DNA of 64,000 nucleotides from Bacteroidota bacterium (GCA_021812985.1 JAKAMG010000020.1:712-64711); one strand, 5' to 3'; numbered from the stretch's first letter, positions 1 to 64,000 are shown. Notes: generated by a model from the sequence alone, not told the origin. A program made the numbers and translations.

Positions 1-294
1 CGTCCGGGGCGTCCCGGTAGCGGCCATTATTGAAATCGGTCCTACGGGAAAATCATAAATTTTGTCTGCCAGATATTGATCGCCAATGCCGGGCGTAAAG
101 CGAGGCGCCACTTCGACCATGCCATGCGGGACAAGAACCAAAGGAGATGTCCCACCTGTTTTGGGGCTGATCGAACCAACGTAAGGATTAACGTAGTCGG
201 CAAGCCCCTTGCTATCTTGCGCGTGACCACCAGGCACACCGGAGAAGGAAATCAAGAGTATCGTTATAGCCGCCGAAAGAAACTTTTGAGACAT
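1..294 (-). CDS. Secreted protein, N-terminal fragment (CDS runs off the left edge); GH92-like glycoside hydrolase N-terminus, tentative
   Basis: Absent from the ORF track because no stop lies inside the window. ATG at 294 on the minus strand, open to position 1: MSQKFLSAAITILLISFSGVPGGHAQDSKGLADYVNPYVGSISPKTGGTSPLVLVPHGMVEVAPRFTPG... It has a hydrophobic signal peptide. VNPYVGS and VPHGMVEVAP resemble the VNPFIGT and PFGMVQLSP motifs of family GH92 as I remember them. Confidence 0.45.
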   Translation of the reverse strand, partial: MSQKFLSAAITILLISFSGVPGGHAQDSKGLADYVNPYVGSISPKTGGTSPLVLVPHGMVEVAPRFTPGIGDQYLADKIYDFPVGPISIMAATGTPRT

Positions 295-735
295 AAGGTT
301 GCTCCATGGTTTGCAGGAATATTGCTCACATGAAAATATCTTTTTGAATATACTTAACTCTCTTCTCAATGAATAGAATGAATATTGGGACACGGAGAGC
401 CTTCCCAGGGCCACACCTGATACCGATAAGTCTCGAAACCGCTCTTGGGATTAGTTGATTACCGGACAAATTCGAGTGTCCGCCTCCCGATAAGGTGCCG
501 TACTACCCAAGCTTGATTACTCATCCGTGTATTTCTATATTTTTCATGAGCTTGCAACAGTCAGCTGTGATGCAAATAGCGGCTACCGTGGGCTCCGCAG
601 TTTTGAGCGTTGGCTTGGGTTGACTTTTTTCGGGGATTATGCTTTGGCGTGTCACCAATGACTTTTGCCATTGGTACCGTGGCTGCATACTCCCCGTTCA
701 TGATGTTGCGCGAACTAAAATTCAGGATTTGATCA

Positions 736-1299
736 ATGGTTAGCAGGCGCAAGCTCATTCTCTGGCTATCACTGGTAATCCTATTGGCGGCTTCTGCCGG
801 CGTCTATAGCGTTTTCCATCCATCATTCATCTCTTACTTCCTTCGCGGTGGTGAGCCGTTATCGGCACTTCCAAATCATAAGCTAAAGATTTTCGATCTT
901 CCGCAGAATTTTGAAAGGGGTAGAATTAAAAGAGTCGCTGACAACGTCTACATCGGCCCTATGCCGACGGACCAGGAATACCTGGCTCTCCGTGATTTCA
1001 AAGTCACCAACGTCATAAGTCTTCTCAACCCCTCTGTCCCGTTTGAAGGCGGTTTCATCAATCGCGAGAAGACCCTCGCCGATTCGGCCGACTTGGGATT
1101 CAGAAACTTTCCGATGACTTTTCTCCCCCTGCGCACACCCGCCAACGAAGCAATCGCCGATTCTATCGTACGATATATAATCAGGCATCCCAATGATAAC
1201 TTCTACGTACACTGTTTTCTCGGCAGAGATCGGGTAAGCGTAGTGGCCGACGAACTCCAAAAAGAGCTCAGCCATGACGGAGCACAGGAGACTAAATGA
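736..1299 (+). CDS. Membrane-anchored CX5R (PTP / dual-specificity phosphatase fold) protein
   Basis: 187 aa. N-terminal RRK plus a hydrophobic helix (LILWLSLVILLAASAGVYSVF), then a domain ending in HCFLGRDRV, which is the C-x5-R P-loop. Overall layout resembles atypical DSPs. Its stop overlaps the next start (ATGA, 1296-1299). Confidence 0.6.
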   Translation: MVSRRKLILWLSLVILLAASAGVYSVFHPSFISYFLRGGEPLSALPNHKLKIFDLPQNFERGRIKRVADNVYIGPMPTDQEYLALRDFKVTNVISLLNPSVPFEGGFINREKTLADSADLGFRNFPMTFLPLRTPANEAIADSIVRYIIRHPNDNFYVHCFLGRDRVSVVADELQKELSHDGAQETK

Positions 1300-2444
1300 G
1301 GCAGCTTCGCTTCGCTTGGCTCCTGCTCCTCCTGATCCCATTCATCCCCTGGATTGTCTGGGAACTACAGACCAGTCACGGCCTCGGAGTACTCGTCGTC
1401 GATAAGACCGTACCCGACATAACGCGGCGCGGGCACAGCTCATTCTTCTGGTGTCTCGAGCATTACAGAGTGTTGAGGCCGGACGGATACTACTATAACA
1501 AGATGACTGACTACTACGGATATTTCCCTGAAGACAGTACGGTAAGCGATCCCTCCAGCCTTGGAGGACTCAGGCCGGATCTCGTTTATGTCACAGATCT
1601 TTACGGTATTTACAGAAGCGACCAGGATCACCCCGGAAAGGAAGTCGGCTCTCGTCTGGTCTACGGCGGTTTGGAGCAAAGAGAGCTCGACGCGTTCAGG
1701 AGCTATGACTCCTCCGGTGCCACGATGATTGCCGAATTCAACTCGCTCGACTACCCCACTACGCTCAGACCTGAGATTGATTCGATGTTCCAGAGAATGA
1801 TGGACGTCCGGTACGATGGATGGTATGGATCATTTTACCAGAATCTGCTCGATGTACCGGCATGGGTCCGGAGCATGTATACACAGTTTAACAGGAGGCC
1901 TTGGCGCTTTTCCGGGAGCGGAGTTGTATTGTTGAACCAGGGCTCACTCCAGAAGTCGAAGCGCGGAATAATCGTACTGGGAAAGAATGATTTACTTTAT
2001 CCGCAGCTCACGGTCGAATCTAGCTCTGACCCGACTCTCACCGGCACTTCACAGTCAGTTCCATATTTCTCCCGATTCGAGCTCGTCCAACCGGATTCCG
2101 GCGGTGATGTCATCGCCAGCTACAGACTGAACGTCAGCTACGCTGGTGCGGCCAAGTTGGAACAAGCCGGTTGGCCCAGGACATTCCCCGCAGTGATAAC
2201 AAATGGGGCCCGCACGCATTTCTACTTTGCTGGCGACTTCGCAGTCAATGATGCTCCCGGTATTTTAAAACAGTTGGCATTTGTCCAGAGATTTTCACAG
2301 TTTGCCTACACATTTGATGACGCGTCGGACCAGACCAGGTTCTTCTACCAGTTTTATGCGCCGATGATTCGAAACATTCTCGAGCTTACCGAGAAGCGAG
2401 ACTCCGACAAGGCGTCCGTTCAACAACTAATGAGACACAATTAA
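1296..2444 (+). CDS. Hypothetical single-pass membrane protein (no recognisable family)
   Basis: 382 aa. ATG overlaps the upstream stop. N-terminal MRQLR plus helix FAWLLLLLIPFIPWIVW, then about 350 aa rich in Tyr, Trp and Asp with no motif I can assign. Its position inside a coupled operon supports it being a real gene. Confidence 0.6.
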   Translation: MRQLRFAWLLLLLIPFIPWIVWELQTSHGLGVLVVDKTVPDITRRGHSSFFWCLEHYRVLRPDGYYYNKMTDYYGYFPEDSTVSDPSSLGGLRPDLVYVTDLYGIYRSDQDHPGKEVGSRLVYGGLEQRELDAFRSYDSSGATMIAEFNSLDYPTTLRPEIDSMFQRMMDVRYDGWYGSFYQNLLDVPAWVRSMYTQFNRRPWRFSGSGVVLLNQGSLQKSKRGIIVLGKNDLLYPQLTVESSSDPTLTGTSQSVPYFSRFELVQPDSGGDVIASYRLNVSYAGAAKLEQAGWPRTFPAVITNGARTHFYFAGDFAVNDAPGILKQLAFVQRFSQFAYTFDDASDQTRFFYQFYAPMIRNILELTEKRDSDKASVQQLMRHN

Positions 2445-2456
2445 TCAGGCTTCAAA

Positions 2457-2843
2457 ATGGGACAACCAATTGTAGTGCTCGAAGACGAGAAGCAGATCTC
2501 CACGCTCATACTCTACAAGCTAAAGAAGTCAGGATTCGAAGTTCACCACGCCACGAACGGAGTAGATGGGCTCAAACTTATAAACGAAGTCAAGCCTTCA
2601 CTTGTGATCCTGGATGTGATGATGCCGATAATGAACGGACACGAGGTCGTGATAAAATTGAAAGAGAATGAGGAAACGCGCTCGATTCCCATACTGATGC
2701 TGAGCGCACTTTCGAATAGGCAGGACGTCATCAGGGGCCTGCAGCTCGGGGCGGACGATTACCTCACGAAGCCCTTCAGCCCACAGGAACTCATCGTCCG
2801 GATCAACAAACTGCTGGAACGCTCGAAGGGAGAGAAGCCATAA
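2457..2843 (+). CDS. Stand-alone response regulator receiver (CheY-like)
   Basis: 128 aa. Acidic pair in VVLEDE, phospho-acceptor Asp in LVILDVMMP, Ser in LMLSAL, Lys in LTKPF. No output domain. Confidence 0.85.
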   Translation: MGQPIVVLEDEKQISTLILYKLKKSGFEVHHATNGVDGLKLINEVKPSLVILDVMMPIMNGHEVVIKLKENEETRSIPILMLSALSNRQDVIRGLQLGADDYLTKPFSPQELIVRINKLLERSKGEKP

Positions 2844-2940
2844 CGCATCCCACGTTTCGCGTCATCGCCATCATACGGGAGTTCCCCTCCGGGCGCGGCG
2901 CCTCGCTTGTATCTGAACGCGACGGGATCGCGGAGGTCAA

Positions 2941-4050
2941 ATGGCCTTTCTGATCGTATCACTTTCTGTTGCCGTACTGATCTCCATAGTCATCGCGCTG
3001 TCGCTTTTCGTGCTGACTAGAAAGATCGCGAGATGGTTTCTTTCGGAGTATGATTCAAGGCTTAGCAATTCCCTGGCTACCGAATTCTATGCTCTAATAC
3101 TCGCCGATACTGAAATGAGTGCGGATGAAATCCGCCGACACTGCGGCGCGCTCCGCCGGAACCGAGGATTCTTCAAAAGAAAGAGAACCATTCGCGTTGG
3201 CAAGAGTGTCCTTCTCAAATTAGTGAAAGAAATAAACGGAGAAGAGCTGGAAAGAGCCCGAGATCTTTATAGAATAATGGGGTGCGCCAGCCTTGCTGTC
3301 ATTGAACTGAGAGACCATCGCTGGTGGAAACGGGCAGACGCGGTCTCGGAGCTCGGTGCTATGAAAGTAAAGGAATCCCTTGATCAGGTACTCGAGTTGG
3401 TATCTGACAAGGATGAGACCGTGAGGATCAAGGCGCTTGAGGCGGGACTAGAAATTGGAGGACCGGAGATACTTCCGGTAATGATCGAGGCGCTCCCGGA
3501 AGTTACCCTCTGGACAATTATGAATCTAGCGAAAATACTCGATCCGCATCTGCGGGAATCGGATAGTATGATACTATCTCTTCTGAACAGCAAGAAGAAG
3601 GACCTCCGGAAATTCGCGATAATCATGCTGGGACTTACAAAATCTGTTTCATCAGTACCGCAGCTTGTGAATATCGCCTCTTCTGGTGATAAGGACGAAG
3701 CGGCTTATGCCCTTCAGGCCCTTTCCTTCATCGAAGACCCGAGAGCTATTCCCGCAGCGCTCCAGGCTCTGGATACTGGCACACCCGAGGTTAAGACAAA
3801 AGCCACGCTATTACTGGGGCAGCTTGGTGAAACCGATGCAGTCCCATCCATTTCTCCCCTCCTATCTGATACGGATGCGGCCGTAAGAATAAGCGCGGCT
3901 CATGCTCTGGCCAGGCTCGGAGAATCCGGATTATCAATCCTCATGATTTCAGCCCTTGAGAACGGAACCCCAGCCCAACGCGCCTCGATGCAGGTCCTCG
4001 ATGAACTTAAAATCGGCGTTGATGAAAGGACGGCCGATTTTCAATGGTGA
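2941..4050 (+). CDS. Membrane-anchored HEAT / PBS-lyase-like repeat protein
   Basis: 369 aa. GGAGG-type site before the ATG. N-terminal TM helix (FLIVSLSVAVLISIVIALSLFVL) followed by TRKIARW, which suggests a cytoplasmic C-terminus. Then repeated helical units: DKDETVRIKALEAGLEIG, GDKDEAAYALQALSFIEDPRAIPAL, SDTDAAVRISAAHALARLGE. Its stop overlaps the next start (ATGGTGA, 4044-4050). Confidence 0.7.
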   Translation: MAFLIVSLSVAVLISIVIALSLFVLTRKIARWFLSEYDSRLSNSLATEFYALILADTEMSADEIRRHCGALRRNRGFFKRKRTIRVGKSVLLKLVKEINGEELERARDLYRIMGCASLAVIELRDHRWWKRADAVSELGAMKVKESLDQVLELVSDKDETVRIKALEAGLEIGGPEILPVMIEALPEVTLWTIMNLAKILDPHLRESDSMILSLLNSKKKDLRKFAIIMLGLTKSVSSVPQLVNIASSGDKDEAAYALQALSFIEDPRAIPAALQALDTGTPEVKTKATLLLGQLGETDAVPSISPLLSDTDAAVRISAAHALARLGESGLSILMISALENGTPAQRASMQVLDELKIGVDERTADFQW

Positions 4051-5489
4051 TCCAACTCTGGGAAGGTTTGAACGAATTCTACAGTTTCTTCGTCCTGGTT
4101 TATTTCATTTTGATAAACCTGACTTACCTGACGCTCCTGATCACTTCACTCCCTTCCATCCTGAATTACATACGGAAGAACGCGGTTTTCGATTACAGGT
4201 CTATACTCAAGAGTGAGCTGGCCCCTTCTATATCGGTACTGGTGCCGGCCTACAATGAAGAGAAGTCTATCATCCAAAGCATTCACGCCCTCCTGAAACT
4301 CTATTATTCCAATCTGGAAGTTGTCGTCATCAACGATGGCTCCAGGGATTCGACACTTCAAAGGATGATAGAACATTTCGGGCTCGTGAAAGTGCACAAG
4401 GAGTTCGAGGAGTCATTGCCCGCCGCGGCAGTGCGAGGCATTTACAGATCTACGCTTCTTCCATTCGACAAGCTCATTGTTGTCGACAAGAATAATGGCG
4501 GAAAGTCTGACGCACTGAATTGCGGCGTCAACATCGCCTCATCGAAACTGGTATGTTCGGTGGACGCAGATTCAATACTCGAGCCGGACGCTCTCCTTAG
4601 AGTTGTTAAGCCCTTTATAGAAGACTCCACGAGAGTCGTCGCATCCGGCGGAATCGTGAGAATCGTTGACGGTTGCGAGGTGGAGAATGGATTTGTAAAG
4701 TCTGTCCACCTCTCCAAGAAGTGGCTACCTACCTTCCAGGTGAACGAATACCTCCGTTCCTTCCTGACAGGACGCGTCGGTTGGTCTGCAATAAACGGAC
4801 TCATGGTCATCTCCGGCGCGTTCGGCCTCTTCGATAAGAAGACCTTGATTAAATGCGGGGGGTTCAGGACTGACAGCATCGGTGAAGACATGGAACTCGT
4901 GACGAGGATACACAGGATCCTGCGCGAGGAAAAGCGCGACTACAGAGTTGTCTTCGTGCCCGATCCCGTATGCTGGACCGAAGCGCCCAAGGATTTAAAG
5001 ACACTTAGCAGACAAAGGAACAGGTGGCACCGCGGCCTGATTGACACCATGAAGCTGCATAGGAAAATGCTCTTCAACCCCAGGTACGGCGTAATTGGTA
5101 TGCTTGCCTTCCCCTACTATTTTATCTTTGAGATGATCGGTCCATTCGTTGAACTCACAGGGATCATCTTCGTGCTCCTTTCGTTCTATCTCCACATAGT
5201 GGACGTTTACTTCTTCATCCTATTCCTCGTTGTTGCCGTCATCTACGGGATTTTCCTTTCGATCGGCGCGATACTTCTTGAGGAGTACACTTTCCACAGG
5301 TACCCCGATCCCAAGGATATCACCAGACTGATCGCCTTCGCTTTCATTGAGAACCTCGGCTACCGTCAGATGACCGCCTGGTGGCGGGTAAAAGGAGGGT
5401 TCGACTATTTACGCGGGGTTGTTACTTGGGGGGCCATGAATCGTTCCGGGTTCGATTCAAAATCAGAGAAATCCCCGGCCGCTCGTTAG
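4044..5489 (+). CDS. Processive family-2 glycosyltransferase (PgaC/IcaA/BcsA/NodC-like polysaccharide synthase)
   Basis: 481 aa. VLVPAYNEE, VINDGSRDST, SVDADS, IGEDMELV and SRQRNRWHRG (QxxRW), flanked by one N-terminal and several C-terminal TM helices. Confidence 0.85.
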   Translation: MVIQLWEGLNEFYSFFVLVYFILINLTYLTLLITSLPSILNYIRKNAVFDYRSILKSELAPSISVLVPAYNEEKSIIQSIHALLKLYYSNLEVVVINDGSRDSTLQRMIEHFGLVKVHKEFEESLPAAAVRGIYRSTLLPFDKLIVVDKNNGGKSDALNCGVNIASSKLVCSVDADSILEPDALLRVVKPFIEDSTRVVASGGIVRIVDGCEVENGFVKSVHLSKKWLPTFQVNEYLRSFLTGRVGWSAINGLMVISGAFGLFDKKTLIKCGGFRTDSIGEDMELVTRIHRILREEKRDYRVVFVPDPVCWTEAPKDLKTLSRQRNRWHRGLIDTMKLHRKMLFNPRYGVIGMLAFPYYFIFEMIGPFVELTGIIFVLLSFYLHIVDVYFFILFLVVAVIYGIFLSIGAILLEEYTFHRYPDPKDITRLIAFAFIENLGYRQMTAWWRVKGGFDYLRGVVTWGAMNRSGFDSKSEKSPAAR

Positions 5490-5597
5490 CCCATTGCCGA
5501 AACCACGCGCCCCAAACTTATCCAGACAAAGCTCGGTGTCAGATCTGAATGCGAAATCTTCTGTACTCTTAGATTTCAATCATGCCATTTACTATCC

Positions 5598-5639
5598 AAA
5601 AACAAAAGCCGCAAGAGGAGTTTCGTTTACCCTTGCGGC
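5598..5639 (-). terminator. Rho-independent terminator downstream of ggt
   Basis: Stem GCCGCAAG (5608-5615) pairs with CTTGCGGC (5632-5639). The A-rich run 5598-5607 reads as a T-rich tail on the minus strand. It lies between the convergent GT2 and ggt genes. Confidence 0.6.
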
Positions 5640-5675
5640 AGAATCCCGTCCGTGCGATGGCCGGCGAGCTTACCG

Positions 5676-7367
5676 TCAATAGCCCTCTGCTGTCCCGGCA
5701 CCCCGCGGGTCAGCCACCCCTTCGTATCCTTCCTTCGTGACAAGTATAGCCTGAACCTCTCCTATATGAGGTACTTCCTGAAGAGTGTACCCTCTTGACA
5801 TCAGGCTCTGTTTTACGTCGTATACCAGAGCAGAAGGTTCATAGAACACTTTGTCCGGCACCCATTGCATGTGGACCCGGCCTGCCATCTCTGCCTCTGC
5901 AAGTGGCATGTGGAAATCGATGACGTTCAGGAGCACATCAAGTACAGCATTGATAATCGTCGTGCCTCCTGGAGAACCGAGGACGAGGAACGCCTTTCCA
6001 TCTTTAAGCACTATTGTCGGTGTCATGGAGCTGAGCATCCTTTTGCCCGCTGCTATCGAGTTTGCCTTAGCGCCTATCGCACCGAACTGATTAGGCGTCC
6101 CCGGTTTCGCGCTGAAGTCGTCCATCTCGTTGTTGAGAAAGAATCCCGCGCCGTCGACCACCACCATCGAGCCGAAATAGCTATTCAACGTCGTCGTAAC
6201 ACTGACCGCATTACCTTCCTTGTCGATCACGGAGTAATGTGTAGTGTGCGTTCCCTCCTTAGGCGGATGAATCAGGTCGGGATATATCTCAACGCTTGGC
6301 GTCGCGCTGAAAGGATCAATCCTCGCAGCCAGGCTGTCCGCGTAGGCTTTTGACAGGAGCCTCTCCATCGGCACTGACACATAGTCTACATCCCCCAGAT
6401 ACTTGTCACGATCTGCGAACGCGCGCCTCATCGCTTCGAGTTCATAGTGGAGACTTTGCGACGAACCATAGCCATATTTTTCAAGATTGAAGTTGGACAG
6501 AACATTCAGAATCTCCGCAAGGCATACACCCCCTGAACTGGATGGGGGCATGCTAAGTACCTGATAACCGTGGTAGTTGACGCTTAGGGGCTCGCGCAGA
6601 ACCGCGTGATAACCTTCCACGTCACGGGCTGTGATGACTCCGCCTGTCGCCTCATCCTCCCTCGCTATGAGCTCCGGAATCTCTCCCTTATAGAATCCAT
6701 CCCGCCCTTCATCCGCAATCTTCTTGAGGACTCTCGCCAGGTCCTTCTGTATAAGGAGTGCTCCTTCCTTGTACACCTCTCCATCTTTCGCAAAATACCT
6801 CATCGTAGATGGAAATTCCTTAAACAATCTCATTGAGCTCCGCAGGCTGGTCTCAAGCTTATGATTAACCCTGAAACCGTTCTCCGCGAGCTCGATCGCA
6901 GGCTCAATGACCTGTTTCAAAGTCAACCTGCCAAATTTCGTTTCAGCCATGACGAGACCGTCTACATTTCCCGGAACACCAGCTGATAGGCCGCCCACAA
7001 GTTCCTTCCGGTTGTTGACGTTGCCATCGCCGTCAAGATACATATCCCTCGTGGCAGCGCCGGGTGCCGTCTCTCTCGCGTCGATTGCATAGTTCATACC
7101 GTTGCTGAGATGGATCATGTAGTAGCCACCTCCGCCAAGGTTACCGGCCTGAGGGTACGTCACGGCGAGGACGAACCCGACTGCGACCGCCGCGTCGACG
7201 GCATTCCCCCCCTCTTTCAGTATCTTCACGCCGACGGAAGTTGCTATGGAATCCGAAGAAGAGACCATTCCACGTGTACCAAGGGCCGGCTTGAGGACCG
7301 ATATCTGTGCCTGTCCGACCGACACGAGGAACAAAATAGCTATTGCTGTTACTTTCGCGCGCGCCAT
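5676..7367 (-). CDS. ggt: Gamma-glutamyltranspeptidase
   Basis: EGTHTTHYSVIDKEGNAVSVTTTLN autoprocessing region; GSPGG near the C-terminus. The track ORF extends to 7457, but the ATG at 7367 (MARAKVTAIAILFLVSVGQAQ, a signal peptide preceded by GGAAGGA) is preferred. Confidence 0.9.
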   Translation of the reverse strand: MARAKVTAIAILFLVSVGQAQISVLKPALGTRGMVSSSDSIATSVGVKILKEGGNAVDAAVAVGFVLAVTYPQAGNLGGGGYYMIHLSNGMNYAIDARETAPGAATRDMYLDGDGNVNNRKELVGGLSAGVPGNVDGLVMAETKFGRLTLKQVIEPAIELAENGFRVNHKLETSLRSSMRLFKEFPSTMRYFAKDGEVYKEGALLIQKDLARVLKKIADEGRDGFYKGEIPELIAREDEATGGVITARDVEGYHAVLREPLSVNYHGYQVLSMPPSSSGGVCLAEILNVLSNFNLEKYGYGSSQSLHYELEAMRRAFADRDKYLGDVDYVSVPMERLLSKAYADSLAARIDPFSATPSVEIYPDLIHPPKEGTHTTHYSVIDKEGNAVSVTTTLNSYFGSMVVVDGAGFFLNNEMDDFSAKPGTPNQFGAIGAKANSIAAGKRMLSSMTPTIVLKDGKAFLVLGSPGGTTIINAVLDVLLNVIDFHMPLAEAEMAGRVHMQWVPDKVFYEPSALVYDVKQSLMSRGYTLQEVPHIGEVQAILVTKEGYEGVADPRGAGTAEGY

Positions 7368-7493
7368 CTTATTTCCTTCCAGGAATAAATTTAGCCGGCT
7401 CACACCGGGACCTTCCAATCGGGTGCCACACGGCAAAGGTTCTGTGATCCGCCGCATTCTTCAATTCGCTAAGTTAAGAATACTCTTCCAATG

Positions 7494-7528
7494 AGAAAAC
7501 AGGCGGGGAGGCGAATGTCTCCGCCGCC
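7494..7528 (-). terminator. Probable terminator downstream of fbp
   Basis: GGCGGGGAG (7502-7510) pairs with CTCCGCCGCC (7519-7528) with one bulge. The A-rich run 7494-7501 gives a short T-rich tail on the minus strand. Confidence 0.45.
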
Positions 7529-7638
7529 CGATCCTCACTTGACGGCTTGCGCCCTCTCTACAGTGAATAGGATATTCAACCGTAGTAAGTGGCAACGCTG
7601 AACCCCTAAGGAGGGGATTTGTCATCGGTAGGATTCCG

Positions 7639-8655
7639 CTAATGATTCCTTCTTCCCTGAATAAATTCCTCGGCTTCACTTACATCCTCCCCTGAGCCGA
7701 TGAAGAAAGGGGTTCTCTGATGGACTGCTTTGGGCACGATGTCGAGTATCCTTCTGATCCCATCTGAAGCCTTCCCTCCGGCGTGTTCCACTATATGGGC
7801 AAGCGGCGCGCACTCATAAACAAGGCGTAATTTGCCGTCAGGGTTTGTGCTGTCGCCGGGATACATGAATATCCCGCCGTGCAGCAAATTCCTATGGAAG
7901 TCTGCTACCAGTGAGCCAATGTACCTGGAACTGTAAGGCCTTCTTCCCGACCCGTCGGTGCCTTTAAGATAGTTGACATAACTTCTCATGCCGTCCGCCC
8001 ACTTACCGTAGTTCCCCTCGTTGACGCTATACGTTTTACCCCGGTCAGGGATCCGCATGTTCTCGTGGGAAAGGAGGAATTCTCCGACAGATGGATCGAG
8101 CGTAAATCCGTGAACCCCATCGCCGGTGCAGTAAACGAATATGGTACTTGAACCGTAGATGACGTAGGCCGAAGCCGCGAGTTTGTATCCGGGTTGAAGG
8201 CAGTCCGCCTCGGTGCCCGGGCCTGACTCGGTGATTCTCCGGTAGATTCCGAAGATGCTTCCTATCGAGACGTTGGCATCGATGTTGGATGAGCCATCTA
8301 TCGGATCGTATACGAGGACATACTTTCCTTTGGGATATTTGTCGGGAATAGAGATGAGACCATGACTCTCTTCGGAAGCCATGACGCAAAGGTGACCACC
8401 ATGGTCCATGGCCCTGTATATCGTTTCGTTGGCGAACTCATCCAACTTCTTGACTTCGTCCCCGCAGTCGTTCTGGCGGTCCGTGGCGCCGAGTATCTCG
8501 ATGAGACCTGCCTTACTAACCTCGCGCCATATCATCTTCACAGCAATCGCAAGGTCACTAAGGAGTCCACTGAAATCGCCTGTGGCTTCCGGGTGTTCTC
8601 TTTCCCCTTCGTCGATATGACGGCCGAGCGTCATGAATCGATGCTTCTCAGACAT
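7639..8655 (-). CDS. fbp: Fructose-1,6-bisphosphatase class I
   Basis: 338 aa. DPIDGSSNIDANVSIGSIFGIY metal-binding motif and typical class I length. Confidence 0.9.
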   Translation of the reverse strand: MSEKHRFMTLGRHIDEGEREHPEATGDFSGLLSDLAIAVKMIWREVSKAGLIEILGATDRQNDCGDEVKKLDEFANETIYRAMDHGGHLCVMASEESHGLISIPDKYPKGKYVLVYDPIDGSSNIDANVSIGSIFGIYRRITESGPGTEADCLQPGYKLAASAYVIYGSSTIFVYCTGDGVHGFTLDPSVGEFLLSHENMRIPDRGKTYSVNEGNYGKWADGMRSYVNYLKGTDGSGRRPYSSRYIGSLVADFHRNLLHGGIFMYPGDSTNPDGKLRLVYECAPLAHIVEHAGGKASDGIRRILDIVPKAVHQRTPFFIGSGEDVSEAEEFIQGRRNH

Positions 8656-8768
8656 GTTACCTCCGTTGATCTTTGCTGGCCCGGAGATCCTGCGTTGTTC
8701 AGGTAATCCCGGTCCTGTTTGACTGCATTCGAGCGTGTCAGCGGGTGAAAGCGCCTAGAGGATCTTCT

Positions 8769-10610
8769 CTAGCTTTTCGATGCTTCTGCCCGCACTTTGG
8801 CCTGGTTGGCCAAGCGCTCCTGATCTTTGTACTGTAACTGATATAGCCTGAAGTAAATTCCTCCGAGGGCTATGAGCTCCTGGTGCGTCCCTTGTTCCCG
8901 GATCTCCCCCTTGTGGAGAACTATTATCTTTGAAGCGTGTTGAATTGTCGAAAGTCTGTGCGCTATTACGATGCTTGTGCGACCCTTGAGAAGGTTTGTC
9001 GTCGCTTGCTGTATAAGCTGTTCCGTCTCCGTATCGATGTTCGCTGTCGCCTCATCAAGTACAAGTATCCTGGGGTCGTGGGCGAGTGCGCGGGCAAATG
9101 AGATGAGCTGTTTCTGTCCAACCGAAAGGGCGGCCCCCCGTTCCTTGACATCTTCGCCGTATCCGTTCGGGAGTCGATCTATGAATTCGCCCGCTCCGAC
9201 CAGGGCCGCAGCCTCCTTAACTTTATCAAATGGTACGCCATCGTTTCCAAGGTCTACATTGTATTTCACGCTTCCAGAGAAAAGGAACACGTCCTGCATA
9301 ACTATCGCAATATTCCTGCGGAGGTCAGCCGTTGAAACGTTCCTGACGTCGTGTCCGTCGACGAAAACTCCTCCGCCGTTCACATCGTAAAAACGGAGGA
9401 GGAGGTTGACAATCGAGGTCTTGCCGGCGCCAGTCGCCCCGACAATCGCTACCGTCTCGCCAGGATTTGCCGTGAAGCTAATGTTCTTGAGGACGTGATT
9501 CTCCCCATCGTATGCGAATGTTACATCCTTGAACTCAATCCTACCGCGCACATTCTCGAAAGACTCCGGACTGACGGGTTCCTGCACCACGGTCTTGTCG
9601 TCTATAACCTTGAAGATTCTCTCGGAGGAAGCCATCGCCGTTTGCAGAATATTGTATTTTTCTGAAAGGTCTCGTATCGGCGTGAAGAATTGTTCTGTGT
9701 ATTGTAGAAACGCTATCAGGATACCGAGCGAAATGCCGCCGTGCGCCCTGAAGAATTCCTCGGATACGAGATGTGTACCTCCATACCAGATTATAAGTCC
9801 GACCGCGAAAGCGCTGGTGAGCTCGACGCCGGGATAAAACAGCGCGTAGTAGAACACCGACCTGACGTTGGCGTCCCTCAGCTTCGCGTCCACCTCGTCG
9901 AAACTCTTGAAGGCTCTTCTCTCGCGATTGTAAATCTGGTCTACTATCACTCCGGTTATATGCTCCTGAAGAAAAGCATTGATGCGGGCAATCAGAATCC
10001 TTATCTCCCTGTAAGAGCTTCTTACCTTCCTCCTGAAAAGCATCGTTATATAGAACAAGACCGGAAGGACGGTGAGTGTCACAAGTGCCAGTGGGACGCT
10101 AAGGCTGAACATGAAACTCAATATCCAAACGATCGTAAAGATATCCCCGAAGGCCATCACGATGCCGGATGAGAACAGATCGTTGAGCGCCTCAACGTCG
10201 TTCGTCACCCGCGTCACCAGCCTTCCGACTGGATTTCTGTCAAAGTACTTAATGCCGAGCCTCTGGAGATGAGAGAATATCTCCATCCTGATATCGTATA
10301 TGGTTTTCTGCCCAATCCACTGGGTTAAGTAGGCGGAACCGTAGCGGAGAAGAGCCTGCGCTGAAATGACTCCGAACAGAAGAAGTATGATATGGAAGAG
10401 CCCCCCTTCATTCCCCTTCTCGATGTAAGAGTCTATCGCGATCTTCGTCAGGTAAGGACGCAATGGTCCCATCCCCGAATACGCTATAGTGATGAGGACG
10501 GCCACCGCCACCTGTAACTTGTATGGTCTCAGGTAGTGGAGAAGCCGGCGCATCAGTCTGCCGTCGTAAGCCTTTCCGAGTATTTCTTCTTCGTGTATCT
10601 CTGTTGCCAT
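8769..10610 (-). CDS. ABC exporter, fused permease/ATPase half-transporter
   Basis: Six-helix TMD plus NBD. Walker A GATGAGKTS, signature LSVGQKQ, Walker B ILVLDEAT. The track ORF starts at 10700; the ATG at 10610 (MATEIHEE...) is preferred. Confidence 0.85.
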   Translation of the reverse strand: MATEIHEEEILGKAYDGRLMRRLLHYLRPYKLQVAVAVLITIAYSGMGPLRPYLTKIAIDSYIEKGNEGGLFHIILLLFGVISAQALLRYGSAYLTQWIGQKTIYDIRMEIFSHLQRLGIKYFDRNPVGRLVTRVTNDVEALNDLFSSGIVMAFGDIFTIVWILSFMFSLSVPLALVTLTVLPVLFYITMLFRRKVRSSYREIRILIARINAFLQEHITGVIVDQIYNRERRAFKSFDEVDAKLRDANVRSVFYYALFYPGVELTSAFAVGLIIWYGGTHLVSEEFFRAHGGISLGILIAFLQYTEQFFTPIRDLSEKYNILQTAMASSERIFKVIDDKTVVQEPVSPESFENVRGRIEFKDVTFAYDGENHVLKNISFTANPGETVAIVGATGAGKTSIVNLLLRFYDVNGGGVFVDGHDVRNVSTADLRRNIAIVMQDVFLFSGSVKYNVDLGNDGVPFDKVKEAAALVGAGEFIDRLPNGYGEDVKERGAALSVGQKQLISFARALAHDPRILVLDEATANIDTETEQLIQQATTNLLKGRTSIVIAHRLSTIQHASKIIVLHKGEIREQGTHQELIALGGIYFRLYQLQYKDQERLANQAKVRAEASKS

Positions 10611-10744
10611 TATTTTATGCTGAATTCCATTTCTGTTGTACTTCCACGAACCCCGGCGTCGTGTCGCTCCGACTATCCGATCGAACGAATCGGGGGGCAC
10701 ACTTCGCGCGACGCTTCCGCTCGAGCGCCACGTGTTTTCCGTAT

Positions 10745-11749
10745 TTACTTAACGACATTCGAAGGCGTTCCCGCCGAAAAAGAACAAATATTGTCCGCGG
10801 TTGTCTGAAGTATCCGTTCCACAGCCTCAACGCTGTCGAACGCGATATGCGGCGTGATGATGACGTTCTCCCTGTTAAGGAGGATGTTCTTCTCGAGGAC
10901 TGCCCTAAGATGCTCGACCGAGACATTTCTGGTGAGCATCTGATTCTCATCTTTCACCAGGTCCTCGCCTTCGAAAACGTCCAGCCCGGCTCCGCCGAAA
11001 ATGCCTGTCTCCAGCGCGTGATGCAATGCCTGAGGTTCGATGATCCCGGCGCGAGCAGTGTTGATGAACAAGGCGCCTTTCTTCACGAGACCAATGTTGT
11101 TCATGTTGATCAGGTGGTGCGTTGCCTTGTTGTAAGGACAGTGAAGAGATATGATGTCTGATTTCTTCAGGAGATCATCGAGGGGGGCGTAGCTGAATCC
11201 AAGCACCTCGGCCATGAAATGGTTCCGGTTGACGTCGAAGGCAATGACATTCATTCCGAAGCCCTTGGCAATCTTTATGACGTGCGACCCGATCCCGCCT
11301 GCGCCCACGACACCCAACGTCTTTCCCTTGATGTCCCATCCTTCGAGCCCCTTCGGGGAAAAATCGTTCCTCACGGTCCGGACGTAGGCTTTATGTATAT
11401 TTCTGGAGAGTGCCAGGATCAGACCGAAAGTGTGTTCCGCGACGGTATTCTCTCCGTAGTACGGAACATTCGATACAATTATCCCACGCTCTCCAGCGCA
11501 TTTCAGGTCGATGTGATTAAACCCTGTACTCCTTGTGGCGATTAGTTTCAGTTTAGGTAGCTTCGCAAGATTTGCCTTGTCGAGAATCGAGTAAATGAAG
11601 ACCGAAACCAGATCAGCGCCTTTCGCGGTCGAAATATTTTTGTCAGTCAGGGGCTCAGGGTAAAATTCCATTCGGAACTTACCGTTGAGGGCCTTCCTGA
11701 GAAATCTCTTATCCGTCGGCGTCACTTCGTAGAAATTTATCTTAAACAT
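10745..11749 (-). CDS. D-isomer-specific 2-hydroxyacid dehydrogenase (D-lactate dehydrogenase-like)
   Basis: GVVGAGGIGSHV NAD-binding fold; ITPHIAF catalytic His region. The ATG at 11749 (MFKINFYEV), 8 nt after the upstream ABC stop and preceded by GAGG, is preferred over the track start at 11854. Confidence 0.85.
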   Translation of the reverse strand: MFKINFYEVTPTDKRFLRKALNGKFRMEFYPEPLTDKNISTAKGADLVSVFIYSILDKANLAKLPKLKLIATRSTGFNHIDLKCAGERGIIVSNVPYYGENTVAEHTFGLILALSRNIHKAYVRTVRNDFSPKGLEGWDIKGKTLGVVGAGGIGSHVIKIAKGFGMNVIAFDVNRNHFMAEVLGFSYAPLDDLLKKSDIISLHCPYNKATHHLINMNNIGLVKKGALFINTARAGIIEPQALHHALETGIFGGAGLDVFEGEDLVKDENQMLTRNVSVEHLRAVLEKNILLNRENVIITPHIAFDSVEAVERILQTTADNICSFSAGTPSNVVK

Positions 11750-11756
11750 CCTCGCG

Positions 11757-13502
11757 TTACATCCTCCGCAGTTCTTCTTCAAGGAGCTGCCTGTTGTATA
11801 GATCCGTATAAATACCGTTTCGCAGGACAAGCTCGTCGTGAGATCCCGACTCAACGATCACTCCATCGTCAAGAACCACGATCATGTCCGCGTTCTTGAC
11901 AGTGGAAATCCTGTGACTGATGATAATGCTGGTTCTCTCCTTCATCACTTCCTTCAACCCGCGCAGGATTTCTTCTTCAGTATAAGTATCCACAGCAGAC
12001 AGCGCTTCGTCAAGTATAAGAATCCTCGGCCGCCTTATGATCGCCCGGGCTATGCCCACCCTCTGCTTCTGTCCCCCTGAGAGCGTTATTCCCCTCTCCC
12101 CGACCAGCGTGTCAAACCCCTTCGGAAAGGACTCAATGTCTTTGTAAATCTGGGAAATCTTTGCAGCCCACTCTATGTCTTCGGGACTTGCTGACTCGAC
12201 CCCGTACGCGATGTTGTTGGAAATAGTATCTGAGAAGAGGAAAGTCTCCTGCTGAACGTAGCCGATGTTCCGCCTCAAAACATCAATAGGAATCTTACTG
12301 ATCGGCACGCCGTCGATGAGGATCTCGCCGGAGGTGGCGTCAAAAAGTCTTGGTATCAAATTAACTATCGTTGATTTGCCGGTCCCAGTCCTCCCCACTA
12401 TTGCCAGCGTAAGGCCCTTCGGGATTCCGAGATTTACATTCCTCAGCGCGTAATCCTCCTTGGACGGGAATCTGAAGGAGACTCCGCGGAACGAAATGGC
12501 CCCTTCCAGTTCCGTGATGGACCTGTCCGTTTCCGTCGAATCTTTTATTTCAGGCTGAGTGTCGAAAATCTTGTTAAGCCGCCCCATTGAGGCCGCGCCA
12601 CGCTGGAATATATTCACCACCCATCCGAACGCTATCAAAGGCCACGTAAGCATGCCGAGGTAGATCAGGAACGATACCATTGTGCCAAGTGACAGCTTAC
12701 TCGTTATGACATCGAACCCGCCTCGCCATAAAACTATGACAGTCGCCGCGCCGGTAAGCATCCCCATGAGAGGCCAAAGAAGTGACTGAATCTGAGCGAG
12801 CGTCAAATTCCTATTCATATAATTGAGGCTCATGGTCCGGAACTGCCCCTTCTCGTGTTCCTCCCGAACGTACGACCGGACTACTCTGATACCGGCTATG
12901 CTTTCCTGGGCACGCGCTGTCAGGTCGCTGTACTGTGCTTGCACGGATTCAAAGTGCTTGTTCACCAATTTTCCCAGGTAGTAAACTCCCGCCGAGACGA
13001 ATGGAAGCGGAATTAAGGAAAAGAGTGTCAACTTCACGTCTATCGAGAACATTATGGATATCACCATCACAAAGCCAACAACAGTGTCGGAAGTGTACAT
13101 GATACCCGGTCCGAGAACGTTCCTGACGGCGGATATGTCGTTTGTTCCATGCGCCATCAAATCGCCCGTCGGCATGTTCAGAAAATACGAATAGGAAAGC
13201 TTCTGTATGTGACTGTAGAAATCGTTCCTGAGGTCGTACTCAATCTTGCGGGAAGTGACTATTATGGTTTGTCTGGTTAAGAAAGTAAAGAAGCCGCTGA
13301 GGAAGGTGGTGCTAATTATAAGCGCGGCGTATTCGAGCAGCTTCCAAGATGATGGCTCCCGCTTGAGCTGGTCGATCGTGCTCCCGACGATCAGCGGTAC
13401 GAAGACCGAAAATAGATTGGAAAGTAGCACGGTGAGAATGCCGAGATAGAGCGTCCTCTTGTATTTCTTGAGATAAGGTAAGAGTCGTACGAGGTGCTTC
13501 AT
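11757..13502 (-). CDS. ABC exporter, fused permease/ATPase half-transporter
   Basis: 581 aa. Walker A GRTGTGKST, signature LSGGQKQR, Walker B ILILDEAL. The start lies 2 nt after the serS stop. Confidence 0.85.
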   Translation of the reverse strand: MKHLVRLLPYLKKYKRTLYLGILTVLLSNLFSVFVPLIVGSTIDQLKREPSSWKLLEYAALIISTTFLSGFFTFLTRQTIIVTSRKIEYDLRNDFYSHIQKLSYSYFLNMPTGDLMAHGTNDISAVRNVLGPGIMYTSDTVVGFVMVISIMFSIDVKLTLFSLIPLPFVSAGVYYLGKLVNKHFESVQAQYSDLTARAQESIAGIRVVRSYVREEHEKGQFRTMSLNYMNRNLTLAQIQSLLWPLMGMLTGAATVIVLWRGGFDVITSKLSLGTMVSFLIYLGMLTWPLIAFGWVVNIFQRGAASMGRLNKIFDTQPEIKDSTETDRSITELEGAISFRGVSFRFPSKEDYALRNVNLGIPKGLTLAIVGRTGTGKSTIVNLIPRLFDATSGEILIDGVPISKIPIDVLRRNIGYVQQETFLFSDTISNNIAYGVESASPEDIEWAAKISQIYKDIESFPKGFDTLVGERGITLSGGQKQRVGIARAIIRRPRILILDEALSAVDTYTEEEILRGLKEVMKERTSIIISHRISTVKNADMIVVLDDGVIVESGSHDELVLRNGIYTDLYNRQLLEEELRRM

Positions 13503-13504
13503 GC

Positions 13505-14791
13505 CTACCCGATCACTGTAAAGCCAGTGTATTTGTGGAGCGCTTTCGGGACGATGACCTTCCCCTCCGGTGTCTGATAATTCTCGAGCAGAGCCACCAT
13601 TAACCTTGAAGTTGCAAGTCCGGAGCCATTCAGAGTGTGTACGAATTCCGGCTTTGCCTTTGGATCACGCTTGAACCTTATGTTCGCGCGGCGTGCCTGA
13701 AAACTCTCGAAGTTTGAGCAGCTCGATGCTTCAAGCCATCCTTCTCTTGCTTCTGTCGCAGGAGCAAAGACTTCGATATCATAGCACTTCGCGGCCGAGA
13801 AGCTTAGATCCCCGGTGCATAGAAGCATCACCCTGTAAGGAATGTTCAGAAGCTGCAGGACTTCCTCAACATCGGCCACAAGTTTCTCAAGTTCATCGTA
13901 AGATTCCTCGGGTTTGACCATCTTAACGAGTTCAACCTTGTTAAACTGATGGACCCGCAGAAAACCTCTGGATTCTTTCCCCCAACTCCCTGCCTCTCTC
14001 CTGAAACAGGCGGAGTATGCGGCGTATTTGACAGGAAGCTGTTCAACCGGCACAACTTCGTCGCGCCTGAGGTTCGTGACAGGGACTTCAGCGGTCGGAA
14101 CGAGGTATAAATCGTCTACCTCGCAGTGGTACATATCTTCGGCCATCTTCGGAAGCTGGCCTGTCCCGCGCATCGAAGCCTGGTTCACAACGAATGGAGG
14201 GAACACTTCCGTGTAACCATGTTTGCTGACGTGCAGATCAAGCATGAAGTTTATTAGCGCCCTCTCTAGAGCAGCGCCCTTGCCGACGTAGACCGGGAAA
14301 CCCGCGCCGGAGATTTTGCTCCCCCTGCTGAAATCCAGTATTCCCAGTTTCTCGCCCAATGTCAGATGGTCGATGAGTTTGAAGTCGAAATCAGCTGCGG
14401 CCTTCACATCACCCCAGTGCCTCACTTCGGTATTGTCCTCGGAACTCTTCCCTTTAGGAACGGACGTATGCGGCATGTTGGGCACAAACATAAGGAGCTC
14501 ATTCAGCTCCTCCTCAACCCCCTTCAGACTATCTTCGAGTCCCTTGAGTGAATCGCCTTTCGCTTTTCCGGCCGCTATTAGATCGGCGGCATCTTTTCCC
14601 TGCTGCTTGAGTCTGGCAACCTCTCCCGCTATCTGGTTACGTTCGTTCTTGATCGACTCCGATTTTTGGAGGAGCTCTCTGCGCTCCCCGTCAAGCCGCA
14701 AAATCTCGTCAACGCGATCCTTTTCCCTCTTACTGGCTATTGCCTCTTTTACCGCCTGAGGATTCTCTCGAATAAATTTTAGGTCGAGCAT
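13505..14791 (-). CDS. serS: Seryl-tRNA synthetase
   Basis: 428 aa. N-terminal coiled-coil arm and class II core ([16 protein letters not shown]). Confidence 0.95.
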
Positions 14792-14816
14792 TTTCTCTTG
14801 TTTTCCTGTCTTTGCT

Positions 14817-15719
14817 TCAGTTGATTACACCAGCTTGTTTCATCTGCCGCTTCATTATCGTCAGTGAGTCTTCCACAGTCGGCATTTTCAGCCCGAGCTC
14901 AGTCTGAGCCTTAAGGCAGACAAAACTTGAATTCATTGGGCGCTTGGCCTTCTGATTCAGTTTGTCGCTGGTCATCTGAGAGATGAGTCCCGGATCATGA
15001 CCGAACACCGCGGCGATTTTCCTGGCGAATTCGAAGCGAGACATCACGTCGAAGCCGCTAACATGATAGAGGCCTTTCGCGTTTCGCTCCACGACTTTCA
15101 GCACGGCGTAAGCAAGTTCGTCCGCAAGGGTTGGGTTGCCTACCTGATCCGTGACAACCGAAAAACCTGCTCCCTCTTTAAGTTTATCAAGCACCCAGAG
15201 TACAAAATTCTTCTTGATACCTTTTCCAAAACCGTAAAGGACCTGAGTTCTCAGTATCGCCAGGTCCTCCAATTGTGCCTTCGCGAGATTCTCGCCTGCC
15301 AGCTTCGTCTTCCCGTAATAACCGAGCGGATCGGGGAGCGAGTTCTCCTCGTAATTACCTTTCTGGCCGTTGAACACGTAATCGGTAGAAATATGGACGA
15401 GTTTCGCGTTGAATACGTTCGCGGCTTCGGCAAGATGTCCGACTGCCGTCGCGTTGACCTTATAGGCGAGTTCCCTTTCGGTTTCTGCGCGGTCGACGTC
15501 CGTAAATGCCGCCGCGTTGACAATCACCGACGGCCTGAGCTCTGCTACACAATCCATGACTTTCTGGCGCTCGGTTATGTCGAGCGAGATGAGCGAATCG
15601 TTGTTCCCCGAAAGCTCGGAAGCCACAATCGCGTATTCCGATTCCCTCTTGAAGACCTCGACAAGCTTCTGGCCGAGCAACCCGCCAGCCCCGACAATCA
15701 GAATCCCATTTTCAGACAT
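14817..15719 (-). CDS. rfbD: dTDP-4-dehydrorhamnose reductase
   Basis: [11 protein letters not shown] Rossmann motif; [12 protein letters not shown]; STDYVF. The ATG at 15719 overlaps the upstream stop (ATGTCTGA). The track start at 15746 is also possible. Confidence 0.85.
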
Positions 15720-16614
15720 GTGCTCCTGCTCTGTAAATTTCGACAAGCTTGTTTGGTCCCGCCACGCTTACCTTTACGGATGCCATCTGCATCCCTTCCA
15801 AAGCGGCAACTAGATAATCCCTGCCCAGCACGAGGGCGTGCAGAAAGGCGGCGCCGAAAACATCTCCCCCACCTGTCGGGTCGACAACATTCACGCCCTT
15901 CGCGGGAAGATAATGTTCCTTCGTTTCACCACGCGTCCGTTCGAAAAGTGAAAGTCCCTTCTCCGCAAGCGTGATAACCAGAGCCTTGGCTCCGGCATCG
16001 AGGACACGTTCGGCAAGCTGCAGGTGACTTGAAACCTCCTGATCGATGACGGACGCCTCATCTTCATTGAGCTGCACGGTGTCTGCACACTTAACCCATT
16101 CGAGATAATCTTCCCTCGGAGCTCTGACACGCTTGCCATCTGGCTCGTGCTTCATTACAATGTTGTGAAGGTCAAGATGAATTCTGCTGTCCCGCGCGCT
16201 CCATCTTAACTCACGAAGAGTGTCGAGAGTGACATCATGCCCACTGATAAGATTAACGTGAATTCCTTCAGCTGGCAGGAATGGCCTAATCTTCTCAAGC
16301 GGGGTAGGTTCTATCGGAGCCGTGCTGCACTCCCACCTGTGGTTATCATCTTCGTAAAAAAGGTCGACGCGCCTTGTAGGGGCACCCACTTCGTAAACTC
16401 CGGACATGTTCACGCCGTCCAGCTGACTGAACAGGTTTTCAAAGTAGGATGCGTCGGCCCTGTGAAGTCCCACGACCGGGAAAGTTTCGATGCCGTCTTC
16501 CAGAATCCCGCCCGCAACTATCGCGTAGGATATACCTCCCGGCTCGTTGTAGACTCTCCCGTCAGCTTTGTGTATGACGTCGATGCAAGGTTCGCCTATT
16601 ACGAGAATTCTCAA
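15712..16614 (-). CDS. PfkB-family carbohydrate kinase
   Basis: 300 aa. C-terminal DPTGGGDVFGAAFL matches the PfkB DTxGAGD signature. Substrate not assignable. Confidence 0.75.
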   Translation of the reverse strand: MRILVIGEPCIDVIHKADGRVYNEPGGISYAIVAGGILEDGIETFPVVGLHRADASYFENLFSQLDGVNMSGVYEVGAPTRRVDLFYEDDNHRWECSTAPIEPTPLEKIRPFLPAEGIHVNLISGHDVTLDTLRELRWSARDSRIHLDLHNIVMKHEPDGKRVRAPREDYLEWVKCADTVQLNEDEASVIDQEVSSHLQLAERVLDAGAKALVITLAEKGLSLFERTRGETKEHYLPAKGVNVVDPTGGGDVFGAAFLHALVLGRDYLVAALEGMQMASVKVSVAGPNKLVEIYRAGAHV

Positions 16615-16625
16615 AGTCTCGGTCC

Positions 16626-17021
16626 TCAGTGCTTGTAGACCTTTGCAGGGTCGAACACTTTGACGCCCACATCAACCAGCTCACCGCCTTCCAGCTTCCT
16701 GTAGAAGCATGACCGGTTGCCAGTGTGACAGGCCGCTCCGCCGATCTGTTCCACCTTCATGACAACAGCATCCGCGTCGCAGTCAATCAGAATCTCCTTA
16801 ACGTTCTGGACGTTACCGGACTCTTCACCCTTGTGCCAGAGCTTCTTCCTTGACCTGCTCCAGTACACGGCGTGGCCGGTTTCCACAGTCATCCTGAAAC
16901 TCTCTGCATTCATGTGAGCAAGCATCAGTATCTCGCCCGTTTTCTGGTCCTGCGCCACCGCCGTAAGCAAACCGTTGTCGTCAAACTTCAGCTGAGCTAT
17001 TATTTCTTCCAAGTTCTTCAT
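16626..17021 (-). CDS. hisI: Phosphoribosyl-AMP cyclohydrolase
   Basis: 131 aa. [18 protein letters not shown] motif. ATGA overlap with the hisF stop. No HisE domain is fused. Confidence 0.9.
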
Positions 17022-17833
17022 ACTCTTACACTAACACCTTTTTCCGATAAATAGTTTTTTACATCCCTGATCTTAAACTTGCCAAAGTGGAACACCGAGG
17101 CGGCAAGGACCGCGTCAGCATTCCCGTCCGTGATGGCACGATAGAAATGGTCGAGCGTTCCGGCTCCGCCGCTCGCAATGACTGGCACGTTCACCGCAGA
17201 GGTTATTTTCTTGAGCATATCGATATCGTAACCCGAGTTTGTGCCATCCTTGTCTATGCTCGTGAGTAGGATTTCACCGGCCCCGCAAGACGTCGCGTAT
17301 TTAGCCCAGCCTACGGCGTCCAGACCTGTCGGGGTTCTTCCTCCGTTAACGTAAACCTCGTACTCTTCAGGAGCGCCCACTTCTCCGACAAGCGCAGCCT
17401 CGCCGATCTTTGTCTCGGATCCCGCACCCGTCGTCCTCCTCGCATCTATGGCAACAACAATACACTGAACACCAAACTCCTTCGCTCCTTCGACAATCAA
17501 TCCAGGATGCCTGACTGCGGCCGTGTTGAGGCTGACCTTGTCCGCTCCGTTGGAGAGCATCCTGCGCATGTCATCCACCGTGCGTATCCCTCCGCCCACG
17601 GTGAGAGGCAGGAAAATCGTCTCCGCCGTTCTCCGAACGACATCGAGCATCGTGGAGCGGTTGTCAACGCTCGCCGTGATATCCAGGAAAACAATTTCAT
17701 CTGCCCCCTCCCGTTCGTAGAATCGGGCCGATTCGACAGGATCTCCCGCATCTGTGAGGTTGACGAAATTGATTCCCTTCACTACCCGCCCGGCATTGAC
17801 ATCAAGACAGGGTATAATTCTCTTGGCTAACAT
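17018..17833 (-). CDS. hisF: Imidazole glycerol phosphate synthase, cyclase subunit
   Basis: [25 protein letters not shown]. The ATG at 17833 is preferred over the track start at 17890. Confidence 0.95.
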
Positions 17834-17861
17834 AAAAGTTGCTCCAGCACGCCGTGGATTT

Positions 17862-18626
17862 CTAGTGTCTCCTCGTGGGGCCGAGATCATCGAGCACTCG
17901 CTCGTTCAGCCGCCAGAGCTCAACACAAGGGAATCTATTCTCATAGAGGGCCTTTCCCACGATCACGGAATCGACACCGTACGGCTCAAGCTCCTGAAGG
18001 TGTATGAGGTCCTCGTACGATTTCACTCCGCCTGAGGCGGTCACTCGCAGCCCGGTCGTTACCGCGAACTCTTTCATCGCCTCGATGTTGGCACCCTTCA
18101 GTGTTCCATCACGAGAGATGTCAGTGTATATCACCCTGGCGACTCCCTTGTTCTTCAAATGTTTCCCGAGTTCAACCGCGTTGACGCCGCCAGAGTTTTG
18201 CCATCCCTTAATCTGAACAATTCCGTCCAGCATATCTATACCCACCGCAATTCTACGGGGGCCGTACTCCTGAAGCAGCCTGAAAAGGAGTTCCTCGTCC
18301 TCTACTGCGGCCGTGCCAATTATGGCTCTATAGATTCCGATGTCAAACGCTTCCTTCACCATTTCGTAGGTACGAAGCCCTCCACCGAATTCAACAGGTA
18401 TGTCCACCGCATCGACGATCGCCTTTAATGCCGGGAAGTTGACAGACCTTCCCTCAAATGCGCCGTCAAGATCGACGACGTGGAGCGCTTTGAAATTCTC
18501 GCCGCGCCAGACAATCGCCATCCTCGTGGGATCATCCGAATAGATCTTCTCGGTCCCCGCCTCACCTTTAACGAGCCTTACACATTTTCCCTGTCTTAGA
18601 TCTATTGCGGGAATTACAAGTATCAT
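17862..18626 (-). CDS. hisA: ProFAR isomerase
   Basis: 254 aa. [32 protein letters not shown]. Confidence 0.9.
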
Positions 18627-19241
18627 CTACACTCTCAAAAAATTTTCCAATATCTTCAAACCAAAATTCTGACTCTTCTCCGGATGGAACTGTATCCCGA
18701 AGATGTTTCCGCTTTCGACCACCGCGGGAAAAGGGATTCCATAATCGGTGGAACCGGCAACGAATGAATCGTCAGTCCTTACATAATACGAATGCACGAA
18801 ATACGCGTAATCGTTATCTCTCGTGCCGTGGAAAAGAGTGGAATCCTTCCTGAACCCGACCTGGTTCCAACCCATGTGCGGGACCTTCAGACCACTGCCA
18901 GACGGGAACTCCACCACATCTCCGTGCACCAGGCCGAGTCCGGCATGTTTTCCCTGCTCGTAACTCACATCGAACATAAGCTGCATGCCGAGGCAGATTC
19001 CTATGAGAGGCTTGCCGCTCCTCCCGAACTGACACAGGACCTCGCGGAGACCAAGCGACTCAATGTTCCTCATCGCTGCGCCGAAAGCGCCCACGCCAGG
19101 CAGGACAACACGGTCTGCATTGTTTATGACTTCCGCATCCTGTGTCATCTCAACCTCCGCGCCAACTTTCTGGAGCGCTTTGACAATCGAGAGGAGGTTG
19201 CTGGTCCGGTAATCGACGACCGCAACCTTAGATGCTTTCAT
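18627..19241 (-). CDS. hisH: Imidazole glycerol phosphate synthase, glutaminase subunit
   Basis: VLPGVGAFG, GICLGMQ (catalytic Cys), FHPEKS. An ATG at 19241 or a TTG at 19250 is possible; both overlap the proC 3' end. Confidence 0.9.
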   Translation of the reverse strand: MKASKVAVVDYRTSNLLSIVKALQKVGAEVEMTQDAEVINNADRVVLPGVGAFGAAMRNIESLGLREVLCQFGRSGKPLIGICLGMQLMFDVSYEQGKHAGLGLVHGDVVEFPSGSGLKVPHMGWNQVGFRKDSTLFHGTRDNDYAYFVHSYYVRTDDSFVAGSTDYGIPFPAVVESGNIFGIQFHPEKSQNFGLKILENFLRV

Positions 19242-20064
19242 TTTCCTCAATAATTTTGCTCAGCTCTTTGCTTCGCACAGTGGCCGTCGACACGGCATTG
19301 ATAAGCATCGTCCTGAGTCCGTGGGTTTCTAGCTCATGGACCGCGGCAATTGCGGTACCACCAGGCGTAGTCACCTCATCCTTCAATATCGCCGGATGCT
19401 TGCCTGTCTCAATGACGAGTTTGGAGGCCCCGAAGACGGTCTGAGCTGCGAGCCTGAAGGCGATCTGCCTCGGGATCCCCATCTTCACGCCGCCGTCTGT
19501 CATCGCCTCAATTACCATGTACACGTACGCCGGGCCGCTTCCGCTCAGCCCGGTGACGGCGTCCAGAAGACTTTCCGGCACGACTTCCACGCTTCCTACC
19601 GACTTGAATATTGTCAGAGCTAGCTTAAGGTGTTCATCGGTTGCGAAGCCGCCTTTGCTTATAGCCGTCGCGCCCGCGTCGACAAGCACCGGAGTATTTG
19701 GCATGGTTCTTATCACGGGGCACTCCACGCCAAGGTAGGAGTTGATGAACGAGGTCTTTATACCTGCCATGACACTGATTATGATATGCTGAGGAGTCAC
19801 GAGGTCCTTGATTTCTGACATCACTTCGCGTGCGTTGATCGGTTTCACCGCGAGGATAACGATCTCGGACGACTTGACCACCTTCCTGTTGTCGCTGGTC
19901 GTGTGTATGCCAAGTTTTCCTGCGATATCGTCAAGACTTCCGGTGTTTCTTCGGGACGCTATAATATTTTTTGGTGATGTCAGTTTCGCCCGAACGAGTC
20001 CGCCTATCACCGCGGTCCCGATGTGTCCGGCTCCTACAACGCCAATCTTCCTGCTGTCCAGCAT
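19228..20064 (-). CDS. proC: Pyrroline-5-carboxylate reductase
   Basis: MLDSRKIGVVGAGHIGTA..., SGSGPAYVYMVIEAM, TTPGGTAIA. The ATG at 20064 lies 1 nt after the hisB stop. The track ORF (to 20298) is an artefactual extension into hisB. Confidence 0.9.
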   Translation of the reverse strand: MLDSRKIGVVGAGHIGTAVIGGLVRAKLTSPKNIIASRRNTGSLDDIAGKLGIHTTSDNRKVVKSSEIVILAVKPINAREVMSEIKDLVTPQHIIISVMAGIKTSFINSYLGVECPVIRTMPNTPVLVDAGATAISKGGFATDEHLKLALTIFKSVGSVEVVPESLLDAVTGLSGSGPAYVYMVIEAMTDGGVKMGIPRQIAFRLAAQTVFGASKLVIETGKHPAILKDEVTTPGGTAIAAVHELETHGLRTMLINAVSTATVRSKELSKIIEENESI

Positions 20065-20065
20065 A

Positions 20066-20653
20066 TTATAAATTCCCTTTCGTAGACTGTACCCCCATGA
20101 TTCTCGGGTTGAATGAAATCGCCTCACGAAGAGCCAGCGCGAAGGATTTGAATATCGCTTCCGCGCGGTGATGATTATTCTTCCCGTAGAGAAGTTCGAC
20201 ATGGATATTCGCCTTGAGATTCTCTGCCATGGACCTGAAGAAATGCTCCACCATCTCTGTCGAAAGGTCGCTGACCTTGGGGCGTGAAAAATCCGCATGG
20301 AAAACGCAGTGTCCGCGTCCCGAGAGGTCTATGACGCATCTCGCGAGCGACTCATCCATCGGAACGAAAGCAGTACCGTATCTGTTTATTCCGGACTTAT
20401 CGCCGAGGGCCTTGTCGATACACTTCCCGATTACTATAGCCACATCCTCGACGGTATGGTGGTCATCGACATGGAGATCACCTTTAGATTTGAGATCAAG
20501 GTCGATGAGGCTGTGCTTTGAAAAGAGCTCGAGCATGTGGTTAAAGAAGTTCAACCCCGTTGAGACGCGGTAATTGCCCGCCCCGTCGAGATTAAGCGAG
20601 CAGTCTATTTGGGTTTCCTTTGTTTTGCGGCTTAGAGAGGCTTTTCTTTTCAC
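20066..20653 (-). CDS. hisB: Imidazoleglycerol-phosphate dehydratase
   Basis: 195 aa. RKTKETQI, DDHHTVEDVAI, HHRAEA. The start codon is GTG (cac at 20651-20653). Confidence 0.9.
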   Translation of the reverse strand: MKRKASLSRKTKETQIDCSLNLDGAGNYRVSTGLNFFNHMLELFSKHSLIDLDLKSKGDLHVDDHHTVEDVAIVIGKCIDKALGDKSGINRYGTAFVPMDESLARCVIDLSGRGHCVFHADFSRPKVSDLSTEMVEHFFRSMAENLKANIHVELLYGKNNHHRAEAIFKSFALALREAISFNPRIMGVQSTKGNL

Positions 20654-20843
20654 TTTTTTTAATCAAAATGCCGAAATTATTGCTGAAATCCAAGGAATTG
20701 AATGTCGTGAGAGCTTTACTTTCGCGGAATTTCACAATCCATTTCCCAAATCTGACGCGATAGCTTGGCATTCGATGTCGATCACTGGTATTGTTCGGAA
20801 GAAACCTGAAACATATACTTCGAAAAACCGGGAGCGGGTAAAG

Positions 20844-23800
20844 ATGAAACCGGGCATGCTTCATCTGATGATTTTATCGATTATTTTATCAATCAATTTT
20901 TCTGCGTTCGCACAATGGGAGAAAGTCGGTCCGCGTTACGTCGGAAGCGTCCTTTCCATCGCAACTCGAGGCGGAGACGTGTTTGCGGGCATGGGAAAGG
21001 GCGTGTATGTCTCACGGGATACGGGACGGACGTGGGACCAATCAGGTCTCGCTAACACGGCCGTCAACGTAATTATCCTTACAGCAGGGCGAATTCTTGC
21101 GGGGACGGATAGCGGACTCTTCATCTCGATGGATGACGGAGCGACCTGGTTAGATGGTGGCCTTGCGGGCAAATCCATCTCAGCTCTATGTTGTCACGAC
21201 ACGTTTCTTGTAGCAGGGGCTTACTTTGACGGCATTTATATATCCTCAGACAGCGGATCCAGCTGGAAAAAAACGGCTTTTGCCGGAGTTGCCGGGCACA
21301 TCGTCTCTTTTGAAAACGGCTTGTACGTTACATCTCCCGCGGGAGATTTATTTATGTCCACCGACAACGGGAAGTCATGGACTACCATTACTAGTAGAGT
21401 CTCATCCGAAGGCGCCGGCCCGCTGTTTACGAACGGCAGTGCCATCTATGTTGGCACGTTCGGAGGAGTCTACAAATCCACCGATCTTGGTACAACGTGG
21501 TCCGCCACAAGCAACAGCTGGACATACGGGTATATCTTTGCTCTCACGGAATTCGGCGACAATCTCCTTGCCGGAACTAATCACGGGGTGAAGTACTCGG
21601 CGGACGGTGGCGTTACCTGGAATCCCACAAACATCAGGGACTTGGGCGGTAGCCTCGTCGCGGTCACCGCGTTCGGAAGTTACGGTACGTCTCTCTTCGC
21701 CGCCGCCGGAGGTATCTCTCGCTCGACAGACAACGGAATCACCTGGTATATCACCGGTCTGAGCGGGGGGATTACCGAACATTGCCTCTCATACAACGGA
21801 TACTTGTTCCGTACTGCCGGTGGCGGAGTCTATCGCTCATCCAATGATGGAGAGACTTGGACCGCAGTCAACGCAGGCATCCCATGTCCTCGAGTTGTGA
21901 CTATCGCCGCGAATGATTCCTGGCTGTTCGCAGGAAGTGAAAGCGACATTGGCGGGGTTTACAGATCCACGGATTTTGGTGACTCATGGACCACGACACA
22001 GTTGAATGGAAGGAGCATCAACTGCCTCGCAGCAAGAGATTCATTTCTTCTTGCGGCCGGCCCCGCCGGCTCCGGTTACAACGGCGGGATTTTCGTGTCG
22101 ACCGACAACGGAAAGTCCTGGAGAATGTCACTTGACCGGGGAAATAACGGCGTGCTTTCGCTTGCTGTTGGAGAGACTAATTTCTTCGCAGCCGACACCG
22201 ACAATGCCGGTATTTTTGTATCGACGGACCACGGGCAGACCTGGTCAGCTCAGGAAAAGGGGACTTCCATGGCGGTGCTCGGTAAAACAATTTTTGTCGG
22301 GACTTTCTACGATGCATACGGATTCGTCTCGAAAGATAATGGGGAGACGTGGACAAGGGAAAACTCACCGGGCAACATTATCACTCTTACTGCAGTCAAC
22401 GATACCATATTCGCAGGCACAATCTACGGCCTCTTTGCGTCGGCCGATTCAGGTGTGACATGGGGCGAGTTGGATGGTCCAACAGACGACAATTGGGTTT
22501 TTGGTATTGCCGAGCACAACGGTTACTTGTTTGCCTCAATCGCAGAGGACGGCTCTATCCTGAGGAGACCGATTTCGCAGATTTCTTTCGTCTCATTAGT
22601 TCCTCCGCTTTTTCAGGGTCCGGATCACAATTCAACAATCTGTTCAAGTTCTGTAGAATTATCATGGAGCCCTGTCCACGGTGCACATGAATACAGGTTC
22701 CAGCTCGCTTACGATTCCTCTTTCACGGACCTTTTCGCGGACAAAATTGCAGGTTCCGATACCAGCGCCGCAGTTGCCAATCTTGCAAATGGTGCCACGT
22801 ATTATTGGCGGACAATGTCCTACGATTCCCTTCTGGCGAGCCATTGGTCGCGTCCACGGTCATTCAAGGTCGACCTGGACACCTTGCACAACGGAAATAT
22901 GTGGAGTCTTGTGGCTGGATTAGGATCGCCCGTCAAATCCCTCGCAGCCAGGGACTCCATGGTCTTTGCAGGTACTGGAACGAACGGCGTCTTCCGCAGC
23001 AAGGATTCAGGACTGAACTGGACGCAGGTTGACTCCGGCCTGACTTGTACCCAGGTGTTTTCACTGACAATTGACAGCAGCCTTGTCTTCGCCGGAACCG
23101 CATCGGAAAATGGAGGTGTCTATAAGTCGACCAACAACGGCGACAGTTGGACAGTTACACCGTTGAGCGGCAGGCAGATTTACGCGCTGGCGAAGTCCGG
23201 CCGCTACCTTCTCGCCGGCGGCCCCGCGGGAAGCGACTACCACGGTGGAATTTCCCTTTCGACCGACAACGGGACTTCGTGGAACTTCTCCCTCGACAGG
23301 GGCACATCCGGCATCAATGCGGTCGCGATAGTCGACTCTACGTTCTACGCCACTGATTTAAATAACCTCGGCATATTCGTGTCCACCGACGCGGGTCGGG
23401 ACTGGACCTCGCAATATTCGGGAAGCTCCATTGCCTCAATTGGCAGAAGCACTTTCGTCGCGGCATCCTACTACAGCGGAGGTTACTTGTCCAGAGATAA
23501 TGGCGGCACGTGGGAACACGTCGCTGTAGACGGCCAACTGAAATCCGTCTATGCACTCGCCTCACACGGTCCATACCTGTTTGCGGCCCTACCCCACGCC
23601 AGGGTTCTCACCAGCGTCGATACCGGAAAAACCTGGACGGAGGACGATTCGGGCCTTGTGGACAATATCGTCTCCTTCGCCGAGGCGGGCGACTACGTCT
23701 ACGCCGGCTCGAGTAACGGGCATGTCTGGAGAATGCATCTGCTCGACACGCTCACAGACATCAACGCCGGGGTACGGCCGCTGCCGCTGGAATTCGCACT

Positions 23801-24065
23801 ATCCCAGAATTATCCCAACCCGTTCAATCCGATGACCTCGATAAACTACCAATTACCGCTCTCCGGCCGGGTGACTTTAAAGGTGTTCGATGTGCTGGGG
23901 AGAGAAGTGGGAACACTGGTCGATCAAAGGCAAAACGCGGGCACCTACAAGGTCGAATTCGACGCGTCACGCTTTGCCAGCGGCGTGTATTTTTACAGGA
24001 TGGTCGTCGCCGAACACACGGGGCGAACTCTCGTCTCCGCAAAGAAGATGGCGCTGGTCAAATAG
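20844..24065 (+). CDS. Large secreted Asp-box (BNR / sortilin-Vps10-like) repeat protein with a T9SS C-terminal sorting domain
   Basis: ATG at 20844 (GGAG 9 nt upstream) gives the signal peptide MKPGMLHLMILSIILSINFSAFAQ. There are 19 S-x-D-x-G-x-(T/S)-W-type motifs by my count (13 + 6), split by an Fn3-like insert. The track start at 20574 is an upstream extension. Confidence 0.8.
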   Translation: MKPGMLHLMILSIILSINFSAFAQWEKVGPRYVGSVLSIATRGGDVFAGMGKGVYVSRDTGRTWDQSGLANTAVNVIILTAGRILAGTDSGLFISMDDGATWLDGGLAGKSISALCCHDTFLVAGAYFDGIYISSDSGSSWKKTAFAGVAGHIVSFENGLYVTSPAGDLFMSTDNGKSWTTITSRVSSEGAGPLFTNGSAIYVGTFGGVYKSTDLGTTWSATSNSWTYGYIFALTEFGDNLLAGTNHGVKYSADGGVTWNPTNIRDLGGSLVAVTAFGSYGTSLFAAAGGISRSTDNGITWYITGLSGGITEHCLSYNGYLFRTAGGGVYRSSNDGETWTAVNAGIPCPRVVTIAANDSWLFAGSESDIGGVYRSTDFGDSWTTTQLNGRSINCLAARDSFLLAAGPAGSGYNGGIFVSTDNGKSWRMSLDRGNNGVLSLAVGETNFFAADTDNAGIFVSTDHGQTWSAQEKGTSMAVLGKTIFVGTFYDAYGFVSKDNGETWTRENSPGNIITLTAVNDTIFAGTIYGLFASADSGVTWGELDGPTDDNWVFGIAEHNGYLFASIAEDGSILRRPISQISFVSLVPPLFQGPDHNSTICSSSVELSWSPVHGAHEYRFQLAYDSSFTDLFADKIAGSDTSAAVANLANGATYYWRTMSYDSLLASHWSRPRSFKVDLDTLHNGNMWSLVAGLGSPVKSLAARDSMVFAGTGTNGVFRSKDSGLNWTQVDSGLTCTQVFSLTIDSSLVFAGTASENGGVYKSTNNGDSWTVTPLSGRQIYALAKSGRYLLAGGPAGSDYHGGISLSTDNGTSWNFSLDRGTSGINAVAIVDSTFYATDLNNLGIFVSTDAGRDWTSQYSGSSIASIGRSTFVAASYYSGGYLSRDNGGTWEHVAVDGQLKSVYALASHGPYLFAALPHARVLTSVDTGKTWTEDDSGLVDNIVSFAEAGDYVYAGSSNGHVWRMHLLDTLTDINAGVRPLPLEFALSQNYPNPFNPMTSINYQLPLSGRVTLKVFDVLGREVGTLVDQRQNAGTYKVEFDASRFASGVYFYRMVVAEHTGRTLVSAKKMALVK
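23799..24062 (+). other. Type IX secretion C-terminal sorting domain of the preceding CDS
   Basis: The last 88 aa, LSQNYPNPFNPMTSINYQLPLSGRVTLKVFDVLGREVGTLVDQRQNAGTYKVEFDASRFASGVYFYRM..., have the classic Por/T9SS type A CTD pattern. Confidence 0.75.
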
Positions 24066-24088
24066 GGCGGCCCCGGTTCATTCGCGAT

Positions 24089-24122
24089 AAAAAAAAAGTC
24101 CGCCCACTTGGCTTGGGCGGAC
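24089..24122 (-). terminator. Rho-independent terminator of clpB (possibly also stops the convergent plus-strand gene)
   Basis: Perfect 9-bp stem GTCCGCCCA (24098-24106) with TGGGCGGAC (24114-24122) and a 7-nt loop. The A9 run 24089-24097 is a T9 tail on the minus strand. Confidence 0.85.
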
Positions 24123-24174
24123 TTAGGAGAGATATCGAGATCTTACTTTGCGATCTCGGTTATCTGCTAGAGTC

Positions 24175-26817
24175 TCATTTCACGGCCTGCAAGGTCTCCT
24201 TGACTTTCCTGAACTCGAGCTTCCCCGATTCGGGAATATCGGCCTCAATATGCTCTCCGGGCCCGAACTCGCCGGCCAGAATTTTCTCCGCGAGCGGGTT
24301 GGAGAGAAATTTCTGAATCGTACGCTTAAGCGGCCTTGCTCCGTAAATCGGGTCATACCCCGCGTCCGCCAGGAACATCTTTCCACGTTCACTCACATCG
24401 AGTCTAATGTTGTTGTTTTCCCCGATCCGCGAGACAATCCTGTCGAGCTGAAGTTGGACTATACTCTTTATATCGTTTCGCGTCAGCGGTTTGAAAACAA
24501 TTATCTCGTCAAGCCTGTTGAGGAACTCCGGCTTGATGGTTTGTTTCAGGAGATTGAACAGTTCTCCCCTCAACCCTTCCATCATCTCGTCCCTCTCCCG
24601 TTCCTTTGTGGTCTCTATCTTCTGTTGGACCAGCTGCGAACCGAGATTGGAAGTCATGATGATGATGGTGTTCTTAAAATTTACGGTCCTCCCCTTGCTG
24701 TCTGTGAGCCTCCCATCATCGAGAACCTGCAGAAGGACGTTGAATATTTCGGGGTGAGCCTTCTCGATCTCGTCGAGCAGGACAACGGAGTAAGGCTTCC
24801 GCCTCACCGCCTCGGTCAGTTGACCGCCTTCCTCGTAACCGACATAGCCTGGAGGCGCGCCGGTCAGGCGCGAGACTGAGAATTTTTCGGTATACTCGGA
24901 CATGTCGATGCGCACCATGGCCTCTTCGTCGTCGAAGAGTGCTTCCGCAAGCGCCCGTGCCAGTTCGGTCTTCCCGACTCCAGTGGAACCGATGAAGACA
25001 AAAGATCCTATCGGTCTCTTCTCGTCCTGAAGGCCGGCGCGTGCGCGTCGTACCGCGTTGGCGACGGCAGTCACCGCCTCCTCCTGGTCCACCATTCTTT
25101 GATGAATCTTTTCTTCGAGGTGGAGGAGTTTGCTTCGTTCGCTCTCGAGCATCCTAGAAACCGGTATGCCAGTCCAGCGTGAGACTATTTCGGCTATGTC
25201 TTCCGCCTCGACCTCCTCCTTCAGCATCTTCCTGTTCTTCTGGGCTTCTGCGAGAAGTTGTGTCGATTCCTGCAAACGCTTCTCAATCGCGGTAATTCTG
25301 CCGTAGCGAATCTCGGCGACCCTGCCGAGGTCACCCTCGCGTTCGGCTTTGTCAGCTTCGACTTTGAGGCGTTCCATGTCTTCCTTAGACTTCTGGATTC
25401 CCTGGATCAGCTCTTTCTCAGTTTGCCAATGGGCTTTCAGCTCCCCGCTCTCCTCGCGAAGGTCTGCAAGATCATGCTCGATTACGGCAAGCCGCTTGAG
25501 CGATTCCTCATCCTTCTCCCGTCTGATCGCCTCCTTCTCAATCTCAAGCTGCTTGATTTTCCGTTCCACCTCGTCAAGCTCCTCGGGGAGCGAATCCATC
25601 TCTATGCGGAGCTTCGACGCGGCTTCATCTATCAGATCGATTGCCTTGTCCGGCATGAAGCGATCCGTAATGTACCGGTCGCTGAGCTGAGCTGCCGCGA
25701 CTATGGCACCGTCGGTTATCCTGACCCCGTGATGAACCTCGTAACGCTCTTTCAGTCCGCGAAGTATGGAGATCGTGTCCTCGACAGACGGTTCGTCGAT
25801 CATTATCGGCTGAAACCGTCGCTCGAGTGCGGGATCCTTTTCTATGTGGCTTCTGTATTCTTTGATAGTGGTCGCACCGATTGCGCGCAGCTCGCCTCTC
25901 GCAAGCGCGGGCTTGAGCATGTTCGAAGCGTCGACTGAACCCTGCGCGGCTCCTGCCCCTACCAGTGTGTGGAGCTCGTCCATGAAGAGTATTATCTCTC
26001 CCTCGGATTCAACTACTTCCTTGATAATCGATTTCAACCTGTCCTCAAACTGGCCACGGTAGGAAGTCCCGGCTACCAGACTCCCCATATCGAGCTCCAC
26101 TATTCTCTTCGACTTCAGGCCGTCGGGAACGTCTCCACTCGCTATCCTTCTTGCAATTCCCTCGACAACCGCCGTCTTCCCCACGCCTGGATCACCTATA
26201 AGGACAGGATTGTTCTTCGTCCTCCGTGCCAGGACCTGCAATACTCTTCTGATCTCATCATCGCGTCCTATGACAGGATCAAGTTTACCTTTCCTCGCAA
26301 GCTCGGTAAGGTCTCTCCCGAATTTCTGAAGCGACTGATATTTCTCTTCGGGATTCTGGTCGGTAACCCGCTGAGACCCTCTGATTTCTCTGAGAGCTTT
26401 CAATATGACGTCCCTGTTCACTCCCTGTGCTGTCAGGATCTTGAAAGAGTCTGTTGAGCGGTCGCCAATAAATCCCAGTAGAAGGTGTTCCGTGCTTACA
26501 TACTCGTCCCTCATCTGAGACGCCTCTTTCTCTGCCGCGTCAAGTACCTTGGCCAGCGGCTGTGAGAGATAATGGTTCGCCGCGGCCCCGCCTGAGACTT
26601 GCGGAAACTTTTTTATTGACTCCCGGCTTTTCGAGCGAATGTATTCCAGGTTCGCTCCAGATTTCTTGAGGACGAGAGCGGGGATGCTTTCTTCGTCCTT
26701 CAAAAGCGAGAGAAGGAGATGCTCCGGTTCAATTGCCTGCTGAGAATTCTCCGAGGCGATGGCTTGCGCCCCCTCGAGAGCTTCCTGCGATTTTATCGTT
26801 AGTTTATTCAAGTTCAT
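24175..26817 (-). CDS. clpB: ATP-dependent chaperone / disaggregase ClpB
   Basis: 880 aa. Two AAA+ modules (GDPGVGKTA and GSTGVGKTE) separated by a long coiled-coil middle domain. Confidence 0.95.
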
Positions 26818-26940
26818 CTTGTCTTCTGCTTTCCGAGATCCTTCCTTGATTTCAGCATGGATCTAATACTACGCCCTGTAATTCTTCCCTTCTTATCAGT
26901 TGGGGAAGCTGGGCTGGAAGCTCTTTCCAAGCCGGGACCT

Positions 26941-26973
26941 CTTAAACGGAACCGCCCTTCAGATGAAGGGCGG
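26941..26973 (-). terminator. Probable terminator of dnaK
   Basis: 9-bp stem CCGCCCTTC (26952-26960) with GAAGGGCGG (26965-26973) and loop AGAT. On the minus strand it is followed by TTCCGTTTAAG. Confidence 0.6.
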
Positions 26974-27015
26974 TCTCTTCACGCTTCCTGCATCTTGTTC
27001 AGTTGCCTTGCGATC

Positions 27016-28935
27016 TTACTTCTTGTCCTTATCATCGATTATTTCATAGTCCGCATTTTCGGCGGCACCTGCCTTGGATTCACCTTGAGCCCCTGCCTGC
27101 TGTCCAGCCTGTTCCGCCCCCGGCTGTGGCTGGGAGGCTTGCTGATACATATACGTAGCGGCTTCGCTCCAGACCTTGTTCAAGGCCTCGATTTCGGATT
27201 TCAGCTCTGCCAGCGGCGCCGTCTTCGCAGACGCTTCGAGCTTCTGCAGCGCATCTTCGAGAGCCTTCTTTTTATCTGCCGGTATCTTGTCTCCGTAGTC
27301 CTGAAGCTGCTTCTTGCTCTGGAATACGAGGTTGTCAGCCTGATTCCGGGTCTCGACTTCGTCACGTTTCGCCTTATCATCCGCGGCGTGTTCCTCGGCT
27401 GCCTTCTTCATGCGCTCTATCTCTTCACGGCTCAATCCGCTCGATGAGGTGATCCGAATGCTCTGCTCCTTCGACGTGGCTTTGTCCTTCGCCGCGACGT
27501 GTAGCAAACCGTTTGCATCGATGTCAAAGGTAACCTCGATCTGCGGTATGCCTCTCGGCGCCGGCGGAAGCCCGTCAAGTATGAATCTTCCCAGAGTACG
27601 ATTGTCAACCGCCATCGGCCGCTCTCCCTGGAGAACATGTATTTCCACAGATGTCTGGTTGTCAGCCGCGGTCGAGAACACTTCGCTTTTCCTCGTCGGG
27701 ATGGTCGTGTTGGCGGGGATGAGCGGTGTCATGACGCCGCCGAGAGTCTCAATGCCGAGCGAAAGCGGGGTGACATCGAGAAGGAGAACGTCCTTTATGT
27801 CTCCGGTGAGAACGCCGCCCTGTATGCTCGCGCCGACAGCAACGACCTCATCCGGGTTGACCCCCCTGTGAGGTTCGCGGTTGAAGAAGTTTTTCACAAC
27901 TTCCTGCACCTTCGGCATCCTCGTCATTCCGCCGACCAATATGACCTCGTCAATTTCAGACGGCGTCAGTTTCGCGTCTGCAAGGGCTCTCTTCACCGGT
28001 TCGATCGACCTCCGAACCAAATCGTCCACGAGCTGCTCGAGCCTGGCTCTTGTGAGCGTAAGGTTGAGGTGCTTCGGACCGTCCGCCGTGGCGGTTATGA
28101 AAGGAAGGTTAATCTCAGTCTGAAGCTGCGATGAGAGTTCCATCTTCGCCTTCTCGGCCGCTTCCTTAAGTCTCTGTAGAGCCATAGGATCTTTGCGGAG
28201 ATCGATTCGTTCCTGCCTGAAAAACTCATCGGCGATAAAATCCATGATCTTCATGTCAAAGTCGTCGCCGCCAAGGTGCGTGTCACCGTTCGTCGACTTC
28301 ACTTCAAACACCCCCTCGCCCAGTTCGAGAATGGAAATGTCGAAGGTTCCGCCGCCGAGATCGTATACGGCCACCTTGAGATTCTTGTCTTTCTTATCGA
28401 GACCGTACGCGAGAGCGGCAGCGGTCGGTTCGTTTATTATCCTTCTGACAGTAAGACCCGCTATCTCTCCTGCTTCCTTTGTCGCCTGTCGCTGCGCGTC
28501 ATTGAAATATGCTGGTACAGTTATGACGGCCTCCGTAATCTTCTCGCCGAGGAAGTCCTCAGCAGTCTGCTTCATCTTCTGAAGTATCATTGCACTTATC
28601 TCGGGCGGCGAATACTGGCGGCCGCCAATCTCCACCCTTGCTGTGTTGTTCTGTCCAGCCACGACTTTATAAGGAACCCGTGACATCTCTTCTGTAACCT
28701 CGTTGTAGAAGCGCCCCATGAATCTCTTGATAGAGAATACGGTATTCTGAGGGTTGGTGATCGCCTGGCGTTTGGCCGGCGCACCGACAAGCCACTCGCC
28801 CGTTTTAGACTGGGCGACAACCGAAGGAGTCGTCCGGACCCCTTCAGAATTCGCTATCACGGTCGGAGTGTTTCCTTCCATTACCGCGACGCACGAGTTA
28901 GTCGTCCCGAGGTCAATTCCAATTATTTTTGCCAT
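27016..28935 (-). CDS. dnaK: Molecular chaperone DnaK (Hsp70)
   Basis: 639 aa. [37 protein letters not shown]. Confidence 0.97.
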
Positions 28936-29062
28936 CTGATATCTCTCCTTTGCTGAAAATTGATTTGAATTCCATGAATGATTTAATTCAACGGCTGTGC
29001 CGTAAATTTCAGCTGTTTTTGACCTGTTTACGCGGTCGAAGGAATTTCAATTCTCTTCGCAT

Positions 29063-29118
29063 TGCCACTTGGCGACGAGCGGCTGCCAGATTGGCAAAGA
29101 GCTGACCACATTGGCAAA
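29063..29118. promoter_or_regulatory. Cluster of TGCCA/TGGCA repeats in the dnaK-lutA divergent region (candidate operator)
   Basis: Imperfect inverted repeat TGCCA-ct-TGGCg (29063-29074); perfect inverted repeat TGCCA-GAT-TGGCA (29084-29096); direct repeat ATTGGCAAA at 29090-29098 and 29110-29118 (20-bp phasing). The cluster sits 38-93 bp upstream of the lutA ATG. Confidence 0.35.
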
Positions 29119-29155
29119 TTGAAAATATTTAGCTGTCGACTTATATTTTCAATTA

Positions 29156-29932
29156 ATGCGTGTCTACCTGTTTGTCCCGTGCTTTATCGACCAGATATTT
29201 CCCAACGTTGCCGTCAGCAGCGTAAAGGTGCTTAGACACCTCGGGTGTGAAGTCGTCTTTCCGGAGAATCAGACTTGCTGCGGTCAGCCCGCATACAACT
29301 CGGGCTACACGGATGAGGCGAGACTAATGGCGACGCACGAATTGAATGCGTTGGTGGGACGGATCGCTCCTGCCGGAAGAACGGATTTTGATTTCAAACA
29401 TGATTACGTCGTCGGTCCTTCCGGGTCATGCATCGCCATGATCCGCAATTTCTATCCTGACCTTCTCTCCGGCGACACGGCCCATTCGCAGACTGCCAGA
29501 GACCTTGTTCCACGCGTGTTCGAGTTCACCGAGTTCATCACGAAGGTCATCGGCGTGGAAAAATTCAAGGGGCGACTTAAGGCAACCGTTTCGTACCACG
29601 ATTCATGTCATGGTTTGCGGGAGCTTGGGATTAAGGACGGTCCGCGCGAGATCTTAAAGAGAATCGAAGGGCTCAATCTCTCGGAGCTCCGATACGCCGA
29701 CGTTTGTTGCGGGTTCGGCGGGACATTTTCAGTCAAGTTCCCTGAGATTTCGATATCCATGGCGGATGAAAAGTTGAAACATTTCGACGAGACGAAAGCG
29801 GAAGTGCTCGTGTCGGCCGACTCGAGCTGCCTAATGCACCTTCAGGGCCGGGCGAGGAAGAAGGGTTCACCAAAACGTTTCGCGCACATCGCTGAGATTA
29901 TGGCAGAAAGCCTGGAGGGAGAGAAACATTAG
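29156..29932 (+). CDS. lutA: Lactate utilization protein A, (Fe-S) oxidoreductase with CCG domains
   Basis: 258 aa. MRVYLFVPCFIDQIFP..., two CCG motifs (QTCCGQP, VCCGFGG). Confidence 0.85.
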   Translation: MRVYLFVPCFIDQIFPNVAVSSVKVLRHLGCEVVFPENQTCCGQPAYNSGYTDEARLMATHELNALVGRIAPAGRTDFDFKHDYVVGPSGSCIAMIRNFYPDLLSGDTAHSQTARDLVPRVFEFTEFITKVIGVEKFKGRLKATVSYHDSCHGLRELGIKDGPREILKRIEGLNLSELRYADVCCGFGGTFSVKFPEISISMADEKLKHFDETKAEVLVSADSSCLMHLQGRARKKGSPKRFAHIAEIMAESLEGEKH

Positions 29933-29936
29933 CAAT

Positions 29937-31316
29937 ATGGACCTCCGCTCACGGCAATTCGCTTCCCTGTACAGGCATGAAATCAGCAACGGTCAGTTAC
30001 GTTCCAATCTGAGCAAGGCAACGCTTCAGGCGGTCGACAAGCGCGCCCAGTCGTTCCAGGAAGTCGACTTTCCCTTTCTCCAGAAGGAGGCCCGAAATAT
30101 AAAGCGTGAAGCCATCTCCAATCTGAACGAGCTGTTGTCCCGGTTTGAGGACAACGCGCGCAGAAATGGATGTAAAATTTTCTACGCACAGACTCCTGAA
30201 AAAGCCAACGCGTACATACTCGGTGTCGCTCAAAAGTTCGGCGCCAGGACTGCCGTCAAATCCAAATCGATGGTGACCGAGGAGATAGGCGTCGTTCCGT
30301 TTCTCGCGAAGTACGGGATTGAAGCGGTGGAAACGGACCTCGGAGAATACATAGTTCAGCTTGCTGGTGAATCCCCCTCACACATCACCACGCCGGCCAT
30401 ACACAAGTCCAGGACGGAAATCTCTCGGTTGTTCCACGAGAAAATCGGAACCGAGCTGAACGACGATCCGGCGTTTCTCACGGCAGAGGCCAGACGAGTC
30501 CTCCGCGAGAAATTTCTCTCTGCTGACCTAGGCATTTCAGGAGCTAACTTTCTAATCGCCGAAACCGGCGACGTCGTTATAGTCGAAAACGAAGGCAACG
30601 CGAGGCTCTCCACTTCAGCGGTCAAGGTCCACGTCGTCGTAACAGGAATCGAAAAGGTCATCTCGAATTTCTCCGATCTTAGAATCTTCATGAGACTTCT
30701 CGGGAGAAGCAGCACCGGACAGAAGCTGACAAGCTATGTTTCACTCCTCAGGGGTCCGAAGGGCGAAGACGAGACAGACGGGCCAGAAGAGGTTCATATC
30801 GTCCTTCTCGATAACGGAAGAAGCAATCTCCTCGGCACGGAGCATCAAGAAGTCCTGCATTGCATCAGGTGTGGCGCTTGTCTCAATGTCTGCCCCGTCT
30901 ACCGCAGCATCGGCGGCCACGCTTACGGCTCGGTCTACCCTGGTCCTATTGGGTCGCTTGTCACTCCTCTCTATTTCGGAAACGAAAACGCCCCGGACCT
31001 CCCTTTCGCCTCCTCGCTGTGCGGGAACTGCACGGAAGTGTGTCCGGTTGGAATTGAGATCCATCATCAGCTCCTGGCGATGAGGCATGAAATCAAGTCG
31101 AAATCCGGGACTTCCGTTGAGAGATTCATCTTCAAGAATTACAGGAAGACGATGCTGCGCCCAGGCAGGTACAGGCTGATGTCTAAAGTAGTACGCGCCC
31201 TCGCCCGGACTTCACTGCTCAGGCTACTGATGCGCGGCTGGTATCCTTACCGCGAGACCCCGCAGTTCCCTCCAAGGTCATTTCGCGAAATGTATAAGTC
31301 CGGAGAAATTAAATGA
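29937..31316 (+). CDS. lutB: Lactate utilization protein B, 4Fe-4S cluster-binding protein
   Basis: 459 aa. CIRCGACLNVCPVY and CGNCTEVCPVGI ferredoxin motifs plus an N-terminal LUD-type domain. Confidence 0.85.
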   Translation: MDLRSRQFASLYRHEISNGQLRSNLSKATLQAVDKRAQSFQEVDFPFLQKEARNIKREAISNLNELLSRFEDNARRNGCKIFYAQTPEKANAYILGVAQKFGARTAVKSKSMVTEEIGVVPFLAKYGIEAVETDLGEYIVQLAGESPSHITTPAIHKSRTEISRLFHEKIGTELNDDPAFLTAEARRVLREKFLSADLGISGANFLIAETGDVVIVENEGNARLSTSAVKVHVVVTGIEKVISNFSDLRIFMRLLGRSSTGQKLTSYVSLLRGPKGEDETDGPEEVHIVLLDNGRSNLLGTEHQEVLHCIRCGACLNVCPVYRSIGGHAYGSVYPGPIGSLVTPLYFGNENAPDLPFASSLCGNCTEVCPVGIEIHHQLLAMRHEIKSKSGTSVERFIFKNYRKTMLRPGRYRLMSKVVRALARTSLLRLLMRGWYPYRETPQFPPRSFREMYKSGEIK

Positions 31317-31969
31317 TGGAAGACGATCGCGAGAAAATATTCGCATCGATCCGAAAGGGGCTGCGACAATCGGAGAGATACTCGGCAGAAAGAAGCAGTA
31401 AGTCCCCGCTCCTTGACAAACCGGGACCAGATTTCTTGTCCCTCTTTGAGAAATTTCGGTCAGAGCTTAAAACACTTGGCGGGGAGGCGGTATCCGTTCA
31501 GGACGAGGCCGAAGCCTTTGAGCTAATAAACACCCGCTCTCATGCGAACGAAGCTCTCTTCATTTATGAAGAAATTAAGTCGAAATATGCGCTGCTGACT
31601 TCGTCGCTGAGTGAGCGTAAGTCGGTTAAATTCCAACCGGAATTTAGTCACGGCTATGACAGGCACGAGGCAGCCAAGTTCAAAGGAGTTGTTACAGGAT
31701 GTTACGCCTGTGTCGCGGAAACTGGCACCGTCATTCTCCGGACGGCCATGCGTCTCCCTGCTGCTCTAGCGACGCAGCTTTTCGTAGTCGCGCGCGGAGC
31801 GGACCTGCGGCCGTCATTGGATCAAATTTTTACCGAAGATACCGCCAGATTCGGCGGAAGCAATCTCTTTCTGGTGACCGGCCCGAGCAGGACGGCCGAT
31901 ATTGAAAAGCAGCTCGTGACCGGAGTGCACGGCCCAAAGGATGTGTTCGTAATATTCATGAAAAGTTGA
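31313..31969 (+). CDS. lutC: Lactate utilization protein C (LUD domain)
   Basis: 218 aa. ATGA overlap with lutB. Size and position match LutC/YkgG. The sequence motif evidence is weaker. Confidence 0.75.
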   Translation: MMEDDREKIFASIRKGLRQSERYSAERSSKSPLLDKPGPDFLSLFEKFRSELKTLGGEAVSVQDEAEAFELINTRSHANEALFIYEEIKSKYALLTSSLSERKSVKFQPEFSHGYDRHEAAKFKGVVTGCYACVAETGTVILRTAMRLPAALATQLFVVARGADLRPSLDQIFTEDTARFGGSNLFLVTGPSRTADIEKQLVTGVHGPKDVFVIFMKS

Positions 31970-31976
31970 GGGGCGA

Positions 31977-34166
31977 ATGAAGCAGGTTGTTCAAAACATG
32001 AAATCGGGCGAGATAAGAGTTGAGAGCATCCCCGCTCCAGCCGTGCGCTCGGGCGGGATACTCGTAAAGAACCACTACTCGCTGATCAGCGCAGGGACCG
32101 AGAAATCATCGGTCGATCTGGGCAAGATGAACCTGGTACAGAAGGCAAAGTCACGCCCTGACGACGTGAGGAAGGTGCTGAAGGAGATCAAGCAGAACGG
32201 ATTTTTCCCCACCTACAGAAAAGTCATGTCCAAGCTGGACTCCCTCAAGACGCTTGGGTACAGCAGCGCAGGAGTCGTCCTTGCAGTCGCGGAAGATTCA
32301 TCCCGATTCAAGCCGGGTGATCGTGTCGCATGCGCGGGCGCCGGTTACGCTACCCACTCGGATATTGTGTTTGTACCCGATAATCTTGCCGTCAGAGTTC
32401 CCGACGGCGTGGAACTGTCTGACGCCGCCTATACAACGGTGGGCGCCATTGCGCTCCAGGGAGTGAGACAGGCGGCCCCGACTATTGGAGAAAACGTCGT
32501 TGTCATCGGTCTCGGACTCGTAGGGCTGATTGCAGTTCAGGTATTGAAGGCGAACGGATGCAGGGTACTGGGCGTTGACACCGATCCAGAAAGCGTCGCG
32601 CTCGCCATGAGGCTCGGAGCTGACAAGGCGTGTCTCCGCACGGATGACGTGGACTCGATTACGGCGTCCTTCACTGACGGCTACGGGGCAGACGCGGTAG
32701 TCATCGCGGCCGCGACGAGATCAAGCGATCCCGTGCAACTCGCCGGTGAAATCGCGCGCGACCGCTCGAGGATCGTTATGATAGGTGCCACTGGCATGAA
32801 CATGCCGCGCGGACCGTACTATATGAAGGAACTTGAATTCAGACTCTCCCGGTCTTATGGCCCGGGGAGATACGATCGATCATACGAAGAAAAAGGGAAC
32901 GATTATCCGATCGGCTTCGTGCGATGGACAGAAAACAGAAACATGAAAGAGTTTGTTCATCTCCTCGAAGAGAAGAGGATGGATGTTAAGTCTCTTACTA
33001 CGCACAGGTTCCACTTGGCAGAAGCGACTCAAGCGTACAAACTTATAAGCGGAAGGAAGACCGAGCGGTACGTAGGTATTCTCCTCGAATACGACAAGGA
33101 GACCAACGAAGTATCTCCTCAAATCCAGACCGGGAAAGCATCGGAAGTATTTTCTCCTTCCACGGACTCCTTCAGAAAGACACCGTTGACAATCGGGTTT
33201 ATTGGCGCCGGCAGTTTCGCGCAGGCAAACCTTCTCCCTGCCCTCCGTAATTCGCAAGGGGTGGTGTTTGATACCGTTTGCACGGCGACGGGGGTCAGCG
33301 CGAAGACAGCTCAGGGACAGTTCGGGTTCGCCAGGACGACCACCGACTCAAATGCGGTCATGGCGGATCAGCGCATCGGAACCGTTTTCGTGGCGACCCG
33401 CCACAACCTCCACGCTTCACTTGCCCTGGAGGCACTGAAGGCCGGGAAGAACGTCTTTGTCGAGAAACCTCTAGCGCTGAAGGAGGAAGAACTCGTTGCG
33501 CTCGCCCAGTTCTACAGGGGAAACGACGAACATGAATTGCCGGTTTTGATGGTAGGGTACAACAGAAGGTTTGCTCCCCTGTCGCGGCAGCTCAAGTCGT
33601 TCTTCAGAGATTCCGGCGAGCCTCTGGTCGTGAACTACCGAATTAACGCCGGCTACATTCCAAAGAGTCACTGGACACAGGATCCAGTCGAAGGAGGTGG
33701 AAGAATCCTCGGGGAGGTGTGCCACTTCGTCGACTTCATAGCGTATCTGACTGATTCCAGAATAGAAAAGGTGTACGCGGAGTCAATATCTGCCGGTAAT
33801 TCGGCCGTGGTCAACAACGACAACTTAAACATTACTCTTAAGCTGACAAACGGTTCGCTCGGCATCATCACATACATTGCAAATGGCGACTCTGCCCTTC
33901 CAAAGGAACGCATCGAGGTTACTTCGGCGAAGAGGGCGGGCATCATCGACAATTTCCAGCTCGCATATTTCTATAAAAATGGCAAGGGCACCAAAGCAGG
34001 CACGGGTAAGGTTGACAAAGGCATCAAAGATGAGATCGCCGCGTTTATGCGTGCCGTCAACGTCGAACACAGGCCCCTCATACCCTTCGACGACCTAGTG
34101 AATACTTCGCTCGCAACACTCAAGGTCATCACCTCCCTTTCCGTCGGTGAGTCGGTTGCGGTCTAA
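31977..34166 (+). CDS. Bi-domain oxidoreductase: MDR/alcohol dehydrogenase-like N-half fused to a Gfo/Idh/MocA C-half
   Basis: 729 aa. N-half has VVVIGLGLVGLIAVQ (a Rossmann motif inside an MDR-like fold). C-half has TIGFIGAGSFAQANLLPAL and KNVFVEKPLAL, typical of Gfo/Idh/MocA. It starts 7 nt after lutC. Confidence 0.8.
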   Translation: MKQVVQNMKSGEIRVESIPAPAVRSGGILVKNHYSLISAGTEKSSVDLGKMNLVQKAKSRPDDVRKVLKEIKQNGFFPTYRKVMSKLDSLKTLGYSSAGVVLAVAEDSSRFKPGDRVACAGAGYATHSDIVFVPDNLAVRVPDGVELSDAAYTTVGAIALQGVRQAAPTIGENVVVIGLGLVGLIAVQVLKANGCRVLGVDTDPESVALAMRLGADKACLRTDDVDSITASFTDGYGADAVVIAAATRSSDPVQLAGEIARDRSRIVMIGATGMNMPRGPYYMKELEFRLSRSYGPGRYDRSYEEKGNDYPIGFVRWTENRNMKEFVHLLEEKRMDVKSLTTHRFHLAEATQAYKLISGRKTERYVGILLEYDKETNEVSPQIQTGKASEVFSPSTDSFRKTPLTIGFIGAGSFAQANLLPALRNSQGVVFDTVCTATGVSAKTAQGQFGFARTTTDSNAVMADQRIGTVFVATRHNLHASLALEALKAGKNVFVEKPLALKEEELVALAQFYRGNDEHELPVLMVGYNRRFAPLSRQLKSFFRDSGEPLVVNYRINAGYIPKSHWTQDPVEGGGRILGEVCHFVDFIAYLTDSRIEKVYAESISAGNSAVVNNDNLNITLKLTNGSLGIITYIANGDSALPKERIEVTSAKRAGIIDNFQLAYFYKNGKGTKAGTGKVDKGIKDEIAAFMRAVNVEHRPLIPFDDLVNTSLATLKVITSLSVGESVAV

Positions 34167-34242
34167 AGAGAGTCAACCCGGAAAGCCCCAGGCGTATAAA
34201 AGATGTGGAGTTGCAGTTGACATTTGACCGGAGTCTCGCGAA

Positions 34243-34908
34243 CTGAAGACACTCCTTACGATAGCCTCCTTCCTGGCAGTACTCGTGCAGGGGGCGAGCG
34301 CACAACAATTCTCGGCTTACGGAGGGCTTGGTGTCGAGTACTACAAAGCGGATGGTCTGTCCAACTACATCAATTATGCCGCCCCGGGAAGCCTCCTCCC
34401 CGGCAGTTATACCAGCGCGATAAACTTCCTCGTCGGCGGTGACGCGGCCGTGCTCAAACTCTGGACGATCGGGATCGAATATGACTACATGATCAAGACC
34501 GTCAACGGGAGCTCATCCGTCGGCTCACAAAAGGTGGACATTTCGTATTCGCTCCCTTCTTTGAAGGTTAGCAGACTCTTTCCGGGGACCGGGTACTCCG
34601 TCCGAATCGGAGCCGCCCTGGGCTATCATTTCGGCTCTTTATCTGCGTCATCCCCATACACTTCACAGACCTCGGACTACAGCGCGGGAGGTATCGGCGT
34701 GAAATTCGACGGGACGATGGACACGCGTCTTGGTGAGAGACTCTACGCTAGATTGGGCGTAAACGCAAGGACCGAGCTCATCGGCACTTTGAAATCAAGC
34801 ACGGGAGGGGAGCTGACTTATCTTGACTACAACACGGACAAGATGATTCCCGTCGAAATGCACATGTTCGGCGTAGGGGTAGTTTTCGGTCTCGTATATT
34901 ACTTCTAA
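34243..34908 (+). CDS. Small outer-membrane beta-barrel protein (start probably CTG)
   Basis: Alternating beta-strand pattern ending in GLVYYF (C-terminal Phe). The frame is open from 34228. The signal peptide KTLLTIASFLAVLVQGASA-QQ exists only if translation starts at CTG 34243 (GGAG 9 nt upstream). The track GTG start at 34285 would delete it. Confidence 0.6.
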   Translation: MKTLLTIASFLAVLVQGASAQQFSAYGGLGVEYYKADGLSNYINYAAPGSLLPGSYTSAINFLVGGDAAVLKLWTIGIEYDYMIKTVNGSSSVGSQKVDISYSLPSLKVSRLFPGTGYSVRIGAALGYHFGSLSASSPYTSQTSDYSAGGIGVKFDGTMDTRLGERLYARLGVNARTELIGTLKSSTGGELTYLDYNTDKMIPVEMHMFGVGVVFGLVYYF

Positions 34909-34934
34909 CATCGGGTAAATAATCAGGAGAATCA

Positions 34935-35756
34935 ATGGGCTCAGCAGCGGAAAGCATCATACTTGGAATCACTCAAGGGCTGACGGAATTTCTACCGGTA
35001 AGCAGCACGGCTCACCTCGTAATACTCCCAGAATTATTCAAATGGAATTCCCCTCTTCTCAACACCCTGACGTTCGACGTTGCCCTTCATCTCGGCACGC
35101 TACTGGCCGTCGTCGCATATTTCTTTAGGGATACCGTCGACCTTGTCACCGGTTTTGTGAGCGGAGTAGCGCGAAGAGATTTCAACGACAGCGGCAAGCG
35201 AAGGCTCTCCCTTCTAGTGGTCCTTGGCACGATACCGGCTGGGATACTCGGCGTCCTCCTTGAGAAATGGGTGGAAACCAAATTCCGGACACCGGCTATA
35301 CTGGCGGGAAGTCTGGTAGTCGTAGGTGTTCTCATGTTCTATTCCGAGAAGATATCCAAGCGCGTAAGGAAGGTTGAGAAGATGACGCTGAAGGAAGCGC
35401 TGATTCTCGGTTTCGCCCAGGCGCTCGCCCTCGTGCCGGGAACGTCGAGATCCGGCATCACAATCTCGTCAGGTCTACTCCTCGGCTTCGAACGCGAAGA
35501 GGCCGCAAGGTTCTCCTTCCTCCTCTCGATTCCCGTTATAGCCGGGGCGGCCCTGCTCAAGCTTCGTGTCTTCGTTCACGGCATACCGGCGGGCGACCTT
35601 GTGCCGTTAGTTTTTGGAACCGTAGCCTCAGCCATTTTCGGTTTTCTCTCTATTAAGTATTTTATGAAGTATCTCCAAAGGCATACGATGGGCGTTTTCG
35701 TCGTATACCGGTTCCTATTCGCCGCGATAATAATTATCTTCTTTTACATAAGGTGA
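34935..35756 (+). CDS. uppP: Undecaprenyl-diphosphate phosphatase
   Basis: 273 aa. GLTEFLPVSSTAHL and PGTSRSGITIS motifs; multi-pass membrane protein. Confidence 0.9.
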   Translation: MGSAAESIILGITQGLTEFLPVSSTAHLVILPELFKWNSPLLNTLTFDVALHLGTLLAVVAYFFRDTVDLVTGFVSGVARRDFNDSGKRRLSLLVVLGTIPAGILGVLLEKWVETKFRTPAILAGSLVVVGVLMFYSEKISKRVRKVEKMTLKEALILGFAQALALVPGTSRSGITISSGLLLGFEREEAARFSFLLSIPVIAGAALLKLRVFVHGIPAGDLVPLVFGTVASAIFGFLSIKYFMKYLQRHTMGVFVVYRFLFAAIIIIFFYIR

Positions 35757-35763
35757 GACAAAC

Positions 35764-36312
35764 ATGAAACTATCTATCATCGCACTCGCAATCGGATTAA
35801 TTGCCATAGGGTGCACATCGAAAGGTCACAACGTGGTACTCGAAACGAACCATGGTACAATTGAAATTGAATTGTTCGACAATGCCGCACCGGTAACTTG
35901 CGAAAACTTCCGCAAGCTGGCTGCGGAGGGCTTCTTCAACGGCCTCCAGTTTCACCGGATCGTTCCGGGTTTCGTGATACAGGGAGGCGATCCAAACACG
36001 CGCACTCCGAACAGGGCGACGTACGGCGAAGGCGGGCCCGGGTACACCCTCCCGGCAGAAATCTCGGAGCCCCATCTCCGCGGCTCGGTGGGTATGGCCC
36101 GGCAGGGGGACCAGGTAAATCCCCAAAGGAGATCGAGCGGAAGCCAATTCTATATATGCCTCAACGCTCTTCCCCAGCTCGACGGGCAGTACACTGTATT
36201 TGGAAAGGTGGTAAAGGGGATGGACGTCGCGGACAGCATTTCTAAACTTCCGCGAGACAGAATGGACGTGCCTATCGACCCCGTAATCATCGAGAAGGCG
36301 TACGTCAAGTAA
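35764..36312 (+). CDS. Cyclophilin-type peptidyl-prolyl isomerase, lipoprotein
   Basis: 182 aa. Lipobox LIAIGC; FHRIVPGFVIQGGDP; QFYICL. Confidence 0.9.
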   Translation: MKLSIIALAIGLIAIGCTSKGHNVVLETNHGTIEIELFDNAAPVTCENFRKLAAEGFFNGLQFHRIVPGFVIQGGDPNTRTPNRATYGEGGPGYTLPAEISEPHLRGSVGMARQGDQVNPQRRSSGSQFYICLNALPQLDGQYTVFGKVVKGMDVADSISKLPRDRMDVPIDPVIIEKAYVK

Positions 36313-37328
36313 TGAGCGATTTCCAGAAATTTGTGTCCGCAGCGAAAAGGGGGAAAGCCCCAAAGCTTTCCCTCATACACGGAAACGAGGACTACTTCAT
36401 TTCCAAAGCGGTGGATGCACTCCTCGAAAATATAATCAGTGAGGACCAGCGCTCTTTCAATCTCGACGTGTTCGATGGCACGGAGACTAGCTCCGAAGCT
36501 GTCTTGTCCTCTATCCTGAGTTTCCCTTTCGTCGGAGAAAAGAGACTAACCGTGGTAAGGCGCTTCGACAAGATGGACAAGAAAAACCGGACAGATATAG
36601 CCGAGCATCTGGCCAAGGTGCCCGACTCCAACATCGTCGCTCTTGTCGCCGGAGAGATAAAGTCCTCAGAGGAGCCTTACAAGACTATTGGCACCGTAGC
36701 TGAAGTGATAACTTTCAATCACCTAAAGGGCACGGACCTTTCCGAATTTCTTGACGCAACAGCTAAAACATTAGGGAAAGAGCTCGGTCCGGGCGCGGCC
36801 GACCTCCTCGTCGATATGATCGGTGAATCAGTTGGCGACCTGGTTTCGGAACTCGACAAGCTTTCTCTCTATGCCTCCGATCGACCGAGGATTGAGATAG
36901 AAGATGTAAGTACTGTCGTTGGCAAATCGAGGACGTTCAACATATTCGAGCTGCAGCGCGCTATCGGTCAGCGCAATTCGCAAAAGGCCGAGGAGATCGC
37001 CTTGAAGATGCTTGAGACTGGAGAAAAGCCCGTCTACATTGGGTTCATGCTGGCAAAGTACTTCCTTAGCCTGCTCGAAGTAAAGCACGATATCAATAAA
37101 GGGATGAACCCCAGGGATATTTCAACTGCCGTGTTCGGGCGGTGGAACCCCTTCATCGAAGAGTATACTCGTGCGGCGCGGGCCTATTCAGTCCCGGAAC
37201 TGAAGAAGGCTATATCTGTGCTCCTAGACGTGGATGCAAAGCTCAAGACTGGTGGGTACAACGATGCTGAAGCTGTCGTGGTACTGGTATCGGAACTCCT
37301 TGGCCGCAAAGCCGGGGTCGCTAGCTGA
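36312..37328 (+). CDS. holA: DNA polymerase III delta subunit
   Basis: 338 aa. N-terminal LSLIHGNEDYFISKAVDAL pattern with delta-like length and helical C-terminus. TAATG overlap with the upstream gene. Confidence 0.75.
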   Translation: MSDFQKFVSAAKRGKAPKLSLIHGNEDYFISKAVDALLENIISEDQRSFNLDVFDGTETSSEAVLSSILSFPFVGEKRLTVVRRFDKMDKKNRTDIAEHLAKVPDSNIVALVAGEIKSSEEPYKTIGTVAEVITFNHLKGTDLSEFLDATAKTLGKELGPGAADLLVDMIGESVGDLVSELDKLSLYASDRPRIEIEDVSTVVGKSRTFNIFELQRAIGQRNSQKAEEIALKMLETGEKPVYIGFMLAKYFLSLLEVKHDINKGMNPRDISTAVFGRWNPFIEEYTRAARAYSVPELKKAISVLLDVDAKLKTGGYNDAEAVVVLVSELLGRKAGVAS

Positions 37329-37758
37329 GCGACGGCAGTTTCCTGGAAATCACGGCAAGCGTCAGGCGGCTGATGCATACTAGCTTGCCCCCATCATCCT
37401 CTATTCTTATCTCCCATACTTGAGTCTTGCGTCCTACGTGTATCGGCTTCGCGGTGCCGTAGACGTAACCTCCTCTGACACTTCGTATGTGGTTCGCGTT
37501 TATCTCCATCCCGACGCAGTACTCCTTCTCGGAGTCGAGCACAAGCATCCCTGCTATGCTGCCGAGAGTCTCTGCCAACGCCGCCGAGGCGCCACCGTGA
37601 AGTATGCCGTAAGGTTGAACTGTTCTGGAATCTACAGGCATCTTTCCCTTAAGATAATCCTCACCCACCTCAGTCAGTTCAATTCCGATGCTCTCGGACA
37701 TCGTCCCGGAGTTAAGCCTGTTCAGTTGGTCGATCGTTACCCTTCTGAAAATTCCCAT
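37321..37758 (-). CDS. PaaI-type hotdog-fold thioesterase
   Basis: GILHGGASAALAETLGS motif. The ATG at 37758 (MGIFRRV...) is preferred over the TTG at 37776. Its 3' end overlaps convergent holA by 8 nt. Confidence 0.8.
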   Translation of the reverse strand: MGIFRRVTIDQLNRLNSGTMSESIGIELTEVGEDYLKGKMPVDSRTVQPYGILHGGASAALAETLGSIAGMLVLDSEKEYCVGMEINANHIRSVRGGYVYGTAKPIHVGRKTQVWEIRIEDDGGKLVCISRLTLAVISRKLPSLS

Positions 37759-37846
37759 CGTCAGATGCGTTTCCAATGTTCTCTGGTTATAGTCCTTAAG
37801 AAGTGAGGAGGGCCTGCTGAAATCTCAGACCCGTCCATGGCCACCG

Positions 37847-40306
37847 CTATCTCTCAATCCACGATTTCAATTTAAGCGCAAAATCGGGAGCGGAAATCAG
37901 CCAGCCGTTCTGATATTCTGCGGCATACACTCTTTTCTGACTCCTCATCGCGGCAGGAGCGCGGAGACCTTTTGCCACTTCCCAAGTGCTGTCGGTGGAG
38001 AGCGTATCCTCCCCTACCAGTGCAAACAAATTGCACCCTGCTGAGCCGTTGCGATCAAAGTTGGACGATTGAATGACAAATTCATTCTTTCCCTTCTTCA
38101 GGAACTTCGAGATGTTGAAGACTTTGACGCGCTTCATCTCTACGTTCCAGGTCAACGTGCGACGGGCTTTCACCTCTCCTACAAACTTGCCATTGACGTA
38201 AAGCTTGCAGTACGTGTCTCCAATCAGCTGAGCTTCAGCTGACTCCGGTATGGAACCAAGCTCCAGCACTTTCAAAAACGTGGCAGAGTCCACCTTGTTA
38301 TTTCCTGGTTTGTAAGGGCGGCTTTCCGGATAATATATGAATGATGAAGGAAGCACCTGCGCGAAGCCAGCGTTACCGGCAAGCATTTGTTCCGTGCCAG
38401 CCTTCAGCGCTGCAGCCTGCTCATCAAACCTTGTTTCGATAAGCTGGAGCATGGGGCGGCGATTGGTCCCGAGATAGGCTTTTACGTAATCCCGCCTAAT
38501 CTCCGAAAGTGACCGCAGTAGTCTATCCCTGATCTCGCTTATTTCCTTGGACTTCACTTGTGGAGACAACAGACTATCTCCGGCAATACTCCTCATCCTG
38601 GCAACTCCGCTCACTCTGTCAGCCCAGTAAAGATTCATCCTTGCCACAAGATTGTAAAGAGTGAGTATCGAGCCTTCGGCTTTAGCCTCCCTCCGGGCCG
38701 GGGACACAATGTCGATCACCTGTGGCATCACAGCCCTGATGCTCTCAACGCGAAGAGGCGTGTCGGCAGTTCGCGGGTCCAGAAATGGCGCCCGCCAGAA
38801 CTCGTACCATGTAATCTGATTGTTTGTCGAGCTAAGGAGGTCGTATGCAATCCTCGGGAGCTGAGACTTGGTGCCGAAAAACTGCCTGAAGAAGATCTCT
38901 TCGAAACGGGCCGGATCGCCCCCCTGTGGATTCCATGCGCATTCCGCGCCCCAGGCGTACCCGGGATAATTGAGTTCGCGCAGCTCGGCGGCCCCGTTGT
39001 CATTCCACGTGGAGACGATTACCCCGCCCGCCCCCGCTTCGTATCCCTGCCTCGTGAAGTTCTGTATGTTCGCGTAACTATTGTAGAAATTTGGGAAGGG
39101 TCCGGTAAAATTCCAGACTGCTGGGCAAACGACTAAGTTGAATCCAGCGTCTCTGAACACTTTGATGCTCGGATAATTAAACGAAGCGCCGTAATGCCAG
39201 TCTACGATGGTTATATCCTTCGGAATTTCGGACAGTATCTGGGGATTCTCCAGTATTATATCCCCGTACATCATCACTTTCTTGCCGAGTGACTTCAGCA
39301 GGTTGTACAGTTTCAGATAGTATTGCGCGTGCGCTTCGGCCATTCCAACTGAATCGACAAGCGACTTGCTGGCGCCGAGCCCTACGTCGAAGCTTTCGTC
39401 GGCTGCCATGTTGAAGTAGGGGCTGGAAAATGCCGGCGCTATCTCGGAGAGCAAAGTCTTCATGAACTCGTATGCGGAGTCGCTCGAGACATTGAGGGAG
39501 GCCGCGCCCGGAAACTCCGCGTACTTCGCAAATTCCGGCTTCTCCAGCACATCCTCAAGATGTCCGAGTGTCTCAAACACAGGTATGATCTCAACGTGGT
39601 AGAGCTTCGCGTAAGCATCAAGTTCCGCAACCTCTTCCCGGGTCAGTGGGTCTCTCCCCGCGCTGAAATCGGGATACGACTTGAACGCGAACAGGTTCTC
39701 GATATATGGCATGTAAGTGTTCATCTTGTGCATCGCGAGGAATCTGATAATCTGGCGGAAGTTCGCCATCGTTGAGATCTGACCGCGACTGATATCGTCG
39801 CTTATACCCCGCATCCTGAGAGACGGAAAGTCCGCAATCTCTAAAGCCGGTAGAGTGTACCCCCCTTTCCTTTTCTCGACGAGCTGAAGAAACGTGGTTA
39901 CACCATAGAAGATGCCGGCCTTCGTTCTCGATACGATCTCTACCCCTCTTCGCCCGGATGAGAGCACATAACCTTCATCATTGGACAACGCGCTGTCCGC
40001 GACTTCGGCCGGAATGTCAGGATTGACGACCTTGGCCTCCCCGGCCAAACGCAATCTCAAAGACATGGTCTTGCCACCCTTGTCAGGTGATGACGAGATA
40101 CTTCGGCCGAAGAAATGCCTCAGCTCAATGACAGTCGCGGAGTCCTTCGCGTCCGCAGGCATATCGAGCAAAACGTCTCTGAAACTGACTGTATCTCTGC
40201 CAGGCTTCCAGAATTTCGGAGTGGGTAATACGTTGAGCTGTGCCATCAGACTAGCTGCCGGGAACAGGAATAGAAACGATGCTGCAAGGATGAAACGCTT
40301 TCTCAA
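37847..40306 (-). CDS. GH20 beta-N-acetylhexosaminidase with a C-terminal galactose-binding-like domain
   Basis: 819 aa. TTG start with GAGGTG 5 nt upstream; signal peptide RKRFILAASFLFLFPAASLMAQ. GH20 core: RGISDDISRGQI, HKMNTYMPYIE, IPVFETLGHLE. The C-terminal CKLYVNGKFVGEV motif is typical of jelly-roll carbohydrate-binding domains. Confidence 0.8.
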   Translation of the reverse strand: MRKRFILAASFLFLFPAASLMAQLNVLPTPKFWKPGRDTVSFRDVLLDMPADAKDSATVIELRHFFGRSISSSPDKGGKTMSLRLRLAGEAKVVNPDIPAEVADSALSNDEGYVLSSGRRGVEIVSRTKAGIFYGVTTFLQLVEKRKGGYTLPALEIADFPSLRMRGISDDISRGQISTMANFRQIIRFLAMHKMNTYMPYIENLFAFKSYPDFSAGRDPLTREEVAELDAYAKLYHVEIIPVFETLGHLEDVLEKPEFAKYAEFPGAASLNVSSDSAYEFMKTLLSEIAPAFSSPYFNMAADESFDVGLGASKSLVDSVGMAEAHAQYYLKLYNLLKSLGKKVMMYGDIILENPQILSEIPKDITIVDWHYGASFNYPSIKVFRDAGFNLVVCPAVWNFTGPFPNFYNSYANIQNFTRQGYEAGAGGVIVSTWNDNGAAELRELNYPGYAWGAECAWNPQGGDPARFEEIFFRQFFGTKSQLPRIAYDLLSSTNNQITWYEFWRAPFLDPRTADTPLRVESIRAVMPQVIDIVSPARREAKAEGSILTLYNLVARMNLYWADRVSGVARMRSIAGDSLLSPQVKSKEISEIRDRLLRSLSEIRRDYVKAYLGTNRRPMLQLIETRFDEQAAALKAGTEQMLAGNAGFAQVLPSSFIYYPESRPYKPGNNKVDSATFLKVLELGSIPESAEAQLIGDTYCKLYVNGKFVGEVKARRTLTWNVEMKRVKVFNISKFLKKGKNEFVIQSSNFDRNGSAGCNLFALVGEDTLSTDSTWEVAKGLRAPAAMRSQKRVYAAEYQNGWLISAPDFALKLKSWIER

Positions 40307-40402
40307 TAGTACACCTCATGTCATATTTGGCGTTAGCCACCTGGATTAGTGTGGAAGCTGGGTAGGCCCCCGGGACGGCTCAGCGACACGGGGGCACACG
40401 AT

Positions 40403-41551
40403 TCATTTCTGGTCCAGTACTTCTCTTGCAATCACGAGGCGCTGAATCTCCGATGTCCCCTCATAAATTTCAGTAATCTTGGCGTCCCTCAGATACCTTT
40501 CAACCGGGAAATCCTTAAGGTATCCGTAACCGCCGTGTATTTGAATCGCCTCGAGAGCGCAGTCGACTGCCACCTTTGAAGCGAAAAGCTTCGCCATCGC
40601 GGCCTCTTTGGTGAATCGCTCGCCCCTGTCCTTCCTCAAAGCCGCGTTTAATGTGAGAAGGTGTGCCGCCTCAATGTTCGTGTGCATATCTGCAAGTTTG
40701 AACTGTATTGCCTGAAATTCATAGAGGAGTTTGTCAAAGGCCTTCCGTTCCTTGACATACTTCAGCGACGCTTCCAAAGCGGCGCGCGCGATTCCTATAG
40801 CCTGAGAGGCAATCCCAATCCGTCCGCCGTCAAGCGTCATCATAGCGAACTTGAATCCGAAGCCTTCCTCCTTGACGACGTTTTCCTTCGGGACTCTGCA
40901 ATCCTGAAACGTAATCTGTGCGGTGTCTGAGCTTCGTATACCAAGCTTGTGTTCCTTCTTCGAAACGCTTACGCCCTTGAACTTTTTTTCGACGATAAAC
41001 GCGCTGACTCCCTTTGCCCCCTTTGCCCTGTCTGTCGTGGCCATCACGAGTAGTATGTCCGCATTCGACCCGTTTGTGATGAAGTTCTTCGTGCCGTTGA
41101 GGACATAGTAATCACCGTCCCGCACCGCCGTGGTTCGCTGGTTAACTGCGTCGCTCCCGGCCTCGGGTTCCGAGAGGCAGAACGCTCCCAGAAGCTTACC
41201 TGACGCAAGAGGCTTAAGATATTTCTGTTTCTGTTCGGGTGAACCGAACTTTTCGAGCCCCCAGCAGACGAGGGAATTATTTACGCTCATTATCACGCCG
41301 GCTGAGGCATCCGCCCTGCTTATTTCTTCAAGCGCAAGCACGTAGCTTACCGTATCCAGCCCAGCGCCCCCGTCTTCAGCGGGGACCATCATGCCCATGA
41401 AACCAAGTTCGGCCATCTGCTTGATCTGCTCATGCGGGAATTCCTCGCGCTCGTCGCGCTGCGCGGCGCCGGTGGCGAGTTCCTTGTCCGCGAAATCCCG
41501 AGCCGCCCCGCGTATCATCAACTGCTCTTCCGTAAGGTCAAAATCTACCAT
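40403..41551 (-). CDS. Acyl-CoA dehydrogenase (short-chain / butyryl-CoA type)
   Basis: 382 aa. LSEPEAGSD; IHGGYGYLKDFPVERYLRDAKITEIYEGTSEIQ. Confidence 0.9.
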   Translation of the reverse strand: MVDFDLTEEQLMIRGAARDFADKELATGAAQRDEREEFPHEQIKQMAELGFMGMMVPAEDGGAGLDTVSYVLALEEISRADASAGVIMSVNNSLVCWGLEKFGSPEQKQKYLKPLASGKLLGAFCLSEPEAGSDAVNQRTTAVRDGDYYVLNGTKNFITNGSNADILLVMATTDRAKGAKGVSAFIVEKKFKGVSVSKKEHKLGIRSSDTAQITFQDCRVPKENVVKEEGFGFKFAMMTLDGGRIGIASQAIGIARAALEASLKYVKERKAFDKLLYEFQAIQFKLADMHTNIEAAHLLTLNAALRKDRGERFTKEAAMAKLFASKVAVDCALEAIQIHGGYGYLKDFPVERYLRDAKITEIYEGTSEIQRLVIAREVLDQK

Positions 41552-41593
41552 TTCACTCTCCTGTTTTGAGACTGTGAAGGGTCCGCAAAAGTG

Positions 41594-42460
41594 CTACGCG
41601 TTCTTTGCTTCGTACGTGTAGAATCCTCTTCCGGTTTTTCTCCCAAGATATCCTGCTGCCACCATCTTTTTGAGAAGTGGGCAGGGCCTGTACTTTGAAT
41701 CGCCTGTTCCATGAAACAACACGTTCATTATATCAAGACAAACATCAAGGCCGATCAGATCCGCGAGCGCCAGAGGGCCCATCGGATGATTCATGCCAAG
41801 TTTCATCACTGTGTCGATCGCTTCCGGGGTAGCCACGTTTTCCATGGCGCAGAAAATAGCCTCATTTATCATGGGCATCAGTATCCGGTTGGAAACGAAT
41901 CCGGGGTAATCCTGTACCTCCACGGGCACCTTATCCAGCTTGTAGGCCAGATTGCGGACGGCCTCATAAGTCTCGTTCGATGTCACGAGTCCGCGAACAA
42001 TCTCGATCAGCTTCATGACGGGAACAGGATTGAAGAAGTGCATCCCGATCACCTTGTCCGGTCTGGATGTGGCGGACGCGAGATCAGTTATGGAGATGGA
42101 AGAGGTATTACTCGCCAGTATCGCTTCAGGTTTGCAGATGTCTCCGAGTGTATGAAAGACATCCTTCTTGACCTTGATATTTTCGGTGGCCGCCTCAATC
42201 ACGAAGTCGGCATCCCTCACTCCCCCCTCCAGCGACGTGGATTGGGATATCCTCGACAACGCTTCGCTTTTCTGGTCCTCAGAAAGTATGCCCTTGCTTA
42301 CCTGTCTATCCATGTTATGGCGTATGTAGCCCATTCCCCTTTCGACTGCGTCACGCCTAACGTCTATTAGGATTACGCTGAATTTGGAAACGGCAAGCAC
42401 GTGGGCGATGCCGTTCCCCATCGTCCCAGCGCCGATAACTGCTACTTTAGATATGTCCAT
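41594..42460 (-). CDS. 3-hydroxybutyryl-CoA dehydrogenase
   Basis: 288 aa. VAVIGAGTMGNGIA; SNTSS; HFFNPVPVMKLIE. Confidence 0.9.
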   Translation of the reverse strand: MDISKVAVIGAGTMGNGIAHVLAVSKFSVILIDVRRDAVERGMGYIRHNMDRQVSKGILSEDQKSEALSRISQSTSLEGGVRDADFVIEAATENIKVKKDVFHTLGDICKPEAILASNTSSISITDLASATSRPDKVIGMHFFNPVPVMKLIEIVRGLVTSNETYEAVRNLAYKLDKVPVEVQDYPGFVSNRILMPMINEAIFCAMENVATPEAIDTVMKLGMNHPMGPLALADLIGLDVCLDIMNVLFHGTGDSKYRPCPLLKKMVAAGYLGRKTGRGFYTYEAKNA

Positions 42461-42463
42461 TCA

Positions 42464-43636
42464 TCACCTCTCGATTAATACTCCCGTCGCTTCCCCGCCG
42501 CCGATGCAGATGGCTGCAATACCCCTATGCGCATCTCGCCGCAACATGGCATAGAGAAGGGTCGTGAGAATTCTGGCGCCGCTGGCGCCTATTGGATGGC
42601 CTAGTGCGACGGCGCCGCCGTGCACGTCAATTTTATCAGGGTCTAAGTCTAAAATCTGACGCACCGCTAGCGAGACCACCGAAAAAGCTTCGTTGATCTC
42701 GAACAGGTCGATGTCTTCCTTCTTAAGATTCCTCCTGTCGAGGAGTTTCTGGATGACTGTCGCCGGAGCGGTCGTAAACCATTCTGGCGCTTGCGCGCTC
42801 GAGGCCTGTGCCACTATCTTCGCCAGTGGCTTTACGCCGAGTTCCTTCGCCTTTTCCTCGGACATCAGTACAAGCGCCGCGGCACCATCGTTCAGCTTGC
42901 TGGCATTCGCTGCCGTAACCGTCCCGTTCCTGTCAAAGGCCGGCTTGAGCTGCGGCATCTTCTCAAACTTTACCTTGCGCGGCTCTTCGTCCTCCTCAAC
43001 CTGGGCAGCGCCTGTCTTTCCCTGGACCTCGACGCTAAATATCTCGTCTTTGAAGTACCCCTTGTCCATTGCTTCTATTGCACGGCGATAACTTGCTGCC
43101 GCAAATTCGTCCTGAACGTCTCTGGGAATATGGCACTCTCGGGCGCAAAGCTCAGCCGCATTTCCCATATGATAATCGTTGTATACGTCCCAGAGTCCGT
43201 CCTTCACCATGGAGTCGACAACCTTCCCGTCCCCCATCCTGTATCCGGTGCGCGCTTTTTCGAGGAGATAAGGCGCGTTGGACATGCTCTCCATCCCTCC
43301 CGTAACAACCACATCCGCCTCGCCCCCGGCTATTGTCAGTGCGCCAAGCATAACTGATTTAAGTCCGGAGCCGCATACTTTGTTGATAGTCGTGCACGGA
43401 ACGGTGTTTGGGAGACCCGCGAAAATTGCAGCCTGCCGGGCCGGAGCCTGCCCCACTCCCGCCGTCAGAACGCATCCCATAAATACTTCTTCCACCAATT
43501 CGGGACTTATTCCCGAACGCCTCACCGCTTCTCGGATCGCGAGAGAACCCAATCTCGGCGCGGTGAGACTGCTTAACGCCCCCTGAAAGGAGCCAATCGG
43601 AGTGCGACAGGCGCCTGCGATAACGACCTGCCTCAT
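42464..43636 (-). CDS. Acetyl-CoA C-acetyltransferase (thiolase II)
   Basis: 390 aa. INKVCGSGLK (active Cys), NEAFS, GHPIGASGAR, CIGGGEA. Confidence 0.9.
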   Translation of the reverse strand: MRQVVIAGACRTPIGSFQGALSSLTAPRLGSLAIREAVRRSGISPELVEEVFMGCVLTAGVGQAPARQAAIFAGLPNTVPCTTINKVCGSGLKSVMLGALTIAGGEADVVVTGGMESMSNAPYLLEKARTGYRMGDGKVVDSMVKDGLWDVYNDYHMGNAAELCARECHIPRDVQDEFAAASYRRAIEAMDKGYFKDEIFSVEVQGKTGAAQVEEDEEPRKVKFEKMPQLKPAFDRNGTVTAANASKLNDGAAALVLMSEEKAKELGVKPLAKIVAQASSAQAPEWFTTAPATVIQKLLDRRNLKKEDIDLFEINEAFSVVSLAVRQILDLDPDKIDVHGGAVALGHPIGASGARILTTLLYAMLRRDAHRGIAAICIGGGEATGVLIER

Positions 43637-43650
43637 GTGGACCTCCTTTT

Positions 43651-44961
43651 TTAGCTGTTCATTGCCTTAAGGAATTCCTTATTGCTCTTCGTCCCACGCA
43701 TCTTGTCAAGTAAGAAGTCCATCGCATCGACAGGCGAATAATCACTTAGTATCTTGCGCAACACCCAAATTCTGTTGAGTTCTTCAGGAGAAAGGAGGAG
43801 TTCTTCGTGTCTCGTTCCGCTTCTGTTGACATCGATTGCCGGGAAGATTCTCTTGTCCGCGAGCTCGCGAGTGAGAACAACTTCCATGTTGCCTGTACCC
43901 TTGAACTCTTCGAAGATAACTTCATCCATCCTGCTCCCGGTCTCGATCAGAGCGGTGGCGATTATCGTAAGGCTTCCGCCCTCTTCTATGTTCCTCGCCG
44001 CCCCGAAAAATCTTTTCGGCTTGATGAGCGCGTTCGAATCGATACCACCCGATAGTATCTTGCCGCTGTGAGGAACGGTCGCGTTGTATGCCCTGGCCAG
44101 ACGGGTGATACTGTCGAGAAGAATGACAACGTCGTTCTTCGCCTCGACGAGGCGCTTGGCCTTTTCAAGAACCATCTCGGCGACCTGAGTGTGCCTCTGT
44201 GGTTCCTCGTCGAACGTCGAGCTTACTACCTCGGCGTTGACCGACCGCTCCATGTCCGTCACTTCTTCAGGACGTTCGTCGATCAGAAGAACTATCAGCC
44301 TGACGTCGGGATGATTGCGCGTTATGCTGTTCGCTATCTTTTGAAGGAAGATTGTCTTTCCGGCCTTGGGCGGGGACACTATCATTCCGCGCTGTCCCAT
44401 GCCAATTGGGGCGAGAAGGTCGATAATCCTCATCGAGTATTCGCCTGGAACAGACTCGAGATGGAGTTTTTGGTTCGGATAAAGCGGGGTCAGGTTGTCG
44501 AACATAACCCGTTCTCGCGTGAAATCCGGGTCTCTGAAGTTCACACGTTCGACCCTGAGAAGCGCGAAGAATTTCTCTCCCTCTTTCGGAGGGCGAATCT
44601 GCCCGCTAACTGTGTCCCCCGTCATGAGACCAAACTTCTTTATCTGAGAGGGGGAAACGTAGATATCATCAGGGGAGGAAAGGTAGTTATATTTTGGTGA
44701 CCTAAGGAAGCCGTAGCCGTCGCCGTGGACGTCCAGCACTCCAGCGCTGACCGAGATACCCTGTGATTCAGGCTGAGGGGCCTGCGTCGTAGTCTCGGCG
44801 GCCGGAGCCTCCTTGATAACCGCGCTGCTCTGCTTGGCCATTATCTTCAGAATAACTTCTTCTTTCCTCAACCCGCTGTAACCTGGAATCTCAAGATCCC
44901 TTGCCAGCTTGTGCAACTCTGCCACTTTCATTCCCTGCAGCTCTGCAAGATCTACAGTCAT
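43651..44961 (-). CDS. rho: Transcription termination factor Rho
   Basis: 436 aa. N-terminal Rho_N helix, an OB/CSD-like RNA-binding domain, and Walker [13 protein letters not shown]. Confidence 0.95.
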
Positions 44962-45132
44962 TGAAAACTACCTCCTACGAGATTTTATTACTTTGAAAAA
45001 TATTAAGCTCTTTCCCTGCTCGTGCGCCGTGGCGCACCTGGAAAAAATGTTAATGTGTGATGTATTTACCCTTCATCAGGTTTGATCCGGGGGATCCTTT
45101 GGATTGGGATTCAAAAGAACGGGATGATATGA

Positions 45133-46464
45133 CTACTGGACTTCAAAATTTGTTGTCGATTTCTGAATCAAGGGGAGAACCTCACCCGCCAGGTAGTGGG
45201 ATCCCGTTACCAAAAGAAAACTATCATTATCGGTTTGGCTTAGTGCAGCTCTGAACGCTTCTGAGGAATCATCAAAAATCTGCGACTGTAATTTAACACT
45301 GTCACTCAAATACTTCAAATCTGCAATACCCAGCGAACGGCCTGTCTGTAACTGCGTCAAGATAACACGCGGGAATCTTTCCCGCAAGCGATTCAGCATG
45401 GAAGAGGCATCTTTGTCTTTCATCGCCGCAAACAGTAGAACCCCCTTCCGACTGCCCGGGATGACTTTCAGGCTCTCAAGAAGGGCTTCTATCCCATGGG
45501 GATTGTGCGCAACATCAAGAATTATCAGCGGCACCTTTGAAACGACATCGAGCCGTCCGCGGTGTCCCGTGTTCTTCTTCACGCCTGAGAGACCGGCGTA
45601 TACTGCTTCTTTTGAGACACGTACTCCCCCGCTTTCCATAACGTGGAGTGCGGCCAGTGCCGTCAGCGCATTCGAAACTTGGTGCTTCCCTCCCATGCCT
45701 ACCTTAAGAGAATCGAGCTTCTGCCCGAAAACAGTGGCATCGAAATCGCATCCCTCAATACCTGCATGGACGTTCTCCGCAAAAGCGATGTCCTCTACGA
45801 ATGACAGTTGCGAATTCCGTGAAGCCGCGGCATCAGAAAACACCTTCCTGAGTGAAGGTCCGCTCACATTGACTACGGCCGGGCGTCCCGGCTTTATTAT
45901 GCCGGCCTTCTCGGATGCAATTTTCTCAAGCGTATTCCCGAGAATATCCGTATGATCCAGCCCTATCCCGGTGATAACTGAGACGAATGGGTCAACGATA
46001 TTTGTGGCGTCAAGCCTCCCGCCAAGTCCCGTCTCGATCACGGCTACATCGACCCCTTCGTCAGCAAAATACTTGAACATCATCGCGGTAGTCGTCTCAA
46101 AAAAAGTGGCTCGCAACCCGATTGCCTCCTCACGGAAGTAGTCGGACAGCGATGCCGCTCTCTCCTCGGTGATTTGAACACCGTTGATTTTGAAACGCTC
46201 GGTAAAACTGAGGATGTGAGGAGAGGTGTATAATCCGACTTTATGGCCGTTCGACATGAGCACACTGGCAAGCATGGCACAGGTACTTCCCTTGCCATTT
46301 GTCCCCGCGACATGTACCACCTTCAGGCGTCTGTGCGGATCGCCGGCAAATTCCATCAGAGCGAGGATGTTTGTCAGATCCATTTTGATGCCGAATTTCT
46401 CGAGCTCGAAGAGGAACTCGATTCCGTTCTTCTGAGGTACGGCGCGCCGGTTTTCGTTGTTCAC
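45133..46464 (-). CDS. folC: Folylpolyglutamate synthase / dihydrofolate synthase
   Basis: 443 aa. HVAGTNGKGST P-loop; Mur-ligase fold. GTG start (cac at 46462-46464). Confidence 0.9.
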   Translation of the reverse strand: MNNENRRAVPQKNGIEFLFELEKFGIKMDLTNILALMEFAGDPHRRLKVVHVAGTNGKGSTCAMLASVLMSNGHKVGLYTSPHILSFTERFKINGVQITEERAASLSDYFREEAIGLRATFFETTTAMMFKYFADEGVDVAVIETGLGGRLDATNIVDPFVSVITGIGLDHTDILGNTLEKIASEKAGIIKPGRPAVVNVSGPSLRKVFSDAAASRNSQLSFVEDIAFAENVHAGIEGCDFDATVFGQKLDSLKVGMGGKHQVSNALTALAALHVMESGGVRVSKEAVYAGLSGVKKNTGHRGRLDVVSKVPLIILDVAHNPHGIEALLESLKVIPGSRKGVLLFAAMKDKDASSMLNRLRERFPRVILTQLQTGRSLGIADLKYLSDSVKLQSQIFDDSSEAFRAALSQTDNDSFLLVTGSHYLAGEVLPLIQKSTTNFEVQ

Positions 46465-46529
46465 TCTAAATGCCTGATGAAATCACTAATCTGATGAGAT
46501 GTTAATCACAACTTTCGCTTGAGAAAGGC

Positions 46530-47477
46530 TCAGCCCCGATTCATGTGTGGAACGTTTTGGAGGTTAACGTCCAGGCTTCCCCGTAGCTCAGCTATGGAGC
46601 CGAAGTGGCTGTCAGCAAGGTACTCGCTTATCCCCTTCACCATTTCAACCGGCGCGTCAGGTTTTGCGAAGAGCACCGTGCCAATTTCCACCGCGGTCGC
46701 CCCCGCGATTATGTATTCCACGACATCCTGCCAGGCAAACACACCACCGCTAGCCACGACCGGGATTTGCACGGACTTCGAAACCTCAAACACCTTCGCC
46801 ATCGTGAGAGGCCTGATGGCAGGCCCGGAAAGTCCTCCCCTTACGGTATGCAACTTCGGCCTGCGAGTGTAAATATCTATAGCCATCCCGACGTAAGTGT
46901 TTGCCACCGTGACTGCATCAGCACCTTCTGCTTCGGCGGCCCTAGCAAAGTCGCTTATCCTCGTGACGTTGGGGGTGAGCTTGACGATGATCGTTCGCCC
47001 GAAGACTTTCCTAACCATCTTGACGATTGTGGAGAGAGCCTTGACGTCAGTACCGAACTCCATCCCGCCTTCTTTCACGTTCGGACATGAAAGATTAAGC
47101 TCGACGGCCCTCACGGATTCCTTCCCAGCAAGCAATTCAGCCAGCTCCGCGTAGTCTTCAGCACGCTTCGCCGCTATATTTGCAATGACTAAAGCATTCA
47201 GCTTTTCCAGCAGTGGCAGCTTCTCTTCTATGAATCTCCGCACTCCTATGTTAGCCAGACCGATTGAATTGAGCATGCCCGAGGAGACCTCGGCCACCCG
47301 CGGCGGTTCATTGCCAATCTTTGGCTTAAGTGTTAAAGACTTTGTGACTATGGCCCCGATCATCCCAACGTCAAAGTACCCGGACAACTCCTCGCCGTAG
47401 CCGCATGTGCCGGATGCGGTCATGAGCGGGTTCTTCAGTTCGACCTTTCCCAGTTTTACACTTAACTCAGGCTTCAC
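46530..47477 (-). CDS. pyrD: Dihydroorotate dehydrogenase, class 1B catalytic subunit
   Basis: 315 aa. LKNPLMTASGT, NLSCPN, GGLSGPAI, ASGGV. GTG start in a GTGA overlap with the pyrK stop. Confidence 0.9.
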   Translation of the reverse strand: MKPELSVKLGKVELKNPLMTASGTCGYGEELSGYFDVGMIGAIVTKSLTLKPKIGNEPPRVAEVSSGMLNSIGLANIGVRRFIEEKLPLLEKLNALVIANIAAKRAEDYAELAELLAGKESVRAVELNLSCPNVKEGGMEFGTDVKALSTIVKMVRKVFGRTIIVKLTPNVTRISDFARAAEAEGADAVTVANTYVGMAIDIYTRRPKLHTVRGGLSGPAIRPLTMAKVFEVSKSVQIPVVASGGVFAWQDVVEYIIAGATAVEIGTVLFAKPDAPVEMVKGISEYLADSHFGSIAELRGSLDVNLQNVPHMNRG

Positions 47478-48253
47478 GGTTTCATCTCAAATGAAATTTC
47501 GGTGGATCTGAAGACGGGACCGTCCTTGCATGCGAGATAGTAGTCACCGTCGCCTGCATTTCTGACCGGACATCCCTGGCACAGCCCCATTCCGCAAGCC
47601 ATCGGCGTTTCGACCGACAGATATGTCTCGACGCTGACTCCAACTTCTCTCTGAAGCGCGACGAGCATCGGCGTCGGACCGCAGGCAAAAACGACACCGC
47701 TGGAATCGCCATCGATTTTCTTCTTCAGGAGCTCGACGACATTGCCGTGAAAGCCTTCAGAACCGTCGTCGGTGGCGTGGTTGACATTCTCCACTCCGTC
47801 AAATTTGACGAGCTGGCTCCCGGTCCGCGCGCCGTAGTAGAAATTTATCGAGGCCCCTCGACTCTTTGCAGTTCTATCGAGGATTGGAATGAGCGCTGCG
47901 CCCGAACCGCCGACGACAACATGAAAGGTCTTTTGTCCGCTCATGTTCGGAAAGCCCTTGCCGAGTGGACCATTGAAAACCATCGGGTCACCCGGAAGAA
48001 GCTTTGAGATCCGCCTTGTCCCTTTTCCCACGGCTACATATAGGAGCGAAACGGAATCCTCAAACGCGTCGCACACAGAAAACGCTCGAGGCAGAAGAGG
48101 ATCCGTGCTCTCCGGAAAGGATACCATCACGAACTGACCCGCCTTCACGTTGCGTGCGATGGAGGGCGCTTTGACTTTCGTGACGAAGGTGCCCTTCGCT
48201 ACCTCTCTGGTTTCAATTACGGTAACAGTTTCCAGAAAGCTGGTCGTCGGCAA
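47474..48253 (-). CDS. pyrK: Dihydroorotate dehydrogenase electron-transfer subunit
   Basis: 259 aa. FNR-like fold plus the C-terminal 2Fe-2S motif ACGMGLCQGC. The only in-frame canonical start is TTG at 48253, so the start is uncertain. Confidence 0.85.
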   Translation of the reverse strand: MPTTSFLETVTVIETREVAKGTFVTKVKAPSIARNVKAGQFVMVSFPESTDPLLPRAFSVCDAFEDSVSLLYVAVGKGTRRISKLLPGDPMVFNGPLGKGFPNMSGQKTFHVVVGGSGAALIPILDRTAKSRGASINFYYGARTGSQLVKFDGVENVNHATDDGSEGFHGNVVELLKKKIDGDSSGVVFACGPTPMLVALQREVGVSVETYLSVETPMACGMGLCQGCPVRNAGDGDYYLACKDGPVFRSTEISFEMKP

Positions 48254-48256
48254 AAT

Positions 48257-50260
48257 TTATCTTACCTGCCTTTCAATTTCTTTCATCTCTTTCTTTTTCA
48301 GCTTAAGTGAATCCGCTGGAGTTGTAGCAGGCTTGGGCAGGCCGGGCTTCTCACCCTCTCCGCGAAGGACTGGAGCTCCGCTTTCTCCTTTAAGAACAGG
48401 GACGGTCTTCGTCGAGTCCAGACGTTTTTGCCGGGCCTCCGCGCTGTCCCGCAAGGCGGCCTCATAGCCGGAGATCGCAAGTGTAACTCCGGGACTGAAC
48501 TCGCTCGAGGGATACTCCGTCTTCAGAGCCTTGTAGTAGACGTACGCGGAGTCAGGCTTCTGCAGCCTCGTTTCATAGATCCAGCCTTTCAGGTAGAGCG
48601 CCTGCGGAACAAGCGGGGACTTCCGGTTCAATAACAATTGATTGAGCGTGTCCATCGCCGCGTCGTAGTTCTCCTGGTTCACGAGAGACAGCGCGTTTTG
48701 ATACTCTATCTGCGACAGATCAACGTCCCGCGGTGCTGGAACGCCGAGAAGGGATGCGGCAGAGGCAGCGTATTCAGATCTTGGGTAGTCCGTCAGCAGT
48801 TGTTCTAGATACATTTTACCGTCGGCCGTGTCACCAGTTGAGTAATAATATTCTCCTAGCGTGTATAGCGCGGAAGTGTATGCCTTAGATTTCGGGAAGT
48901 CCCTGATGATGTCTTTGTAAGATTTAATGGCGGAGTCAGGCATCTGCAGTTTGAACATGAAGAGACCAGCAAGCGACTCACGGGCATCGGCCGCGTGTTC
49001 GTAAAGCGTATCGAGATTGCTCTGCGTCAGCGCCTTCACGCTGTCGTTCCGCTCCGCCGCAAGCTCGGCCTTCCGGTAAAGGCTGTCCGACAGAATAACC
49101 TTATACCCCGTGATCATGTAGTCCTGCAAAGTTGTGGACATCTTCTGCGCCTGTTCGCTCATGCCGTAAACCTTTGGATGGCTTCCAACCCGCTGGTAGT
49201 ATTTCAGAGCAGACTGGAAGTCTCCAACGAGGTAGAGATAAGTTTGGGCCAGTCTGAATGCGCTTCGTGTCGAAGCCTCTGAGTTCGTGAAGGATGTATC
49301 GATTTTCTGAAATGCCGTCACTGCCTTAGACACTTCCCCCGAGTCGTACATGACCGCGGCTTCCTGATAGTCGATCAGAGGGAAGAAGTCAAAAAACTTG
49401 TCGTCCCCTCTCAACTCGTTCAGTCTGCCGAGCGCGACGTAGTACTGTTTCTGTAAACGCTGCACTCTTGCCAGGTAATAGAGGGAATAAAATCTGATCC
49501 GTATGTCTTTCGCGTCCCTCCCCGCCATCTTAAAGAGCGACTCTGCCCGATCTAGGTTGCCGATGTCGGAGAAAAGCATGCCTGCCCTGCACGCGAAGAA
49601 TGCCGCGTCGTCGCCGTCCGAGAAGACCGAAGCCGTATCAAGGTAGGCCGCCGCCGCAGCAGTGTCTTCCTGTCCGAGATAGTAGTCCGCGAGAATGCCG
49701 GAAGATTGGGAGACAACTTTCCGGTTCCCGCTCTCTCTGGCGAGCTGAATTGCCCTACGGACCCGGTTACGCCCGACTTCACCCTCCCGGCCGTTCAGTT
49801 CGAACGCGCCATAATACATCTCGGCCTCCGCGAACCGCTTGGTATTTGGGAAGGTCGCCTCGATTTCGAGAAACTTCCTCTCCCCCCTGACATTGTCTCC
49901 CTGGTAGTAATAGCTTATCCCGATGATGAAGAGGCAGTCCTCGGTGAAAGAGGAGTTAGGGTGGAGCTGGAGCACCTTAGAGGCTTTCGCGATTGCCATG
50001 TCGAAATCATTCTTTGCTCTCTGGCTCAATGCGAAAGGAGGCGGTTGTGCCCCCGAAATCAAGCTAAGCTGGTACGCGGCTTCACTGCTCTCCAAATCCT
50101 TCATCCCGTCATCATATGAGCGACTCGCGTTGTAATACGTGTTGAAGTATGCGGAGAAATTGTCGTACCCCTCCTTCACATAATTCCATGCGAAGCAGCC
50201 GCTGAAAGTACCGGAGAGGCCGATTAGAAGCGCAAAAAGTAGACGACTCTTTTTTATCAC
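48257..50260 (-). CDS. TPR-repeat lipoprotein
   Basis: 667 aa. GTG start; lipobox LSGTFSGC; many TPR-like units (repeated A..YY.LG..Y patterns); Lys/Glu/Pro-rich tail. Confidence 0.75.
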   Translation of the reverse strand: MIKKSRLLFALLIGLSGTFSGCFAWNYVKEGYDNFSAYFNTYYNASRSYDDGMKDLESSEAAYQLSLISGAQPPPFALSQRAKNDFDMAIAKASKVLQLHPNSSFTEDCLFIIGISYYYQGDNVRGERKFLEIEATFPNTKRFAEAEMYYGAFELNGREGEVGRNRVRRAIQLARESGNRKVVSQSSGILADYYLGQEDTAAAAAYLDTASVFSDGDDAAFFACRAGMLFSDIGNLDRAESLFKMAGRDAKDIRIRFYSLYYLARVQRLQKQYYVALGRLNELRGDDKFFDFFPLIDYQEAAVMYDSGEVSKAVTAFQKIDTSFTNSEASTRSAFRLAQTYLYLVGDFQSALKYYQRVGSHPKVYGMSEQAQKMSTTLQDYMITGYKVILSDSLYRKAELAAERNDSVKALTQSNLDTLYEHAADARESLAGLFMFKLQMPDSAIKSYKDIIRDFPKSKAYTSALYTLGEYYYSTGDTADGKMYLEQLLTDYPRSEYAASAASLLGVPAPRDVDLSQIEYQNALSLVNQENYDAAMDTLNQLLLNRKSPLVPQALYLKGWIYETRLQKPDSAYVYYKALKTEYPSSEFSPGVTLAISGYEAALRDSAEARQKRLDSTKTVPVLKGESGAPVLRGEGEKPGLPKPATTPADSLKLKKKEMKEIERQVR

Positions 50261-50409
50261 TGTAACTGAAGAAAAATAGCCTCACAGGCGGTTCAAAGTC
50301 AAGGCTGAACCGTGTGTGATCCAAATCTCGTTTGCTCCCCGGCCGGTCCTGCGAGGTTGCGATTATACGCTCGTTAAATTAATTTCATTTGCCAATCCGG
50401 GAAGGTAAC

Positions 50410-52017
50410 ATGTACTCGCTTTTTGAAGGGCTGAAGCAAGAAGAGATTGACGACCTACTGAAGCTTGCAAGCGTTGAATCCATTCCAGCAGGCACCATCC
50501 TCATGGCCGAAGGAGGCACAGCCAGCAGGCTCTACATCCTCAAGGAAGGACAAGTCGAGATCAGAAAACTGATCGACGAAAAAGATGAAGTCATCGGGAC
50601 TATCCGAGCAGGCGACTTTTTCGGTGAGCTTGCCCGCCTCGACGGAGAGCGGAATTCGGCCTCTGTCGTAGCGACTCGGGAATCCGTGGTGATAGCATTC
50701 GACCGAAGCAGCGTTGATGTGATGATTCGGCGTTATCCGGAAGTATCATGGAACATCGCCCGGGTCCTGTCCGAGCGCCTCCGCGCGTCCAACGACTCGC
50801 TGAAAAACCAGATCGAAATCCAAAAGATGGTAAGCCAGAAGGAAATATCGAGGCTAAATTCGATCGTCGAGGCGACACAAACTGTCAACTCATCGCTGGA
50901 GATAGACCGGGTACTGGAACTCATCCTTCAGGAGGCCATCAGAATTACTTTTGCCGAGCGTGGTACCATCTACCTTATCGACGACAACTCTCACGAGATC
51001 TGGGCGAGAATAATAGTTGGCGACGAGATTAGTGAGATCCGCCAGGCCATCGGAAAAGGGATATCGGGCTACGTTGCAGAAACCGGAGAAACAGTCAATA
51101 TCTCAGACGCTTACAGCGACGACCGGTTCAACCCGGAGTTCGACAGGAAATCCGGATTCAGAACAAAGAACATTCTGTGCATGCCGATGCGCAAGAAGGA
51201 CGGGAAAATAATCGGCGTGTTCCAGCTCATCAACAAGAGACACGGCAATTTCGATTTTGACAAGGAAGACGAAAGCTTTCTGAAGGCTTTCTCTGTTAAC
51301 GCTGCGATCGCTATCGAAAACTCCCGCATGGCACAGCAGATGGTGCAGAACGAACGACTCTCCGCCGTCGGACGAATGGCAGGAACAATCATCCACGATA
51401 TAAAGAACCCGATGGCGACCATAAGGCTCTACGCCCAGGTTTTAAAGAAGAAGGCGGGAAACGAAGAGGCCTCCTCTCTCGTCGATCAAATCATCAAGCA
51501 GATAGACCGGCTCGTGAACCTCGCACAGGAGGTGCTCGACTTCTCTCGCGGGGTGTCGCAGATGAACATTAAGTCGGTAAATTTCCAGGAATTCCTCAAC
51601 GATATCCTTATCTTTCTCCAAAAAGATTTCGACAAGCGCAACGTCGAGCTTCAGACCGAGAATTCCTTCCCAGGCGATATAGAAATCGACGCCGACAAAC
51701 TTACAAGAGTGATATTAAACATCGCGGGCAATGCCGCGGATGCCATGCCCAACGGCGGGAAGTTCTGCATCAGGGCACACTCCGATAAGCTCAAATTGAC
51801 AATCGAACTCGCCGACAACGGGAGCGGAATGCCTGAGGAAGTCCGGAGAAGAATTTTTGAGCCATTCGTCACCTTTGGCAAAAAAACCGGAACCGGACTC
51901 GGGATGGCCATAGTCAAAAAAATTATAGACGACCACCACGGCGAGATTGAAATTCAATCAGAGCTTGGGAAAGGAACCACGATGACGCTCCAGTTCCCCC
52001 TCAAACAACCTAAGTGA
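50410..52017 (+). CDS. Soluble sensor histidine kinase: cNMP-binding domain + GAF + HisKA + HATPase
   Basis: ATG at 50410 (GGGAAGG upstream). cNMP motif FFGELARLDGERNSASVVA; GAF region GTIYLIDDN...GVFQLINK; H-box IIHDIKNPM; G-boxes DNGSGMP and GTGLGMAIVKK. No TM helix. Confidence 0.85.
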   Translation: MYSLFEGLKQEEIDDLLKLASVESIPAGTILMAEGGTASRLYILKEGQVEIRKLIDEKDEVIGTIRAGDFFGELARLDGERNSASVVATRESVVIAFDRSSVDVMIRRYPEVSWNIARVLSERLRASNDSLKNQIEIQKMVSQKEISRLNSIVEATQTVNSSLEIDRVLELILQEAIRITFAERGTIYLIDDNSHEIWARIIVGDEISEIRQAIGKGISGYVAETGETVNISDAYSDDRFNPEFDRKSGFRTKNILCMPMRKKDGKIIGVFQLINKRHGNFDFDKEDESFLKAFSVNAAIAIENSRMAQQMVQNERLSAVGRMAGTIIHDIKNPMATIRLYAQVLKKKAGNEEASSLVDQIIKQIDRLVNLAQEVLDFSRGVSQMNIKSVNFQEFLNDILIFLQKDFDKRNVELQTENSFPGDIEIDADKLTRVILNIAGNAADAMPNGGKFCIRAHSDKLKLTIELADNGSGMPEEVRRRIFEPFVTFGKKTGTGLGMAIVKKIIDDHHGEIEIQSELGKGTTMTLQFPLKQPK

Positions 52018-52018
52018 G

Positions 52019-52546
52019 ATGATACGGGATTACGAAGGCAAGATTATCGAGGTGATCCAGGGGGATATCACCGACTTCGACGGGGACGTTATAGTCAACG
52101 CTGCGAACAATCATTTCTGGATGGGCGCCGGTGTGGCAGGCGCAATTAGACGAAGAGGCGGTCAGCAGATCGAAGAGGATGCGAAGAGGCAGGGCCCAAG
52201 GCCTGTCGGAGATGCCGTGATAACTTCAGGCGGGAAGCTCAAAGCCAGGCACGTAATTCACGCGGCCGTCATGGGACAGGACCTCATCACGGACGCAGAC
52301 ATCATTCGCAAGGCGACACTCTCCTCGCTGACACTGGCGGAGACCAAAGGTTTGGAATCAATCGCCTTCCCCGCTCTGGGCACTGGCGTCGGCGGGTTTC
52401 CCCTTTCTGACGCGGCTGCGATCATGATCGCGGTCGCTGCGGGGTTCCTCAAAGACTCATCGAGCGTCAAACGCGTCACGTTCGTCCTTTACGGGCGCGA
52501 GGCATACGATGCTTTCGCGGAAGTCCTCACAGCAAAGTCAGCCTAG
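52019..52546 (+). CDS. Macro-domain protein (MacroD/YmdB-like ADP-ribose-binding or hydrolase)
   Basis: 175 aa. GDITDFDGDVIVNAANNHFWMGAGVAGAI and IAFPALGTGVGGFP. The ATG lies 1 nt after the kinase stop (TGAGATG). Confidence 0.85.
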   Translation: MIRDYEGKIIEVIQGDITDFDGDVIVNAANNHFWMGAGVAGAIRRRGGQQIEEDAKRQGPRPVGDAVITSGGKLKARHVIHAAVMGQDLITDADIIRKATLSSLTLAETKGLESIAFPALGTGVGGFPLSDAAAIMIAVAAGFLKDSSSVKRVTFVLYGREAYDAFAEVLTAKSA

Positions 52547-52628
52547 CTCGCCCTCTTCCCTGCAACAGTCCATGATTTATGCCGGCGCGCCTCCCTGGAT
52601 GAAGACATAAACGCGCAGGTTAAGTACA

Positions 52629-53036
52629 TCAGTGCTTCAAGAGCTTCGAGTAAAGGCGGGTCATCTCTTCCGCATCAGCCTTCGCCTTAGGATAGTAGAT
52701 CGCGTTAAATTTCTCGGCCATCGGTTTCAGCGTGTCGTAAGGGTCGCCTGTGCAAAAGACGGCCGGCGACGAAATGTTCGGGCCACTCTTCCTCATCAAT
52801 TGAAGGAGCGCAATTCCAGGCAGATGGCCTGGTGAAACATCGTCTTTGAACTCGTTGTCCATGACTACAAGGTCAAACTTTTTCTCTTCGAGGAACTTCC
52901 TCGTCCCAACGCTGTCCGAAGACTCGAATATTTTCAGTTGCGCCCCGAGGAGTTTGGCCACTTCGTCGAGTACCAGTTTTTGGACATTCCTTTGTGATTC
53001 ATCATCATCAGCTATGAGAATATTGTATTCAGCCAT
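52629..53036 (-). CDS. Stand-alone response regulator receiver
   Basis: 135 aa. ILIADDDE, phospho-acceptor Asp in DLVVMDNEF, CTG, YYPKA. The ATG lies 1 nt after the mnmA stop. Confidence 0.8.
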   Translation of the reverse strand: MAEYNILIADDDESQRNVQKLVLDEVAKLLGAQLKIFESSDSVGTRKFLEEKKFDLVVMDNEFKDDVSPGHLPGIALLQLMRKSGPNISSPAVFCTGDPYDTLKPMAEKFNAIYYPKAKADAEEMTRLYSKLLKH

Positions 53037-53037
53037 T

Positions 53038-54150
53038 TCATTCCATGATATTCGATATTATGCCACCGGCAACCACATCATCACCATCATAGATCACGAC
53101 GCTTTGTCCGGGTGTGATCGCCCGGCGCGGGGAGGCGAACTCGACTTCGATGCGGCCGTCCGCGGCATTCCTGACGGTGCAGTCGGCCCCCGGATCCTTG
53201 TACCTGATCTTCGCCTTGAAGATAGCCTCCTGCGGGACTTCCGCGTATTTAACCATGTTGACCTGCTCAGCGATGAGCCCTCGTGAATAAAGCTTCTCCC
53301 CCGTATCGACTTCAACCACGTTCCTTTGCGAGTCGATTTTTCTGACGTACAGTGGCGCATCGTGGCTTAGGCCGAGCCCCTTCCTCTGACCTATGGTGTA
53401 AAAGGGATAGCCCTCATGAGCCCCAACTTTCTCGCCGTTGAGTATAATATCGCCGCCGCCCACTCTTTCCTTTAGACCCGGGACTGCGTCGCGAAGGAAT
53501 CTCGTGTAATCGTTGTCAGCGACAAAACAAATTTCGTAACTCTCCGGTTTCGTTGCGCTGGACAGTCCATAGCTGGCAGCCAGTTCACGCACCTCCGGCT
53601 TCGTCATATCGCTGAGCGGGAATATTGTTCTGCTGAGACTCTCCTGAGTCAATCCGTACAGCGCATATGACTGATCCTTCGAGGTGTCCCTCCCGCGAGA
53701 AAGGACGTGACGTCCGAGTCCTTCGTCAAATCTGACTTTGGCATAATGACCGGTGCAAACATGATCGGCACCGAGACTTGAGGCCTTCTCGAGGAGATAC
53801 TCCCACTTAATCTTTCGATTGCAAATCACGCAGGGATTGGGCGTACGTCCTGCGAGGTATTCGCGGACGAATTCATCTATGACTTCCCTCTTGAAACGGT
53901 CGGAGAAATCGAACACGTAGTGTGGAAACCCGAATTTATTTGCGACGCTCCGCGCCATGTTAATGCCGTCGATGGAACAGCAGCTCGAATCGCGGTTGTC
54001 GTTCCCTCCAACATCCTCATAGTCGTACGTCTTTATCGTCACGCCAATGACATCGTAACCTTCCTTAATCATAAGGACGGCGGCAAGTGAGGAGTCGACG
54101 CCGCCACTCATGGCAACTATCACTCTCCCCTTCTTCGTTTCCGGCTTCAT
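53038..54150 (-). CDS. mnmA: tRNA 2-thiouridine(34) synthase
   Basis: 370 aa. PP-loop VAMSGGVDSS; CNRKIKW; typical length. Confidence 0.95.
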   Translation of the reverse strand: MKPETKKGRVIVAMSGGVDSSLAAVLMIKEGYDVIGVTIKTYDYEDVGGNDNRDSSCCSIDGINMARSVANKFGFPHYVFDFSDRFKREVIDEFVREYLAGRTPNPCVICNRKIKWEYLLEKASSLGADHVCTGHYAKVRFDEGLGRHVLSRGRDTSKDQSYALYGLTQESLSRTIFPLSDMTKPEVRELAASYGLSSATKPESYEICFVADNDYTRFLRDAVPGLKERVGGGDIILNGEKVGAHEGYPFYTIGQRKGLGLSHDAPLYVRKIDSQRNVVEVDTGEKLYSRGLIAEQVNMVKYAEVPQEAIFKAKIRYKDPGADCTVRNAADGRIEVEFASPRRAITPGQSVVIYDGDDVVAGGIISNIME

Positions 54151-54310
54151 AACGTGATAATTTAAGCAAAGTCCGGTGGTTATGAAAGATTAGAGAGCAC
54201 TCCGGTTCGCCTGACCAAAGTCAGTTTAGGAGTAGGAGAGCACGAGGTTCAAACACGCATTTTGCTGAGAGACCTCGCAGCGGTATTCAGCCGCGGACCG
54301 CCAAGCGGAG

Positions 54311-55093
54311 CTACGCACCTTGCCAGACGGGCTTCCTCTTCTCCAGAAATGCGGTCGTCCCCTCCTTGTGGTCCGATGTGCCACACGACAGGGCGAACAG
54401 TTGAGATTCGACCCTCATTCCCTCATCCTGGGGGAGCTGAAAGGCGGCGTCTATGGCCTGGAGTGCGAGCCTGACAGCGAATGGAGCCTTTTCGGAAATT
54501 GTCTCGACCAGTTTCAGCACAGCTGGCATGAGCTCAGCCTTGTCCACGACGCTATTCACCAGCCGAAGGGAAAGCGCCTTCTCGGCATCTATTTGGGCTC
54601 CGGTGATGATGAGCTCAGTGGCTACCCCCCTCCCGGCAAGCCTCGCCAAGCGCTGAGTCCCTCCGTATCCGGGAATTATACCAAGGTTAACCTCTGGCTG
54701 ACCAAACTTGGCGTTTCTCGATGCGATCCTAATATGGCACGCCCATGCGAGCTCGCTACCGCCGCCGAGGGCGTACCCGTTGACTGCGGCAATGACCAGC
54801 TTTCTGAACTTCTCGATCCTATTGAAGAGACTTTGACCGCGCTCAGCAAAGTCCTTTGCGGTTATCACGTCAAGTTTGCTTATCTCGGTGATATCCGCGC
54901 CCGCCACGAAAGCCTTTTCTCCCGCCCCGGTGATGACCACCGCTGCAACCTCCCTATCAGCCTCAGCTGTGCTCAGGGCTGAATCCAGTTCACGTAGGAC
55001 TGATGAATCGAGAGCGTTAAGTCTCTCCGGACGGTTAATTGTTATAACCGCCGCGCGGCCTACTCTTTCGTAAAGAATAGACTTCTGTTCCAT
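54311..55093 (-). CDS. Enoyl-CoA hydratase (crotonase fold)
   Basis: 260 aa. ITGAGEKAFVAGADI, ALGGGSELA, and a Glu-containing G.PE region (FGQPEVNLGIIPGYGGTQRL). Confidence 0.9.
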   Translation of the reverse strand: MEQKSILYERVGRAAVITINRPERLNALDSSVLRELDSALSTAEADREVAAVVITGAGEKAFVAGADITEISKLDVITAKDFAERGQSLFNRIEKFRKLVIAAVNGYALGGGSELAWACHIRIASRNAKFGQPEVNLGIIPGYGGTQRLARLAGRGVATELIITGAQIDAEKALSLRLVNSVVDKAELMPAVLKLVETISEKAPFAVRLALQAIDAAFQLPQDEGMRVESQLFALSCGTSDHKEGTTAFLEKRKPVWQGA

Positions 55094-55111
55094 GTTAGCC
55101 TGCTCCTTGTA

Positions 55112-56188
55112 TTATGCAACCTCAACCCGGCTTTGATCGCCGATCATGAATCGCTGTACCCGTGGCTTGCCATCGGCGCGCACTATTTCAACATCGTTGC
55201 CGAGCAAGCTCCCTTCAATCCGCATCCCGGCATCGATTATCCTGCACCCCCGAAGGACTATGCTGTACTCAACTTCGCTGTTCGAGACATTTGTCCCTGC
55301 TCCGATTGAAGTAAAAGGACCGATGTAGCTGTTCACTATCACCGCTCCCTCACCGATAATAGCAGGTCCCCTGACCTTGCTCCCGATGATCCTGCAACCC
55401 CTTTGAAGCACGACCCTCCCGGCGACATCGCTGTGCGGGTCGATCTCGACGCCATCTTCAATATGCGGGTCTGTATTTTCCAAAATCAACCTGTTAGCCT
55501 CGAGGAGGTCAAGTGGTTTACCGGTGTCTTTCCACCAACCCGTGATTTCGGAAAAGCCAATTTTGTAGCCGTGGTCTATCAGGTACTGGTGGGCGTCTGA
55601 AATCTCAAGCTCCCCCCGCCCGCTTGGAACGATACCGTTTACCGCCTCAAAAATATGATGATCGTAAATGTAAATCCCTGCAACGGCGTAATTGCTCTTC
55701 GGCTCCCTCGGCTTCTCTTCTACACGGACAATTTCGCCATTCCTGATCTCTGGAACCCCGAAGCGTTCAGGGTCCTTGACCTTTGCGAGCGCGAGGAAGC
55801 AGTTGGCACCGCTCCGCTGGAATTCGTCGAGGTATTTCTTGACGCCGCCGACAACCATGTTGTCGCCGAGATAGAATATGAAGTTATCCTTTCCAATAAA
55901 CGGCTCGGCTATCCTCACGACATGAGCGAGGCCGCTCGGGGAATCCTGCGGAATGTAAGTTATCTTGGTTCCCCACCTTCTCCCGTCACCGATGGCCTTG
56001 GGAACTTCATCGCTGTCGGCATTGATGACAATCCCTATCTCTTTAATCCCTGCCGAAGCCGCGGCCTCAATCGCATAGTGAAGGATCGGCTTATTAGCGA
56101 TCGGTATCAAGTGCTTGTTCTGAGTATGGGTAATCGGTCTCAGCCGTGTGCCGCGGCCACCGCTGGCGATCAACGCCTTGAAATTCAT
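55112..56188 (-). CDS. Long-form sugar-1-phosphate nucleotidyltransferase (glucose-1-phosphate thymidylyltransferase-like, with a C-terminal left-handed beta-helix)
   Basis: 358 aa. ASGGRGTRLRPITHTQNKHLIPI, then hexapeptide-repeat-like C-half. TAATG overlap with the upstream gene. Confidence 0.8.
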   Translation of the reverse strand: MNFKALIASGGRGTRLRPITHTQNKHLIPIANKPILHYAIEAAASAGIKEIGIVINADSDEVPKAIGDGRRWGTKITYIPQDSPSGLAHVVRIAEPFIGKDNFIFYLGDNMVVGGVKKYLDEFQRSGANCFLALAKVKDPERFGVPEIRNGEIVRVEEKPREPKSNYAVAGIYIYDHHIFEAVNGIVPSGRGELEISDAHQYLIDHGYKIGFSEITGWWKDTGKPLDLLEANRLILENTDPHIEDGVEIDPHSDVAGRVVLQRGCRIIGSKVRGPAIIGEGAVIVNSYIGPFTSIGAGTNVSNSEVEYSIVLRGCRIIDAGMRIEGSLLGNDVEIVRADGKPRVQRFMIGDQSRVEVA

Positions 56189-57075
56189 TATGCCTCCAGC
56201 ATTCGCTTGATTTTCAATAGCCTCCTCTTCTTTTGTACGTCCATCTCGCTTCTCAACAAGAGTTCAACTCCAAGAAGAGACGAAGACCTGTAAAACTGCG
56301 ACAGAGAGGGGTAATTTTCAAGCGACTTGAGATGTGCCATGATAACCCCAATGTCGCCGCGGGCAAGCGGTCCCGTCAGTGCGGATCCACTTCCAACCCG
56401 AGCCAAATTACCGGACGTCGAGCCCAATAAGCCAAGAAGCAAGCCCTTAGCTTCGCTCCTTGGGATAAACCTGGAGATCAGCCCCTCCGATGCTTGCATC
56501 CCAATCACAGTGAAATTGGACACGATGACGCTTGCCAGGTGGAGAGCCTGTCGCTCATCGTCGGACTTGAGAATTAGGAGCCTCGCATTGAGGAGAGCCG
56601 CAATTTTCCTGGCCATTCCCTTCGCAGTCTTTTCCCCAAGAAAATCGTAATAGATATGGGACGCCGACGAGGGAGAGTATCTCTTGGCGAACGCGGAAAT
56701 AGGATGAAAGGCCCCCGTGTGCGCTCCCGCGTCTTTCAAGCTCGCGAGCGTATCCAGACCGATGACTCCGCTGGCGTGGAGAACAACCTTCTTCCTCCAG
56801 TCAAAATCTGGCAGAGATGCAATCTTCTCTGCCGTCGGCCCTATCTGATCATCAGGAGTCGTTATGAAAAGGAGATCAAAGTCTGGTTGGAGGGACTCCA
56901 TCGAGCTAAGAATAACCGCTCCGGGCAGTTCTCTTCTAATCCTCCGCGACTCTCCTGCCGAACTCTCACTGTACACCGATACGCATCGCCAGCCCTTTTC
57001 CTCCAACGCCGGACCAAGACTCGATCCCACCCGACCTAAGCCAATTACGGAAAATCTCACCCCCTTGGCGGTCAC
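56188..57075 (-). CDS. Rossmann + DUF2520 oxidoreductase (PanG-like family, tentative)
   Basis: 295 aa. FSVIGLGRVGSSLG NAD(P) motif and a C-terminal DUF2520-like helical domain. GTG start in a GTGA overlap with the Memo gene stop. Confidence 0.65.
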   Translation of the reverse strand: MTAKGVRFSVIGLGRVGSSLGPALEEKGWRCVSVYSESSAGESRRIRRELPGAVILSSMESLQPDFDLLFITTPDDQIGPTAEKIASLPDFDWRKKVVLHASGVIGLDTLASLKDAGAHTGAFHPISAFAKRYSPSSASHIYYDFLGEKTAKGMARKIAALLNARLLILKSDDERQALHLASVIVSNFTVIGMQASEGLISRFIPRSEAKGLLLGLLGSTSGNLARVGSGSALTGPLARGDIGVIMAHLKSLENYPSLSQFYRSSSLLGVELLLRSEMDVQKKRRLLKIKRMLEA

Positions 57076-57914
57076 GAGACAACAGCCGACAAGTAACCAA
57101 CCACTGCAGACTTATCCCTTGTGGTGTCACCGGAATTACAGTGGTGTAATATCTCACCTTTCGTCATGCCGGACTTCCTTGCAGCCATCATGAGAGCCAC
57201 GATTGGCCCTCCACCGCAGGCCTCACAACGACGGCTCTCGATATCTTCCAATAGTCTGACCGGATCCAACCGGGCAACATCGTCAATGCAAACGTCATCC
57301 ATATCATTTGCAGTATCGTAGTCGTAGTAGTGAGACAGATCCGAGCTGGCAACGACTAGGGTGGTCTCATCTTTTGCCAACGCCGCCAGAACCTCTCCAA
57401 GCGTATTGCAGTAGCGCCTTTTTTGGTCTCCCATTACAATTGGAAGTAGTGTAAATTCTCCAAGCTGGAGCTGTAGAAACGGGAGTTGAACTTCCAGGGC
57501 ATGCTCGGACTTATGACCAGCTCTTGACTCTATAGCGACCTCACCGGCCGTTTCCATGAAAGCTTCGCGCAAACCTGAGTCGACGGCCACTTCTCCAAGA
57601 GGAGTGGAATAGGCCTTCCCCGAAAACACCGAAATGCCGTCGAAATATTCCCGGTGACTTGGCGACACGACAATCACTCTCTTAAACTGTCCGCGAGAAA
57701 GCGTTGCGTAGCCGTGAGCGGCGGTGAAGCCGCTGTAAGTGTACCCGGCATGAGGCGATATGATGCCAAAGGGTCTCTTGCGCCGTTCGGTGACCAAGTC
57801 CCCCCTCGCTCTTTCCAGCAAGGCCATGCACTCCCTCTCTAACTCTCCCCTTTCGGCGGGATAGAAGAGTCCCGCAACCGCGGGGGGACGGACGTAATCA
57901 CGTTCCTTCTGCAA
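57072..57914 (-). CDS. AmmeMemoRadiSam system protein B (Memo-like)
   Basis: 280 aa. RPPAVAGLFYP and ISPHAGYTYSG motifs. A TTG start at 57914 is needed to retain the conserved N-terminus. Confidence 0.8.
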   Translation of the reverse strand: MQKERDYVRPPAVAGLFYPAERGELERECMALLERARGDLVTERRKRPFGIISPHAGYTYSGFTAAHGYATLSRGQFKRVIVVSPSHREYFDGISVFSGKAYSTPLGEVAVDSGLREAFMETAGEVAIESRAGHKSEHALEVQLPFLQLQLGEFTLLPIVMGDQKRRYCNTLGEVLAALAKDETTLVVASSDLSHYYDYDTANDMDDVCIDDVARLDPVRLLEDIESRRCEACGGGPIVALMMAARKSGMTKGEILHHCNSGDTTRDKSAVVGYLSAVVS

Positions 57915-58497
57915 TCTCTCGCTCGCTCCTTTCTCTCAATCCCTCCTCGCTGAACACTTCCGCCGTGAAAACATACATAATAGCACGCGGGTCCTTGTAA
58001 TCTTCCTGCCCCAGTCCCGCTTTGAGACAAACATACCTCAAGAACTCCTCACGATTCCAGCCATTTTCAGTCGCTACCTGGGGGAGCAGTAATCCCCGGG
58101 CGAAGCCCATCTCAATTAGCACACCATGTGTTCCAACCGCGACGTCCTCGGGAGCTCCGACCTTCTTCAGGGGCGAGAGGACAGATATTTCAATGTCGAT
58201 ATCCTGAATCTCGTCGGGAGTAACTCTATTGAACCTCGGGTCTGCGATCGCTGACTTCTCAGCCATCTCTGCGACGGTTTCATACAACGGAAGGCGTCCC
58301 TCGATGAGTCCGATGCACCCTCTCAAGTCGCCGCGACTATGGAGCGTCACAAATGCTCCCGCTTTCTGGCGAAGTCTTTTCGACTCCGGTACACTGATTG
58401 TAAATCTTCTCCCACTGACCGCGGCCTCGACTGATTCTCTTGCGATCCGGAGAAGCAGGCGCTTTTCTTCTGATGAAAACTTGAAATCTATTTCCAT
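57898..58497 (-). CDS. AmmeMemoRadiSam system protein A (AMMECR1 domain)
   Basis: GAFVTLHSRGDLRGCIG motif. The ATG at 58497 (MEIDFKF...) overlaps the radical SAM 3' end by 10 nt. The track start at 58596 is an extension into that gene. Confidence 0.8.
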   Translation of the reverse strand: MEIDFKFSSEEKRLLLRIARESVEAAVSGRRFTISVPESKRLRQKAGAFVTLHSRGDLRGCIGLIEGRLPLYETVAEMAEKSAIADPRFNRVTPDEIQDIDIEISVLSPLKKVGAPEDVAVGTHGVLIEMGFARGLLLPQVATENGWNREEFLRYVCLKAGLGQEDYKDPRAIMYVFTAEVFSEEGLRERSEREIAEGT

Positions 58498-59543
58498 ACG
58501 CCCGGTATTCTTGCCGAACATTTGGGGCAGGCCCCTTCTCTGAGATTGTTGGTCGAGACCCGGTAGCCCTCCCGTTCGACAAGCAAATAGCCGCATGAGG
58601 GACAGTAAGTATTCTCAAGATTGCCGACAATGCCAGGAAGGTTTCCAGCATAGACGAAATGCAGTCCGGCCTCCCTTCCGATCATTGCCGCGCGGTTTAA
58701 AGACCTTGCACTCGTATTGTTCCTCGACAGCATCCTGTAGTCCTGGTGGAAAGCAGTCACGTGCCAAGGAATATCCTCCGACACCGAAGCTATGAAGCGC
58801 GCGAGACCGCGGAGTTCATCTTCCCCGTCATTGAAACCGGGGACGAGGAGAGTTACGATTTCTACCCAGACCCCCTTCGCTTTCAGCATTCGGATCGCGT
58901 CGAGGACAACTCCAAGCCGTCCTCCCAGCTCTCTGTATTTCTTTTCGTCAAATCCCTTAAGGTCAACCTTGTATAAGTCGATGTATGGCCTGATGAACTC
59001 GATAACCTCAGGCGTCGCGTTGCCGTTGGAGACATAGGCTCCGCGGATGCCGTAAGCTTTCGCCAGCTTCATAATTTCAACGGACCACTCACTGGTAATC
59101 AAGGGTTCGTTGTATGTCGAAACAATGACGGGGGATTTGTATACAAGTGCGAGCTCGACGATCTTTTCGGGTTCTACGAACTCGGGCATCGCGTTGGCCG
59201 CTGGATCACGGAGCGTCTGACTCGTTATCCAGTTTTGGCAGTAGCTGCAGTGGTAATCGCAGCCGAGCATGCCGAAGCTAAGGGCGTTTGCACCCGGATA
59301 CGCGTGAAAGAATGGCTTCTTCTCAATAGGGTCGAGCTGAATGCCAGCGGCGTAGCCGTATGGAACGAGGAGCTTTCCGCCACGGTTGAACCGCACGCGA
59401 CACACGCCGTCGCGCCCGGGCTTTATCCGGCACCTATGTCCGCAGGCATAACAGAGGACCCAATCATCCGGGAGCTTGCTGTACAACTCCCCTTCGATAG
59501 TGTGCTCCTGCAAGATGCTTTTGAGTGTAAGGGTTTCTGCCAT
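58488..59543 (-). CDS. AmmeMemoRadiSam system radical SAM enzyme (PFL-activase-like)
   Basis: 351 aa. Radical SAM cluster GCDYHCSYCQNW (CxxxCxxC), an N-terminal Cys cluster (CYACGHRC...GVC) and a C-terminal Cys pair motif (CPSCG...CPKC). Confidence 0.85.
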   Translation of the reverse strand: MAETLTLKSILQEHTIEGELYSKLPDDWVLCYACGHRCRIKPGRDGVCRVRFNRGGKLLVPYGYAAGIQLDPIEKKPFFHAYPGANALSFGMLGCDYHCSYCQNWITSQTLRDPAANAMPEFVEPEKIVELALVYKSPVIVSTYNEPLITSEWSVEIMKLAKAYGIRGAYVSNGNATPEVIEFIRPYIDLYKVDLKGFDEKKYRELGGRLGVVLDAIRMLKAKGVWVEIVTLLVPGFNDGEDELRGLARFIASVSEDIPWHVTAFHQDYRMLSRNNTSARSLNRAAMIGREAGLHFVYAGNLPGIVGNLENTYCPSCGYLLVEREGYRVSTNNLREGACPKCSARIPGVWK

Positions 59544-59694
59544 TTGCTCCTCGACCCACAGAATGTTACTTCACCGTCTCAACAAAGTCAAACACACTCC
59601 ATATTCGCGTGGGCCACGACGAGCCGCAGAACACGTGGCTGTACCCAATATCTTTGTCACAATAAAGTGCAGCCCGAATATTAGACTGGTCTCT

Positions 59695-60276
59695 CTACTT
59701 CCGCGACCAATCGTCGAGAAGCCGACTCAAGTCGCCCTCAGAGAGTTTACTCGATTCAGTATCACCGGCCGCGATCCGCTGCCTCAATGCCTCAAACAGC
59801 GTTATTGCACACGCTACCGAAACATTCAGACTCTGCACCATCCCGTGCATCGGGATTTGGAAGTTAACGTCCGCCCCCGCGGCGATGCTGTCGGATACCC
59901 CCCGGTGTTCGTTTCCGAAAACGAGAGCTATCTTTCCTCGGAGATCTAGATCGTACAGCGAAACCGTCTCCGGGCCAACCACGCTTGCGGCAATCGTAAA
60001 GCCTTCACCTCTAAGCGCGTCGAAGCAATCCTCAGTCCTCCTGAAGCTCCTTCTTTCCACCCACTTGTACGCGCTTGCTGAACTCTTCTTCCCTATCTTC
60101 GGCAAATTTTCGAAGGTGTAGAGGAGATTAGCCTTCCTTACCCCTACCGCGTCGCAAGACCGGAGAATGGCGCTGACGTTGTGCGGGTCATGTATATTCT
60201 CGAGAACCACGGTGAGATCCGGCTGACTCAGGCTCAGCGCCCGGGAAAGCTTGTCCATGCGCCTCTGCGACTTCAC
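59695..60276 (-). CDS. SpoU/TrmH-family RNA 2'-O-methyltransferase
   Basis: 193 aa. LENIHDPHNVSAILRSCDAVG, LVFGNEHRGVS, IPMHGMVQSLNVSVA. GTG at 60276 (GTGA overlap) or ATG at 60258. Confidence 0.8.
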   Translation of the reverse strand: MKSQRRMDKLSRALSLSQPDLTVVLENIHDPHNVSAILRSCDAVGVRKANLLYTFENLPKIGKKSSASAYKWVERRSFRRTEDCFDALRGEGFTIAASVVGPETVSLYDLDLRGKIALVFGNEHRGVSDSIAAGADVNFQIPMHGMVQSLNVSVACAITLFEALRQRIAAGDTESSKLSEGDLSRLLDDWSRK

Positions 60277-61148
60277 TCCTTGAACACCTCCAGGAGTATA
60301 ACCGCTCCGACGACAAAAATTCCGCCGAGTGTCTGCGTCAGACTCATGCTCTCTCCGAGAATTATGAACGACGTCAGAATGGCAACAACGGGCTCAAGCG
60401 TCGACACAATTACCGCCGTCGACGCAGCCAGATGCCTCAGACCCGTGAAATAGAAGTAGTAAGGAATGACGATTGAGGAGAACGAGAAGATGGTCAGCGT
60501 CCACATTTCCTGAATGCCTATGTCACCTTTTACCGGGCCGGTCACTGCATCCAGTATAATCCAGAAGGCGGCGCCGCAAACAAGCGTCCAGGTAAGCGCC
60601 GTCCATGTCGAGTATTCCTTGCTTGCCACGCGGTTGTAGACGTTAAAGAATGCAAAACACAATGCTGAAAGCATTCCCAGGAATATTCCCAACATGGTTA
60701 TGTGGACGTTTGGACTGAAGGCGCCGAGCATCACAGCACTCCCGGATAGAGACAACACAATCGCGAGAGACTTTACTCCGCTAACCCTCTCCTGTCTGCT
60801 TAGGACCATATATATGGCAACGAGCGTGGGTGCAGTGTATTGCATCAGTATGGCTATTCCGACGTTCGTTATCTGTATTGCCATGTAGTAGGTGTAGTTG
60901 GAGCCGGCCACGCCTATAATACCGAGGAGGGCGAAGTCCAGTATGTGGCGCGGTGACACGATTAGAAGCCTCCTGTTGAACAGAGCAAGAACGGTCACGA
61001 GAAAGACCGCCGCTATTATTACTCTCGACTGTACCACGAGCATAGGAGGGACGTTGTGCTGGAATAAAAATTTAGCCGCGGTCGCTGAAGACCCCCAGAA
61101 GAATGCCGCTCCGAAAATTCCCAGATAGCCTTTGAGTCGCGAATTCAA
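60273..61148 (-). CDS. EamA/DMT-family transporter
   Basis: 291 aa. About ten hydrophobic helices in two repeats; AAFFWGSS N-terminal pattern. TTG start in a TTGA overlap. Confidence 0.8.
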   Translation of the reverse strand: MNSRLKGYLGIFGAAFFWGSSATAAKFLFQHNVPPMLVVQSRVIIAAVFLVTVLALFNRRLLIVSPRHILDFALLGIIGVAGSNYTYYMAIQITNVGIAILMQYTAPTLVAIYMVLSRQERVSGVKSLAIVLSLSGSAVMLGAFSPNVHITMLGIFLGMLSALCFAFFNVYNRVASKEYSTWTALTWTLVCGAAFWIILDAVTGPVKGDIGIQEMWTLTIFSFSSIVIPYYFYFTGLRHLAASTAVIVSTLEPVVAILTSFIILGESMSLTQTLGGIFVVGAVILLEVFKE

Positions 61149-61720
61149 GATGACCGTCTAGACTTCCGCTCGTAGTACTTTGACATTTCATCATTCCCCA
61201 TCATGCCGTAGTAGGTCGACAGCCTCTCGAATATGTTCTTCGGCGAATCGACCTTCCCTTCGCCAACCCTGAGAAAGGCCATGATGCTCTGAAGCGTTGG
61301 CACCTTCAGATCAGGATTGTACAGATCACAAGCATTCATGTAAGGTTCATCAGAACTCGGGCGAAAATCGGATGCCTTCTTCAGACACAGGAAAGCCATT
61401 TCGAGTCCATCTACTTCGCCGACGCGCGACCCGAAGATATTTGAGAGCCACATATAGGTGTCATATCCAATGCGTGGGAAAACCTCTCCGATTTTTTTGG
61501 CGAAGAAAAGAAGTTCCTCGACCGAAAGCGACTTGTTCCAAAGTAGCTCCCTGTACAGCTCCACATTATCAACTCGAGATTCAATCGCCTTTCTGAAGGC
61601 TTCGAATAGGTCATTGAAACCTACCCCATTCCTGAAATCATTCTTCAAAGCTTCGTAGTCGTAGTCTTTCAAGCTTAACCGTACCCTCAGTCCCCGCCGG
61701 ACTGACTGTTGTTCCCCCAT
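61145..61720 (-). CDS. Hypothetical cytoplasmic helical protein
   Basis: 191 aa in the track. No TM helix and no motif I recognise. The start is uncertain: ATG 61720 overlaps rlpA by 34 nt. A TTG giving (M)KDYDYEALK... about 11 nt after a GAGGG element is an alternative. Confidence 0.5.
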   Translation of the reverse strand: MGEQQSVRRGLRVRLSLKDYDYEALKNDFRNGVGFNDLFEAFRKAIESRVDNVELYRELLWNKSLSVEELLFFAKKIGEVFPRIGYDTYMWLSNIFGSRVGEVDGLEMAFLCLKKASDFRPSSDEPYMNACDLYNPDLKVPTLQSIMAFLRVGEGKVDSPKNIFERLSTYYGMMGNDEMSKYYERKSRRSS

Positions 61721-62160
61721 TTCAGCACCTGAATGCGAACTTCGGCAGTCCCTGCCTGAACCATGCCTATAGCATTTGCCGCCGCTTCCGACAAGTCTAT
61801 TATCCTCCCCTTTTCGAAGGGACCGCGATCGTTCACCGTGACTTCCACGCTCCTGTTGTTGCTCAGGTTCGTCACGCGAAGAAGCGTGCCGAACGGGAAC
61901 TCCCTGTGAGCGGCCGTAAACGCCTCCTTATTGAAAGTCTCTCCGCTAGCCGTCTTGTTGCCGTTGAACCCATTGGAATAGTAAGATGCCTGGCCGACGA
62001 TCGTCAATAGGATTTTCCCGCTGTACCGTGAAGCCCCCGGTGAGCTCCCCGTGGAGGCGCCGGAAGTCGAAGAACTACCACCGGTAAACCGCTCCGCAGA
62101 GGCACAACCTGCTAGGTAAACTGCTAGAACTATGAAGAGGACTCGAGACAAAATCTTCAA
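61687..62160 (-). CDS. rlpA: RlpA-family lytic transglycosylase lipoprotein (DPBB domain)
   Basis: 157 aa. Lipobox YLAGC; GQASYYSNGFNGNKTASGETF...VTVNDRGPF. TTG start in a TTGA overlap with the upstream stop. Confidence 0.85.
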   Translation of the reverse strand: MKILSRVLFIVLAVYLAGCASAERFTGGSSSTSGASTGSSPGASRYSGKILLTIVGQASYYSNGFNGNKTASGETFNKEAFTAAHREFPFGTLLRVTNLSNNRSVEVTVNDRGPFEKGRIIDLSEAAANAIGMVQAGTAEVRIQVLKWGNNSQSGGD

Positions 62161-63239
62161 ATGAGGTCCTGCCTCTCATCTTTTTTCAAGCGTTCAACGA
62201 TTTCCTTCACTCCCTGAGACTTCCCCCTCCTGCAAACAAGTATGGAGTCTTTTGTTTCAACAACAATAAGGTCTTCAACATCGACAAGTCCGACCGTTTT
62301 CTCAGCGGACCATACCAGATTGTTGCGCGACTTCACGCTCACGACATCTCCCTTGAATGAGTTTCCGTCGCCATTCCTGTCGCTCAGTCTGTAAACCTCA
62401 TCCCAAGAACCGACGTCGCTCCACAGAAAATTACTCGGTATGGTGAGAACGTTTGTCGCCTTTTCCATAACCGCGTAATCTATTGAAATAGATTCAGCTC
62501 TGAGATAAAATTCCTGAAGCACCCTGGGAAATTCCGGCTTTCCGAAAGTGTCTTTCAGTTGACCCCAGAAATCTGAAAAATGTGTAAGATTCCGCCTTAG
62601 CTCTTCGATGATAACATCGACGCGCCAGATGAACATGCCGCTGTTCCAGAGATACTCCCCGCTCTCCAGGAATTCAATTGCAGTCTTGTGGTCGGGTTTC
62701 TCCTTGAACGCAATCACCCTATAACCGCCATGTTCGGAGATTTCCTTCTCAGCGCCTCGCTTATCGAAATGGATGTAGCCAAATCCGGTTTCAGGGTGAG
62801 TGGGCCGGATACCGATTGTGACCAGCCCTTTTTGCTTGTCAGCCAGGCGAATAGCGTCCTTGAGTTGCGACAGGAACTTGTCATCTTCGGAGATAAGATG
62901 ATCCGCTGGAAGGACAACCATGACTGCGTCAAGCGCTACCGAGGATATCGCTGAGGCCGCCGCAGCAATGCACGGCGCCGTATTTCTGCCCAGCGGCTCA
63001 GCAATCACGTTCTGTGCTGGAAGCTGAGGAAGCTGAGATACTGCTTGAGGGTGCTGAACCGTATTGGTCACGACGAATATGTTTTCGGGGGGTATTATCC
63101 TTGAAATCCTGTCGAACGTGCGCTGGTAAAGGGTTCGCTCACCGAAAACGTCAAGAAACTGTTTCGGCATGTTTTCCCTGCTCTGAGGCCAGAAACGCGA
63201 GCCGACTCCGCCCGCCATTATCACTGCGAAAACCTTCAA
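62157..63239 (-). CDS. Mannose-1-phosphate guanylyltransferase
   Basis: 360 aa. AVIMAGGVGSRFWPQS. TTG start with GGAGGA 7 nt upstream. Confidence 0.85.
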   Translation of the reverse strand: MKVFAVIMAGGVGSRFWPQSRENMPKQFLDVFGERTLYQRTFDRISRIIPPENIFVVTNTVQHPQAVSQLPQLPAQNVIAEPLGRNTAPCIAAAASAISSVALDAVMVVLPADHLISEDDKFLSQLKDAIRLADKQKGLVTIGIRPTHPETGFGYIHFDKRGAEKEISEHGGYRVIAFKEKPDHKTAIEFLESGEYLWNSGMFIWRVDVIIEELRRNLTHFSDFWGQLKDTFGKPEFPRVLQEFYLRAESISIDYAVMEKATNVLTIPSNFLWSDVGSWDEVYRLSDRNGDGNSFKGDVVSVKSRNNLVWSAEKTVGLVDVEDLIVVETKDSILVCRRGKSQGVKEIVERLKKDERQDLI

Positions 63240-63255
63240 GGTACTATCCTCCGGA

Positions 63256-64000
63256 TTAGAATTTATTGTTCGTGAAAATTCTCGGTACTCGGTTGTTAAT
63301 CATGCAAAGGACTTCGTATGGAATTGTCCCCAATTGTGCGGCCAGGTCCCAGGCGGAAATCACTTCTTCTCCGTCCCTTCCAATTAAGATGACCTCATCC
63401 CCCTCCTGAACTTCATAATCGCTTCCCACATCAACCATCACATGGTCCATTGTGATTGTCCCGGCTATCGGGTACCTCTTCCCCCTGATGAGGACGGATG
63501 ACTTACCGGTCAGGAGTCTCGTGAACCCGTCGCCATATCCGATCGGCACGACGGCAATTCTTGTCTCCTTTTTGACAAAATACCTTCGTCCGTAACTCAC
63601 GCTCATACCCGGCTTGAACTTCTTGACAAGAGCTATGTTTGATTTTAGGCTAAGAGCCGGCCGGATGTTCACAGACTCAGAGGTCTCTAACGAGGGATAG
63701 TAGCCGTAAGTCATTATGCCAGGGCGGACCATGTCAAAGTACGCGTCGGGCATGTCGATTATAGCACCGCTGTTCGCCATGTGAAAAATCACTGGTGGCA
63801 TTCCCATATCCCTGACAGCGGCAGCGATCTTCCTGAAGGCCGCGAGCTGCCGGTTCGCGAAATCCTTATTGGTCTCATCCGAGGTGGCGAAGTGGGAATA
63901 AACTCCGACGACCGTCAATGAATCGAGCCTTGAAATAGTCCTTATCGCATCGAGCGCGACTTCCGGAATGAAACCGCCTCTCCCCATACCGGTATCAATT
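63256..64000 (-). CDS. alr: Alanine racemase, C-terminal part (CDS continues beyond the right edge)
   Basis: The frame is open to the window edge. It reads IDTGMGRGG... (racemase DTGM.R.G motif) and a C-terminal beta-domain with GTITMDHVMVDV. Confidence 0.9.
   Translation of the reverse strand, partial: IDTGMGRGGFIPEVALDAIRTISRLDSLTVVGVYSHFATSDETNKDFANRQLAAFRKIAAAVRDMGMPPVIFHMANSGAIIDMPDAYFDMVRPGIMTYGYYPSLETSESVNIRPALSLKSNIALVKKFKPGMSVSYGRRYFVKKETRIAVVPIGYGDGFTRLLTGKSSVLIRGKRYPIAGTITMDHVMVDVGSDYEVQEGDEVILIGRDGEEVISAWDLAAQLGTIPYEVLCMINNRVPRIFTNNKF

Follow-up and report, generated by a model that had tools for sequence, protein, structure and literature searches.

A gene string attached to AMMECR1 and Memo in the Kryptoniota-Ignavibacteriota branch: an ambiguous clue to the role of these two AmmeMemoRadiSam proteins

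In the window, that is, the whole 64,000-nucleotide stretch of DNA that was analysed, which belongs to a Kryptoniota genome from mine drainage, the genes of the AmmeMemoRadiSam system are the first three of six tightly packed minus-strand genes at 54311-59543, the others encoding an oxidoreductase, a nucleotidyltransferase and a crotonase. The gene order from AMMECR1 onward is kept across the Kryptoniota-Ignavibacteriota branch and nowhere else, and is therefore a real but ambiguous clue to the role of AMMECR1 and Memo. Our preferred reading, which we hold at about an even chance, is that the unit is a selected mixed-function operon and not a single pathway.

Conservation of AMMECR1 and MEMO1 reaches from archaea to humans, and each of them has been linked to disease or cancer. 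To our knowledge, no defined reaction has been assigned to either, the bacterial three-gene system carries a name but has never been solved, and its extension by the DUF2520, RmlA-long and crotonase genes has so far gone undescribed. A gene-neighbourhood link of AMMECR1 to a radical SAM enzyme and a ring-opening-dioxygenase homologue has been documented (Iyer/Aravind 2007, PMC2034487). The locus consists of the following features.

59544..59694, minus strand: 151-nt gap separating the rSAM gene from that of the SpoU-type methyltransferase, candidate promoter region of the unit
58488..59543, minus strand: AmmeMemoRadiSam radical SAM enzyme (rSAM), 351 aa (TIGR04337, PF04055)
57898..58497, minus strand: AMMECR1-family protein (system protein A), 199 aa (TIGR04335, PF01871)
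57072..57914, minus strand: Memo-family protein (system protein B), 280 aa (TIGR04336, PF01875)
56188..57075, minus strand: Rossmann-like and DUF2520 NAD(P)-dependent oxidoreductase, predicted PanG family, 295 aa (PF10727 and PF10728)
55112..56188, minus strand: long-form glucose-1-phosphate thymidylyltransferase (RmlA-long), 358 aa (TIGR01208)
54311..55093, minus strand: crotonase-fold enoyl-CoA hydratase, 260 aa (PF00378)
54151..54310, minus strand: 160-nt gap before mnmA, possible end of the unit or site of transcript read-through

Gene calls made independently on the source contig (L001) agree with all six ORF boundaries, including the AMMECR1 start at 58497. Consecutive genes overlap by 10 nt (rSAM/AMMECR1), 17 nt (AMMECR1/Memo), 4 nt (Memo/DUF2520, the latter gene starting with GTG) and 1 nt (DUF2520/RmlA-long), and an 18-nt gap precedes the crotonase gene. 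These junctions are those listed in the earlier note; the ORF and profile checks, together with the gene calls, likewise confirm the genes, order, coordinates and domains that it gave, and its compact co-directional unit of six genes is borne out. The further step from tight coupling to one pathway is non-discriminating. Outside the block, 7 of the 12 same-strand neighbour pairs on L001 overlap or lie at most 3 nt apart, and the tight pairs include such unrelated genes as ManC/RlpA, EamA/SpoU, MnmA/response regulator and TPR/PyrK; because unrelated neighbours in the same genome overlap alike, the tight junctions are little evidence for a shared pathway.

The three core proteins all belong to their respective system families: rSAM matches TIGR04337 with 278.6 bits (cut-off 220) as well as PF04055, AMMECR1 matches TIGR04335 with 178.7 bits (cut-off 99) and PF01871 with 178.5 bits, and Memo matches TIGR04336 with 280.2 bits (cut-off 26) and PF01875 with 213 bits. 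The trio genes are adjacent and overlapping in the window and adjacent in 8 of 8 Kryptoniota lineages. The rSAM, 57-83% identical across more than 10 phyla, contains the CxxxCxxC motif and the accessory cysteine clusters noticed earlier, namely C95-x3-C99-x2-C102, all invariant in the alignment, and two further invariant Cys4 sets (31/34/38/48 and 314/317/339/342). AMMECR1 carries an LRGCIG motif, and the His/Asp/Cys positions of Memo (PHAGY, SPSH, SDLSH, EACGG, HCNSGD) are invariant in the alignment. The core would thus comprise a PflA-like rSAM, expected to cleave SAM to a 5'-deoxyadenosyl radical, an AMMECR1 with a conserved Cys and a Memo with an apparently intact LigB-type His/Asp/Cys metal site. 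In a profile search, the nearest characterised relatives of rSAM are PflA and other glycyl-radical activases, that is, protein-activating enzymes, and no test supports the proposal in the earlier note that the system acts on a small molecule rather than a protein. The gene of this very conserved rSAM subfamily is solitary in 76 of 77 loci, including those of the sister lineages, where it is unlinked to the string (about 270 kb away on one contig). Among the 77 loci, a search for partners of the solitary rSAM found no neighbouring family recurring in more than 8, and in other lineages a Memo-AMMECR1 fusion is found beside a more distant rSAM.

The first of the added genes encodes a protein with the PanG-type architecture (PF10727, 45.5 bits; PF10728, 72 bits) and a GxGxxG motif, with 3d1l and 2i76 as its sequence relatives in the PDB. 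PanG is the DUF2520-type ketopantoate reductase of Francisella (Miller et al. 2013, as cited in PMC4207893 and PMC4572677); that the DUF2520 family includes PanG, as the earlier note says, is confirmed by PMC4572677, and a 32%-identical homologue resides in a DUF2520-panD-panB-panC operon (L089). The conserved polar residues H100, S102, H124, H179, N223, R239 and H248 are common to the window protein and the homologues linked to pan operons, and occur in Memo-linked, pan-linked and stand-alone DUF2520 groups alike. The residues shared with the pan-operon homologue point to a PanG-type enzyme, probably a generic member of the family. The window ORFs scanned include no pan genes; in one relative (L005), panC lies 6 kb upstream.

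RmlA-long matches TIGR01208 with 435.5 bits (cut-off 320.25), its residues 4-356 covering profile positions 1-352 of 353, and is 74-88% identical among Kryptoniota and Ignavibacteriota relatives, an unusually high conservation. The window also contains rmlD, 40 kb away at 14817-15746, as an isolated gene flanked by serS and a pfkB-family kinase gene; rmlB and rmlC were not found among the window ORFs scanned. The idea that the C-terminal LbH part of RmlA-long is an acyl-CoA-dependent acyltransferase, which would tie in the crotonase, was dropped because the match to the archaeal bifunctional GlmU model ends at position 311 of 393 and falls below the cut-off. The crotonase has the full-length fold (PF00378, 225 bits) and is assigned only to the crotonase/ECH_1 superfamily, its best NCBIfam model, the short-chain enoyl-CoA hydratase PRK05809, scoring 315.8 bits against a cut-off of 394. 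Genes for a thiolase, Hbd and an acyl-CoA dehydrogenase (Acd) are located at 40403-43636, 11 kb from the crotonase gene, with no crotonase of their own.

We divided the loci into those of Kryptoniota, those of Ignavibacteriota and 'Bacteroidota' MAGs (group B) and Ignavibacteria-type loci (group I). The order rSAM-AMMECR1-Memo-DUF2520-RmlA-long is present in 8 of 8 Kryptoniota lineages, followed by the crotonase in 5 of 8. Group B has the string AMMECR1-Memo-DUF2520-RmlA-long-crotonase, with DUF2520 immediately downstream of Memo in 13/13 loci, RmlA-long next in 9/9 and the crotonase in 7/7; DUF2520 is in the same place in 15 of 25 group I loci. Outside this branch, the extension is absent from all 77 rSAM-anchored loci (more than 10 phyla) and all 32 other Memo loci. 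A view drawn from the rSAM-anchored scan, that the extension is confined to Kryptoniota, was overturned by the Memo-anchored scan. The enrichment of the extra genes beside the system, raised in the earlier note, thus holds in the Kryptoniota-Ignavibacteriota branch but not elsewhere, and the extension is joined to the whole trio in Kryptoniota but only to AMMECR1-Memo in the sister lineages. In every lineage, the Memo and DUF2520 genes lie within about 20 nt of each other, and wherever RmlA follows DUF2520 directly, the two overlap by 4 nt or 1 nt. In groups B and I, the string continues into glyS (glycine-tRNA ligase), so that the conserved order includes a gene very unlikely to share a pathway with the others.

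Linkage that maps to a single clade could reflect one ancestral event, and the extra genes might accordingly be chance neighbours, fixed once in an ancestor with no selection for co-expression or shared function, whose order persists because separating genes that are coupled in translation carries a cost. Synteny within Kryptoniota extends over the whole region (MnmA, response regulator, Macro and TPR, each 5/5), and the repeated losses, of DUF2520 in group I and of the crotonase in Kryptoniota, show that the order is not obligatory. However, of the 24 window genes, AMMECR1, Memo, DUF2520, RmlA-long and the crotonase are the only ones found again near Memo in groups B and I, and they stay in order; the other neighbours have moved, 18 of the remaining 19 being found at 0/13 and 0/24 and the GAF histidine kinase at 1/24. 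Furthermore, the insertions inside the string in two loci (L172 and L105) do not disperse it, and its flanks differ in every lineage. We therefore consider purely neutral inheritance unlikely.

The same persistence could signify a true extension of the pathway, in which at least DUF2520, and possibly RmlA-long and the crotonase, would act in one pathway with AMMECR1-Memo (and rSAM) on a reduced, nucleotide-activated and/or CoA-linked small molecule; the string would then be kept because its products are needed together. We entertain this possibility tentatively. Kryptoniota and Ignavibacteriota-type lineages have the five-gene order in common but share no other synteny. All five look-ups anchored on RmlA-long (three in Ignavibacteriota/'Bacteroidota' MAGs and two in Kryptoniota, the latter already within the 8/8 Kryptoniota count) place it behind DUF2520 in the AMMECR1-Memo string, and it is not next to rmlB, rmlC or rmlD in any locus seen. 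The start/stop overlaps are conserved, and two further gene associations fit this reading: an acyl-CoA dehydrogenase gene, with or without an acyl-CoA ligase gene, is inserted directly upstream of rSAM in L173 and L174, and a phosphoglucomutase-family (PGM/PMM) gene upstream of the group B string is transcribed divergently from it. In group B, moreover, AMMECR1-Memo has a more constant link to the string than to its accepted partner, rSAM. Yet the link is found in one branch only (0/77 and 0/32 loci elsewhere), and because AMMECR1 and Memo have a far wider distribution, they cannot generally require the extra enzymes. The glyS gene is part of the same conserved string; group I lacks DUF2520 beside Memo in 10 of 25 loci, and RmlA-long in 7 of 7, and has no crotonase in the string; and the crotonase has been lost from the locus in three of the eight Kryptoniota lineages (L004, L005 and L009). 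The DUF2520 copies, 22-29% identical to the window protein and 24-33% to the pan-linked one, form no Memo-specific subfamily and have their polar residues in common with the pan-operon copies, and no fusion with Memo or AMMECR1 was found among 120 DUF2520 homologues. The most inclusive version, namely that AMMECR1 and Memo, with rSAM in cis or in trans, make up one small-molecule pathway with DUF2520, RmlA-long and the crotonase, an operon since the Kryptoniota-Ignavibacteriota ancestor, appears improbable.

Under the preferred reading, a mixed-function operon, DUF2520-RmlA-long-crotonase would be an old neighbourhood that was joined to the Memo end, goes back at least to an ancestor shared by Kryptoniota and Ignavibacteriota and was kept by selection for co-expression. 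Judging by family assignments, DUF2520 would perform an NADPH-dependent step of the ketopantoate-reductase (PanG) type, RmlA-long would make dTDP-glucose for the RmlD encoded elsewhere in the window, and the crotonase may hydrate short-chain enoyl-CoA for the thiolase/Hbd/Acd set. We infer these activities and the independence of the added enzymes from the core; the absences listed above make the added genes dispensable at the locus. Some observations count against this reading: survival of a five-gene order through the loss of all surrounding synteny is the usual look of functional coupling, DUF2520 has diverged to 22-29% identity and still lies directly downstream of Memo, and the CoA-thioester enzymes of L173/L174 and the divergent phosphoglucomutase-family gene of group B fit a shared pathway better.

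The six genes are probably co-transcribed, and the 151-nt gap upstream of rSAM is likely to be the promoter region of the unit. It contains a sigma-70-like site (59591-59563) and a weak terminator-like hairpin (59688-59670), both consensus matches only, and the promoter consensus may not suit an FCB organism. Terminator-like sites are fewer than in shuffled sequence (5 vs 8.1), those inside the block all lie within coding sequence, and the consensus scan detects none in the 160-nt gap downstream. Neither flanking gap shows unusual folding (z = -1.27 for 54151..54310), and an Rfam scan of 53900-59900 yields only a sub-threshold chance match. In L004, mnmA follows the nucleotidyltransferase gene after 65 nt. 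The only RNA runs from the source study do not contain this sequence, and their depth over the region is zero except for one unrelated 47-nt fragment.

The persistence of the string beside AMMECR1-Memo in two FCB phyla, amid reshuffled surroundings, is one of the few context clues to these proteins, and it names three directly testable enzymes, DUF2520, RmlA-long and the crotonase. If the one-pathway reading were true, a reduced, nucleotide-activated and/or CoA-linked metabolite would be the first substrate-level lead for the MEMO1 and AMMECR1 families. Given that the clue comes from one branch only, that glyS is included and that an independent function is plausible for each added gene, the string is a hypothesis for testing in cultured Ignavibacteria and not an annotation.

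Compared with the AmmeMemoRadiSam system as defined, the window trio has the rSAM-A-B order, scores above all the curated cut-offs and keeps the Cys motif of rSAM, the LRGCIG of AMMECR1 and the metal-site residues of Memo, but runs unbroken into the three added genes. The oxidoreductase shares with PanG the Rossmann-like PF10727 plus DUF2520 PF10728 architecture, whereas its gene is translationally coupled to Memo, with no pan genes among the scanned window ORFs. RmlA-long is a full-length, above-cut-off match to TIGR01208 rmlA_long in a window that also encodes RmlD, although its gene is next to rmlB/C/D in none of the loci seen. The crotonase has the full-length fold of the Crt-like PRK05809 enzymes, its best match, but scores below the cut-off and is encoded 11 kb from the usual thiolase/Hbd/Acd companions. 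As a whole, the string resembles the conserved mixed-function operons ('über-operons'), such as rpsU-dnaG-rpoD, in that it keeps its order without an evident shared pathway and includes an aminoacyl-tRNA synthetase gene, glyS, in sister lineages. The classic cases, however, are near-universal and consist of information-processing genes, whereas the string described here is limited to a single branch of the FCB group and combines metabolic enzymes with an uncharacterised system.

The block between 54311 and 59543 consists of six genes, and the identities, coordinates and junctions claimed for them in the earlier note were all confirmed by the open reading frames, by family matches and by independent gene calls on the 337-kb ENA source contig, in which the boundaries of the block are identical. 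Sequence of this contig is also present in mine-drainage metagenome runs. In gene order, the block comprises:

58488-59543, minus strand: radical SAM enzyme (rSAM); TIGR04337, 278.6 bits (cut-off 220)
57898-58497, minus strand: AMMECR1; TIGR04335, 178.7 bits
57072-57914, minus strand: Memo; TIGR04336, 280.2 bits
56188-57075, minus strand: Rossmann-like and DUF2520 protein; PF10727 and PF10728
55112-56188, minus strand: long-form G1P thymidylyltransferase (RmlA-long); TIGR01208, 435.5 bits (cut-off 320)
54311-55093, minus strand: crotonase; PF00378, and PRK05809 at 315.8 bits, under the cut-off of 394

Successive genes overlap by 10, 17, 4 and 1 nt, and an 18-nt gap precedes the last one. The rSAM carries CxxxCxxC at C95/C99/C102 and two more invariant four-Cys sets, the LRGCIG motif is found in the AMMECR1 protein, and the Memo protein retains the His/Asp/Cys site residues. 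The closest relatives of all six proteins come from MAGs labelled Candidatus Kryptoniota or Kryptobacter, Kryptoniota being a phylum of the FCB group.

The proposal that such tight coupling suggests one pathway does not discriminate, given that, among the 12 other same-strand pairs of neighbours at this locus, 7 are equally tight. These include ManC/RlpA, EamA/SpoU and PyrK/PyrD (-4 nt each), MnmA/response regulator (+1 nt) and TPR protein/PyrK (+3 nt). Tight junctions are uninformative in this genome because unrelated same-strand neighbours are packed equally tightly. Gaps of 151 nt on the upstream side and 160 nt on the downstream side bound the block, and neither showed a convincing terminator, riboswitch or RNA structure.

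Gene neighbourhoods were compared using four anchors, namely, rSAM, Memo, RmlA-long and DUF2520. The rSAM anchor yielded 80 loci from species-dereplicated genomes, 57-79% identical and spanning more than 10 phyla, among which DUF2520 and RmlA-long adjoin the rSAM-AMMECR1-Memo trio only in 3 Kryptoniota loci. Neither gene is adjacent in any of the 77 non-Kryptoniota loci, and AMMECR1-Memo is adjacent to rSAM in one of these (L046). The rSAM subfamily of the 77 loci (L010-L086) is unusually conserved over this phyletic range and solitary in the other 76; any one neighbouring family is shared by 8 of the 77 at most.

The 80 Memo-anchored loci, from metagenome contigs, sort into three sets. Group B, labelled 'Bacteroidota bacterium' at NCBI, with Ignavibacteriota or Ignavibacteriae on related genomes, shows the order AMMECR1-Memo-DUF2520-RmlA-long-crotonase, with the last three genes present in 13/13, 9/9 and 7/7 contigs long enough, respectively. 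In group I (Ignavibacteriaceae, Ignavibacteriales and Ignavibacterium), the order is beta-eliminating lyase, DUF4905, AMMECR1 and Memo, followed by DUF2520 in 15 of 25 loci and by RmlA-long in 0/7. The lyase (14 loci) and DUF4905 (18 loci) genes lie upstream on the same strand, at a distance of about 2.8 kb from Memo in L102, L112, L136, L156 and L168, and directly before AMMECR1-Memo where inspected. Among all other Memo loci, many of which are Memo-AMMECR1 fusions adjoining a more distant rSAM, DUF2520 occurs in 0/32. The long Memo ORFs (about 500-560 aa) of L094, L099, L104, L113, L118, L123, L148 and others are probably such fusions; the rSAM beside them matches that of the window at about 230-255 bits, and no DUF2520 is present there. 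These loci represent a different architecture of the AmmeMemoRadiSam system.

Anchoring on RmlA-long recovered the five-gene string in all 5 look-ups (one Ignavibacteriota, one Ignavibacteriae and one Bacteroidota MAG, and two divergent Kryptoniota). Two of the collected loci, L170 and L030, are on one contig of 570,727 bp, with the rSAM gene about 270 kb from the string. All eight Kryptoniota lineages share the order from rSAM through RmlA-long, followed by crotonase in five and without it in L004, L005 and L009. Enrichment of the added genes beside the system, raised in the earlier note, thus holds within one branch of the FCB group but not for the rSAM and Memo loci outside it. No earlier description of the string turned up in the literature searched.

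Could this order be inherited neutrally? Gene order kept within Kryptoniota is uninformative because the entire region is syntenic there, MnmA, response regulator, Macro and TPR each recurring in 5/5. Of 24 genes taken from the 40-64 kb part of the window, AMMECR1, Memo, DUF2520, RmlA-long and crotonase were the only ones to reappear at most 8 kb from Memo in the loci of groups B and I; the other 19 were found in 0/13 loci of B and 0/24 of I, except for a GAF histidine kinase (1/24). Conservation of the order from Kryptoniota to groups B/I far exceeds the background, and we regard neutral inherited synteny as unlikely. Identity to the window proteins in these groups is 22-29% for DUF2520, about 50% for Memo, about 55% for crotonase and about 75% for RmlA-long, and the Memo-DUF2520 and DUF2520-RmlA-long junctions across lineages are 0-17 nt or 4-nt overlaps. 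In L172 (6707-8004), PHP-domain phosphoesterase and DUF1706 genes, each with a 4-nt overlap on its neighbour, are inserted between DUF2520 and RmlA-long, and the string stays together.

The reading we favour, with moderate confidence, is a selected mixed-function operon, in which a PanG-type reductase, a dTDP-glucose synthase and a crotonase would be co-expressed with the AmmeMemoRadiSam core and retain their generic roles. A true extension of the AmmeMemoRadiSam pathway, most plausibly via DUF2520, appears less likely. In its favour, the five-gene order outlasted all surrounding genes, and RmlA-long orthologues were found only in the string, never beside rml genes, in the 5 look-ups. Furthermore, in two divergent Kryptoniota loci (L173:2745-5535 and L174:4268-5521), the SpoU and rSAM genes are separated by an inserted acyl-CoA dehydrogenase gene (417 aa), joined in L173 only by one for an AMP-binding acyl-CoA ligase, so that CoA-thioester enzymes stand at both ends of the block. 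In group B, a PGM/PMM-family phosphohexomutase gene is divergent from the string (L170:1669-3051, L171:4196-5569, L172:2906-4264 and L097:5984-7345, all minus), which likewise speaks for an extension. Its homologues recur at 8 group-B loci of the Memo-anchored set. In L170-L172, a PGM/PMM gene occupies the corresponding position, and EutN/CcmL and DprA genes come after it.

Against a pathway extension, in groups B and I the string continues downstream into the gene for glycine-tRNA ligase (L170:10743-12224, L172:10306-11748, L097:12333-13811, L117:9769-11115 and L121:2788-4314), DUF2520 is gone from 10 of the 25 group-I loci, RmlA-long and crotonase are missing at group-I loci and crotonase in 3 of the 8 Kryptoniota lineages, and the AMMECR1-Memo systems of all other lineages lack these neighbours. 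Independent clients also exist in the window. An isolated rmlD (14817-15746, minus) lies 40 kb from the block, between serS and a pfkB-family kinase gene, and a row of thiolase, 3-hydroxyacyl-CoA dehydrogenase and acyl-CoA dehydrogenase genes (40403-43636, minus), 11 kb away, is without a crotonase, the block copy being the only one among the window ORFs scanned; therefore, an obvious independent client exists for each added enzyme. In this genome, the rml genes are dispersed; his and proC genes adjoin the rmlD neighbourhood (13505-16614, minus), and a LutABC-type lactate-utilisation cluster of CCG-domain, LUD plus 4Fe-4S and LUD-domain proteins is located at 29156-31969 (plus).

The DUF2520 protein itself also argues against an extension: the Memo-linked copies form no separate subfamily, being equally close to a pan-operon copy and to each other, and the conserved polar residues H100, S102, H124, H179, N223, R239 and H248 are common to Memo-linked, pan-linked and stand-alone proteins. 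The tie between DUF2520 oxidoreductases and Francisella PanG named in the earlier note is borne out by the literature (PMC4572677; PMC4207893). A Chloroflexota homologue is encoded in a DUF2520-panD-panB-panC operon, one from Balneolaceae adjoins a phosphopantetheinyl transferase gene, and one more, on a MAG contig, stands alone. Another homologue, P0110 (467 aa), carries a fused HPPK domain (PF01288, folate pathway), a hint at a role in pterin/folate rather than pantothenate metabolism for some members of the family.

Overall, the earlier interpretation of the block is partly supported. Nothing tested supports its suggestion of chemistry on a small molecule instead of a protein; the nearest characterised rSAM relatives are protein activases. 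In Kryptoniota, the block is followed by mnmA instead of the glycine-tRNA ligase gene of groups B and I, and preceded by a gene for a SpoU-type methyltransferase; thus, every lineage has tRNA-related genes at the borders of the block, a pattern that may be chance but is curious next to the sole published prediction for the chemistry of the system, RNA base modification (PMC2034487).
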